A stretch of DNA of 64,000 bases, taken from the NCBI GenBank assembly GCA_964016885.1, contig OZ024756.1, forward strand, positions 12,710,001 through 12,774,000, read 5' to 3'. A program made the position numbers and the translations under genes. The DNA is from Eledone cirrhosa. Taxonomy: Eukaryota. Below, piece after piece: positions 1 through 64,000 of the stretch (positions are counted from its first letter, which is position 1; every line of letters begins with the position of its first letter). The notes below the pieces were generated by a model. The model worked only from the letters and a program-made list of their open reading frames with translations. It was not told the origin of the DNA and did not search any database.

Positions 1-3000
1 ACCGATGATTTATTAGAAAACATGTTATTCAAATCTAAATGCTCATTGAGATTTACTTTCTCATGGTACTCATCGAAAGTGTTGCAGTTGTTGCTAGTTT
101 TATTCACAGTCCTCACTTTTGACAGCAGTTCCTTCAAGGGCAGAAGATCGGAATCATCTTTTGTTCTATTACAAACTACAGACTGGTCAGTCACTTTCTC
201 TTGGCAGTTGTTATCATTAATGTCCTCACAGTCAGACTGGTAGTTTTCAACAGTCAACGGAGTAGATAAATCAATACCAGCAAACTGAGAGCTTTCATCT
301 TCAGCGCTATTACTGTGAATATTTTCAGATGACAAACTGGGAAAAGAGACAGGAGCACCACATATTTTCACATGTTGTTCAAATTTGGACGACGAAGAGC
401 AATTTTCCTTACAAAACCAACAAACATATTGCTTTTTGTTTGCGTGAAGAAGACGGATATGTTGTTCTAGCAGTGTGGATGAAGAAAATATGTCAGCACA
501 ATAGGAACAAGAATATTCCCTTTCTGTATCTTTATTACTGATTGTAATTTCCTGTTTAGCTAAGTTGTCTGACCGAGTGTTATATTGATCTTCTGCTTGG
601 CCAGAACTGGCGATATCTTCTGCCTTGGAAGTGCAAGAAAGCATATCAGAAACAGGAATTTTATCCTCTGAACTCATACTATCAGAACATTTATTTCCAT
701 CTTCATGTTGGTCAGGTAAACTAGATAGGAGTTGCCAGTGCTCAAACAGCTTGTTATTTCCTGATTTTTTCTGCAGAAGATCAGTTGCCACTTTACCAGT
801 TTTGCTCTCAATACACTCTAAATCCATCTGGCCACTAGTTATCTGTCTGTCTACAGTGTCAGCAATACTAGATTTTCTTAATATCATCGTACAGTTCTTT
901 GAATGTTCATCCAAAACAATGGTATTTTCAAATGTTTCGGTGCACTCTGAACAAGTCAGGGATTTCTTAGGAGTGGGTAATGTTACATTAACATTGGCCT
1001 GTTCTTCAGGACATGCGGTCTTTTCATATTCAGTTGAACAATTACTTTTAGTATTATTACTGTTCATATGATATTGATATTTCAACTGGTTTACATCAGA
1101 GTCACTGCAACCTTTTCTCTCTGGTTTGCATTTTACAGGTGTGGACTCGAAATTGCAAGAAAATGGTGGAGTTTCTGGTGAATATGTATGGAAGTGGTTA
1201 TCTTCAATATTTGGAGGTTCATCTGTTGTAGGGTCAGCAATCTGAGAAAGATCAGTTGTAATCATGTCTCTAAAGTCACTTCCTAAGCTCAAAGTGACAT
1301 TAGGTTCAGGGATTTCAGGTGACATTCTAGAATCATTGTCTTGGAAAGTCTGCAAATGATTTGGGTTTCTTAGTTTGGTGGTTGTATCATTAACACATGC
1401 TGGCTTTGTTACATTAGAATTAGTTACAGTAACAGAATTTTCTTGGCAGCTAGACCCTTCGTCTCTTTGATCAATTTTCAGTTCACCAGAGCATTCTTGG
1501 AGATTATTGTGCACAACTTGCAGAGCACTTCCGAGTATCATGTTTTCCTGGTCTTCAGAATATGAGCTGTTCAATGTACCCTCCGATTCTGCCTCATCAA
1601 CATTATTTAAAGTATTTATTCCATGGAGCAGCTTACTGTTCTTATAGATAGTGATTTCTGGTTTGTAAACATTTAAAATTGCTTCATTTCTTACAGATTT
1701 CGACAGTGTGGAACCATTGAGTCCAGCTGAGTTGATGGACAGGCTGGAAGTGGAGGAAGAATCAGAGATATTGGGATTAGAAGCTAACATACTATTAAGG
1801 AATTCCAAGCTATTTTTGTTTTGTTTGATAGCACAAGCATTTGACTGCCTCACCCATTTAGATTTTCTGGCATAATTCTTTTTCGTTATGTCTTTTGAGA
1901 ATAAGTGAGAATCAGCTAGGGTCTCCTGGTTTAATGGGGAGGAGTGCAGGGCATCATCATTGGGCTCAATGTCAAATAAAGAGATTAAATCTTTGCTTTT
2001 CCTGTGGCACTCAACATGGTTCCGCAACTCTTTACTGCTACTAAAGGCTTTACCACAGCAGGTAAACGTGAAATTGTCAGGGTCTGTATCATCCACCTCG
2101 ATTTTACTGTCTAAATTAATTACTTCCGTTGAATCAGTGACGTTCACTGTATTTCCAGTGGTTCTAACAGAGACATCTAATACTGGACATCTGACTCGTA
2201 AGCAAGTTTTCATGTGTCGGTTTCGAGCACTAGATTGTGAAAAGGCACGTCCACAACTCTCGCATTTGAATGGCTTCTCTCCTGTATGTGTACGGATATG
2301 TGTTTCTAGATGAGAGTGTTTCGAGAATTCCTTTTGACAGTAACTACAAAGGAAACTTTTACGCTGAATGTCAAACTCACTCGTACTTTCTGCAGCAGCA
2401 TTAGAATTAGAAGCAACAAGGTCTCTTTCTTCCAAAATGTTGACATCTTCATTATGAATAGATTTGCTGGTGTTGATGTCTCCTATAGAGTAAAGGGAAT
2501 TTCTTTTAGACTCGACGGAATGTGAAGATTTGTGAATCTGACACACAATAGAGGAATGAAAAGTCTTTGAACAAATATCACAAACGAAATTAGTCAATGA
2601 ATTGGTTTTCTTTTCAGCACTACTGCGTGTTTTAAGAGTATCTCCTTTTAAAACAGAAGTGCAGTTCATCATTGCTACAGCAGGTTTTTCTTTGGTGTCA
2701 ACAGATTCTGATATCTTGCTGGTTTTATCAGGCAACTGGGAAATGTTAGAGTTGGTCAGTTGATGTTCATATTGAAATGGAGAGTTGTCGGGTGTATTTA
2801 AAGAGTTCTTTTTCATTAACAATGAATTCCCTTTGTTTAAGAACTCTCTATGATTTAAAGACCTAATAGAAGATTTTCTATTCAAAACATTATGGTGAGA
2901 TTCACCTGAGGACAGTTTATCTGTGAATTTTTTTTGTTTTGTGGCTTTAGGTCTTGAGATATGCTTGTTTCTCGATGAAAATGACCGCATGGGGCCAGCA

Positions 3001-5135
3001 GTTGACAAATTCCGATTCTGTAGTTGAGATATCTTTGATAAAGAATTACTCCGAATATGTTTCTTCATGTGAACTTTAAGATGAGGATATGATACAAATT
3101 CAACTAAACAAAGACTACACTGATAAGTTCTATCGTTTTTGGTCATAAAACTCTTTTTTCTATGTTTTACTAGTTTAGATTCAAATGAAAGAGGTTTGGT
3201 AATTTGACTTTTAGTTTTGACAATGGAAGTTGAAATAGTATTTAGTATAGTGGATGGAGGTTTCATAAAGACATTCTTGGCTGAAACTGTGTGATCATTA
3301 ACTACATCTAAACTTTCACCTGTAACACATTTCTCAGACTTCAATTGGTTTTTTTGTGCAGCTGAACAAATTTTTAAATGGTTATCATATTTAGACATTT
3401 GTTGAAAATTGTCACCACAGAATTGACACGTGAAAGATAAGTCATTGCTAAGAGTTAAACTAGAGTCGAGTTGATACTGAGCAGTAGTGTCCCACTGAAT
3501 ATTTGAATTAATACTTTGAGCTACACTGCATGTCTTTAAATGACGATTAAGTGCACTTGATTGTGTAAATGCATTCCCACAAAAATCACATTTGAATGGT
3601 CTTTCTCCAGTATGTGTACGTAAATGCTGAGTTAAATGGCTAGTACGTGTAAACTGTCGCGAGCAGAAGTGGCAAGTTAAGTCTTGCTGGACTCTCACTT
3701 TCACAGATTTATTTAACACAGAAGATTTCAATTTAAGATTGAGATTTACATGTTTTTTAACTTTATTAGTATTTTCACTGATTTTTTCGTTGCTAGTTTT
3801 ATAAGATAATTGGTTAAACTGTTTACTACTTGGATCCTTATTTGGTAGAATTTGAGTATAGAAAGAATTCGGAGAACCCTTCCAAGATTTACCATCATTA
3901 TAATCAAAGAACTGATCAGAGGTCAGAGAATCTTGTGTAGAAAAAGTAGCAAAAGATGTATCTTTGGAGCAGTCTTTTGGTAAAGTTTTCTTGCTAATTG
4001 CATTGGTTTTCTCTCGCAATAATTTGAGATTTTCAGCCAAATTCTCAATATCTGTTAGCTGGTATTGGTCAGTATTTATCTGTTTATTACAACTGTTAGA
4101 AGGTGGCATGTTATTTTTATCCCAAACATACGCACTATCTTGAGACTGGTCTGTTAGTTCAATTGTTATTGGATCAAATATTGGATCATGGTGGTTATTT
4201 GCTTGAGAAAAGCACAAATTGTTCTTTGGGGATTCTATATGACTATCAGCTAGACTGATGGTGATCTTAGTTTGGTCGAGACTATTTTTAGTCACTTCAC
4301 ATCGGTTATCTTCTTCTTCAACAGCTATTTTGAATTGTGACTCAGTATTTGATACAACATTCAGCTTTTGTTTGGTTGATGACTGCTTTTTACCATTTGT
4401 ACAAATGTTGTTTGTTCTACTGAAGTACAGACTTCGTTTCTTTACTATTTTATCTATAGGAGTAGTAGTAGTAGTGGCAGCAACGGTTTTCACTACATCA
4501 CTGACTGCTGGGCTGTTGTTGCTTGACAATTCAGATGGAGGAGTTTCCTTGTGAGTTGCAACATGCCTGTTATAATCACAAGAATCTTTAAATGTTTCAT
4601 TACAACACACAAACATTATGTCATCACATCTTTCAGCATTATCCTTTCCCGGTGGCGTCATATGTGATGTAAACAAAGCATTATCATTTACCTGTGGTGT
4701 CGTAAGTGGTGTAAACGAGCTATCTGAAGAAGACAGCATTGCATACTGTTTTTCTGCCGCAGCAATTGAGGTTTCTAACATTTTCACATTAGCTGATAAC
4801 TCTAGTTTATCTTTGTTTGGCACTTTAGTACAGATTTTCATGTGGCGATAGAGGGCACTGGACTGAGTGAAGGCCTTGCGACAGTGTTGGCAAACATAAG
4901 GCCGTTCACCGGTGTGAATGCGCTGATGCATCACTAAATGGCCTCTGCGAGAGAATGACTTTGAACAGTAGTTACAAGTGTACTTTTTGGATACTGCGAC
5001 ATCTGCAATCATAGGCATGCTTGAGTTTGAGTTTCCATTTGCAGAAAGAAGCAGTTCCGCTCCGCCTGCCGTGTTATTTACGATGTTCAATATAGGTGGC
5101 CATTCAACTGATACATTCGGGTCAATATTATCCAT
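1..5135 (-). CDS. Large multi-zinc-finger (C2H2/C2HC) protein, uninterrupted coding exon, 3' end outside window
   Basis: Minus-strand ATG at 5135 in CCACCATGG context with an in-frame TAA 9 codons upstream. Frame spot-checked as open down to position 3. Fingers read directly: [51 protein letters not shown] (~4830-4980), [51 protein letters not shown] (~3525-3680), [51 protein letters not shown] (~2200-2355), plus isolated fingers near 4560-4620, 3370-3435, 3060-3125, 2520-2590 and 360-520. Confidence 0.93.
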
Positions 5136-5367
5136 GGTGGAGGTTTTAAAAAGTTCCAGTTAACCCAGTTGGAAATCACAAGAAAACTTCTCTTAGTAAA
5201 GAGAGATAGGTGAAAAGTATGAACCGTTTATTAATCCCTGTGTCAGTTACCATGGCAATTCTTGAGAGGAAATGATACAACTGAATATCAGTTACCATAG
5301 AAACTATTCATGCAGGATATGGAAACTTGCTTCTGTCATGAATTGGTTTAAGTCATTCTATGGAGAA

Positions 5368-5392
5368 TCTGCAAGAGGAAAAAAATAAACCT
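5368..5392 (-). promoter_or_regulatory. Splice acceptor opening the zinc-finger coding exon (about 230 nt of 5'UTR precede the ATG)
   Basis: Minus strand reads gtttatttttttcctcttgcAG|attctcc: a polypyrimidine tract plus CAG, exon starting at 5368. Confidence 0.7.
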
Positions 5393-5717
5393 TTTGTTAT
5401 TGTATATCAAGAAATGGTGATTGACGAATTAGAAACCAACTAGCGTGGAAGATAGACATTAAATGTTGATGATGATGATGATGATGAATCCAAGGGTTTG
5501 ACAGGTTCTCATACTGAGATCATGGGGGGGGGGGGGGGGCTATATCTAGCTCATATGCTTTATTTTGGGTTTTACAGCTGGATCTATTTCCTAAAGCCAA
5601 TAACTTTACTGCAAGGACTGGGAGTTTTTGTGGCATCACCAGCACCACCACCACAACCACCTAGGCAGAGTATTGATATGATTTCTCCAGATTTACGTAA
5701 GGAGTTGAATTCAGAAC

Positions 5718-6186
5718 ATTAACCCTTTCATTACAATATTTCTAATGAAAGACACTGTCTGTCATTAACCCTTTCATTACCATATTTCTAATGAAAGACA
5801 CTGTCTATGTCATTAACCCTTTCATTACAATATTTCTAATGAAAGACACTGTCTATGTCATTAACCCTTTCATTACCATATTTCTAATGAAAGACACTGT
5901 CTATGTCATTAACCCTTTCATTACAATATTTCTAATGAAAGACACTGCCTATGTCATTAACCCTTTCATTACAATATTTCTAATGAAAGACACTGCCTAT
6001 GTCATTAACCCTTTCATTACCATATTTCTAATGAAAGACACTGCCTATGTCATTAACCCTTTCATTACCATATTTCTAATGAAAGACACTGCCTATGTCA
6101 TTAACCCTTTCATAATCATATTTCTAATGAAAGACAATGTCTATATCATTAACCCTTTCATTATGATATTTCTAATGAAAGACACA
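5718..6186. repeat. 45-bp tandem repeat, about 10 units (TTAACCCTTTCATTACCATATTTCTAATGAAAGACACTGCCTATGTCA-like)
   Basis: Direct periodicity; the periodic ORF 5791-6210 is a by-product. The same unit resumes at 10483-10566 and 11042-11125. Confidence 0.95.
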
Positions 6187-7060
6187 CAAGCAGGTAATAT
6201 ACACATCTAGGACCACATACAACACACAAGCAGGTAATACATACATCTAGGACCACATACAACACACAAAAAGGTAAAACATACATCTAGGACCACATAC
6301 AACACACAAAAAGGTAAAACATACACCTAGGACCACATACAACACACAAGCAGGTAATACATACATCTAGGACCACATACAACACACAAGCAGGTAATAC
6401 ATACATCTAGGACCACATACAACACACAAGCAGGTAATACATACATCTAGGACCACATACAACACACAAGCAGGTAATACATACATCTAGGACCACATAC
6501 AACACACAAGCAAGTAATACATACACCTAGGACCACATACAACACACAAGCAGGTAATACATACATCTAGGACCACATACAACACACAAGCAGGTAATAC
6601 ACACATCTAGGACCACATACAACACACAAGCAGGTAATATATACATCTAGGACCACATACAACACACAAGCAGGTAATATATACATCTAGGACCACATAC
6701 AACACACAAGCAAGTAATACATACACCTAGGACCACATACAACACACAAGCAGGTAATACATACATCTAGGACCACATACAACACACAAGCAGGTAATAC
6801 ACACATCTAGGACCACATACAACACACAAGCAACTAATACATACATCTAGGACCACATACAACACACAAGCAGGTAATATATACATCTAGGACCACATAC
6901 AACACACAAGCAGGTAATACATACATCTAGGACCACATACAACACACAAGCAGGTAATACATACATCTAGGACCACATACAACACACAAGCAGGTAATAC
7001 ATACATCTAGGACCACATACAACACACAAGCAGGTAATACATACATTTGGGATCACATAC
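6182..7060. repeat. 40-bp tandem repeat, about 22 units (ACACACAAGCAGGTAATACATACATCTAGGACCACATACA)
   Basis: Direct periodicity. Two units of the same motif occur in reverse orientation at ~24062-24143. Confidence 0.97.
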
Positions 7061-7392
7061 AAAAGGCAGGTGAAAGGGGTGGACAAACGAGCAGCTACCA
7101 GAGCAAAAGATACAATATCACGAGGAGCACTGGGAAACCTCTCTAATGATTTTTTAGGTAACCCAACACACTCGCAGCGTTACCTCAGGTGATGGCGAGC
7201 TGAGGCGCTGGAACAACCAAGCGCTTTCACAAACATCACCAGTTACCTCGGTTAGGCGAGCCGCTAGTGAAGATAAGAACCTCGCTATCAGTAGCCTGAC
7301 TCTCCCAAACATCTCGAACGCCACTGCCTGGAAAATGTAGTTAGCTGACAGATCACGGTATTTTAGGATTTTATTCTGTTCGGCAGCTGGCG
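7060..7392 (-). mobile_element. 3' end of a CRE-like (restriction-like endonuclease) non-LTR retrotransposon
   Basis: Translation KYRDLSANYIFQAVAFEMFG...ARFLSSLAARLTEVTGD..ESAWLFQRLS resembles the RLE C-terminus (..FQRLSxAIxRGNAASVL). Homologous to 23050-23470 and 23875-24145. Confidence 0.75.
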
Positions 7393-7394
7393 GT

Positions 7395-10300
7395 TTTACT
7401 TTTGCAAGCGGTCGAAACCAACATAATAGAAAGAAGAACTTGATTCTTGGCGCATGGAATGTGCGCACCCTCATGGATAGGGAGGGAAACTTCCTTGAGG
7501 CCAGAGAGAAGAACTGCCCTCATAGCTTGCTACCGGATCGACATAGCAATCCTCAGCGAGACTAGACTTGCCGAAGAAGGATCAGTAGCAGAACCGAAAG
7601 GAGGCTACACCTTCTTCTGGAAGGGCAATGCAAAGGACGAGGACAGAATCCACGAGGTAGGCTTGGCCATCAGGACTTCACTCTGCAAGCAGCTACCAGA
7701 CCTCCCAACACCTGTGAGTGAGCGGCTGATGAATATCCACTTCCCCATTGACCCATCTCGGCATGTCACAGTCATCAGCGCGTATGCCCCCACTCTCACC
7801 AGCAGCAATGAAGCAAAGGATGCTTTCTACGGGGAACTCAAAGCACTCGTGAAGGGCGTCCCCCCCCAAGCGATAAACTCATCCTACTGGGGGACTTCAA
7901 CGCAAGAGTCAGGTCTGACAGCAGCAACTGGAGGGGCGTGCTGAGACCTCATGGCACAGGGAAACTGAACTCTAACGGCCTCATACTGTTGAGTTTCTGC
8001 GCCAAGAACGACCTCACCATCACCAGCACGCTGTTCCGCCAGGCAGACAAGTTCAAGAGGACATGGATGCACTCCAGATCCAAACAATGGCATCTGATTG
8101 ACTTTGCCATATGCCACAGGAGGGACATCCGTGATGTTAAAATCACCAGGGCCATGCTTGGTGCAGAGTGTTGGACCGACCATCACCTGGTCAGGACCAT
8201 CCTGTCACTGCACATCACCCCAACGCATCGCAAGACTCCGAAAGTCTGTAGGCCAGCTTTCGACGTCGCATGACTCAAGCAGCCAGAGCATCGTGATGCG
8301 TTCACGGAAGACCTGGATGGCTGGCTGACTGCCCATGGACCACTGACCGGACCCCCAACTCAACAGTGGGACCAGTTCAGGTCGCTGGTGACAGAGTCAG
8401 CCAAGGCAACCATCGGGCCGAGGAAGAGAGTCCACCAGGACTGGTTTGATGAAAACGATGAGCGGATCAGACAACTCCTGGACGAGAAGAGGAGGGCTTT
8501 CATTGAGTGGCAGAATGACAGCTCCTCCACCTCGAAGCGCGACCGCTTCAAGCACCTCCAGAGGCAGACCCAAGCAGCGCTTCGCAGAATGCAGGACAAG
8601 TGGTGGGAAAAGAAGGCCGAAGAAGTCGAGAGATACGCTGACACAAAGAACTCCAAGATGTTCTTCAGCGCCATCAGGGAAGTCTACGGAACCCCCAAGT
8701 CTGTCATCACACCGCTGCTGTCTGCTGATGGCTCAATCCTGTTGCCCTCGACCAGGTCCCACAGAAGCCCGTAGTCGGCAGCCTCGACCCCCCCCCCCTC
8801 CCCACGTTGGATGAAGTCACGAAGGCAATCAACCAGACCAGCTCAGGAAAGGCCCCTGGGAAGGACGGGATTCCTGCCGAGATCTTCAAGTCGGCCTGTC
8901 CAGCTGCCCTGGGGGCCTTCCACACCCTCCTCGTCAGCATTTGGGAGGAAGAAGAGGTGCCCAAAGACTTCAGGGATTCCACAGTTGTCTCGCTTTTTAA
9001 GAACAAAGGCAGCAAAACTGACTGTGGCAACTATCGGGGCATTTCTCTCCTGTCCATCGCTGGGAAGGTCCTGCCTGAGGCCCAGTGTGGGTTCCGCCCA
9101 AACCACAGCACGATCAACATGATCTTCTCTGTACGCCAGGTGCAGAAGCGTGTCGAGCAGAACATGGACCTCTTTACCGTCTTCATAGACTTGACAAAGG
9201 CATTCGACACTGTCAATAGGGAAGCCCTCTGGTTGATCCTGTCGAAGTTTGGATGCCCAACAAAGTTTGTGAACCTGATACGGCAATTCCATGACGACAT
9301 GACCGGGCAGGTGCGCTCGGGCGGAGAGGCATCGGAATCACCAACGATGCGTGCTGGCTCCCGTCCTCTTCAACCTGTTCTTCACCTGCGTGCTCAATCA
9401 TGCCGTCAGAGACTTTGAGCACGGAGTGTATCTGCAATACAGACTGGATGGCTCCCTGTTTGACCTGCGGCACCTGACGGCCAAGACAAGGACCGTGCCC
9501 TCATGGCCCACAGGGAGTCTGACCTCCAACTCATCATCAACAAGTTCGCAGAGGCCTCCTGCCTCTTCGGTCTCACAATTAACCTTGGCAAGACTGAGGT
9601 CCTGTTCCAGCCTGCACCTGCCTCTGTCGCCCACCCTCCTTCCACCTCCATCGGAGGCACCCAGCTAAAGACAATGGATGACTTCAAGTACCTCGGCAGT
9701 GTCATCAGCAGCAATGGAAGCGTCGACAAGGAGATAAACGCCAGAATCTGCAAGGCCAGTCAAGCCCTCGGCCGCCTGAGGACACGCGTACTGAACCAGC
9801 ACAACATCAGGCAGTCCACCAAGCTCAAAGTGTACAGGGCCGTTGTTCTCACCAGCCTCCTCTACGGATGTGAGACATGGGCCCTGTACAGAAGGCTCCT
9901 GAAGCAGCTGGAATGGTTCCACATGTGCAGCCTGCGGTCAATCATGAACATCAAATGGCAGGACAAGGTCTCCAACCTCGAAGTTCTTGACATGGCTGAG
10001 ACAACCAGTGTCGAAGCTATGATACTGAAGAGCCAACTCCGATGGGTGGGACATGTCATCCGGATGGACGATCACAGGCTTCCGAAGCAACTGATGTATA
10101 GGGAACTCTGTTCGGGGAAACGAAAGCAGGGCAGGCCTCTCAAGAGGTTCAAAGACTGTGTGAAGTCCAGTATCAACAACACTGGAATCGCGCCAAAACA
10201 ACGAGTCTCATGCTCAGGACAGGACTGAGTGGAGAGCCCTTACCAGACACACCAAAGACTCTTTTGAAGAGAAGAGATGGGCAGAGGTCACTGAGGCCCG

Positions 10301-10480
10301 TGAAAGGAGGAGAAAGGCATCAACAGCTGCCCCAAGCAGCTTCGGTCTCTTCCCCTGCCCCCACTGTCCCCGGACTTGCAAGGCAAGGATCGGCCTTCAC
10401 AGCCACCTTCGTGCCCATGGCAGACAAGAACTAAAATAAAGAAGATGTCATCATCGTTTATGATGACAACCAAGAAGAAG
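7395..10480 (+). mobile_element. RTE-clade LINE, near full length, frameshifted (APE endonuclease + reverse transcriptase)
   Basis: GAWNVRTL, DIAILSETRL, ISAYAPT, HLIDF, WTDHHLV, GKAPGKDGIPAE, NYRGISLLS, FIDLTKAFDTV, FKYLGS, LLYGCETW, QLRWVGHVIRMDDHRLPKQL spread over several frames; short (AAG)n tail at ~10470. Confidence 0.95.
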
Positions 10481-10566
10481 GGACCATATTTCTAATGAAA
10501 GACATTGTCTATGTCATTAACCCCTTCATTACCATATTTCTAATGAAAGACAAACTCTGTCTATGT

Positions 10567-11041
10567 CATTGGTTCCCAACCAGGGGACCATGACCCACCA
10601 GTGGGCCATAGCTAGTTATTGGGGGAGCCACGGGAATTAACTAAAAATCACAAAATTTCATACATAAAAAAGAAGAGTAGTTTCCTAACATAATTTTTTC
10701 TTTTTCTTGCTTCAAATTTTTATATTCAACTTTTTATCAACTTTCTACCTTTTCTAATTATGATTTCACTTCACTTGATAATTATTTAAATCTGGATATA
10801 ACAATTTATGTTTTAGTAAATAAACTTATTTTTATAACAGGATATATATTATTTATTTTAGTAAAGTTTATAATAAATTTAAAATGATTTGATTGAAATA
10901 AAAAGACATGCTGAAATTATTTGTACATAAAAAAATTATATCAAAAATTTTAATTTTGTTGTGTGTGTGGGGGGGGGGGGGGAGATACTGTTTTGCTATA
11001 TCATTAAGGTGGAATTTATTATAAAAGGTTGGGAACCACTG
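10567..11041. mobile_element. hAT-type MITE with 15-bp TIRs and 8-bp target-site duplication
   Basis: Ends CATTGGTTCCCAACC ... GGTTGGGAACCACTG, flanked by GTCTATGT (10559-10566) and GTCTATGC (11042-11049); inserted in the 45-bp repeat. Confidence 0.88.
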
Positions 11042-11489
11042 GTCTATGCCATTAACCATTTCATTTCCATACTTCTAATGAAAGACACTACCTATGTCTT
11101 TAACCCTTTCATTACCATATTATTTTGCAAACAAATTTATTAAGACTTGGACATGAATCTCAATATCTAAGATGAATATAGAATCTATTACTACAACAAA
11201 CAACATTTATCGTTAACGTCTGAGACTACAGAAAAAAAATCCAACATATAAGCAAGAAATAACATGAAAGATTCTGCAACAAAACCAAACCATAGCAACA
11301 TTTGAGAAATATACTATGCAGTAATACAGAAGACCCACCAGCCCATGTGCAAGGGTTGAAGCATACATCTAGTATGCACAACCTTCCCCTCTCCTTGTCC
11401 TAACAGCCCACCCTTCACCCACATCCCTACCTCCAACCCCTCACCTGATAAGTCCTCCAAACTCCATGCACCATCCCCACTGTAAAGTG

Positions 11490-14385
11490 GTGGTTTTGGT
11501 GCCATGATAAAAAGCACCCAGTCCACATTGTAAAGTGGTCATGTACATGTCACAACAAAAAGCACCCAGTCCACACTGTAAAGTGGTCATGTACATGTCA
11601 CAACAAAAAGCACCCTTTCCACATTGTAAAGCGATCATGTACATGTCACAACAAAAAGCACCCAGTTCACACTGTAAAGTGGTCATGTACATGTCACAAC
11701 AAAAAGCACCCAGTTCCCACTGTAAAGTGGTCATGTACATGTCACAACAAAAAGCACCCAGTTCCCACTGTAAAGTGGTCATGTACATGTCACAACAAAA
11801 AGCACCCAGTCCACACTGTAAAGTGGTCATGTACATGTGTCACAACAAAAAGCACCCAGTCCACATTGTAAAGTGGTCATGTACATGTCACAACAAAAAG
11901 CACCCAGTCCACACTGTAAAGCGATCATGTACATGTCACAACAAAAAGTACCCAGTCCACACTGTAAAGTGGTCATGTACATGTCACAACAAAAAGCACC
12001 CAGTCCACACTGTAAAGCGATCATGTACATGTCACAACAAAAAGCACCCAGTCCACACTGTAAAGCGATCATGTACATGTGTCACAACAAAAAGCACCCA
12101 GTTCACATTGTAAAGCGATCATGTACATGTCACAACAAAAAGCACCCAGTTCACACTGTAAAGTGGTCATGTACATGTCACAACAAAAAGCACCCAGTTC
12201 ACACTGTAAAGTGGTCATGTACATGTCACAACAAAAAGCACCCAGTTCCCACTGTAAAGTGATCATGTACATGTCACAACAAAAAGCACCCAGTCCACAT
12301 TGTAAAGTGGTCATGTACATGTCACAACAAAAAGCACCCAGTCCACACTGTAAAGTGATCATGTACATGTCACAACAAAAAGCACCCTTTCCACATTGTA
12401 AAGCGATCATGTACATGTCACAACAAAAAGCACCCAGTTCACACTGTAAAGTGGTCATGTACATGTCACAACAAAAAGCACCCAGTTCCCACTGTAAAGT
12501 GGTCATGTACATGTCACAACAAAAAGCACCCAGTTCCCACTGTAAAGTGGTCATGTACATGTCACAACAAAAAGCACCCAGTCCACACTGTAAAGTGGTC
12601 ATGTACATGTGTCACAACAAAAAGCACCCAGTCCACATTGTAAAGTGGTCATGTACATGTCACAACAAAAAGCACCCAGTCCACACTGTAAAGCGATCAT
12701 GTACATGTCACAACAAAAAGTACCCAGTCCACACTGTAAAGTGGTCATGTACATGTCACAACAAAAAGCACCCAGTCCACACTGTAAAGCGATCATGTAC
12801 ATGTCACAACAAAAAGCACCCAGTCCACACTGTAAAGCGATCATGTACATGTGTCACAACAAAAAGCACCCAGTTCACATTGTAAAGCGATCATGTACAT
12901 GTCACAACAAAAAGCACCCAGTTCACACTGTAAAGTGGTCATGTACATGTCACAACAAAAAGCACCCAGTTCACACTGTAAAGTGGTCATGTACATGTCA
13001 CAACAAAAAGTACCCAGTTCCCACTGTAAAGTGGTCATGTACATGTCACAACAAAAAGTACCCAGTCCACACTGTAAAGTGGTCATGTACATGTCACAAC
13101 AAAAAGCACCCAGTTCACATTGTAAAGTGATCATGTACATGTCACAACAAAAAGCACCCAGTCCACACTGTAAAGTGGTCATGTACATGTCACAACAAAA
13201 AGCACCCAGTTCCCACTGTAAAGTGGTCATGTACATGTCACAAAAAAAGCACCCAGTTCCCACTGTAAAGTGGTCACGTACATGTCACAACAAAAAGCAC
13301 CCTTTCCACATTGTAAAGCGATCATGTACATGTCACAACAAAAAGCACCCAGTTCACACTGTAAAGTGGTCATGTACATGTCACAACAAAAAGCACCCAG
13401 TTCCCACTGTAAAGTGGTCATGTACATGTCACAACAAAAAGCACCCAGTTCCCACTGTAAAGTGGTCATGTACATGTCACAACAAAAAGCACCCAGTTCC
13501 CACTGTAAAGTGGTCATGTACATATCACAAAAAAAGCACCCAGTTCACACTGTAAAGTGGTCATGTACATGTCACAACAAAAAGCACCCAGTTCCCACTG
13601 TAAAGTGGTCATGTACATGTCACAACAAAAAGCACCCAGTCCACACTGTAAAGTGGTCATGTACATGTCACAACAAAAAGCACCCAGTCCACACTGTAAA
13701 GTGGTCATGTACATGTCACAACAAAAAGCACCCAGTTCACACTGTAAAGTGGTCATGTACATGTCACAACAAAAAGCACCCAGTTCCCACTGTAAAGTGG
13801 TCATGTACATGTCACAACAAAAAGCACCCAGTCCACACTGTAAAGTGGTCATGTACATGTCACAACAAAAAGCACCCAGTTCCCACTGTAAAGTGATCAT
13901 GTACATGTCACAACAAAAAGCACCCAGTTCCCACTGTAAAGTGGTCATGTACATGTCACAACAAAAAGCACCCAGTCCACACTGTAAAGTGGTCATGTAC
14001 ATGTCACAACAAAAAGCACCCAGTCCACACTGTAAAGTGGTCATGTACATGTCACAACAAAAAGCACCCAGTTCACACTGTAAAGTGGTCATGTACATGT
14101 CACAACAAAAAGCACCCAGTTCCCACTGTAAAGTGGTCATGTACATGTCACAACAAAAAGCACCCAGTCCACACTGTAAAGTGGTCATGTACATGTCACA
14201 ACAAAAAGCACCCAGTTCACACTGTAAAGTGGTCATGTACATGTCACAACAAAAAGCACCCAGTTCCCACTGTAAAGCGATCATGTACATGTCACAACAA
14301 AAAGCACCCAGTTCACACTGTAAAGCAGCCGTGTAGGTGTCACGACAAAAAGCACCCAGTACACACTGTAATGTGGTTGGTATTA
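11490..14385. repeat. 48-bp satellite, about 60 units (CACAACAAAAAGCACCCAGTYCMCACTGTAAAGTGGTCATGTACATGT), expanded inside a SINE
   Basis: Direct periodicity. The array runs straight into the SINE body (gtggttggtattagtaagagcatctagtcatagaaac, 14373-14410). All ORFs here are repeat artefacts. Confidence 0.97.
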
Positions 14386-15224
14386 GTAAGAGCATCTAGT
14401 CATAGAAACGAAGCTAAAATCACTTCTGTATGAGCAAGACATGGTCATCTGATCTAACATTGCTCACAATGTAACAACTTGTCTAACCCATTTTCCAAGC
14501 ATGCAAGGATTAGACAGGTTGCCATGTTACGAGACTAGATATGTCAGGTGACCACATGATCCATTTTTGATTTGGTTTTCTACGTCAGAAAGCCCTTCCT
14601 AACAGCAGCCAGAGGGTAGACTGGGTGTTTTTTGTCATGGCACCAACACCTCTTTACAGGCTGTACTGGGTGCTTTTTATTATGGCATCAACACTACCAC
14701 CTTACAGGGGTGGCTGTGTGCTTTTTGCCGTGGCACCAGCACAACCACCTTACAGTGCAGACAGGGTGCCTTTTGTCGTGGCACCAGCACTACGACCCTA
14801 CAGAGCAGTTAGGGTGCTTTTCATGGCAGCACTAACAGCTACCACCAACTACAAAAATATTAACTATAGAGGATGATAATTGGTTAAAGTAGCAAGCAAT
14901 CTAAGTGGGAAGAATCTTTGAAAGAAGTCTGAGGAAGAAGGGAAGGCTCATGTAAAGACCTCAGAAAGGGGATAATAAAGGACTTGAACAAGATAGACGT
15001 ATGGGAGCATGAAACCCCTCGCCCCAGTGTGAAGATGCCCTCGCAAACATAAGAGCCACTGAGTGTGTTTGTATGTTAGGGGTCTCAAACTACTTTTCTA
15101 CGGTCCATGACAGGACAATTTTTGTGACTAATTCACATACATCCCCCTATAGTCTCTGTGTGTGTTTATTTTGATGAAAATAAACACATAGCAGCAGTCT
15201 ATCAGCTGTATTACAGATTAACAG

Positions 15225-15770
15225 TATGAGGGAGCTTCAAAAAGTTTGTGGCAAAAGTACATAGCTAAAAATCATATGCAATGATTTTGATCCCAATGCA
15301 CCTGTCCGTTCTTGTACTAACGTGTCACATGTTCTAACATGAACCCTTAAATGCATGTTGCAACATGGCACCAGTTGGAAGTCAGCACCCACTCGAGCAA
15401 CATGGCCTCCATCAAAACATCAAATACTTGGTGAAGCTAGGGTGGAAGAGCAGCCAAATAATTGACGCTCTGGAGCAAGTTTATGGGGACAATGCCCCAA
15501 AGAAATCAAAAACCAACAAATGGATAAGATGTTTTAGAAATGGAAGAGATGAAGTTGAAGATGATCCCCAGTTGAAGATGTAAAAAAATCTGCTTTGACG
15601 TGGTTTAAATCGCATGGTCCTCAGTTTTACTCAAATGGACTTAAAGGCTGGTATCAATGCTTGCAGAAGTGTATTGGCCTAGATGGAGCATATGTTGAAA
15701 AATAAATATCATAACTTAAATCGTGTTTTCCAACTGTCCTTTTTGCATGAGCTTTTTGAAGTCCCTCGTA
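15225..15770 (+). mobile_element. Internally deleted mariner element
   Basis: TIRs TATGAGGGAGCTTCAAAAAG / CTTTTTGAAGTCCCTCGTA with TA ends. N-terminal HTH (IKYLVKLGWKSSQIIDALEQVYGDNAP..KWIRCFRNGRDEVEDDP) is joined to the C-terminus (KCIGLDGAYVEK*); the catalytic domain is missing. Confidence 0.9.
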
Positions 15771-16339
15771 TAATGGTGGAAACAGCCCCTCCTTCACATC
15801 ATCTCCCTTTATATATGTATATTTTGTGAAGGCACATGGCTGACTGGTTAGAGAATTGGATTCGCAATTGTGATGTTATGATTATGATTACCAGACCATG
15901 TGATGCGTTATGTCCTTGAGCAAGACACTTTATTTCACGTTGCTCCTTCTACTTGGAATTGCGACCAATAGAGAGTGTTAGCAATTATAAAGACCAATGG
16001 AAACAGTTTCCTCGATTTGACGAAAGTAGATCGACTGTCAATATATATATATGTGTGTGTATTATATATATAAGATAATATATCGTTTAAGGTAATTCAG
16101 CTAGAGGTTATGAGTACTCTGTATCGAGGCTAGTTTTAACGTTCGGCGTTGGTCAGTACTGATGATTTGGTCGAGTATCAACTGTAATTAAAATCAAGTG
16201 ACATTGCTTCTAACGATCAGTGACTTTTAGACACACTGGACTAATGAACAATTGTTAATACTTTAAATAAACCTTATTGTACAGCCGAACATGTTATTCT
16301 TCATTCTTTTACTATATATATATGTGTATGCGTGTATAT

Positions 16340-16850
16340 CATCATCATCATTTAACATCTATTTTTCATGCCCCATTAGAGTTAAGTTGGGTCAGGTGAC
16401 TGTGTCTTGCTCGTGTAGGACTTTTTCTGGCTAGATGCCTTTCCTAACACCAACCACATTTACAGTGTGTGCTGGGTGCTTTTTGCCATGTCTCATACAT
16501 GACCACTTTACAATGTAGGTTGGGTGCTTTTTGAGGTGACACCTATATGACCACTTTACAGTGTGAGCTGGGTGCTTTTTGTTGTGACACCTATACAACC
16601 ACTTTACAGTGTGAGCTCGGTGCTTTTTGTTGTGACACCTATACAACCACTTTAGAGTGTGAGCTCGGTGCTTTTTGTTGTGACACCTATACAACCACTT
16701 TACAGTGTGAGCTGGGTGCTTTTTGTCGTAATACCTACACAACCACTTTAGAGTGAGCTGGGTGCTTTTTGTCATGACACCTATACTACCACTTTACAGT
16801 GTTGGCTGGATGTTTTTGTGATACCAACATAACTTTACAGGGCGGAAGTG
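16340..16850 (-). mobile_element. SINE of the AAAAGCACCCAG family with ~7 internal 48-bp repeats
   Basis: Reverse-complement units gctgggtgctttttgttgtgacacctatacaaccactttacagtgt, SINE core gatgcctttcctaacaccaaccac, and a (CAT)n tail. Confidence 0.85.
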
Positions 16851-16869
16851 GGAGATATAGTGAATTAAG

Positions 16870-19080
16870 AGATGCCTACTGGGTGTATGTTTAAGTCTGT
16901 GTACAAGGGAAGGCAGGTTTTCTGTATTATTGCATAACACCAAAATCTCGATCCTGTGTAAATTGTCTTTGAGAAGTGCAAGTGTGCAAGGTCAGCTTTT
17001 ATCACCTTGTCCCAGGTCTTTCTGGGTCTTCCTATTCCATACCTTGCATCAATTTTTATCACCCTGTACCTTTTTATATAGCTGTCGTTCTTCATACGCA
17101 TCACATGACCATACCAACACAATCTCCTCTCTAGTATATTGCATCTGATCCCTCTTATGCCTAATTTCTCACTTAATTCATTTACGCTTTACTGTCCATG
17201 TATATTACTACTAGCTGAGGTACCCAGCTTCATCCCGGTAAACAACTATATTGGATGTGTTGTCTGGTTTACAGCATGAGGTGAGACCGTGGTGTGTATG
17301 ACAAAAGGAAAATAAGCAGTAAAAAAAAATCTTCCAGATGCACCAGATTCTTCATTTTACCATTTGTGCATATAGTATGAAGATTTCTAGGTGTTTCCAC
17401 TCATGAACAACCTACATATAACTGGCCATGGGTAAAAATCGATTCTCTTGTATTCAATTCTACAACTTTGAGCCTGAGCTTTATTTATGGCCATAGCAAA
17501 AGTGGCTCTAACAGGGAACTGAAGTCTTGAGAATTTGAATAGCAGCTTGGTAGAGGAAGGGATAAGAGGAATCTTGGGAATAAATGCATTTTCTCCTTAA
17601 TGCCTCCAAGAATAGTGACCTCTAAGGGATGGTTCATCATCCAGATGTGCCATTGCATAGACGCAGCAGATCCAAATTTCTGAAAAGGATGTTTGGAGTT
17701 CCAATCTTTCATATTATATATATAGATATAAACAATTATATATAAATGCGTGTGTGTGTGTGTAAACCACAGTTCAAATCCACAGAAACACTTGGCCGTG
17801 ATACATGAGCATCGCTGACAACGCAAAGAGAATCCCTTATAGTTGTCTCCCAACCTGCTATAAATAGCAGTCGGGTTGGTTAGAATAACCGGGATGTTTT
17901 TCTTCTTTGATGTTATAAAATGAGTATTAATAAACTTTCCTGAGTATACCCTTACTCCATTGCTGTACTTACTTTTCGATTATCAATTTTCGTTTTTGCG
18001 TGATGTGCGAAAACTAATCAACCAATAAACATCTCTTTTATATTATATATAGATTACATGTCCATTGGAGTATGCATGCTTCATTTCTTTCCAATCTGCG
18101 CACAGTGCCCAGGTCTCACTGCCATATAACATTGCTCTTCATATATAAGCATTGTATCTGCCTTTCATTTTTAGAGAGAAACCTTTTGTGGCCAACAGCG
18201 GTATTAGCTCTCTGAACTTTTTCCATCCCGTTCTGACTCTGGCTACTGTACTTTCAGAGCACCCTCCTCTACTGCTCATTTTGTGATCCAGGTAATGGAA
18301 AGGGTTTACTATTTCTATAGAACCATCTGGGCAATTGAAGGAGCTAGTATCCTGTGGGCACTTGCTACTTATTGCACCTGAGCATTGGCCACATATAAAA
18401 CCTACTTTCTTTGATAGCCTGCCTGTGATCCCACTACATTTTTTTATGTACCCAAAGTTTGCATTTGGAGCATAGAATGGAATTTCTACCTACTCCTTTC
18501 CTACACACTGAGCAAGGCCATTTCCCAGAGGGAATCTGTGCCCTATTTTCCTTTCTACATACTAGAACTTTAGTCTTAGACAAGTTAACTTTAAGGCTTT
18601 TTGATTCTAAGCCATGCTTCCAGGTTTAGAATTTCTTTTCTAGTTCTGCCATAGATTCAGCTATGAGAATTAGATCATCTGCATATAGAAGTTCCCAAGG
18701 GCAGCCAGTCTTAAACTTTTCTGATATAGCCGGTAGGGAAATAATAAACTAAGGACAGAGCCTTGGTGAACAGTTACTTTTACGCTAATTTCTTCTCTAT
18801 ATTCATTGTTAATTCTAACCTTGCTGGCTGTTTTCACTATACATGGCTTGTATAACTCTCACAAGCCACTCATCTACACCTAGTTTTCTAAGAGCCCACC
18901 AGAGCAGGGGACTTTGTCAAAGGCTTTCTCCAAGTCAACAAAAGCTAAGTAGAGGGGTTATTTTTAGCTAGGTACTTCTCCTGTAGTTGCCTTACAAGGA
19001 ACAGAACATCTGTGGTACTTTTACCTGGCACAAACCCAAACTGCATTTCATCTAGATCAATTTGGTCTCTAATCAGCTGT
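16870..19080 (-). mobile_element. Degraded RTE-clade LINE (RT, Cys-rich insert and 3' end), split by a Helitron
   Basis: Minus translation includes WYGHVMRM...GRPRKTW (16865-17122) and WELLYADDL (~18670-18700); same family as 39618-42708. Confidence 0.85.
17211..18053 (-). mobile_element. Non-autonomous Helitron inserted into the LINE
   Basis: Minus strand begins TCTATATAAT and ends in a GC-rich hairpin region plus CTAG; it sits between host A(17210) and T(18054) with no TSD, and LINE sequence resumes on both sides. Confidence 0.75.
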
Positions 19081-19284
19081 GATATATAAATATATACATG
19101 TGTGTGTTTTCGTTTTTTTTACTTAGACTACCTTTTGTTTTCTGTATCTATCCTTTGTGGTCCTGTCTCTATTTTTGTACTCCTGGGCTAAAGCCCAACA
19201 CGTCGAACATGATTTCCCCTTTTCTATATAAAGCATGAGACTAAGAAGGCTTTTGTACCTATGTTTTGTGTTTCCTTGAACTAC

Positions 19285-19978
19285 ACACATACATGTGTGG
19301 AGAGAGACCGACAGAGATAGGTGTATGGTTTGTTGTTTAGTCATAGGTCAGCCGTGATCAAATATGTGTCACCTACAACAATCCCGTATGTTTGTATATC
19401 TAGGATTACGTTATCGAATGTGACCTTCTTTATTTAAAGCGATAGTGTTATTTGAGGAAATTTGGCTGCTATTTCCAATACCATTCTGTTATCTCTACGT
19501 ATGTTTGTGTGTATAAATATATGTATGATCATCATTATTTGACGTCCGTTTTCCCTACTAGCGACGGTTGGACGAGTCAGTACTTCATCGTAGCTATATC
19601 GTATATATATATATATGGAGTGCGAGATGAGTGTTCCTGGACTGTCTGAGAGTCAGTAGCTATGATGAAGTACTGACTAGTCCAACCCTCGCTAGCAGGG
19701 AAAGCGGATGATACATATATTTACACACACACAAACATACGTAGAGATAACAGAATGGTATTAGAAATAGCAGCCAAATTCCCTCAAATAACACCCTGTC
19801 ACTTTAAATAAAGAAGGTCACATTCGATAATGTAATCCTAGATATACAAACATACGGGATTGTTGTATGTGACACACATTTGATCACAGGTCTACCCAAT
19901 CACAGCTGACCTATGGCTAAACAACAAACCATACACTTATCTCTGTCTGTCTGTCCGTCCCTCTCCACACACACACAT
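19285..19978. repeat. Long inverted repeat (arms ~310 bp, spacer ~60 bp)
   Basis: 19285-19597 is the reverse complement of 19657-19978 with few mismatches, e.g. caacaatcccgtatgtttgtatatctaggattac / gtaatcctagatatacaaacatacgggattgttg. Confidence 0.93.
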
Positions 19979-20025
<47 letters not shown>

Positions 20026-20631
20026 AAGTCCCGGGCAAATAAAAAACAAAAAGCAACAACAATTGCTTTGACAGACACATACACAAATACACGAGAAAGT
20101 TACAGATACACAAATACACGAGAAAGTTACTCACACCCAATACATGAGAAAGTTCCTAGTTGCTCACCGTTATTTCACATTTCTTCGGCTTCTTTAAAAA
20201 GAACAACTGGGCCAGGATTTAAGCGTTTTAAATTGTAAAAACCAATGAATCTTGGAGGGAATAAGAACATGGTATAGAAATTTTGAGCCATTAAAATTAT
20301 TTTCCATCGTAGAATCGTAGAAAAACAAAGTTACTATAATATATATATATATATATATACAAATGTATGAGTATATAAATATATATACCGATACAAATAT
20401 ATATTTCTGTATATGTGTGGGTATATATATATATAAATATATATATATTATATAAATATATGTATGTACATGTAAAGTATATATTATTGACTCAAATTAA
20501 CATTTAACAAAACTACCATTAGTTGGGAATGAAGGGAGGTAACTGTTTTGGTGCGGATTTACCTGCTTCCGGTTCGATTGTGTGTTTTCTTGACTTATCC
20601 AGTGTGTGAATGCAATTTATATATGCTTCCT

Positions 20632-20893
20632 GTCAGCACACTTTCTGTAAGGCATGGCCCCTCTTAATGTAGTTTCTGTAAGGTACGGTCTCTATCAACG
20701 TAGTTTTTGTAAGGTATGGTCCCTGTCAACATAGTTTTTTTTTGTAAAAGTATGCTCCCTCTCAGCACACTTTTGTAAAGTATAGTCCCTGTCAATGCAG
20801 GTTTTCTAAGGTATGCTCCCCGTCAGCTCACTTTTGTAAGGTATGGTCCCTTTCAACAGAGTTTCTGTAAAGTATGGTCCCTCTCAATGTAGA
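20632..20893. repeat. Degenerate ~31-bp tandem repeat, 8-9 units (TTTCTGTAAGGTATGGTCCCTCTCAACGTAG)
   Basis: Recurring gtaaggtatggtccc core at ~31-bp spacing. Confidence 0.85.
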
Positions 20894-22150
20894 TTGGAAG
20901 TGATTTTACTGCATTCATTGTTTCCTTTATAGATAAAAGATGTGTTTAGAGGGTGGTTGTAAGGATAATTCTGCCAGAACATTTGTTATGCAGTTGTGCC
21001 CCCCCCCCCCGCCGTATTCGTAGAGCACCCGCGAATATTGGACGTGATCCATAAAAATGCCGATCAGCGTCAAAACATAACGTAAAATATAGGCCCGCAA
21101 ATACGGTATATTGTTATTAATAATTTAGCGTTAAAAAATCGCGAAAGATATTTACGATTCCACGAATATCCGGTGGTTTCCACGAACAATTAGTTAGGTT
21201 CTAAGGAAAACGCCTTGAATGCCGAGGGTACACTGTATCATGTTCCAAACATAAACTTAAAAATAAAAAGTTAGTGCTTAATATACCCAACTAAAGGTGT
21301 GTGTGTTGTATGGTTGTCATAGACATCAGCAAAGCAAGCTATACCATCATTACACCTACTATACAAACCCAGTCACTGTGGGAGAATGCTTTCTGGGTAT
21401 GTAGCCCCCCAGCAGACAGAAATGAAAGGGTTGTTTTTAGCTTGGACTAAAGAAAATGGTATACGGGGCGAATTGGCAGAATCGTTAGAAAGTCGGATAT
21501 AGTGCTCTGCGGTATTCGTTCCGGCTCTGTTCTCTAAGTTCAAATCCCGCCGAGGTCAACTTTGCTTTTCATCCATTCTAGGTTGATAAAAAAAAAAAAG
21601 TACCAGTCTAGTTACAGGGGGTCGATTCTTCCTCTATGTTTCTTTCTCACTTTCTATCCCTCTCTGGAAGAAATCTGCTGTATTCAGACCTGGAAAGGAG
21701 ATTGGCCTTATCAGGTTTTCAAATACCCCAGGAACTCCGTGTGTCAGTACAGCGCCCCGCCCCTATAGCTCGCTCAAGAGTTATGGGATTTAAAGGAAAG
21801 AAAATGGTATTGGACCGTTTAGAAATTGTGGAGAGTTGAGCTGCATGGGTGAATTGTTAAGAAGTTCGCTTTGCAATAACCAGCTCTTCGGTTCAATTCC
21901 ACCATTGCGTAACATCTTGAGCAAGTTTCTTTTAGCACAGTCACACGTGAATTCTTGTCTTGTGGGTGAAATTGGGTGGATGGAAATTGTGTGGAGGACC
22001 ATTGGATAGATTGTACCTGTATTTCTTATGTCTAATCTTGTTACAAATCATCATCATCATCGTTTAACGTCAAGGTTCCACGCTAGCATGAAAATGATGT
22101 TAAAAGTATATAAATTACAGAATAATCAAAACTATGTTCAAAACATTTTA

Positions 22151-22198
22151 TTGCTGACAATCGTTTCTTACAAACTTTCGTTTGGAATCATCGAAGCA
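22151..22198 (-). ncRNA. Degenerate type I hammerhead ribozyme motif
   Basis: Minus strand: tgct-TCGATGA-ttccaaac(gaaa)gtttgtaa-GAAA-c(gatt)g-TC-agca. Stems I-III and a GUC site are present, but the core reads UCGAUGA instead of CUGAUGA. AATAAA follows. Confidence 0.55.
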
Positions 22199-23049
22199 CT
22201 AGCATAGTTTAGACATATAATTAACCTCCTATTCCGCAGAACAATCGTAAAGATACGTAGATGTTAGTGTTGTCATTAACAATGTCATATTTAAAGAGTG
22301 AAGATGATGTGGTCAGTATCAGTGGATGCGACAAAAATTATAAAAGAATAATACAATTATGGAGGAATTAAAAAAGAAAGTTCCTCGCAAAACGAGGACA
22401 TTAGCCGTACATATGCAAGCGTATAGAAAGAGTGCAGAGGTGTTAGGCATGTACAGAATAACCAGGTAAGAAACAACCAATGGTACTAAGCATATATATC
22501 ACAGTATGGCAAATGTATCACATAATACAATACAGGTATAAAAGATATAAAAGCATATTAAGCAGACAGAGATGCGTGGGTATGAAAAGTATATGTATTT
22601 GTGGAATATTCAACCACTGACACCATAGGTTAGCTAGCAGGCAAGCTCAGTTGATCGAACAACTGCATGCTCATCATCGAAACTGGTGATCTATTTACTT
22701 ATTGAAAGTAGAGGCAGAGGGATGGTGCCTTTAAATCTCAGTGAAGTAGTATGGCTGATGTTCAACTGAAGTTTTTGAAGGTTGATATAGATGGGGGAAA
22801 CTTAAACAGGAAGTCCCCAAGGGTAGCATGAAGTTTTTTTTGTGGGCAGTATGTGAATATGAGATACAAAAGGGATTTTTGTTTTTCATGAGCTCAGTGT
22901 AGGGGCCAATGTCTGTGTGTGTGTGTGGTGGTGGTGGTGGGGGGGGGGGGGGGTTCGCTGCGGTAGGCCCTGCGATCCTACAGGCCTCCATTGTTTATCT
23001 TGCTGCATGAATGTTGGTCATTTCGCCCGCGGGCCCTAGCTCGGGCAAA

Positions 23050-24200
23050 TATCCCCTCATTCTGGAGACGGTTGGATTATCCAGAGTTGATGGGAAGAGA
23101 CCAAGCGGCCTTACCTTGGATAAGAAGTAGATGTCTCATATGGGACATCATAGTGTGACTCTTTTGCTCCCTCCCAATTCTAGATGTAAATATGAGAGCC
23201 ACTGCTTCCATAGCCAAACAGAATAAAATCCTAAAATACCAAGAATTATCAAATAACTATCTTTTTTCCAGCCTATGGTGTTCGAGATGTTTGCTGGAGC
23301 TGGGCTGCTAACAGCGAAGTTCTTGTCGTCATTGGCGACTCGCCTTACCAAGGTATCAGGTGATGCCCATGATGGTGCTTGGTTGTTTCAGCACCTTAGC
23401 CTCGCCATCACCTGTGGTAATGCTGCCAGCGTGTTGGCTTGCCTCAAACTTTTCTGTTGACCCTTGTGATGTTCGGCCAATTGACGCACTTGGTGTTGAT
23501 CTCGCTTTCATTATATATTTTTGTCTATTATATTTATAAGTTTCCTAGCAATAATTGTTTCTATTTTAGGCACAAGGCCGCAATTATCCAGTACATTACT
23601 GGTACTTTATTTTATCGACCCCGTAAGGATGAAAGGCAAAGTTAACCTCGGCGGGATTTGAACTCAGAATGGCAAGGGCCGTAACTCTATGCGTCAAAGC
23701 ATGGTGTCCGACTCTCTACCGATACTGCCAATCCACCGCCTAGCAATAATTAATTGAGTATATGTATGTACTTCTTATATTCTTATATAATAAAATATGT
23801 CAGTACGTAAAAAAAATAAATTTAAAAAAAAAAATGCCTCAGAAAAAAAAATTAAGATGTACTGGCTGCTTTCCTAACTGAGGTAATTGGTGATGCTCGT
23901 GAGGGCGCTTGGGTGTTCCAGCCTCGCCATCACCCGCGGCAATACTGCGAGCGTGCTGGCTTGCATAAAAAAATTATTAGAGCAATTTTCCAGTGCTCTT
24001 CGTGATATTGTTATCTTTTGCTCTCGCAACGGTTCGTTTGTCCACCCCTTTCGCCTGCCTTTTCTTGTATGTGGTCCTAGATGGATGTATTACCTGTTTG
24101 TGTGTTGTATGTGGTCCTAAATGTATGTATTGCCTGATTGTGTTTCTTTCTTTCTTTTTCCCTTTCCCTCTTCTTTTTCTTTTTTAATTATTTGTAATGT
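23050..24200 (+). mobile_element. Two CRE-like retrotransposon 3' fragments separated by a SINE
   Basis: DGKRPSGLTL, FQPMVFEMFAGAG..AKFLSSLATRLTKVSGDAHDGAWLFQHLSLAITCGNAASVLAC, and a second LAITRGNTASVLAC followed by a 3'UTR containing two 40-bp units. Confidence 0.78.
23550..23745 (-). mobile_element. tRNA-derived SINE (~190 bp), representative of about 13 copies or fragments in the window
   Basis: Sense: GGCGGTGGATTGGCAG...GAGTTCAAATCCCGCCGAGGTTAACTTTGCCTTTCATCCTTACGGGGTCGATAAAATAAAGTACCAG, with a B-box-like GTTCAAATCC. Other copies near 21465, 24810, 27460, 31935, 47720, 51660, 52990, 53325, 55830, 56590, 59115 and 60240. Confidence 0.88.
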
Positions 24201-25179
24201 TATTTATACAATTAAAAAAATTAAATGTATTCCAGTGTTTGTATGTGTACTTATTTTATTGATCAGATACAGATGAAAGGTTGACAACAGTTGAATTAAC
24301 ACCTATGGGCACTAAGAATCGAAACAAAAGAAAAGTTTTTCGAGTACTCTCGAGTCTGGAATAATTGCATCCCTCACCCTAATTAAATTTTGCTAATCTA
24401 TCTCCGTCGAAATTTTATTTCAAGTAGTTGTATTCCTGCGACAATTAATTTTCTTTATACATTAAAAAACAGTAGGGAAGGGAGGTTTTTTCTTGGGAGT
24501 AAAAAAAACATTATACATGACAAAAAAAAAAGAGAACATTACAAGAAACCCCATACGTTATGAAATAAATAAGTTGGGCTGAAGTCTAAATATGTAAACT
24601 AAGCGATTAATTCTGGTTTTCAAAAAAAATCAACGGAAACAATCTAAAAAATTACCATTACTTCGGACCCGACAATACTTGGAACGAATAAAGGGAGGTA
24701 ATACTTTACCAGTTATGGATAATATTTTTTGTACAGGAGAGTTCTCACTGATAGATTGTAAACATTCGTCAGACAATACGCGTTATATCATAGAATTACG
24801 ACCCTTTACGTTCTGAGTTTAAATCCCGCCGCGATTAACTTTGCCTTTCATCCTTGGTGGGGTCGATAAAATAAAGTACGAGCGACGCACTGGGACCGAC
24901 TTTCCCCTCCCCTCCCAAATTACTGGCCTTGTGCCTAAACCAGAAACCATTATTGTGATGATTTCATAGGATAATAGGTCTATAGTAAGTCCACACCCGG
25001 GTGTTCAACAAGGAAACAGGGTTGATGGGAAAGAAACCGAGTGGTCTTAGTCTTTGCTCTCGGGCAGAGGTTCTCAAAGTGGGCGCTATCACCCCCGGGG
25101 GTCATTGAGAAGGTGCTGAAGCCTAAAGGGGCGGTAGAGATGATATAATAGTATATTAAATATCAAATTATATATATTA

Positions 25180-26074
25180 CTAGCAATGGTACCCGGCGTT
25201 GCACGGGTATTTTGGAACGCGGGCTGACAACAGACCTAATTGTGGAAAAACTGCATGCCTGGACAATATGTAAAGAAAATAAACCGAATACTCTGATGGC
25301 TGGATAATCTTTAAGATTTTCCTCGATGAAGCAGGAAAAATGTAGGTTTTCACCTAATGCGAGTCCTAGGGGATCAAGAAAATGAATTTTTTTTATGTGC
25401 ATAATATGCTTTAAAGTTTCAGGAAAATCGGCTAGACGTAACGCCTCAAAAAAGCCCTAAAAAGCTGAAAAAATGAAGTTTTTCACTTAATGCGGGCCCT
25501 AGGCCATAAAAAAGTTAAATTTTCTTTGCTCACGGAAGAGATTGACTAATACATAGTTACAATTTCAAGGAAATCAGTCTGACGTAACGACTCAAAAAAA
25601 CCCCTAAAAACCTGAAAAGACGCAGTTTTTCAACTAATGCGGGCGCTAGGGGATCAAAAAGTTGAATTTTTTATGTGCATAACACTCTCTGAAACATAAG
25701 TAATACACATGTAAAGTTTGAAAAAAATCGGTTGGGTACTTCTCGAGTTTTAGGGATTCAAACTTACAGACACACACACACAGAGACAGACATCCTCAGG
25801 GAAGTGACATAATGCAGACAGATATTATAAGGGCGCGACGTTATATGTATGTATCTATCTAAAAAGAGAAAGACTAAGAATTATAGAGAGAGGTCGCTAA
25901 ATCGCCTAATGCGGTCCCTAGGGCATTGTAAATTTGAAATTCTTTTGCTCAGAACACTCCCTGAAACATAAGTATTACATGTGTAAAGTTTGAAAAGAGT
26001 CGATTGGGTGGTTCTCGAGTTTTAGGGATTCAAACACACACACACACACACATCCTCAGTTTTATATATATAGA
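25180..26074 (-). mobile_element. Non-autonomous Helitron with internal tandem subrepeats
   Basis: Minus strand TCTATATATATAAAA ... TACCCGTGCAACGCCGGGTA hairpin ... CTAG; A|T insertion site; four copies of a ctaatgcgg.ccctaggg.atc..aaa block. Confidence 0.82.
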
Positions 26075-27666
26075 TATATAAATATAGTAATCTAAAAAAT
26101 ATATTTATTGATACATAGTATATATTATTTATTACTATCTGAATTGCCCGGGTTACTGCTGTTCTTATTCAGATTAGTAAACAATAAGTATGTAGATATG
26201 TTTTTTTTCCTCGTAATTATTTCAAAATATCTATGTTTTATTTTAAAAAATATCAAAATTGTAATGATAATATAATTTAGAAATGAAAATCTGTCAATCT
26301 TGAAGCATCTTAGGGTAAACAGTATTCATTGTGTAATTTTTTTTATTGGTGTCCAAATGAATAAATTGTTGCTGCACACACACACACATACACTTTCACG
26401 TACATATACTAAGACAGCCGCACACAAACATACATTCACGCGGACACACGCATAGATTTTACCTCATTTTTTTTTTGTCCCCCGCTACATATGTATATGT
26501 ATGTGTAGATGTGTGTGTGTATTTAATAACGTACCTAACGAACGCGCAAACACGCACACACACATTCATATACAAAATGTGACATAGAAGATGTGTTGCT
26601 TTAATCCAAATGAAAATAAAAATCATCACACATACACTCACACACACACACATACACACACCTAGACTCTCACATACATATACTAAGAGACACACAGACA
26701 TACATTCACGCACACCTATTGCTTGTCAGTCAGCACATAAGTATATGTAGATGTGAGTGCGTGTTTAATTCTCTGAGGTTTAACGTACGTAACGAACTCG
26801 GAAACACACACACACACACACTCATATACAAAATGTGACGTCGTCGTTGTGATGGTGGTGGTATAAAATGTCCTTTACGATAGTTGACTATAGAAAGATT
26901 ATTTTAGATAAAATGTTATATTTTTTTAATCGAAATGAAAATAAAAATTACATGTTGACACTCCTGGGGTCTAATACTATTACGTTGTAAAATTTGATTT
27001 GATTTGGTCGACCCGTTTGAGAATGCATAGGAACAGACAGAGAGAGACAAATAATTTTATATATATCGAGATATATCAATTAATGATTTTATTTATTATA
27101 TATTATTTACAATTTGCGTGTAGGCAGGTCTATCTGGAAATAGGAGTGGGGTTGCTGAAGGTATTACATAGCCGTGTGTGTGTGGGGGGGGGGGGCAAAC
27201 TTCTGCTCTAGGGTAACAGGCGTTGTGTTGTTGAACTTCCAGTTAATTCAATCCAATCAGCGGAACTGCCGGCTCATGAAATTAACCTATAAGTGGCTGA
27301 ACATTCCACAGACACGTGACGTAGTTCTAAAGGAGATTCAGCGTAGAGGAACCGTATTGACATACGGCATTTCTATGGCATTTTAAAACTCAGTGGCCTC
27401 CTCCTCTCCAGGTCTTCCAGAGAAAGATAGGGAGAATGGAATTGAGGAAGAATCGGCCCCAGTAGTAGACTGGTACTTTTTTTATCGACCCATTAAGGAT
27501 GAAAGGCAAAGTTGATCTACGCGAAATTTGGAGTCGGGTAGCAGAAACGAATACCGCAAAGCATTCTATCCGAGGTTCTAACGACTCCCCCCAATTCGCC
27601 GCCTTAACCGAGAGAGGTTTATTTTTTGGTTGAATCACACGAAAACTACACACACACACACATACA

Positions 27667-28582
27667 TCTACAGAGAGACACACAGAGGGATATATTTTCC
27701 AATAAAATTAATTTCATCATGTCACAAAAACACCGCTCATCTATCGGGGGAGTTACAATGTCCGCCAAACGGTTGAAATCTTCAAGCGAAAGAGAAACTC
27801 ACGAGCAATACAAAAAAAAAAAAAGACTTGGGAATAAAAGGACAAGTCAACATTGTGACATTCAGCAGAATATGAGACGGGAAACAGAAATGTTAAGACA
27901 ACAAGAAAGACGATTGCAACTTTCTGAAAGTATACAAAACCTGAGACAGGAAACAGAAAGATTAAGGCAAGAAGAAAGACTATTGCAACAAACAGAGGTT
28001 CAATGTGAAAATCACCAAGAGGCAATGACAGTTGCGATGCTAACTCTACGAGCACAAACGACTCTTCAAGGCAGAATAAACTGACTAAGAGCTGCGTTTT
28101 CATATGATCCATCGAAGAATTATAGAAATGAACCTAAAGTCGCGATTGGTAACATGGATATTACATTTGGTATGTGTTGCTTAGGAGGAAAGGTCAGACT
28201 TCCACTGATAGAGGACCATCCGGCTTTTATTCATATACTACTTACAGACCGGACTAACGAAGCTAAACACTTCAGAAGCAATGTTATGCGGTATATTGCT
28301 GTGTTTAATATAACGTCTTTTGGAGCTGAAAAAGATCATACTGACTATGGTTATTTCACATTTAAAATCCAAGGCCAATGCTACCTTTTAATTGGCAGTT
28401 TACTCAAATGCCTAATAAGGAAGTTTTATGATTGTTTTTTTTTTAATGTCTCTCTCACGCACACACACATTACGGTCTCACCTCATACTGTAAACCGGAC
28501 AACACATCTAATACAGTCGTTTTCTCTTTTATCCGTCTTCTCTTAACTGTTCTCCAGGGCGAAGCTGGGTACGTCAGGTAGT
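27667..28582 (+). mobile_element. Internally deleted Helitron retaining the Rep N-terminal region
   Basis: MCCLGGKVRLP...AKHFRSNVMRY..VFNITSFGA...FKIQGQCY.LIGSLL is the conserved pre-Rep Helitron motif. The 3' hairpin-like gggcgaagctgggtac plus GTAGT (variant of CTAGT) is at ~28556-28582; 5' boundary approximate. Confidence 0.8.
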
Positions 28583-29029
28583 AAATAATAAATTAATTGA
28601 AATGCTGTTTGTAATATATTGCTAAAATTATTCATAATTGACCTACTAATAATAATTAAAATATCAATAACGAGAAAATATCTTAAGTGACATAATTTGA
28701 TTAGAGAGACTTAGCTATTACGTTTAGCAAGTAGACATACATACTATAGAGGCAATAGGGATATTCAGTGTAAAAAAAAAAAAAAAGGAGTGTTAAAAAA
28801 CGTTATTGGGTGTCAACCGAAAAACGAACTAGTTTACTGAAAATGGGATGAGGGGAGGAAAAACAGTAAAAATATATATATCTATAAAGATATAAAGGGA
28901 ACAAAATTATTGAAATCACTAAATTCCCGTTTAAAACTTAAAAAAAAAGTCCTAGCCAAAAGTGGGACATTTCTTTCCAACAACGAAATTATATTTATTT
29001 ACTGTATAAAGTTGTGTAAATGTGTGACG

Positions 29030-29270
29030 TCTGAACGAGTATCTTCAACCTCCAACTAACCCTCCACCTCGGGGCCTCGGCAGTCGACAGGTTGGAGAAT
29101 GTATTGCCCCGGAAAACGGCGAAGAAGACATGCCGAATCAGCCAGAACACCTCGTCGGGATCGCACCCGCGGGCAGCCAACTCCACTCCGATATCAGTGA
29201 GTAGGGATGTGGACCGGGGACCCAAGAACTCCAGTAGTCTCGACTTCTACAGGCTCCACCACAAATCGCA
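29030..29270 (-). mobile_element. GC-rich RLE/CRE-like retrotransposon C-terminal fragment
   Basis: GPRSTSLLTDIGVELAARGCDPDEVFWLIRHVFFAVFRGN resembles the RLE tail motif. Confidence 0.55.
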
Positions 29271-30346
29271 GCCGATAATTGTTTAGTTGGGTTTCAAACG
29301 AAAAACGAACCAGTTTGGTTGGGTGTCAAACGAAAAACGAACCAGTTAAGTGTCAAACTTGTTATATACACGTAATCCCGCCAAAGTAATACAGGTTATG
29401 TTATATGTCAGTACTGGGTGTTTGGTATATACAGAACTTTGATAGCTTTCTACAATATATAAATGGAAGATAGATATCCTGTACAGAAACATGTCCGTAA
29501 GTATTCAGTAAGGAAGTATTGAATAATCAAAGTACTATGTCCTTTTATTTCTCAGTAATTGAAAAACAAAACAAAACCAAAACATTTCTCCCCATTTCAT
29601 TTTTCATGTGTCGATTCCCAAAAGCTAATTAGAACTATACATCAAAGTTGATGGCATTTTTAGCTAATGTTTGTAGTAGGCCGAGTGATTTCATAGACCT
29701 CTCGTCTTCCTACGGGAATAATTATTAGTGTTTTTCATTTATATGGGAAACAAATAAGAAACCAGAATAGAAAAATAAACCAGCATTTTAAACATACGAT
29801 AATAAATTAGTTGAACGAAAATAAAGTCAGAGGGAAAGTCGTTACATTTCATTAAAATACAATATATAACAGTTAATGTAATAAATAATATTTAAAGTCA
29901 CATGTACAGTAACACCTTTTATTTAATAAAATAATGTTTTACTCAAGATGTGTTATGACTTTTTCCTCTGCCACTTTTGTTTTTCTATGACTTTTTTTTT
30001 CCTGTATCATAAATAATTACTGTTGAATAATTTTGACATAAATATAGAGCTATTGACCTGTTCTATAATGTATTAGACATGGCGCTATTGTGGGCACAAT
30101 AGGGACATCGTTCTATAGTTACATTTGATAGATTGGCGGACACAGACAAAATAAATACTGAAGTAGATTGTTTACAAGCATAGCTAAGTTGAGTGTAAAC
30201 ATTTTACATATACAACATTCAGAAATTTCAAACCGAAACCCAAAATAAAACAAATAAAGCAAATATAAATTAGTCACAAAACAAAAAGGGAACACTTTTT
30301 CTGCTTGTCCCAACGAAATAATGTAAAAAAACCCCTCTTAAACTAA

Positions 30347-31690
30347 TTATTTTTCAACCCAAGATTTAAAAAGCTGTTTAGCTTTTTCTAGATAAGCATC
30401 ATTTTTGCAAAATACATAAATAATTTTTTCTGAGAAAGTTTTTGGAATGACGGAAGAATAAGGCAGTTGAACATGTGGTAAAACTTGATCGATGGCCTGT
30501 TTGGAATAAAAATGTATTTTGTGAACTGGATCTTCATCGCCACTTGTATAGCCTAAGTTAGATTCATAAATAGCTAACTGATTGAGAAGTTCTTGGTCGT
30601 TCGGAATTATTTCCTGCAGAATCTTTTTACAGTCTACTTCACAGTGGAATGATTTCTCACCGACAAGTTTATAAAGTTTACGTTCTTGTATTCGTGTTAA
30701 AATCTGTTTAGCTGTTTGTAAAGTTTGTTTATCGGAATACAAGATTTCGTCAAACACACTGTCTGTCAGTTTCGTGTAAGCTGTCATATCGTGTCTAGCT
30801 TTAGAAAGAGTTAATTGTAAATGTTTACCCTGTCGGTGGATGCTGCTGTCCGCCTGTAGAAAAACATCTTTTAACATTTCAGTCATGGTGACGACTGTTT
30901 TGTGTTTATAAGCAAGGCAATGAAGTTCGAACCTAGAACGGAACATGTAGTAGAAACTAAGAGCAGTTTTATCCCTGAAACATATTTCTGTTTTGTTCTC
31001 GTCTATTGTCAAGACACGAGCAAATTTAATTATTCTCTTATGATCTGTGTGGTTTGTTAAACCGAGATAATGACAGTCTCTTGCAAAATAATCCCATTTA
31101 TCAACATCCACACCATTCTGTTCATTAGCAACGATGTTGTAAAGATATGCTTTATCAACACCCCTACCTGTATGTTCTTCATTACCAACAAATTTCTTGA
31201 GTGGATGTATTATGGTTTTTATGAAATTAACGTCTTTGTCATCCAATTCTGCTTTAAGGAAACCGTTTCTAACGCTAACGTTTTCATTCAAAATGTGTTG
31301 TAACATTTCTACGGAGGCTGCTTCGTGTTTCCATTGGGAGCCCGGTTCTATTTCTGGAATAAATATTTGGTCAAAAAAATGAGAAAACGGTCCGTGTCCC
31401 AAGTCATGACACAAGGCAGCTATTTCAACACACAACAAATCCTTGTCAGTGATGTTTAGCTCCGGTTGGTGGCTTCTTAAATGCCGTATGAATTCTCCGG
31501 CAAGGTGACATGTACCTATACTATGTTCGAATCTGCTGTGTGAGGCACCAGGATAGACATAATAACATAATCCAAGTTGTTTGATGCTACGAAGTCTCTG
31601 GAATTGTAAAGTATCGATAATTGTAACACACAATGGGTGTAATTCAATGGAGCCATGGATAGGGTCGTGAAATACCATGTAAACACCCAT
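30347..31690 (-). CDS. SAMHD1: SAMHD1-like dNTP triphosphohydrolase (HD domain only), intronless CDS, 447 aa
   Basis: DPIHGSIEL, IIDTLQFQRLRSIKQLG, PGASHSRFEHSIG, HDLGHGPFSH, WKHE, DVDKWDYFARD, YTKLTD and RKLYK; the metal-binding H-HD-D residues are intact. AATAAA signals downstream on the minus strand (~29920, ~29545). Confidence 0.96.
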   Translation of the reverse strand: MGVYMVFHDPIHGSIELHPLCVTIIDTLQFQRLRSIKQLGLCYYVYPGASHSRFEHSIGTCHLAGEFIRHLRSHQPELNITDKDLLCVEIAALCHDLGHGPFSHFFDQIFIPEIEPGSQWKHEAASVEMLQHILNENVSVRNGFLKAELDDKDVNFIKTIIHPLKKFVGNEEHTGRGVDKAYLYNIVANEQNGVDVDKWDYFARDCHYLGLTNHTDHKRIIKFARVLTIDENKTEICFRDKTALSFYYMFRSRFELHCLAYKHKTVVTMTEMLKDVFLQADSSIHRQGKHLQLTLSKARHDMTAYTKLTDSVFDEILYSDKQTLQTAKQILTRIQERKLYKLVGEKSFHCEVDCKKILQEIIPNDQELLNQLAIYESNLGYTSGDEDPVHKIHFYSKQAIDQVLPHVQLPYSSVIPKTFSEKIIYVFCKNDAYLEKAKQLFKSWVEK

Positions 31691-32079
31691 TATTTCTTTA
31701 TTATATCGTCTTAATCACGGTGTAGCAACTAATAAGTTGTTACGTAAAAAAACATCCCACTTATTTATCTTACAAAGATTAAATTATTGCTGATCAATGT
31801 TGTTGACTTTAATTTCATAGATTAGATATGATTTATTCAATTATTTCATAGGTTAGTATGCACATTTTAGCGACAGAGATAAGTGTTGATATATGTAAAA
31901 TATTCGAATTATCTCGTATGAATTAACTGCAATAATAATAATAATATTTCTATTTTTGGCACAAGGCCAGCAATTACCCCAGTGCATTATTGGTGTTTTA
32001 TTTTATCGACCGCGTAAGGATGAAAGGTAAAGTTAACCTCGGCGGGCTTGAACTCGGACCGTAAAGGGCCGTAACTCTA

Positions 32080-34480
32080 AGAGTTGTTTCTCTTGAAGCT
32101 GTTTGGCCGAGAAGATCACGTCAACAGTGCTGCCTCTGCCATTCCTAAAGCCACATTGGGACTCAGGAAGTACCTCAATAGCAATGTGCTGTATCAATCT
32201 GTCTAACAAAATGCTGCACAAGATCTTCCCAGCCACAGATAGCAGTGAGATACCTCTGTAGTTGCCACAGTCATCTTTGGCTCCCTTTCCTTTGTAAAGT
32301 ACCACCATCAATGCATCTTTCCAGTCCTGTGGTACATCTTCATTCCAAATATTCACAAATAGATCAGTGAGGCGGTTTAAGAAGTTATTATCAGCACACT
32401 TGAAAATCTCGGCACTCAGTCCATCCATTCCAGGTGACTTGTTGCTGTTTAATTTGGCAATGGCCTTCGCCACCTCATCAAATGAAGGAGGATCAGCCAT
32501 TGCCAGCTTTGTAGGTCTGGATGGAATCGACCGGATGAACTCATCATCAATTTCTGATAGTCTGTTGAGAAGCTCATCAAAGTGGTCATGCCACCTGATC
32601 AGGATTTCCTTCGGATCTCTGAGCAATTCCTTGCTGTCCGTGGAACGAAGTGGTGATATTTGTGGACCGGTCGGACCATACACCTCCCTGAGCAGATTGT
32701 ATAAGAGCTTTGTATCATGGCTATCTGAGGCCTTCTGGATTTCATCAGCCTTTTGGCTCCACCAGGTATCTTGCATGGCTCTCAATCGATGTTGCACATG
32801 TGCCTTGATCTGCCTGAAGGTCTGGTCAGAACGTGTCTCACACAACAATGATGTCAGCACTTTTTGTTTCTCTTCAAGCAAGGTCTGGATCACTGCATCA
32901 TTTTCATCGAACCAGTCTTTATGCTTTCTATTGGTATGACCTAAAACTCCAGCACTAACATCATAGACGGTTTTCTTCAATGATTCCCACGTATTTTCAC
33001 ATTCCATGGACTCAAGGAACTTTGACAGCTCAGCTCTGACTTTCTCTGTTTTCAGACGAGCCATGTTTAGTTGTTTTGGAAGTGCAACCTTCTTCCCCCT
33101 TACTTTGGGCTTCACAACAAATTGAAATTTGACGTACACCAGACGATGGTCAGTCCAACATTCCACGCCTCGCAATACACGAACCAATGTGATATCCCTG
33201 ACATCACGTTTCCTCGTTAAAACAAAGTCAATAAGGAATCTGGATGCATCCAAGTTGTCTTATATTTGTCTTTCTGCTGAAAGAGCGTGTTCCCAACAAC
33301 AAGATCCATCTCAGTGCACATCTACAATAGAAGTAGGCCATTGTTATTGCACTTACCTACTCCATGCTTGCCCATCACACTCCAAGCTTGCCAGTCATTA
33401 CCAACACGTGCATTAAAATCACCAAGGATGACAATCTTGTCTGCATAAGGTATACCATGAATGACCTCTCAAAGACATGTAGAAACTTAGTTTTTCATCA
33501 TCACTGGCACACATAGTACACACTGACCAGAGTCACAAAGTGGTTTTGAATCAGAAGGACTCATGGACGTTATCCGATCATTGAATCCACAAGGAAGATT
33601 TTCCAGCTTTGAGACGATTCCATTCCTGAATGCAAATGCGACCCCTGCCTCTCTCCTACAACCCTCTGCTCCACCACTCCAATGGAAGGCATATTCTCCC
33701 TTCTGTTCTGTGAATTGACCCTCACCTGCCAATCTCGTTTCTGAAAGAGCAACGATGTCCATGCTATAGCGATCGAGTTCCCTTGACACCAAGGCAGATC
33801 TTCTTTCAGGGCGAGTTTTACTGGACAGGAATCAAGTAAAGTTCTTACATTCCAGCATCCAATATTCAGAGGTTTGAACCTCTTTGCAGTTGAAGGATGA
33901 TGACCGGGCCCACGCTGCAGTGCCATGGGACACCTGCTGGGCCAGACCCCTTCACAATAAGTTCCAGAGCCCTTACTGCCATTGACTTCAAGGTTATCAT
34001 CTGTCATCATAGAAGCTGGTGCACTTTTAGGCTACGGCCAGCCACACGAACCTGTAACAGATCCTCAACAAGCAATGCCTGTGCTTTGAATGTTTTTTAA
34101 GTGGGGAAAGGCCTTGGACGCGACCAATCCCACTCTCTGAGCATCGAAAACACTACCCGAAAAGGAGAACTGGTCAACATCATCGGATGCTTCCGAAGTC
34201 GCAGGGTTTTTTTTCAAAGTTCCCCTCTCCTAAAAAGGTGTTGTGATAACAACTGGGGGCCTTTCACTCCCAGGTTTAAAAAAAAAAAAAAGTATTATTT
34301 GGATGGCCGTTGACTCTGCTGAGTTCCCCTGCCCTTTATTGGGTCTTGTATTTCATCCTACAGGGTGTCCAAATATCACCTTCTTCACCAAGCAAGCTTG
34401 GTGGGGTTGCCGACGACCCAACCATGAGACAGGTAGTACTGGGTTACATGTTACCAGTAGCACTCAAGAGCAACCTGACA
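32080..34480 (-). mobile_element. RTE-clade LINE, 5' two-thirds (5'UTR, APE, start of RT), truncated at a SINE
   Basis: NIGCWNVRTL, DIVALSETRL, ECWTDHRLV, KSPGMDGLSAE, NYRGISLLSVAGK, LPESQCGFR; joins a SINE 3' half at ~32080. Confidence 0.92.
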
Positions 34481-34999
34481 TAATTAAAATATACACAGAC
34501 ATGTATATAATGTGAAATGAAACTGGAAGGCCCATATATATACTTGTGTGTATGTATATATAAATGTGTGTGTATACATATATATATATGTATGTGTATA
34601 TATATATATGCGGGTGTCTGTGATCTATATACACTGGTCATAGACACACACACACACTCACATATATATATATATATATACACACAACACCAGCTCTCTC
34701 TCTTCCATTCTCCTCTGTCTCCTCTCCCTCTCTCTCTCTTTCAATCTACTCTCTCACAACCACTATCTCTTTCTGTCTATCCTTCTCTCTCTTTGTTTAT
34801 CAAGGTACCCAGAAAAACCGATATCTCGGAAACCCGTGTTTCGATTTACGCGAAACTTGTTTTATTTCATTTGTATTCCCATTTCAGAGTCAGCTTCCTT
34901 TCAAAGTATTTCCCCATTATGTGCCCTTTTGGCTGTACTACATTACAGACAAGCAAGCAAGCAATCACAGAGTTTGAGTAATATATAGATAGATATATA

Positions 35000-35170
35000 C
35001 TTGGATACTTGGAGCACTTATAATGCTTCTTAGAAATTTAGATCCTCCAAAATTGTGCAATGGAGTAAGACTTATTGTGAAGAAAATGATGCCACATGTT
35101 ATAGAAGCTACTGTACTCTCTGGATGTGGAGTAGGCGATAATGTATTCATTACTAGAATTTACCAATACT
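35000..35170 (+). mobile_element. Helitron PIF1-helicase fragment
   Basis: MLLRNLDPPKLCNGVRLIVKKMMPHVIEATVLSGCGVGDNVFITRI is the PIF1 2B-region motif of Helitrons. Confidence 0.85.
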
Positions 35171-35225
35171 ATTTAATAGAATACAGTTTCCAATGTCCAT
35201 CAACAAATCACAGGAACAGACATAA

Positions 35226-36560
35226 CACCGTGTAACAAACAAATTTTTTTTCTCTGTTCCTGGCTTGTAATCACTTTTTTTGTGTTGCTTAGGTCCCAAA
35301 TAAATTTTAAAAAGTGCTATTAACAGTTAAAAGTTGGGGTTTGTAAAAATTCTAAGCTATTCACTAGAGTTATTTGTATACTGGATTTTACGTTGTAAGT
35401 TTAATTTGCTTATGTTAAATGATTTTTTTTTATATATGTTTCAGGTTAAATTAAAATTATAAAATAAAGAGTAATACCTAAAGAAAATTATAAAAGTGCA
35501 ATAAAGTATAAAATTGTTAAAAAGTGGATTAAAGAGATTTATTGATACTGGATTTTCGCACCCTGAATAAAGGGTAAGTTGTGTTTTAAGCAGGAATTTT
35601 CATTAGTATGATTAGTGTTCTTTTATATTATTTAAATATTTATTTTGTATTGCATATCAAATTTATTTTGTATTTTAGGTTTCGATCATGACATTAGACT
35701 TGTAATTAAAAATTTCTTTCATTGAACTGCACTGCAATTTGGTGCTAAATATTAATTTTTGTTTTCAAAATTTGATGACTTTAGCCTGAATTACCCTACT
35801 TATTTTATACATGTATGTTCATTTAACATGTTTTTATTTATACTTTCAGATCTATAAGATCTATATTTTCTGACTGCATGTATTTCTATATTTTTAGAAT
35901 GGCTTCAAGAGGCTGTCGGCACCACCCTGACTCTTTCTGTTTTATATTCGGTGAGTATATAAAGAAGAGAGACAAAAAATTCTCCTTGGAAACGTCGGTG
36001 AAGGTTTGTGAAGCCTACGAGAAGTACTTCGGGATACCAGTTGGGGACCAGGACAAGCCCTGGGCCCCTCACTACTGTTGTGAGCACTGTAAGAAGACGC
36101 TGGAAGGGTGGCTGCGAGGTGAGAAAAGGTCTCTGAAATTTTCCAAACCACGGGTCTGGTTAGAGCCAACAGACCACGCCACAAACTGCTTTTTTTGCAT
36201 GGTGGATGTTAGCAAGCGGCGGAAAGGAAAGAATGCTGCTAATGTAGATTATCCAGATCTTCCATCATCAATTGCTCCAATTCCTCACTGCTCCAAATAT
36301 CCCGTGCCAGTGCCACCTGCTCCAGATGAAGTCCAAGACAAGTATTCTGATGAAGAGGAGGAGATGGATGCTGAGGACTTGGATTACCTGCCGGAGGTAC
36401 CAGGAAAAGTTCCTCACTTCCCAAACCAAAAAGAAATCAATGACTTGGTCAGGGATATGGGTCTGACCAAGTCCAATGCAGAGCTATTCGTCTCCACGAT
36501 GAAGCAGTGGAACTTGGTCAAGGAGGAAGTGCAGGTGACAAGTCAGAGAAGTCGACATAA
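35226..36560 (+). mobile_element. Chapaev3-like (CMC) DNA transposon 5' part with transposase N-terminus (ATG 35899)
   Basis: Terminus CACCGTGTAACAAAC...; peptide CRHHPDSFCFIFGE...YFGIPVGDQDKPWAPHYCCEHC...W.EPTDHATNCFFC...YPDLPSSIAPIPH...NQKEINDLVRDMGLTKSNAEL; intron-like leader ending tttttag|aATG; truncated before the DDE domain. Confidence 0.78.
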
Positions 36561-36699
36561 TTATCAGTAACTGGTTTGCAATTAGAGGAGCCTTGCTTCT
36601 CTCATGGACAATGTATGTTGGATGCTCACGTGTAGGAAATTCAAAAAATCTTTTCATTTCATACTTCACTGGGAAAACCTCAATGTTATATATAAAGAA

Positions 36700-37030
36700 G
36701 TTTCATATAAAGAAGTTTTGTATGGCGCATCGGGCATACGTTGTGTATAAGGTAGAATGTAACAAGTGCAACCACTACTATATAGGTAACACAATCCGGC
36801 CGCTACACATCTCGATCAAGGTGCACATCAACACCAGGGCCTCGTCTTTCCGGAAACACATAACAAAATGCGGAAACAAAGACGGAAGGCCCATTGTCAC
36901 AGTGCTAGCGACGGAACAAAACATTGGCACATTACGAATCAAGGAAACACTTTGGATCAAATGCCTAGGGCCACAAATAAATAACCGATCCGAGAGAAGC
37001 GAAATGAAGGTGGTTGGTTTAAATAAACAA
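36700..37030 (+). mobile_element. Penelope-like element GIY-YIG endonuclease fragment
   Basis: VVYKVECNKCNHYYIGNTIRPL...H...LRIKETLWIK..GPQINNRSE. Confidence 0.85.
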
Positions 37031-37300
37031 ACGAGGCAACAACACACACACACACACAAGCGAGGCAACAACACACGCACACACAGTAGCATTCCACCAT
37101 ACTGCTAATACCGACAAACGAGGCAACAACACATGTGTACACACACACACACACAAGCGAGACAACAACACACACACACACAGTAGCATTCCACCATACT
37201 GCTAATACCGACAAACGAGGCAACAACACATGTGTACACACACACACACACACAAGCGAGACAACAACAACACACACACACAGTAGCATTCACCAAACAG
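37028..37300. repeat. CA-rich ~100-bp composite tandem repeat (about 3 units)
   Basis: Recurring aaacgaggcaacaacaca...caagcgag.caacaac...cagtagcattccaccatactgctaataccgac. Confidence 0.8.
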
Positions 37301-37559
37301 GCAGGGAATACTACCACACACTATTCAACACTGCGAATACAGAAACCAGCACGGGCAGATAATACAATGGATTGACAGCTAACGCCACCCCACTCCCACA
37401 ATTAAAAAAACTATTTTGGCCGCCGACCTCTGCTTGACCGAACCCATTTCACGCGCTCTGCTGAATACCTCAGATATTCAAAACAACGAACAGCAGAGGA
37501 CACGTATCGCAGCTATCCGACAGATAACCTTGGTGGTGGTACCGCAGTGTGGGAGTTAT

Positions 37560-38570
37560 ACTGTCTTAGTTTATGATGGTTACTGAATGCGATGCGGCTG
37601 GCTAGGTTAGGTGTTGTGGAGAATGAGATTTTAATGTTATTTTTATTAAAGAGTTTGTAATATCTGTGGTTGGGGGGGAAATGTTTAGATAGGATAGAGA
37701 AGAAGCGTTTAGGGATATTAGTGGCTACATTAGATGAGAATGGGGGAGGAGGGGGTTAAGCCAGGTTATATTTCTAGGCCTATTCCTTCTAGGGGTTCTA
37801 GTGGAGTTGGTAGGGGCCTTCCTAGGGTTATTATTACCTGTGGATTTGTTATTTGTCATCCCATTTCTCATTCCTATTCTAGGGTTGATTTTTAGTTTGC
37901 TACTTGGAGTGGGGAGCAGGCCGCTGCCACCATTAAAGTTCCCTGTATAGGTGCTGTTACTGCTAAAATTCCGGCGAATCTGGCTATATGCTAAGGTATT
38001 TCTAGTTCTAGTGTTAAGTTTATTATGGTGAGTTGCTGTGTTAAGTTTATTATGGTGAATTGCTGTGTTATGGCATTTAGGTATGTAATAAATTGATTGT
38101 TCTTAACCAGATTCAGAAAGAGCCTTATTATAATATTGTGCATGGTTTATAGATATCTCCTCATTTGTTGATAGCATTGAGATCCTATACGAGATAAATT
38201 TGATTACTGCTCTGATGACTGCCGGTGGGTAGTTAGAGTGTGGGCTAATATATGTGAGTATTTCACCTGGTTTATGGTAAGGGAAATATAGGTTATTGTT
38301 AAGATCCAGGGTGATGTCTAGGAAGTTTACTACTTTATGGTTCAGCTCGATGGTGATAGAGAGACCGTTATTTTTAAAGAATCTATGTAATTGTTTTTTG
38401 AGCAAATCAATGCCCCGATTAGTGCAATTGTGGACTGCAAATAGGGCGTCGTCCCTGTATATTCCGCCTTGCAAGGGTTGGATTTCGGCTCTGATGTTAT
38501 GTAATAGGTAAATTCCAACTAAATCGGTGATTTACGCAGAGTCACTTGAGCCCATCGTGATGGCTTCTAA
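37560..38570 (-). mobile_element. Penelope-like element reverse transcriptase fragment
   Basis: GGIYRDDALF...GLSITIE..KVVNFLDITLDL....YFPYHKP....YISPHSNYPP. Confidence 0.85.
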
Positions 38571-38633
38571 CTAATTCACCAATCTCTCCTCTCCTATCTC
38601 CATCTCTCTCTTTAAGATTAGTTACTCTTGAAC

Positions 38634-38667
<34 letters not shown>

Positions 38668-38668
<1 letters not shown>

Positions 38669-39012
38669 CATCATCATCATCATCATTTCATTTTATGTCC
38701 GCTTTTCCCTGCTTGCAAGGGTGGGACGGGAACTGATTCTGGCTTGATTTCTACAGCTGGATGCCCTTCCTAAAATCAACCTCATTTACAGTGAGTGCTG
38801 GGTGCTTTTTTGCTGTGGCACCTCCACGACCACCTTGCAGTGGAATGATATGGACTCCAGTCTCTATCATCTCATTTCTACAGCTGAGTAAACTGGAGCA
38901 ATGTGAAATAAAGTGTCTTGCTCAAGGAAACAACACATCACCCGGTCCGAGTATTGAACTCACAACCCTTCGATTGCAAGGCCAATGCTCCAACTACCAA
39001 GCCATGTGCCTC
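38668..39012 (-). mobile_element. Full-length tRNA-headed SINE with RTE-derived tail (other copies ~39195-39560, 44260-44550, 53800-54083, 58632-58953, 62620-63030)
   Basis: Sense: GGAGGCACATGGCTTGGTAG..tRNA-like head, ccttgagcaagacactttatttcac central block, aaaagcacccagcactcactgtaaatgagg, tail cccacccttgcaagcagggaaaagcggac(ATG)n. Confidence 0.88.
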
Positions 39013-39566
39013 CGTATATATATATATATATGTATATATGTGTGTATATATATATATATATATGTGTATATATATGTGTATATGTATATATATATATGTG
39101 TATATATATGTGTATATGTATATATATATATGTCTGTATATATATGTGTATATGTATATATATATATATATATATTACACCTCAAAGGCAATGACACACG
39201 ACCGTGACCTCTGGTGTCACGCAGTAATACAGAGTACCCGACCTCCCATGGGTACAAGCTGAAGCATATAGACAATATGCCCCCGCACCCCCCACCGCAA
39301 GGTGGTTGTGGAGGTGCCATGGCAAAAAAGCACCCAGCCCACACTGTAAAGTGGACGTGTAGGCGCCACGGCAAAAAAGCACCCAGCACTCACTGTAAAT
39401 GAGGTTGGTGTTAGGAAGGGCATCCAGCTGTAGAAATCAAGCTAAATCAGTTCCTGTATGAGCAAGGCATGATCAGCCGACCAGACACTGCCCACAACAG
39501 GACAACTCGTCTAACCCATGCTAGCGTGGAAGAAAGGCGGACGTAAAACGATGATGATGATATATA

Positions 39567-39615
<49 letters not shown>

Positions 39616-39617
39616 GC

Positions 39618-42600
39618 TTACCAGCACAGCAACAAATAGGAACAACAAAATATGAAGATGTCGCATCTCAGAGTTGCAAAACTTAATGTTGGCACTCTCA
39701 GAGGTAGATCTGCTGAAATAGCGGAGATGCTGGAGAGAAGGCAGGTGGATGTGTGCTGCGTGCAAAAGGTGAGATGGAGAGGTGCCTCTGCAAGACTAGT
39801 CGTAGGCAAACGTCTTAGCTATAAGCTATTCTGGGTAGGTAAGGATGATGGGTTAGGGGGAGTAGGCATTTTCCTGGCTGAGAAATGGATCAATAAGACA
39901 ATAGAGGTAGTTCGAGTTAGTAATCGAATAATTAAGCTTAGATTAGTTGTAGGCAGGAGACTACTGACAATCATCTCGGCCTATGCTCCCCAAGCAGGCC
40001 TAGGCAAAGATGAGAAAGACTGCTTTTACGAGCAACTTTTACAAACAACCGCAATGACAGAGGACGGAGACATCGTTATGCTAGCAGGAGACTTCAATTC
40101 GTCATGTTGGACAGCTCCAGGATGGTTACACTGGGGTACATGGTGGGCACGGTTACGGCTCAAGGAATGAAGGAGTGAGACTTCTTGAATTTTGTGATGC
40201 AGGTACATTGACTATTTGCAACACAACTTCCAGAAACCTGCCAATCACCTAATAACCTACAAATCTAGTGAGCACATAAGCCAGATTGACTTCTTACTAG
40301 TTAGGCAGCGGGACAGGCAGATAGTGTCTAATACCAAGGCATACCCTGGGGAAGAATATACCCCACAGAATAGGTTAGTCGTTAGTGATATCTCAGTAAG
40401 CAAGAGATGGAATGGGACATATAGGAAGGTGTGGAGAAGAAAGGTCTGGAAGCTAAAAGACCTTTCACTAAAATACAAATTTAGGAAAGCCCTTCAAGAT
40501 GTATATGACGAAAAAGAAGACGATTTAGAGATTTATGACATAGATAATAATTGGAATTTCTTATGTGACAACTTGCTGCAGGCTACTGATGAAACTTGTG
40601 GCTGGAGCAGAGCTCCAACCAGACAGAGTGACCTGGTGGTGGAACAGCACAGTAGATAAGGCCATTAGAGACAAAAGACTAGCATGGAAGGCTTGGAAAA
40701 AGGGTGGGAGTAGGGAAGAATATACAGCCACTAAGAAGCTAGACGTCAGGTGTACTTAGCACGCAGGGAGGCGAAGAGTAGGAGGTTTGCCAATGTTCTG
40801 CGACGGGAAGATCAGAGGCGTGCGGTGTTCCACATTGCAAGGCAGTGTGTCAATACAAATCAGGATGTTGTTGGAGATAAATGTGTCCAGGATGATGCCG
40901 GTGTACTTAGTGTCACGAATAATCAGAAAAAGGAGCCTGGAAATGTCATTATGAGAGACTGATGAATGTGGAGAACGAATGGGAGAGAGAGAAATTACCC
41001 TTAGTAGATCCGACAGAGGGACCAGCTATTGAGATTGACGAATATAGGGTCCAAGAGGCGATTAGGGAAATGAAAAATGGTAAGGCTGCTGGACCATCGG
41101 GAATAGTTGCTGAGATGCTGAAGGCATCAGGTGACGTAGGCACTAAACTGGTTGCACGCATCATCAATCAGGCTATATATGGTGGTGTCATACCCAAAGA
41201 CTGGTGCAGCAGTATTCTCATAAATTGCTACAAAGGTAAAGGGGATGATCTGGAGAGGAGCAATTATAGGGGTATAAAACTGATAGATCAGGTTATGAAA
41301 GTGGCAGAAAGGATATTAGCACAATTAATTAGAGAAAGGGTCAAACTAGATGAGATGCAGTTTGGTTTTGTGTCTGGGAAGAGTACAACAGATGCCCTCT
41401 TCTTGGTGAGACAATTGCAAGAGAGGTTCTTAGAGAAAAATAAGCCACTATACTTAGCCTTTGTTGACCTAGAGAAGGCCTTTGATAGGGTACCCCGATC
41501 TGTCATGTGGTGGTCCCTAAGGAAGCTAGGTGTTGAGGAATGGCTTGTGAGGACAGTGCAAACTTTGTACAGAGGTACTCTCAGTAAAGTCAGGGTAGGA
41601 ATGGAGTTTAGTGAGGAATTCCAGATACAAGTAGGAGTACATCAAGGTTCGGTCCTCAGCCCGCTCTTGTTCATTATAGTCCTCCAAGCCATAACAGAGG
41701 AGTTTAAGACTCGCTGTCCATGGGAACTTCTCTATGCTGACGATCTGGTTCTTATAGCAGAATCAGTAGAGGAGCTAGAGAATAAATTCTGGCTATGGAA
41801 ACAGCAGTTGGAAGCAAGAGGACTGAGAGTGAACCTAGCTAAGATAAAAGTGTTGATGAGTAGAAAAGAGGACAAAACTCTGATTCCGTCAAGGAAATGG
41901 CCATGTTCGATATGCAGAAAAGGAACTGGCATAAATTCTATAAAATGCACACAATGCAGATCCTGGGTACACAAGAGATGTAGTGGGATAGCAGGCAAAC
42001 CAACAAGTCGGGAGAAATATGTATGCAGTAGATGTACAGGGAAATTAGACAGTAGAAGTCGCATTGATAGACACATTTTTCAAATGCAGGTTCTATAGAA
42101 GTGGTGGATAGCTTCCGGTACCTAGGAGATCAGATTAGCATGGGAGGCGGGTGTTCCGAGGCCATAGTATCTAGAATAAGGACGGGTTGGAAGAAGTTTA
42201 GGGAGCTGCTTCCTCTGTTGACGAAGAAGGGTTTCTCCCTGCGTACGAAAGGCCGGTTGTATGATGTCTGTGTGAGGAGCGCGATGCTGCATGGTAGTGA
42301 GACATGGGCAGCAACTGCAGAGGATATGCGACGGCTGGAGAAAAATGAGGCAAGCATGCTCCGTTGGATGTGCGTGAACGACCTAGCATAAATGTGTTGA
42401 GAGAGAAACTGTGTCTGAGAGGGATAGAATGTAGTGTACGGGAGAGGAGACTGAGGTGGTATGGACATGTGATGCGCATGGAGAATGACCGATGGGTGAA
42501 GAAGTGCCAGGAAATGCCAGTTAAAGGAAGACGTGGTACAGGTAGACCAAGAAAAACATGGGCGGAGGTGGTGAGAACAGACCTCAGATCATTGAAGCTC

Positions 42601-42708
42601 ACGGTGGAGATGACGAAGGACTGTGACGAGTGGAGAGATGCTGTGCTGAATAAGACCCGTCCCACCCTTCCAAGCAGGGAAAAGCGGACGTAAAATGATG
42701 ATGATGAT
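39618..42708 (+). mobile_element. RTE-clade LINE, near full length with a few frameshifts; RT carries a PHD-like Cys insert
   Basis: LNVGTL, DVCCVQ, ISAYAPQ, AGDFN, SQIDF, GKAAGPSG, FVDLEKAFDRV, GVHQGSVLSPLLF, LLYADDL, FRYLG, MLHGSETW, RRLRWYGHV, GRPRKTW; (GAT)n tail; both flanks are TA microsatellite. Confidence 0.96.
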
Positions 42709-42720
42709 TATATATATTAT

Positions 42721-43480
42721 ATATATAGTAATAATAAATTTGAAGACTAAAATCTAAAGTGGGGAGAAATAGGATCCAGAGGTTCGGTCAGGTCCAGGAT
42801 GTTGAGATTTTAAACCCAGCATCGTTGATGACACACGGATTAGTTTTACGGTAATCCTTAGTTACAGCATTATGTAGTAGTTGATTGTAAGTACTGCGCT
42901 CCACTTGATACAAGTTGCCAGTTTTGTCGGAATGGACGTGCACGGCATTAGAATCCTTAATAGAACAAATTCTATTCTTCAGGTCCTGCTGGAAGGGATT
43001 GCTCCTATTCCGAAATTTGATACTCCGTATGAGTTCCAAGACATCATTTTCGAAGGGTAGCAATGCTAGGTTACAGGGGGGGTTATTATAGGTTTTAAAC
43101 CCAAATTTATCCTGTTTGTTGTCTGCTTTTTGCGGATTATCGAAATAAAAGGCACGCCAATGCAACCTTTTAATGAACGCGTCTGTTTTCTGTATCAGGA
43201 GTTTTAGGTATGTTTTCCTGCTTGGTACGGGTATGTTCTTTGTAGAAATATTCAGATGTTTCTGCATGATGAATATAAGTCAGTAGAGTGCTCAATCAAG
43301 GGAGCCAAATAGTAATAATAATAAATTTGAAGACTAAAATCCAAAGAGGGCTCGATAAGGATAAATATATATCAAATATATAAGAACTGTAGAGCAAATA
43401 TTTATTAAAATAACAGATTAAAGTTTAAGCAAAGAATCGCTGCTTTCACCCTTAACGGGATCTTCTGAAACTAACAAAGT
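42721..43480 (-). mobile_element. Penelope-like element N-terminal fragment with direct-repeat flanks
   Basis: STKNIPVPS..YLKLLIQKT..FIKRLHWRAFYF...SDKTGNLY...YNQLLHNAVTKDYRK; the block tagtaataataaatttgaagactaaaatc recurs at ~42726 and ~43312. Confidence 0.78.
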
Positions 43481-44940
43481 CAATCTGTAAACGCAGAAGT
43501 GGATATTTCAAAAAACGTTGCAACCGGAGGAAGACGATATTTTGGTTCCTTTGTCAGGGTTGAACAAATGAGCAACTATGGTTGCTAGACACTGTACGGC
43601 TTAATTTGGGTTGTTTGTTTACAAACACACCGAGCATTATAATAATGTTCGGTGAATCCATACGTACATATATATATGTGTGCATGTATGAATATATATA
43701 TACATACTACTGTACATCTGTATACATATATGTATGTACGTATACATCCTGATATTAATATTACTAAACAAATACATATACATATTGGTTACTAGGTTTA
43801 AAATAGTGATAATTGATATGTTTACAAGTGGAAAAAATATCTCAGATTTCCTATTCAATAAATCTAATTTAGAGAAGATAATATTAGATTGTTTTTACAG
43901 TTGGTAAAGGAGTTTTTAGGCATAAACTTAATTTTATCTTTATAGCCAGAACGTGATAAAGCTTCATTATAATAATGTGAATTATAGTTAAATGTGTCTT
44001 CATTATAGGATAAATTACTAATTGGATTAAATACACCTTTGATAATTGAGTTTAAGACAGATCTAGGTTGGTTAGAATTGGTATCAACATAAAAAGTTTT
44101 TCATTAGGTTTATGGTAAGGTGTAAAGTTTTAGAATCCAAGCAACGGGTAACATCAAGGAAATTAACAGTTTTGGTGTTCTTATCTAAAGTAAATAAAGT
44201 ATTGTCGCAAGTATTTATAAAGTATATTATATATATATATTTTATATATATATATATATGGGTTAGACGGGTTGTCCTGTTGTTGGCAGTGTTCAGTCAG
44301 CTGACCTTGTCTTGCTCATACAGGAACTGATTCTGGCTTGATTTCTACAGCTGGATGCCCTTCCTAACACCAACCTCATTTACAGTCAGTGCTGGGTGCT
44401 TTTTTCTTTGGCGCCTACACGTCCACTTTGCAGTGTGGGCTGGGTGCTTTTTTGCCGTGGCACCACCTCCACGACCACTTTGCAGTGGGAGGGTGTGGGG
44501 GCATATTGTCTTCTGTATTACTGCGTGACGCCAGAGGTCACGGTCGTGTCATGTATATATATATATATTTATATAGAAAAATCTGTAGAAGAAATTACAT
44601 AGGAAGCCAGCTAAACATACATTCGTAGATGTGATCTGTAACAACATGGTTTTATGCCCAGATTAACTGGGGTTTTTAATTGTCACTTCTAAATGACTAA
44701 CATATTTTTTGTTTTCGCATGAGACATCATCCACTTACAGTTGTTTACAATGCCAGTGTTCATATAGTATCAATATTGACATGACTAATCCAACTTACAT
44801 AATTATACTCTATGTGTGGTAGTGAGTGCTGTGGATTTTAAGCCCAGTGCAATGCACAATAGGGAAGTCGCATGCAGTTTTATGCTCCAAATTAAAAAAA
44901 TATAAATAACTGACTTATGAGTCTATACAGTAGTTCTTTA

Positions 44941-47130
44941 TCATAAACAAAGGAATTGAAATAGTCTTAACATTTCCTCTTCATTGTTCTTGATCTTATA
45001 TTCCACATTATGAACATTTTGTAAATGTTGAGGAATCTCTGAACTATCATCATTGTTTATCAGAAAAAGCTTTCCAGCTTCTGGCTGTCGGTTTTTCACA
45101 ATTTCAATTGCATATTTTGTGTAGTAGAAAATATCCTTTGAGTAAAGGATTCCAATGTTGCAGCTAGTTTTCATTATATTAATGAAATTGTTGTATTTTC
45201 TTACCCCTAGATCACAATCAACATCTCCATAGCTAGTTACTAAGCCGAAACAATGCTTCAGATCTTCTGCAATACTTTCTGCTATGCCTGTACCACTGTC
45301 AGTTACACTCCTGTTTGTACCAGCTCTGTCTGATGTTAAAATGTAGACATCATATTGAAACAAAGGATGTTTGTCTGACTGATCACATGCCTTGCTATCA
45401 GATGTTGGATGAAATTGCAAGCAAAGTTCATAGTATTTCTTAAAAACTGGTGTGGCTTTATCAGGTCCTTTTTTATATAAATCTTTAGCATATTCAAGAT
45501 AAATTGTTTTCCTAAGATTTACATCAATTTCACTTAGTTTAACATTAGAAAACTCTAAACTGATGAAAGCTTGCTGAAATTTTTTCTTTCGAAATAGCGA
45601 TCTTAACTCTTGTGACAATTCATTTCCACCATATTCTGTGAGGAATTTATTAAAAATGTCTTCATCTGTCAAGTTTTCTATAGATTGAATTAATTCCAAA
45701 AGTTTGATTTTATATTCAGTATTGCCAAATCTATAAATTGCCTCCATCATTCTTTTTATTTCCCAAATTTTGTTCTGCTTTTTATCTACCTTCACAATCT
45801 CAGACACCCAATTGATAGCATTGACAAACATATCTGTACCATCATCTGTTAAATCTTCTTTTATCTCTTTACTTTCTTCTTCATCAGCCAGCAAAAAACA
45901 AAATTTTCCATACTGGACAGAAAATTTGATGTTTTCAAAGGGAAGCATTTTTGCAAAATCAACACTTTCGAAGCATTTCTTAGCATTTTCATATTCATGC
46001 AGACTTATATATAACAAAGCCAGGTCATAGATGCTGTGTATATTATCAGGAGACAGTCTACAGGAATGTTGGAAATGATATTCGGCTTTATTGACAAATT
46101 CACTTCTTGTACATTCAGGAATTCTTTCAGGGCATTTCATCAATTTCTTTGTTGCTCTTATTTCTTTCAATTCTGGAGTAGTACACTCATGCAAGGGTTC
46201 TTTTTTTATACAAAAATCTCTATAACCAGGAATATTATTTCGATAAATTTTGCCTAGATGATAATGAGCCAGTGATGTTTCATTTAACTGAATAGCTTCT
46301 TCTAGTAATTTCTGTGCTCTTTGATATTCACCAATTGTTAGATAGAAGATGGCACTCTTTTCCAAAATGAAACGGTCTTGAGGAAAAATATTATAAGCCC
46401 TCTCAAAATATTCAAATGATCTTGAAGCGCGATTCCCAATAAGGATTTTGTTTTCAAGGGATCCTAGTAAAACCAAAGTTTTAGCCATAAGATGTTTCCC
46501 AATACAATGAGGATAAGCAGAAAGGATTGGCTGTAATATTACTGTTGTTTCTTTTATTACTTCATTCAAGTTTTTTTTATCATAAATGTTTCTACTGTGA
46601 CGATACATAAGAAGACCCATACGGAAAAGCCCTAAATAATTGTTTGGGCAAACTTGAAGAGCTTCTTTGTAAAGTGTAATAGCTTGTTGATAGTGAGCAA
46701 AAGATATTCGTGAATAACAATAAGCAATTTCAGCTTTACCCCTTGCTACAAGTGAAGAAAAGTTTTCCCTGCTTTTTAATTCATTGAGCCGTTTTAACTG
46801 ATCATCTACCTTGGTGAACATTTCATTTTGCAGAAACATAAATGCATAGTTTGTTAATGCCAATATGTTATCAGGGTCTTTTTCCAGGATTTCGGTGTTG
46901 AGTTCCTCAGCCAATTCCTGCTTGTGTAAAGTCCATAGAAGGAATACTTTAACATGTTTGTGTCGAATTTCATCTTCTAAACCATGTAAAATTTCGTTTG
47001 TTAAAGCACAGTTGATTTTTCTTAATTTGGCCTCAAGCACATTGCCTCTGTGATCAAATGACTCCTCCAGTACATTTGGAAATTCTTTAATTAGGATCCT
47101 GTAATACTCTTTAATTTCTTCGGAGTCGCT
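44941..47130 (-). CDS. Terminal coding exon of an IFIT/TTC22-like TPR-repeat protein with C-terminal TIR-like domain (729 aa in this exon; start codon presumably in an unidentified upstream exon)
   Basis: The frame extends 30 codons upstream of the GTG at 47040 to a clear acceptor (cttctctttttttttacctAG|AGC GAC TCC GAA). TPR motifs: [78 protein letters not shown]...[9 protein letters not shown]. TIR-like motifs at ~44950-45360: [47 protein letters not shown]. Confidence 0.88.
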   Translation of the reverse strand, partial: [729 protein letters not shown]

Positions 47131-47391
47131 CTAGGTAAAAAAAAAGAGAAGAATAACATAGAGTACAGAAAGAAAACAAAAACTTTGATTACACCTGTAA
47201 AATCTAAGATTATATTTGCATCAACAGGTACAAGGGTGTACATAACAAGAATTTAAAGTACAGTTGACATCATCATCATCATAATGCTTATAATAGTGAG
47301 AGATGGAGGCAGTGACAGTGGGAGTTTGGTTCCATTGTGTTCGAACTTGATATATATGTATATATTTATTTATCACACCACATATACATAC

Positions 47392-47662
47392 ATCATCATT
47401 TTATGTCCGTTTTTCTCTGCTTGCAAGGGTTGGATGGGTCCTATTCAGCACAGCATCTCTCCACTTGTCATGGTCCTTCGTCATCTCCTTGGTGAGTTTC
47501 AGTGATCTGAGGTCTGCTCTCACCACCTCCGCCCATGTTTTACGTGGTCTACCTCTACTGCGTCTTCCCTCTACTGGGATTTCTTGGCACTTCTTTACCC
47601 AGCGGTCATCCTCCATGCGCATCACATGTCCATACCATCTCGGCCTTCTCTCCTGCACACCA
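47392..47662 (-). mobile_element. 5'-truncated 3' end of the RTE family seen at 39618-42708, in the TPR gene intron
   Basis: RWYGHVMRMEDDRWVKKCQEIPVEGRRSRGRPRKTWAEVV, nearly identical to 42450-42693. Confidence 0.93.
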
Positions 47663-48108
47663 CATATACATATACTCATCAGTCAATCTCTGAGATACTT
47701 TATTATACTGCGTATAAGAAATAATTGTTTCTACTTTTAGTACAAGGTCAGTAATTACCCCAGTGCATTACTGATACTTTATTTTATCAACATTGTAAGG
47801 ATGAAAGGCAAAGTTAACCTCAGCAAAATTTGAACTCAGACCACAAAGGGCCGCAACTCTATGCTGCAAAGCATAGCATCTGACCCTCTACCGATACTGC
47901 CAATCCAAAGGGTTGAACAGGTTGTCACAGATCAAGCCAGTAATTAATTGAAGCTAATGTTCTCATAGACTGGTCAAGGGCCATATTTGGCTTAACCTTC
48001 TGGAGGCTAGATTTTTTAATGAATTGCTTCCCTTGATACTGTATTATGTATTAAGGGGAGATTACTCTACCAGCAACTTCTGTCATCCACAGCACCAAGT
48101 GGGTTAAT

Positions 48109-48905
48109 TACTGTATTTACTCAAATATAAACCAATCCACCCCACACCACTATATTTTACTTTTGAGAAATGGGCAAAAATTCAAATCTCATTTTTTAGC
48201 TGAGGCATTTAATCAACACAATAGGTTTAGATGGTGTGGTTTTGAAATTCTCATGACTATAAAATATATTTATGAAGTTTTAATACTTAGATGTTTAAAA
48301 TGTTTTAAGAGTATAGTTTTCGTTTCAAAACTCCATTATGTAATGCTTTTTTACCATTCCATCTGTTTTATGAAATTTCAACAAGTTTCTCAAATTTTTC
48401 TTTACTTCTGGCCATTCATATGCTAGGAGTAGTTGAAAGCAAGAGATCAAGTAAGAGAACTTTGTATAGGGATTCATAGAATAGAAGAGAGAAGAGAGAC
48501 AGCAAGTGAGAGTGAGAGCAATAGAACACATGTCGGAAGTAAGATTTCAATCTTATGTAAGATAGAAAGAAAAAGTATTAAGACAGAGAAAAGCAGTTGG
48601 TACGCGCATGTGTATGTATGTATATGAGATATTTATGTATTAAAACATTCAAGTTATAGAAATTTATTGGAAATATTTTCAAGGGAATGCATAAATAACA
48701 TCAATGGAGACGGTGTAAAAAAAACGAACTGCTTCATTGTAAAATAATCACAAAATATTTTAGCGCCTCATTTATGTAGAATTTGAAGTTGGTGAAAATC
48801 GGCAAAATATTGACCTCAAATATAAGCCGACTCCCCACCCGCCCAATTTTACCATCGATTTTTTTTGGTCAAATAATTCTTGGCTTATATACAATATACA
48901 CTGTA
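48109..48905. mobile_element. pogo/Tigger-like non-autonomous element (related end at ~60850)
   Basis: Ends TACTGTATTTACTCAAATATAA ... GGCTTATATACAATATACACTGTA with TA termini; degenerate. Confidence 0.55.
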
Positions 48906-48909
48906 TGTT

Positions 48910-49990
48910 CCAGTTTGAGCTTGGTTTCGCGCACACACGTCAGCTCTGTAGCCAGGACCTCGATTTCGAAACCCATTCCCTTCACATGGCCTCCCGCTTT
49001 ATCCAGTGTGGATATCCCCCCACCTTGATCCAAACTGATCCACCTGGTTCCCATCCTTGTTCTCGTCCCCACCTTAACACTGGTCATTTCCGCCCTCACC
49101 ACTCTCACAACAGTACATTCCGTATCCGCCACCTCTCCACCTGCACATCCACCCATCTTATATATGTCTTCCAGTGTTCCCTTTGTGGGTCCTTATACAT
49201 CGGAAAAACGGGACGCCATTTGGCCGACTGTTTTACGGAACATTTGAGGGACATACAACTTCATTTGGATACTCCCGTTGCCTGTCATTTCCATTCTCCT
49301 GGTCACTCTTCCCTACATGTCTCAGTCGTGGGTGTCCTTTTACATCACGGATCACAGGCCTCGCGCACCAGGACTTAACACACACACATCCCTGTCCATT
49401 ATCACACACACATTTGTACATTGACCCCTACATTCCTATGGCTCTCTTATGATCAGAAACATATACTTTTACAGCTAATATAGACCAACAAAATACGAAC
49501 ACTCCACTTTTCCCTTCACAGCTTTGTACACACACACACACCCTTATATTAACATACTTTTGCGCATAGCTTCGTACTTACAAGCACATACACACTCTTT
49601 TACTTACATATGCACACACATATCCTCTTAGCTTCATACGGACATATAATAACACACATGCACAAGTATAGGTCTTTACACAAAACCTTTTTTTGTTTCA
49701 TTTCAGGTAGACGCGCTCCATCATCCACTTTTCTAAAAAATATATCATACACAAAACGCTGCACCAACAGTTTTGCAAGAGACGGCAACATAAATGGACC
49801 TGTTATTTTTCTCTAAGATTTTTTCCAATTCCACCCCACCCGTCCCTTCAATCTTTCTAATTCCTCATTCTTTCTTCTGATGAAGGACTAGTGTCCGAAA
49901 CGTTAAGACCCTCTTGCTGCTATTTCAAGCATTAACCTTATATATTCCTTCCATATACTGTACCGATTGTGTTGTTATTTCTGTTTACCT
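48910..49990 (+). mobile_element. Penelope-like element 3' part (GIY-YIG plus terminal region)
   Basis: TCTSTHLIYVFQCSLCGSLYIGKTGRHLADCFTEHLRDI...PVACHF; hammerhead motif downstream. Confidence 0.85.
49871..49909 (+). ncRNA. Minimal type I hammerhead ribozyme of the Penelope terminal repeat
   Basis: tctt-CTGATGA-a-ggac(tagt)gtcc-GAAA-cgtt-aaga: intact core, 4-bp stem II, palindromic AACGTT stem III, stem I tctt/aaga. Confidence 0.78.
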
Positions 49991-50028
<38 letters not shown>

Positions 50029-50814
50029 TATATATCAGAATGGAAATGGTAAAAACCAGTTAGTCCATTACTCACCAGAGTACTCGATACTTGGGGTAGT
50101 AGAGTGGGTAATATGAAAAATTTGGGACCCCGATGGCTGAGCTCCTGCCATTCCAACAGCTAGCTCCTGGAACAGCAGGAGCTAATGAAAAGTATTTGAT
50201 GTTGCTGTCTAAAGTGGTTGTGCTGGTATTGCAAAAAGAATGTAGTTAGTAAACACTCTAAAGTGGTTATGTTAGGAAAGACATCCAGCCATAGGGACCA
50301 CACCAAATATGTAATGTATGAGCAAGATGAGGTCGTTCCGATATGTCTGGCCTTGGACTGTAACAACTTGTCTAACACATGCCAGTGTGTGGAAAGTGGA
50401 TGTAAAATGAGGATGGCGAGATTTTTTGTGTATGAGCCTTTGCCCACCACCCCCAACCTCGAAGTACCCCAACCCCCTAACGTCTAACGTCTAAATCCAG
50501 CCTTGTATATATATATTTTCGGGCGTGTGTATGTGTGTGTGGCTTTGTATTATCTGTAGCTGGAAGCTTGTGTGTGTGTTTATATCTCTGTCTGCGTCTA
50601 TATGACTTTTTTCTATTGTTTCTATGTATGTGTTTATTTTCGCGTGCATGTATGTGTGTTGGATACTTGTGTGTATATGTGTGTTTGTAACGACGTAAAC
50701 ACTGTGGAAAGATTTTATATACGTGTGTGTATGTTTTTCAATGGGTGTGTGTGTGAGTGTGTGTTGGAGTATTCACGTGTAATCCAGCTCAGAGTAAATG
50801 AATAAACAATTAAT

Positions 50815-51660
50815 TTAAGGTTTAATTATTGGCAATATGCATTTTGGGAGGAAAAACCCAGCATCCACATACTCCCTCCACAACACTAATATCAAGAAGT
50901 CTTCTTGTGAACGTGACCTGGGCATTACTGTCAGCAGCGATTTGCGTTGGATGAAGCACATCTCTAAAATTGTCAAGAAGGCCGAGGGTGTCTTATCATC
51001 ACTCAGCACGACCTTTGTCAGCCACTCTCCAGCTATCTATTTACAGCTGTATATAGCTATGGTGCGGCCACACTTAGAATTTGCATCACCAGTCAGGAAC
51101 CCCTATCTTTCTCAGAACATTGACTGCCTGGAAACTGTTCAGGGACGTACAACTAAGCGAATACCCTCCATCAGGCATCTACCATACTCTGAGCGCCTTG
51201 CTTCCCTGGGCATGGATTCATTGAAGCTCCGACGCCCGGCAACTGACTTGGTAAACACCCACAAAATTATTAACCATCTTGCCAACAACAACCCTGAGCA
51301 CCTTTTTGATTTCCATGTTTCTAACACCCGTAGACATGCCTACAAAGTCAGAAAACAGCACAGCTCCCATGACTTTCAAAAACATTTTTTCACGCTCAGC
51401 GTTGCTGAAGCATGCAACAAACTACCTGCATCAGTTAGCTGTCGAGACACTGCATCCTTTAAAACTTTCATGCTTCCTGACATTTGCCAACACTACCCCT
51501 GATGTCCCCCACTCCATACACACGCACACATGTATTTCATGACTTTTACACTGTTCATTTTCCTGACATTTGTACATTATTCTACGTACTATACATGTAC
51601 CTTTGATGAGTTGTAGTGCACCTGAGCACTGTACACAATAATTTCATTATTATTATTATA
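50815..51660 (+). mobile_element. CR1-clade LINE 3' end
   Basis: MHFGRKNP, ERDLGITVSSDL, LYIAMVRPHLEFASPV, LETVQGRTTK, YSERLASLGM; (ATT)n tail. Confidence 0.9.
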
Positions 51661-52030
51661 TAGGCGGTGGATTGGCAGTATAGGTAGAGGGTCGGACGCC
51701 ATGCTTTGACGCATAGAGTTACAGCCCTTGCCATTCTGAGTTCAAATCCCGCCGAGGTTAATTTTGCCTTTGTAGTGGAACTATGTCTTACCTCGCAATA
51801 GTAACATTTTCATATGTAATAAGGTTAAATTGACCAATGGTCAATCGCATATGAATACATGGTCACTCTCTCTCCCTCACTGGTGAAGAACCACAGTTCA
51901 CGACAGACCAAACCACGAGAAACCACAGTACGGAGAAGACCAGAAGATGACTACGAAGCTTGAAAAATTATTATAAAATGTCTCCTACATTCCTTTCAAC
52001 AATAAAAATTATTTTTATAGAGGATGAGCA

Positions 52031-52581
52031 TTAACCCTTTAATGTTCAAACCGGCCAGAATTCTCTACCCTTTTCTGTTGAAACTGGCTGTAACTGGTCA
52101 CACAAACTGATGTTAAGGTATTGTTCTCAAAATAAATACTTTCAAAATCTCATAGATTCGATATTATGTGAGATAATTATGTGAGATAAAGCCTTTACCA
52201 TGAAAATATAATAGTATATATAGAGTAATGTGAATGTTATGTGAGGTAAAGCCTTTACTATGAAAATATAATAGTATATATAGAGTAATGTGAATGTTAT
52301 GAGAGGTAAAGCCTTTACCATGAAAATATAATAGTATATATAGAGTAATGTAAATGTTGTGAGATATTATGAGAGGTAAAGCCTTTACCATGAAAATATA
52401 ATAGTATATATAGAGTAATGTAAATGTTGTGAGATATTATGAGAGGTAAAGCCTTTACCATGAAAATATAATAGTATATATAGAGTAATGTGAATGTTAT
52501 GCGAGATATTATGAGAGGTAAAGCCTTTACCATGAAAATATAATAGTATATATAGAGTAATGTGAATGCTAAAGGGTTAAA
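52031..52581. mobile_element. piggyBac-like MITE (TTAA-CCCTTTA...TAAAGGG-TTAA) with an internal ~59/70-bp tandem array
   Basis: Terminal inverted repeats with TTAA; about 6 units of gtaaagcctttaccatgaaaatataatagtatatatagagtaatgtgaatgttat. An unexpanded relative is at ~62099-62305. Confidence 0.8.
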
Positions 52582-53095
52582 GAGATATTTATTTATATCC
52601 TGCAAGTCAGAAGCATGTTACTACCAATATACAGCTGCCAACTCATCGACTAAGGTATTTCTCTTATATCGTTTGTAAAAACAAGATCCTTAGAAGATTA
52701 TAACTTTGAGTTACAAAAAGATATAGATAATATTTAACCTCTCATCCTAACTATACCTTACATCCTTTCAAGGTAGATAAAAAAAAAGTACCAGTCTAGT
52801 ACTGGGGTCAATTCTTCCTCTATAGAAAAAAGTCAGCTGTGTTCAGACCTGGAGAGGGTTGGGCTCAGTCAGATTTAAAAGTACCCTAGACATGCCGTAT
52901 CACGGTGTCTCTACGACTCCACAAGGAGTTAATAATAATGAAAATTATTGTGCACTACAGCTCATCAAAGGTGCATGTATAGTACATAGAATAATTGTTT
53001 CTACTTTTGGCACAAGGCCAGCTATTACCTTAGTACATTACTGGTACTTTATTTTATCGACCCCGTAAGGATGAAAGGCAAAGTTAACCTCGGCG

Positions 53096-53320
53096 AAAGA
53101 GAAAACGTTCCAGCGCAGTCAGCCGAGACTTAAGACAAGGCACGACGGTCAGGCGGTAGTAGATGACGGACGCGATGTACGCGTTCGCCACCTCCGCTCG
53201 ACCTTTCAAGGATAGCTTCCTCTCGGCCCTTTTCTAGGTGAGAGAGGCCACCCTGCTCGTCACCTCGTCCCAGTTTTTGTCCGTCTGGAGGTCCGGACCG
53301 AACCAGACCCCTAGCAATTT
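53096..53320 (-). mobile_element. Tx1/L1-clade RT C-terminal fragment
   Basis: Minus translation LLGVWFGPDLQTDKNWDEVTSRVASL...RKLSLKGRAEVANAYIASVIYYRLTVVPC. Confidence 0.75.
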
Positions 53321-54089
53321 AATAATAATAATAATTGTTTCTACTTTTGGCACAAGGCCAGCAATTACCCAGTGTATTACTGGTACTTTATTTTATCGAC
53401 CCCGTAAGGATGAAAGGCAAAGTTAACCTCGCCGGGATTTGAACTCAGAATGGCAAGGGCCGTAACTCAATGCGTCAAAGCAGGGCGCCCGACCCTCTAC
53501 CGATACTGCCAATCCACTGCCCTGTACATAGAATAATGTACAAATGCCAGGGATGAGGGGTTTCCAGCCAAAAGTCAAACCTGATCCAGTAGTCCTTTGA
53601 TCAAGTGTTCCGGGTATGAGACAAATACTGTTATTTAGCCCACGGTCAGATCTGATCCAGTAGACCTATGAGCATCTAAGTCAGCTTAATTTGGGAGCTA
53701 CACAACAACAATGAAATAATAGAGATCTATATACATGTTTGCTGCTGTTGTGTGCTCTTTTGTGTTGGTGTCAGTGTTATGTTTTGGGGAGGGGTTGTTT
53801 TCATTCTCAGACCGGGTGATGTGTTGTTTCCTTGAGCAAGACACTTTATTTCACATTGCTCCAGTTTACTCAGCTGTAGAAATGAGATGATAGGGACTGT
53901 GGTCCCTACCATTCCACTGCAATGTGGACGTGGAGGTGCCACGGCAAAAAAAAAGCACCCAGCACTCACTGTAAATGAGGTTGGTGTTAAGAAGGGCATC
54001 CAGCTGTAGAAATCAAGCCAGAATCAGTTCCCGTCCCACCCTTGCAAGCAGGGAAAAGCGGACGTAAAATGATGATGATGATGTCTGAG

Positions 54090-54958
54090 GTGTGTTTTCT
54101 TTTTTTTCTTTTGATTGTGTGAAAGTGCTCCTCCTCGTCTGACGACGAACGAGGGTCATCTTCTGCGTTGGAGGGGAGGGGTAGATTTTCGGGTTGTGTT
54201 TGCGGTGCGGGTGTTTTGGAAATTGTTTTTTTTTAGTGTGTGTGTGTGTGGGGGGGGGGGCATTGTTTTCTTTTGAGCTGTGGTTGTTGTTTTTGTAGTG
54301 GTGGTTGTGGTGGTTGTGGTGGTTGTGCAGTTGTTGGTGGTGTAGGCAGGATTGGGGTCTTCTTATTAAGTTGAGGACAGACAGCCCTCAGGTGACCTCT
54401 GGCTCCACAGAGGTAACACGAGGGCCGCCTACCCTCAACGGTAATGTTGATAAAAGTTTCATCATCCAGTATGATGCGTTCAGGGATCTGGGCGATCCTT
54501 TCGGGCCTCATTTGAACTACAAGTTCGAGGCTCGTTCCACTGAACGCGTCACCCGATGCCTTTCCCATGGATATTAGTGTGTCATCGTCTAGGTTCAGGA
54601 AACCTGTCAAAACCCACCATATGTCCATAATCGGCAGGATGGTGTGGATTTTTATTTTTTGTGTCCTTCTACCCATGTACGTAGGGTAGAAGGTGTATGC
54701 GGTGGATGTAATTGGTTTTATGGACAGTTTCACTGCTGTGTCCCTGTCCTTCATGAGAATGGATAGACTCCCGTAGAGTCTATCCTTCTGAATGAATATG
54801 ATGTCTTTCATGACATCTTTTAAAACCAGCTCTAACTCACTCTGTGATGGTTGAGCTGGTTTTTTGCTTTTGTTTGAGACTGTCTTAAACATGACAGTGT
54901 TTAGGGGTCTCTGGCTTTTTTGTTCCGGAGGAGGGCGGGGGGATCGAAAATGATCCAT
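54090..54958 (-). mobile_element. LINE ORF1 (gag-like) with CCHC zinc knuckle, decayed 3' part
   Basis: ORF 54233-54958 contains ITVEGRRPSCYLCGARGHLRAVCP followed by a Pro/Gln-rich tract. Confidence 0.75.
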
Positions 54959-55261
54959 TTTCCTCGTACATTATATATAGTCAAGATAACGATATACTTA
55001 CAATTGTCATTCTCGAAAGGAACTGCGTGATTTCCATGTTTCAAGTTCTGAAAACTCTAAGGAAAAACTTCTGTGTAACTTTTAAAGTTGTCTGGTGTAA
55101 GTAATGTGTTGAAACAAACCGTTCGGCGTGAATATTCCAACATATACAAATAATATAGTATATTTTTCTATTAATTTCAGTTTCGTTTTAGTTGAATTAA
55201 GTTGTTTACTACGGAAAATACGTCGACATTTCTCGGTAAAAACTTGACTGTTTATACACAC

Positions 55262-55640
55262 ACCCACACAGCTATACACATACAGCAGTCACACACACAC
55301 AGCCATACAGCTACACACACAACAGCCACACATACGCATACAGCAGTCACACACACATAGCCACACAGCTACACACACAACAGCCACACATACGCATACA
55401 GCAGTCACACACACATAGCCACACAGCTACACACACAACAGCCACACATACGCATACAGCAGTCACACACACATAGCCACACAGCTATACACACAACAGC
55501 CACACATACGCATACAGCAGTCACACACACATAGCCACACAGCTACACACACAACAGCCACCACACATACAGCAGCCACAAAGCAGCTACACACAGCAGC
55601 CACACACACACACCCATACACAACAGTCACATAGCAATTA
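55262..55640. repeat. CA-rich ~58-bp minisatellite
   Basis: Repeats of cagcagtcacacacacatagccacacagctacacacacaacagccacacatacgcata. Confidence 0.9.
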
Positions 55641-55970
55641 CACACGTTGGCAGCTAATAACAATAAATAAAACTTGTAATAATTAAATTGTTTGTGTTTT
55701 CAACTAATCTGAACCCCGACAAACTAGCCCCATCACCTTCTCCTCCGCAAACGGAATGGGTTTTGCGATAATTAACTGCTCTTTCTAGTAAACAGACACT
55801 CTTGTCTATAATCTATATATCATGCTTTCCGGCATAGTTACGTCCCTTTACGGCCTGAGTTCAAATCCCGCCAATGTCAACTTTGCCTTTCACCCTTACG
55901 GGGTCGATAAAATAAAGTACCAGTAATGCACTGGGGTAATCGCTGGCCTTGTGTAAAAAGTAGAAACACG

Positions 55971-56571
55971 GGCATAGGTTAATTATAACGTTCGCGAAAA
56001 TGAAAGTATGTTTTCTGACAAGTGAATGTGTTTGTTTTGTTTTTTACAGTGTTTATTTACAACAGGTCTCTATAGTGATATGGTGTTAATTAGTATTGCG
56101 TGTGTGATTATTTTCTCTTATATATATATATGTGTGGGTGTGTATATGTGTGTCTGTATGTATATATATATGTGTGTTTGTATATATATATGTGTTTGTG
56201 TCATCATCGTTTAGATGTTTTTGTAATATCTTGCCAAAGTTGGCACCAACTATCTGTCCCCCAAAGAAATTAAGGCCGGGTCATAAGAAGGACAGAGAAT
56301 GATAAGGGATTTGGGTAAAAACATCTAAACGATGATGATGACACAAACACATATATATACAAAAACACACATATATACACACACATATACACACCCACAC
56401 ATATATATATATATAAGAGAAAATAATCACACACGCAATACTAATTAACACCATATCACTATAGAGACCTGTTGTAAATAAACACTGTAAAAAAAAAAAC
56501 AAAAAAACAAACACATTCACTTGTCAGAAAACATACTTTCATTTTCGCGAACGTTATAATTAACGTATGCC
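55971..56571. mobile_element. Fold-back MITE with ~250-bp TIRs and 8-bp TSD (Merlin- or MULE-like)
   Basis: Begins GGCATAGGTTAATTATAACGTTCGCG and ends CGCGAACGTTATAATTAACGTATGCC; GAAACACG on both sides (55963-55970, 56572-56579); spacer ~95 bp. Confidence 0.88.
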
Positions 56572-57500
56572 GAAACACGTATTATATAGCATAGAGTTAC
56601 GTCCCTTTACGGCCTGAGTTCAAATCCCGCCGAGGTTAACTTTGCCTTTCATCCTTATGGGGTCGGCAAAATAAAGTACCAGTCACGCACTGGGGTCGAT
56701 TTAATCCCCCCCCCCCCCTAAATTACTGGCCTTGTGCCTATACTATAAGAGTCGTGTCTGACCGTCGTTAGCCATGCTATCTCTATAAAAAAGGAAATAG
56801 TGCTCCCCCCCCCCCACCATCTAACTAAAATGTAATGTGAACAAATGGAGTTTTTGTTTTGTTGTTTTGTGTATTTCTGTCTGTGTGTGTGTGTGTTTCT
56901 GTCTGTCTGTCTGTCTGTGTGTGTGTCTGTATGTGTGTGTGTATGTATGTCTGTGTTTCTGTATGTATGTCTAACAATGCAGCACAGACTTAAAAAAGAA
57001 CAACCTAAAAAGGTAAACTGTCAATCTCGGTTAAAAATGGTGTCAAGCAGGGTGCTATACCTGCACCAACTTTGTTTGCCTTGTATTTCGCAATGGTGGT
57101 CTTCGTGGCCTTCAAGGATTGTCAACACGGGTCTTTCCGACAGACAACCTTTCCCCCACCCCGGAAAATACCCCCAGTTGATGGATGTGAATCCGAAATA
57201 TATAGGGACAATTAAATCTCTCCCAAGGTAACTCTCTCGTGCTGTCATTTTTATATTTATCTTTTACGCGCTATCCTTCATTCCTCTACACGTCTTATAC
57301 ACGCCACGCAGCTCAACGTACACCCACTTACATCTCTCTCTCTCTACCACCGGATCCTGTTACCTGGAGATTTACCCATCTGCATTGTCGTGGCTTCCAA
57401 ATGACTTGAAGCATTGTGGAATAATAAGGTAAATTTCTTTAAGCAAACTTCAATACTCTCTTATATATATATTAATTTTAGTCTTCAAATTTATTATCAT

Positions 57501-57545
<45 letters not shown>

Positions 57546-57703
57546 TACATATATTGATTTAAAACTGCACTATCCACAAGTGTATTTTAACCTTCATATG
57601 TCTTCCGATTTTATCTGACGAAAACACAAATGTTATTGCATGATGATATTTGTTTTTGAAATGCGCATAATAAAATACATGGAACTCTTTTAACCATCTT
57701 TTG

Positions 57704-57741
<38 letters not shown>

Positions 57742-57968
57742 CGCTGTACCCCCGACATTCCACTGTGACGATGAATAGGCCATTTGCTGCAACAAACCCT
57801 TCTCAACCACAGTTTGGGAGTCTGTAACTGGATGGCGCCGCTACGAGTAGGGACAGGCCAGTTGGCTGTGCCGAATACTTCTGACAACGGAGCCACAGTT
57901 TGGGTGCTGCAACCACTTTACTGTGTGGAGGGAAAGACCAGTTGGCCACGATGAAGCCTTCTCATATA

Positions 57969-58040
<72 letters not shown>

Positions 58041-58149
58041 ACTCTTTTACCTACTCCAGCCATCTGCCTGAGGCCATGCTGGGGAACCACCCTTGTTGCT
58101 AAACATTCTTTATCTGGCCATTGATGTAGTAGGTGGCTCATTTTTGCTG

Positions 58150-58535
58150 CCCTTAGGTTACCTTACCTTTGTGGGTTCAACTGGGATCCTGAATAGCAGA
58201 GTGTCAAAGGTTTCTTGAAAACATCCATATCCACACCATTCAGATCTCTCAACTTTCTTGGCAGCTTACTAAAGAGTTGGGGGCCTTTGAACCCTAAGCT
58301 ACTGCAATATCTGCTCCTTTCTCTAAATATGAAAGATGGAACCTTTGGCACTCCACAGTGACGTCCTATTTGAGGGTTGGTCCAGCTCTCAATGCCAAAG
58401 TTTGGTGTTAGCCCTTCCAGAATCTATATGTACTTCTCCTGCCTTCATTCCCAGGAGTAGAGTTTTAGTTCTTTTAGGTTCCCCAAGTAGCTTATCTCTT
58501 TCATCGTGGCAATCCTCTTGGTGTAGTTTTGATAT
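58150..58535 (-). mobile_element. LINE 3' fragment (clade uncertain)
   Basis: SSLGFKGPQLFSKLPRKLRDL..VDMDVFKKPL resembles LINE ORF2 C-termini. Confidence 0.6.
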
Positions 58536-60933
58536 ATAACATCTGAAGAGATTTATATATATATATATATATATATAATATCTGGAGTGGTTTATATACA
58601 TATATGACATCTGAAGATATATATATATATATCATCATCATTTTACGTCTGATTTTCCCTGCTTGCAAGGGTGGGACGGGAACTGATTCTGGCTTGATTT
58701 CTACAGCTGGATGCCCTTCTCAACACCAACCTCATTTACAGTGAGTGCTGGGTGCTTTTTTTCTTTGGCACCTCCGCAGTGGAATGATAGGGACCCCAGT
58801 CCCTATCATCTCATTTCTACACCTGATTAAACTGGAGCAAGGTGAAATAAAGTGTCTTGCTCAAGGGAACAACACATCACCCGGTCTGAGAATTGAACTC
58901 ACAACCTTTCGATTGCAAGGCTAATGCTCTAACCACTAAGCCATGTGCCTCCACTATATATATATAAAAGGATAAAGATCCCATAACTCCTTGTGGAGTC
59001 ATAGAGACATTGTCATACGGTGTGTCTAGGGCACTTGTTAAACCTGACTGAGCCCAAGCCTCTCCGGGTCTGAAGACGGGCCATTCTTCCTTTATAGAAA
59101 GATTTGGCTAAGTACTGAACTGGCACTTTTTTTATTGACCTCAAAAGGATGAAAGGCAAAGGTGACCTCAGTGGGATTTGAACTCAGAGAACCTAATGAG
59201 GTAGGACGAATACTGTAAAGCATTCTATCCGACGTCTTAACGACTACCAATTTGCCACCTATATATATATACCCCTACCCTATCCTCCCACTAACACCAC
59301 CCTCTCTGTAAAGTTGGTACCAGAACATCCAGTCCAAATAAATGAGATAATGAGATCGAGGTCGTGTAGGTCTCACAACAAAAAACACACAGTCTACGCT
59401 GTAATGTGGCCAGTATAAAGTTCCCAGTTCCACTCTGTAAATGTGTTTGGTTTTAGGAAGGGCATTCAGCCGTAGAAAACCTGCCAGATAGTCCTATATG
59501 AGCGAGACATGGTCACCCGACCAACCTTGCCTCAAGTGGGACAACTCCCGTCTAAACCCATGCTAGCGTGGAAGATGGATGTTAAACGAAAATGATGATG
59601 ATATATATGACATTGGTGGAATGTAATAACTCTTTACATTGAGTTGAAAGTTTGTCTTTTATCATTCCAGGGGCAGAATAAGCAGCAAAGAAATCATTAT
59701 ATCAACATATTTACTGTCTTTAATGTTATTTTATTCATTAAATAATCAATGAAAAGTTGTGTATAAATTATATAAATACTTTCAGACAATCCATTCACAA
59801 ACTTTTATAAAATATTTCTCCTAAGAAATTATCTCTTCACACATTTGGTAAATTATAGAAAAATTTGAACAAAAATCAATACAAAAAAAAACAACTTTCA
59901 ATTGGAATCCAGATAATCTTTCTTTTTCTTAAATATCTTTGGTAATATGTCGAAGGCTGAGACAAAACACACAGCATTAAGTAGATTATAAAGGTTGTTG
60001 TTGGTTGTGATAGTAATAAAAGGAGAGTCAGAGGGAGGGTTGATGATGATAGAGAGAAAAATGTGTGTGTGTTGACAAATGTTACAATATTTGCAGCTGA
60101 TATATAAGGAAAACATATATTAAGATAATTTCATATTTAGTTAAAGAGGGGTTAGGATAAGACAGTTCAAAGGTTTTGTTGTCAAAATATTAGGCACATG
60201 ACCATAAAACTTTGGGTGAAGAGTATATAGTTGATTACACTGACACCAGTACATCACTGGTACTTTATTTTATCGACTTCAGAAGGATGAAATGCAAATT
60301 TAACCATAGCAAGATTTGGACCAGAACAATGACCTTATCTGACGCTCTATTAATTCTGCCAGTCCAACACTCTTTAATATTAAGGAAACTTAAGGGAATA
60401 ATTTCCAGTTATGATGAACTTTTCAGATATACTTGAAGAGATCTAGCTGTGTTTCTTTTAAAACACTGGCACATTTTACCATCAAAAGGAAAATATATGG
60501 TTTTGAAGGAATTATTGGAGAAACTTCTATGGTAATTTACATAAATATAGACAGAGATGGTAATATAGGTGAGATGGTAATTTAGGATAGTTTTAAGGGT
60601 GATTAATATGTAAACTGAACTACATATCTGGTGACACCTTGGAGCCAACTCTCCCTTCCGGACAAACATTCACTTCCAGACACACATACATATATATATA
60701 TATATATACATACACACACACAGTGGGTGTGCTTAGGGACAACATGAGAAAGGGTAAAAAAAAAAAAAAAAAAAAAGTATTAGATAACAGAAAATTTAAC
60801 AGAGGAGGAGAGAAGAATGGTTTCTTTATGTAGATACCAGATAGAGAATTACCGTATATACTCATGTAAAAGCCAAGAAATGTATGACAAAAAAATGGGT
60901 GGGGTAGTCAATTTTCACCAACTTCAACATCTA

Positions 60934-60969
<36 letters not shown>

Positions 60970-61049
60970 CACCAAAATATTTGAAGCAATTGCTTTTCAT
61001 TGCAAAGCCATCACTTCTGTTACTATTCTTTAAGCATAGACCTGGTTGT

Positions 61050-61612
61050 TGGTCTGTATGATGAATGGACTACAGAGTTGGAGAGTTGGAGCACTCACTA
61101 TGACAATGACTGAGATGAATTCATCTCCCGTCTCTGGTGGACGAGCACACAAACACTCCTCTTCAGACATGGAAGACCAAGACCAACATAAATCCGTCCC
61201 CTACACCCCTCCCTGTGCCCTCATCCCATCCCTTCCGCCCACCCAGCGAACTCCAAAACTTCAGAGTTGGTACCACGAACGTAGGCACATTGAAAGGTCA
61301 CACAAATGAGTTTGTAGAGATGCTTGAACATAAGGAAGTTGATGTTTGTTGTGTTCAAGAGACTAGGTGGCAGGGTGGGTCTGTTAGATTCTTTGTGGGT
61401 AAAAAACGCTGCTATAAACTGTTCTGGGTGGGAAATGACAATGGGCTGGATGGAGTAGGAATTATGTTAGCAGAAAAATGGGTAGATAAGGTAATTGCCG
61501 TAAATAGAGTGAACAACAGAATAATTAAAATAAGACTAGTTCTAAATAGAACTACTGTGACAATAATATCTGCTTATGCACCCCAATCTGGTCTACCTGA
61601 CATTATCTCAGC
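61050..61612 (+). mobile_element. RTE-clade LINE 5' fragment (APE)
   Basis: RVGTTNVGTLKG..EFVEMLE...VDVCCVQETRW...GVGIMLAEKW...IISAYAPQSGL. Confidence 0.9.
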
Positions 61613-62624
61613 GTGCTGAAGGTTAAATTTTCTGATCAATTTGTATTTCTATTTCTTCACACAGGCTCTTATCTTCCTGCTCTACAACATACTATATAAA
61701 GATTTAATAACATTGCCCCAAAAAAGGTCTAGTTTTAGGGACATTAAATTATTTCAAGTTTTAAGGCAAGCATTTCATTCAATTTGTATATTAAATAAAA
61801 ACCTGTTACATTCAGAAGATGGCACTATTGTTGTCTGCCAAAAGGAAGTAAACAAAACTCTGAGAAACTTAAGATTTTATAAAACAAATGAAATGGGAAA
61901 AAATCATGTAATGGAGTTGTGAATCAAAAATCTTAGATATCAAAATATCAAAATTTCATAAAAATCTTCTCTACTCATGGGAATTTACAAAACCCTGCCA
62001 TCTAAACAGGTGTTGATTAGCTGTCACAGATAATATGAGGAATTTGGATTTTTGTTAACTTCTCAGACAAAATAAGGGACCAGCAAATAAGCAAGTATTT
62101 AACTCTTTAACATTTAAACCAGTCGTATCTGGCCAGAATTCCCTCACCTCTTTCTGTTCAAACCGGCCATAACTGGCTGCTCATACTTATGTTAAGGTAT
62201 TGTTCTCAAAATAAATAATATCAAAATCTCATGGATTCTATATTATGTGAAATAGCATGAAAATCTAATAGTAAATATAGAATAATGTAAATGCTAAAGG
62301 GATAAGGTAGTTTTTAGTTTATTTATTTAATATCAATTTGCTGTAGAAATAGATGGCAGACTTGTAACCTTATAGTCCCCCTGCCCCCAAGGCTGGTTGA
62401 GGTGGAATGGGGAGGGGGTGTTTACCGGGGTGATGGGGGTGGGGGGTGTTAAAAGAAAGACACTGGTTATTCAGTTGTTGGACACTGTGGTGGAGGGGTA
62501 GTGGTAATAAGTCATAGCAATAATTGGGGGAGAAGAAATAAAGACATCAGTAAATAAAGTTAAGAAAATTAACAAAGAGAGGACCTCCCACACAAGATAT
62601 AGAGAGTATGGCCCCACCCTGTCC

Positions 62625-62885
62625 TACTGTAAAGTGTCGGCACCATGGTAAAAAGCACCCAGTCCACTCTGTATAAAGTAGTCGTGTCGGGACCATGGTA
62701 AAAAGCACCCAGTCCACTCTGTATAAAGTGGTCGTGTCGGGACCATGGTAAAAAGCACCCAGTCCACTCTGTATAAAGTGGTCGTGTTGGCACCATGGTA
62801 AAAAGCACGCAGTCCACTCTGTATAAAGTGGTCGTGTCGGCACCATGGTAAAAAGCACCCAGTCCACTCTGTATAAAGTGGTTGT
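62625..62885 (+). repeat. 49-bp tandem repeat (5 units) inside a SINE; sister of the 48-bp satellite
   Basis: accatggtaaaaagcacccagtccactctgtataaagtggtcgtgtcgg repeated, followed by the SINE body and (GAT)n tail. Confidence 0.88.
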
Positions 62886-64000
62886 GTAGGCATCCAGCAG
62901 TAGAAACCAAGCCAAAATCAGTTCTGTATAAGACATGGTCAGCTGACCTAGCATTGCTCACATCAGGACAACTCGTCTGACCCATGCTAAGGTGGAAACA
63001 TGGAAGTGTGATGATGATGATGATGATGATGAAAACAACGAATGAAAACAAAACAAAACGAAAAACAATTTTTTAAGGGGAAACCTTAAAAAATCATTAA
63101 AAAATAATCTTAACTATAATAAAGAAAGGAGTGTGGGACTGCGTCCAGAATATATTTTTTTACCCCGTTTGTAAAATAAGTTGGATTACTTTGAATAAAT
63201 AATGAATGAATATTACATAATTTATGTGCTAAATTTCGTGGCTGTTGATTAAATATATTTTATAGCTTATTTAAAGATTCACTTCTTTAAAATTCTCAAA
63301 TGTCAACACTTCCGGTTAGCGGCCGTTATATTATAACACTTATAAAAATATTGCATATATTTCCATCACTAATTCTCTCCTAATGCAGTTTATATATAAT
63401 ATCATCTTTTTTTAATATATCATGGATTACGTTACTGATTACATAAGACAGTGTAACACAGTCTTCATTCAATTTCTATGTATTATATATTGTCAATTAC
63501 GATTTTATTTGATGTATCATATCCACATGTATATATTCCTGCGTATGATATCAATATACACACTACACATGCCAGCAGAAAACGACCCGAAGGGTGGTTT
63601 TTCTGCTAGTATATATAAATGAAGGACACAGAACTCCAGGGTCATTGGCCGTTGAGATGGACTTAGGCAGTTTCGACTCCTACCAGCTGTACTGCTGGTC
63701 AAACCGGGTCACAGCGTCTGAGATAAGCCAAACCCTGTCTAAAGGAGTAAAAGACAAAGGACTAACATTTTTTTATAAATTGTTTCCCTTGATACTGTAT
63801 TAAAGGGAGATTATCGGCACATTCGCAGCACCAAGAAGGTTAATGAAATCATGGTACACGCTACCAAGTCCAACTCGATTGGTTAGGGTTAGCAGTCAGG
63901 TTTGTTAGGGAGCTATTTATTTGATAAAGACTGCACCTCTGACACATTATTTAATTGGTTAATGTGTTTTATGACGCCATTAACACACATCTAAATGGGA

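Follow-up and report, generated by a model that had tools for sequence, protein, structure and literature searches.

The Eledone cirrhosa gene described here is intact, and its sequence places an IFIT-like TPR superhelix and a degenerate TIR-family domain in one predicted protein. This IFIT-fold-plus-TIR architecture is real, is common to a broad family of animal proteins and is largely undescribed. We read the protein as a cytosolic sensor of a phosphate-bearing nucleic-acid end that would signal through clustering of its TIR domains, and we give this reading a probability of roughly 0.45.

The preliminary description of the window (the whole 64-kb stretch of DNA that was analysed) had claimed an uninterrupted 729-aa exon, and this proved exact: the minus-strand open reading frame runs from stop to stop without an internal stop (Table 1). 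The in-frame stop 5' of this exon coincides with the AG of a splice acceptor, which is preceded by a long pyrimidine tract, and the full protein is predicted to comprise 741 aa, encoded by a first exon of 12 codons and a large second exon, with 7.87 kb of intron between them. Among the 2275 ATG..GT mini-exons of the 64-kb window, the candidate first exon scores highest against the N-terminus of the O. vulgaris protein P0004 (21, the next scoring 12); it is also one of three mini-exons in the window with a GTAAGT donor. Paralogs on contig C334 of the same genome have a matching 18-codon, phase-0 first exon. The layout given earlier for IFITs, a tiny first exon with the remainder in a single exon, is thus reproduced by prediction from sequence and homology, with the difference that the first exon of mammalian IFITs measures 5 nt (PMC3688568, available text), against 12 codons followed by a phase-0 intron here. 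In run X4, the kind of which is not on record, the match of one contig ends exactly at 47130, leaving seven further letters, and this hints weakly at use of the acceptor; the run does not cover the candidate first exon, and among the 15 splice joints listed of its 1252 there is none between 55002 and 47130. Word-index searches for homologs returned Octopus proteins only (4 and 3 matches among 8000 candidates), the closest being 58% and 40% identical. A word-index search for longer forms gave 0 of 3373, which is uninformative, as the profile search does list long relatives. The same strand carries, 13 kb downstream, a SAMHD1-like gene without introns; a fusion that takes in the SAMHD1-like exon was ruled out, as the exon ends in a stop.

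Table 1. Features of the gene and of the predicted protein (positions in the window)
Feature	Position	Strand	Remarks
ISRE/IRF-E-like element, tandem GAAA cores	55175..55188	-	about 140 nt upstream of candidate ATG
Candidate first coding exon	55002..55037	-	12 codons, phase-0 GTAAGT donor; predicted from sequence and homology
Predicted intron	47131..55001	-	7.87 kb; repeats and retroelement remnants throughout; donor and acceptor sequences
Main coding exon	44941..47130	-	729 codons; 58% identity to O. bimaculoides P0003 over 97% of length
IFIT-like TPR superhelix	45661..47130	-	exon residues about 1-490; profile against PDB, VIA fold search
Extra helical segment between IFIT-like part and TIR	45406..45660	-	residues about 491-575; helices in model, pLDDT about 40-65
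Degenerate TIR domain	44947..45363	-	residues 590-728; Box 1-like YDVYI; Box 2-like loop, D638, G642
Candidate polyadenylation signal ATTAAA	44675..44680	-	260 nt past stop; sequence only

The N-terminal region could resemble IFITs through generic TPR convergence, the protein then being an unrelated TPR-TIR adaptor. Its identity to IFIT is 13-17%, Pfam reports TPR repeats (TPR_2, E 4.6e-10), and a search of the PDB with the single sequence found generic TPR proteins only and no IFIT, all but the Pfam result being counted in favour of convergence. Profile searches gave a different ranking. With a profile of seven octopod sequences, IFIT5 (E 1.9e-11) and IFIT1 (E 2.4e-9) preceded the best generic TPR, a consensus TPR (E 4.2e-7); with a profile of 52 relatives, IFIT1 (E 1.7e-28) and IFIT5 (E 2.8e-26) led the natural proteins, and OGT followed at 5e-11. 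The larger profile aligns with IFIT1 in three stretches, in order, from residue 6 to 371 and including the non-repeat N-terminal segment; the best single stretch scores 47 bits, against at most 23 bits for consensus TPRs. An engineered 16-repeat TPR reached a total above that of IFIT1 by adding eight repeats of at most 23 bits each. Alignment of the seven-sequence profile with the chains of IFIT5 and IFIT1 of known structure reproduces all four pairings of motifs with IFIT that the preliminary description had given.

Searches with an AlphaFold model of the protein (mean pLDDT 70.5, from an alignment of seven sequences) agreed with this order. IFIT5 and IFIT1 took Foldseek ranks 1-5 with target TM-scores of 0.55-0.63; full-length OGT and SPY reached 0.19-0.27, yet with E-values near those of IFIT, a closeness that also speaks for convergence. 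By VIA, IFIT5 aligned over 430 residues (Z 25.3, rmsd 6.0) and IFIT1/IFIT5 in general gave Z 24-25 across 410-430 residues, compared with Z 21.4 for LGN and 18.8 for OGT, a gap of about 4 over LGN. The top Atlas clusters for the N-terminal part are IFIT (0.97) and TTC22 (0.96), a tie, so that the family may stand nearer to either of the two; TTC22 is not known to carry a TIR. Convergence is largely refuted by the ordered alignment from IFIT1 residue 6, its 47-bit stretch, the Z gap and the Atlas clusters, and we consider it very improbable. Kinship of residues 1-490 with IFIT beyond generic TPR likeness, as proposed at the outset, is supported by profiles and predicted structure alike, with the Atlas tying IFIT to TTC22. 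The IFIT-like part was recognised correctly, but its end, given as ~430, lies at about residue 490, and helices continue to about 571. One insert in the superhelix, at about residues 300-343, is poorly predicted; it falls in the pivot region and is absent from IFIT1. When used as a BLAST query, P0091, whose unnamed sequence reads as an IFIT-like fragment, found a hemichordate protein first and two generic TPR proteins above octopus proteins.

The C-terminus, described earlier as TIR-like, is by its sequence links a TIR-family domain, albeit degenerate. With a profile of 99 family domains from which octopus and urchin sequences had been left out, the domain of the window protein scored E 5.4e-11 and one from a sea urchin E 2.4e-5, and this sea-urchin domain is a canonical TIR (Pfam TIR_2, E 1.5e-15). 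TIR_2 also matches 7 of 52 other relatives. The Atlas places the C-terminal part with TIR clusters (0.91-0.92). Pfam TIR and TIR_2 gave no match on the window protein itself, and a profile of three octopod TIR domains found nothing meaningful in the PDB. Box 1 reads YDVYI, against a consensus of YDVFISY; among 105 family TIRs, the Box 2 columns hold D in 58, P in 42 and G in 69, the window protein having L for P.

Two models give this domain five beta-alpha units (residues 593-728) in a flavodoxin-like fold, although the model of the TIR alone is a weak one (pLDDT 56.8), and searches with it do not single out TIRs. Its Foldseek search returned nothing under 1e-3, and VIA scored receiver domains at Z 10.9 and the RPS4/RRS1 TIR at Z 10.0 (rmsd 3.0, 122 aligned). 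The fold searches find flavodoxin-like domains, with TIRs tied with receiver domains. We accept the identity as TIR because the sequence links settle it, structure alone being insufficient.

We found that the fusion extends well beyond this genome. Against 1.84 billion representatives, the seven-sequence profile matched 833 clusters at E <=1e-3 and 174 at <=1e-10. Among the 150 top-listed relatives, 101 have a TIR-like domain (0 in reversed controls), and 97 combine it with an IFIT-like region aligned over 200 residues or more; of 106 TIR-like matches, 94 lie no more than 60 residues from the C-terminus. A FastTree of 145 N-terminal regions, unrooted and containing no full IFIT or TTC22, served solely for choosing clusters to name. 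Twenty of the 150 top-listed clusters were looked up and an organism was given for 17, with labels that are almost all 'uncharacterized' or 'hypothetical'. They include the gastropod, bivalve and cephalopod genera Octopus, Batillaria, Gigantopelta, Pomacea, Patella, Bradybaena, Biomphalaria, Tegillarca and Mercenaria and, outside the molluscs, the urchin Lytechinus, the hemichordate Saccoglossus (a short protein without TIR) and lampreys. The lamprey members score about 1e-56 with the N-terminal profile; with the TIR profile their match is weak (E 6.5e-4 to 3.4e-3). Judged from these sequences, the IFIT-TIR fusion is a large, mostly unnamed bilaterian family and no octopus singleton.

Within E. 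cirrhosa, five further copies stand in tandem over 18 kb of C334. They are 39-41% identical to the window protein, and all have the TIR and a short first exon that ends in phase 0. The mollusc genera have many divergent paralogs each, and paralogs without TIR occur in O. sinensis and O. vulgaris. Tandem copies and many divergent paralogs agree with what would be expected of immune receptors.

In databases, the Octopus homologs bear automatic labels that name either IFIT or TIR. XP_014785074 of O. bimaculoides (58% identical) is a 'TIR domain-containing protein' in UniRef and bears no IFIT label; Octopus proteins labelled 'IFIT 1B/5-like' by their source are 40% identical and end before the TIR. 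A literature search largely confined to papers outside subscription found no account of IFITs in invertebrates or of IFIT-TIR proteins. A survey of the TIR-domain proteins of bivalves, reportedly from 2017, may already include the IFIT-TIR layout. Proteins called 'TIR-TPR' in oyster (PMC4346834) and Aplysia (PMC9334734) have the same two domain classes and are listed as orphan TIR adaptors; the accessible parts of these papers give a bare label, with neither an IFIT link nor a function, and we compare them by description only. According to the available text of PMC3688568, IFITs are confined to jawed vertebrates, candidates from lamprey, lancelet and acorn worm having been rejected; that text does not name molluscs among the genomes searched.

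With IFIT1 and IFIT5 (PDB 5w5h, 6c6k, 3zgq, 4hot), the window protein shares the whole fold in order, the motifs along the chain, the K150 and R186 sites, a predicted tiny first exon followed by a large one, and an ISRE-like site close upstream. It differs in having about 85 extra helical residues and the TIR, in the pivot-region insert, and in its altered R253, R260, Y250, Q288 and F337 sites. An IFIT consists of TPRs only, about 480 aa with no further domain, whereas this protein has a predicted 741 aa with a C-terminal TIR. The IFIT-type superhelix with its N-terminal subdomain is present by profile and fold searches; we do not class the gene as an IFIT because of the extra domain and the diverged pocket.

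IFIT5 positions were counted on the profile alignment, and Table 5 of PMC9677429 gives the same residues at these numbers; in the available text of that paper, K150, R253 and R186 are the strongest RNA contacts of IFIT5, and R260E has a high effect. Two of the eight testable high-effect contacts are kept in the window protein, K150 (as R141) and R186 (as R177), and six are altered (Y250 to F, R253 to E, Y254 to K, R260 to L, Q288 to H and F337 to N); the high-effect positions T37 and Q41 fall outside the alignment. IFIT5 D343 aligns with D369. The net charge of the first 480 residues is -4.

Most TPR arrays bind peptides, and the superhelix might accordingly bind not RNA but a peptide or a protein (viral proteins, chaperones and host signalling proteins come into question), the TIR relaying or dampening Toll-type signalling. 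The six lost contacts would suit such a function, as would the pivot-region insert absent from IFIT1 and the replacement of the K150 site by T in short octopus paralogs. What this account does not predict is the pattern across the family. Conservation was counted in 145 of 160 proteins, 15 that matched fewer than 200 residues being excluded. The three most basic of 287 columns, in sequences that are interrelated and were recruited with a profile already holding R141 and R177, are those at window residues 177 (R/K in 137 of 145), 141 (122 of 145) and 264 (116 of 145), and they correspond to IFIT5 R186, K150 and R260. Most octopod rows (8 of 11) have L or I in column 264; the family-wide conservation of this column is therefore not a seed effect. 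Two other columns mapped to IFIT5 are often basic (K257 in 93 of 145, Y254 in 97 of 145), while the R253 site is not conserved across the family either. We consider peptide or protein binding unlikely. Read from these alignments, the family looks built to hold phosphate, and the pocket of the window member looks diverged.

A further question is what the TIR would do once a ligand is bound. It could be an enzyme that the ligand switches on and that hydrolyses NAD+ or synthesises cADPR. Production of cADPR is described for many animal TIRs outside the TLRs (10.64898/2026.04.20.719644, available text), and in the sea-urchin member the canonical motif is retained, glutamate included. In the window protein, E676 lies 12 residues after S664, like the S63 and E75 of TIR domains (PMC7075850, accessible part), and P0003 also has E there. 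Two alignments, however, pair the glutamate of the urchin with Y670 or A674 and not with E676; in the paralogs P0013 and P0014 the +12 residue is Q, and in this region of the family TIRs no column holds E in more than 26 of 105. An enzymatic role for the TIR is distinctly unlikely in our estimate, and under the sensor reading the TIRs would act mainly as scaffolds.

The upstream region offers a possible route of induction. Positions 55175-55184 are the sole strict match to GAAASYGAAA in the 64-kb window; as 0.77 such matches are expected by chance, it is the position alone of this single motif, picked post hoc, that is notable. ISREs lie near the start in mammalian IFIT promoters (PMC3688568, available text), oyster IRFs activate ISRE reporters (PMC5557890), and IRF genes are present in the E. 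cirrhosa genome. The element is possibly a virus-inducible promoter element, going by its motif. It is absent at the same place in the C334 paralogs, and promoter homology between the window gene and the C334 copies does not rise above shuffles (its score being reached by 66 of 300 and 293 of 500). A GAAA-rich stretch lies 3.9 kb upstream of every C334 first exon; it may be an IRF site or an A-rich chance occurrence.

Induction of this kind would also suit an effector in the manner of IFIT, which sequesters viral RNA or blocks translation and in which the TIR is an assembly module or a relic. The IFIT fold, the two-exon layout and the ISRE-like site fit such a role, and so do the TIR-less octopus paralogs and the SAMHD1-like neighbour. 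A relic would not be expected to persist as this TIR does, in two thirds of the top-listed relatives (101 of 150) at a mean identity of about 20% and with Box 1 and Box 2 positions conserved; its retention with these motifs therefore argues that the TIR is used. We regard an effector of this kind as highly unlikely.

For the sensor, we infer the functional steps from what is observed, namely the gene, its IFIT-specific homology, its TIR-family domain and the family with its conserved basic columns. Expression would be started by an IRF that acts at the ISRE-like site before the first exon. The superhelix would then hold an RNA end through R141, R177 and K258, the ligand most likely being a foreign RNA 5' end. 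Closure of the clamp, or the gathering of several copies, would bring TIRs together, and these, mainly as scaffolds and not as NAD+ hydrolases, would recruit TIR adaptors towards NF-kB/IRF.

According to the available text of PMC3688568, IFITs arose with jawed vertebrates and interferon. The finding of an IFIT-fold family with TIR in molluscs, echinoderms and lampreys dates the fold back to early bilaterians, and suggests that it began as a signalling receptor. A broader history, which we offer tentatively and consider rather unlikely, is that a receptor of this layout, an RNA-end-binding IFIT fold with a TIR, formed an ancient bilaterian cytosolic class ancestral to IFITs; the class would have expanded in molluscs, kept members in sea urchins and degenerated in lampreys, and in jawed vertebrates the TIR would have been lost while the binding part stayed on as an effector of interferon. 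The 'orphan TIR' proteins, mostly missed by Pfam, gain a function to chase, and the family provides a testable candidate for the sensing of viral RNA ends in molluscs.

The IFIT-TIR gene has five tandem paralogs on another contig of the E. cirrhosa genome (C334), spaced at about 18 kb. Over the 2142 nt of the main exon four of the five are identical in DNA sequence and the fifth is slightly different; the array is either the product of very recent duplication or an artefact of assembly. Each of its units carries a stretch with four GAAA cores, 3.9 kb before the start of the first coding exon of the paralog, which may be an IRF site ahead of a non-coding first exon or an A-rich chance occurrence.

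Features of the window and of contig C334
Feature	Location	Strand	Remarks
LINE-like reverse-transcriptase remnants	window 7444-10228, 32033-33259, 39640-42098		broken; from translations
Long minisatellite	window 11511-14433		source of several repetitive ORFs
SAMHD1-like dNTPase gene	window 30347-31714	-	intronless, without SAM domain; by similarity to human SAMHD1
245-codon ORF	window 54233-54970	-	weak zinc-knuckle match, E 0.006
Five tandem paralogs of IFIT-TIR gene	G000:C334, about 7,000-84,000 (L002-L006, L012-L021)
Four GAAA cores in one stretch	L013, about 4650-4680	-	recurs in every C334 unit

Within the window, the SAMHD1-like gene shares the strand of the IFIT-TIR gene and lies 13 kb downstream of it. 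It matches human SAMHD1 at E 9e-116, its HD-site motifs are unbroken, and further copies are present on contigs C14 (46%) and C5, the latter broken. It is possibly a retrocopy within a small antiviral cluster. The 245-codon ORF, which lies in the predicted intron just after the candidate first exon of the IFIT-TIR gene, is likely a retroelement remnant.

Among the relatives in other molluscs, the Octopus proteins P0005-P0011, P0016 and P0004 include paralogs from O. sinensis and O. vulgaris that lack the TIR, stop at around residue 500 and carry T at the position of the IFIT5 RNA contact K150. P0004 terminates exactly where the TIR would begin, which looks like a frameshift or gene-model error. 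In two gastropod entries, P0017 (1941 aa) and P0187 (1577 aa), the TIR is internal and a further IFIT-like unit comes after it; they represent either tandem fusions or merged gene models.

The family extends to lampreys, in which four uncharacterized members of about 839 aa (P0147, P0176, P0178 and P0182) have a barely detectable TIR and short isoforms have none. The IFITs of jawed vertebrates may be connected to the invertebrate family through these lamprey proteins.
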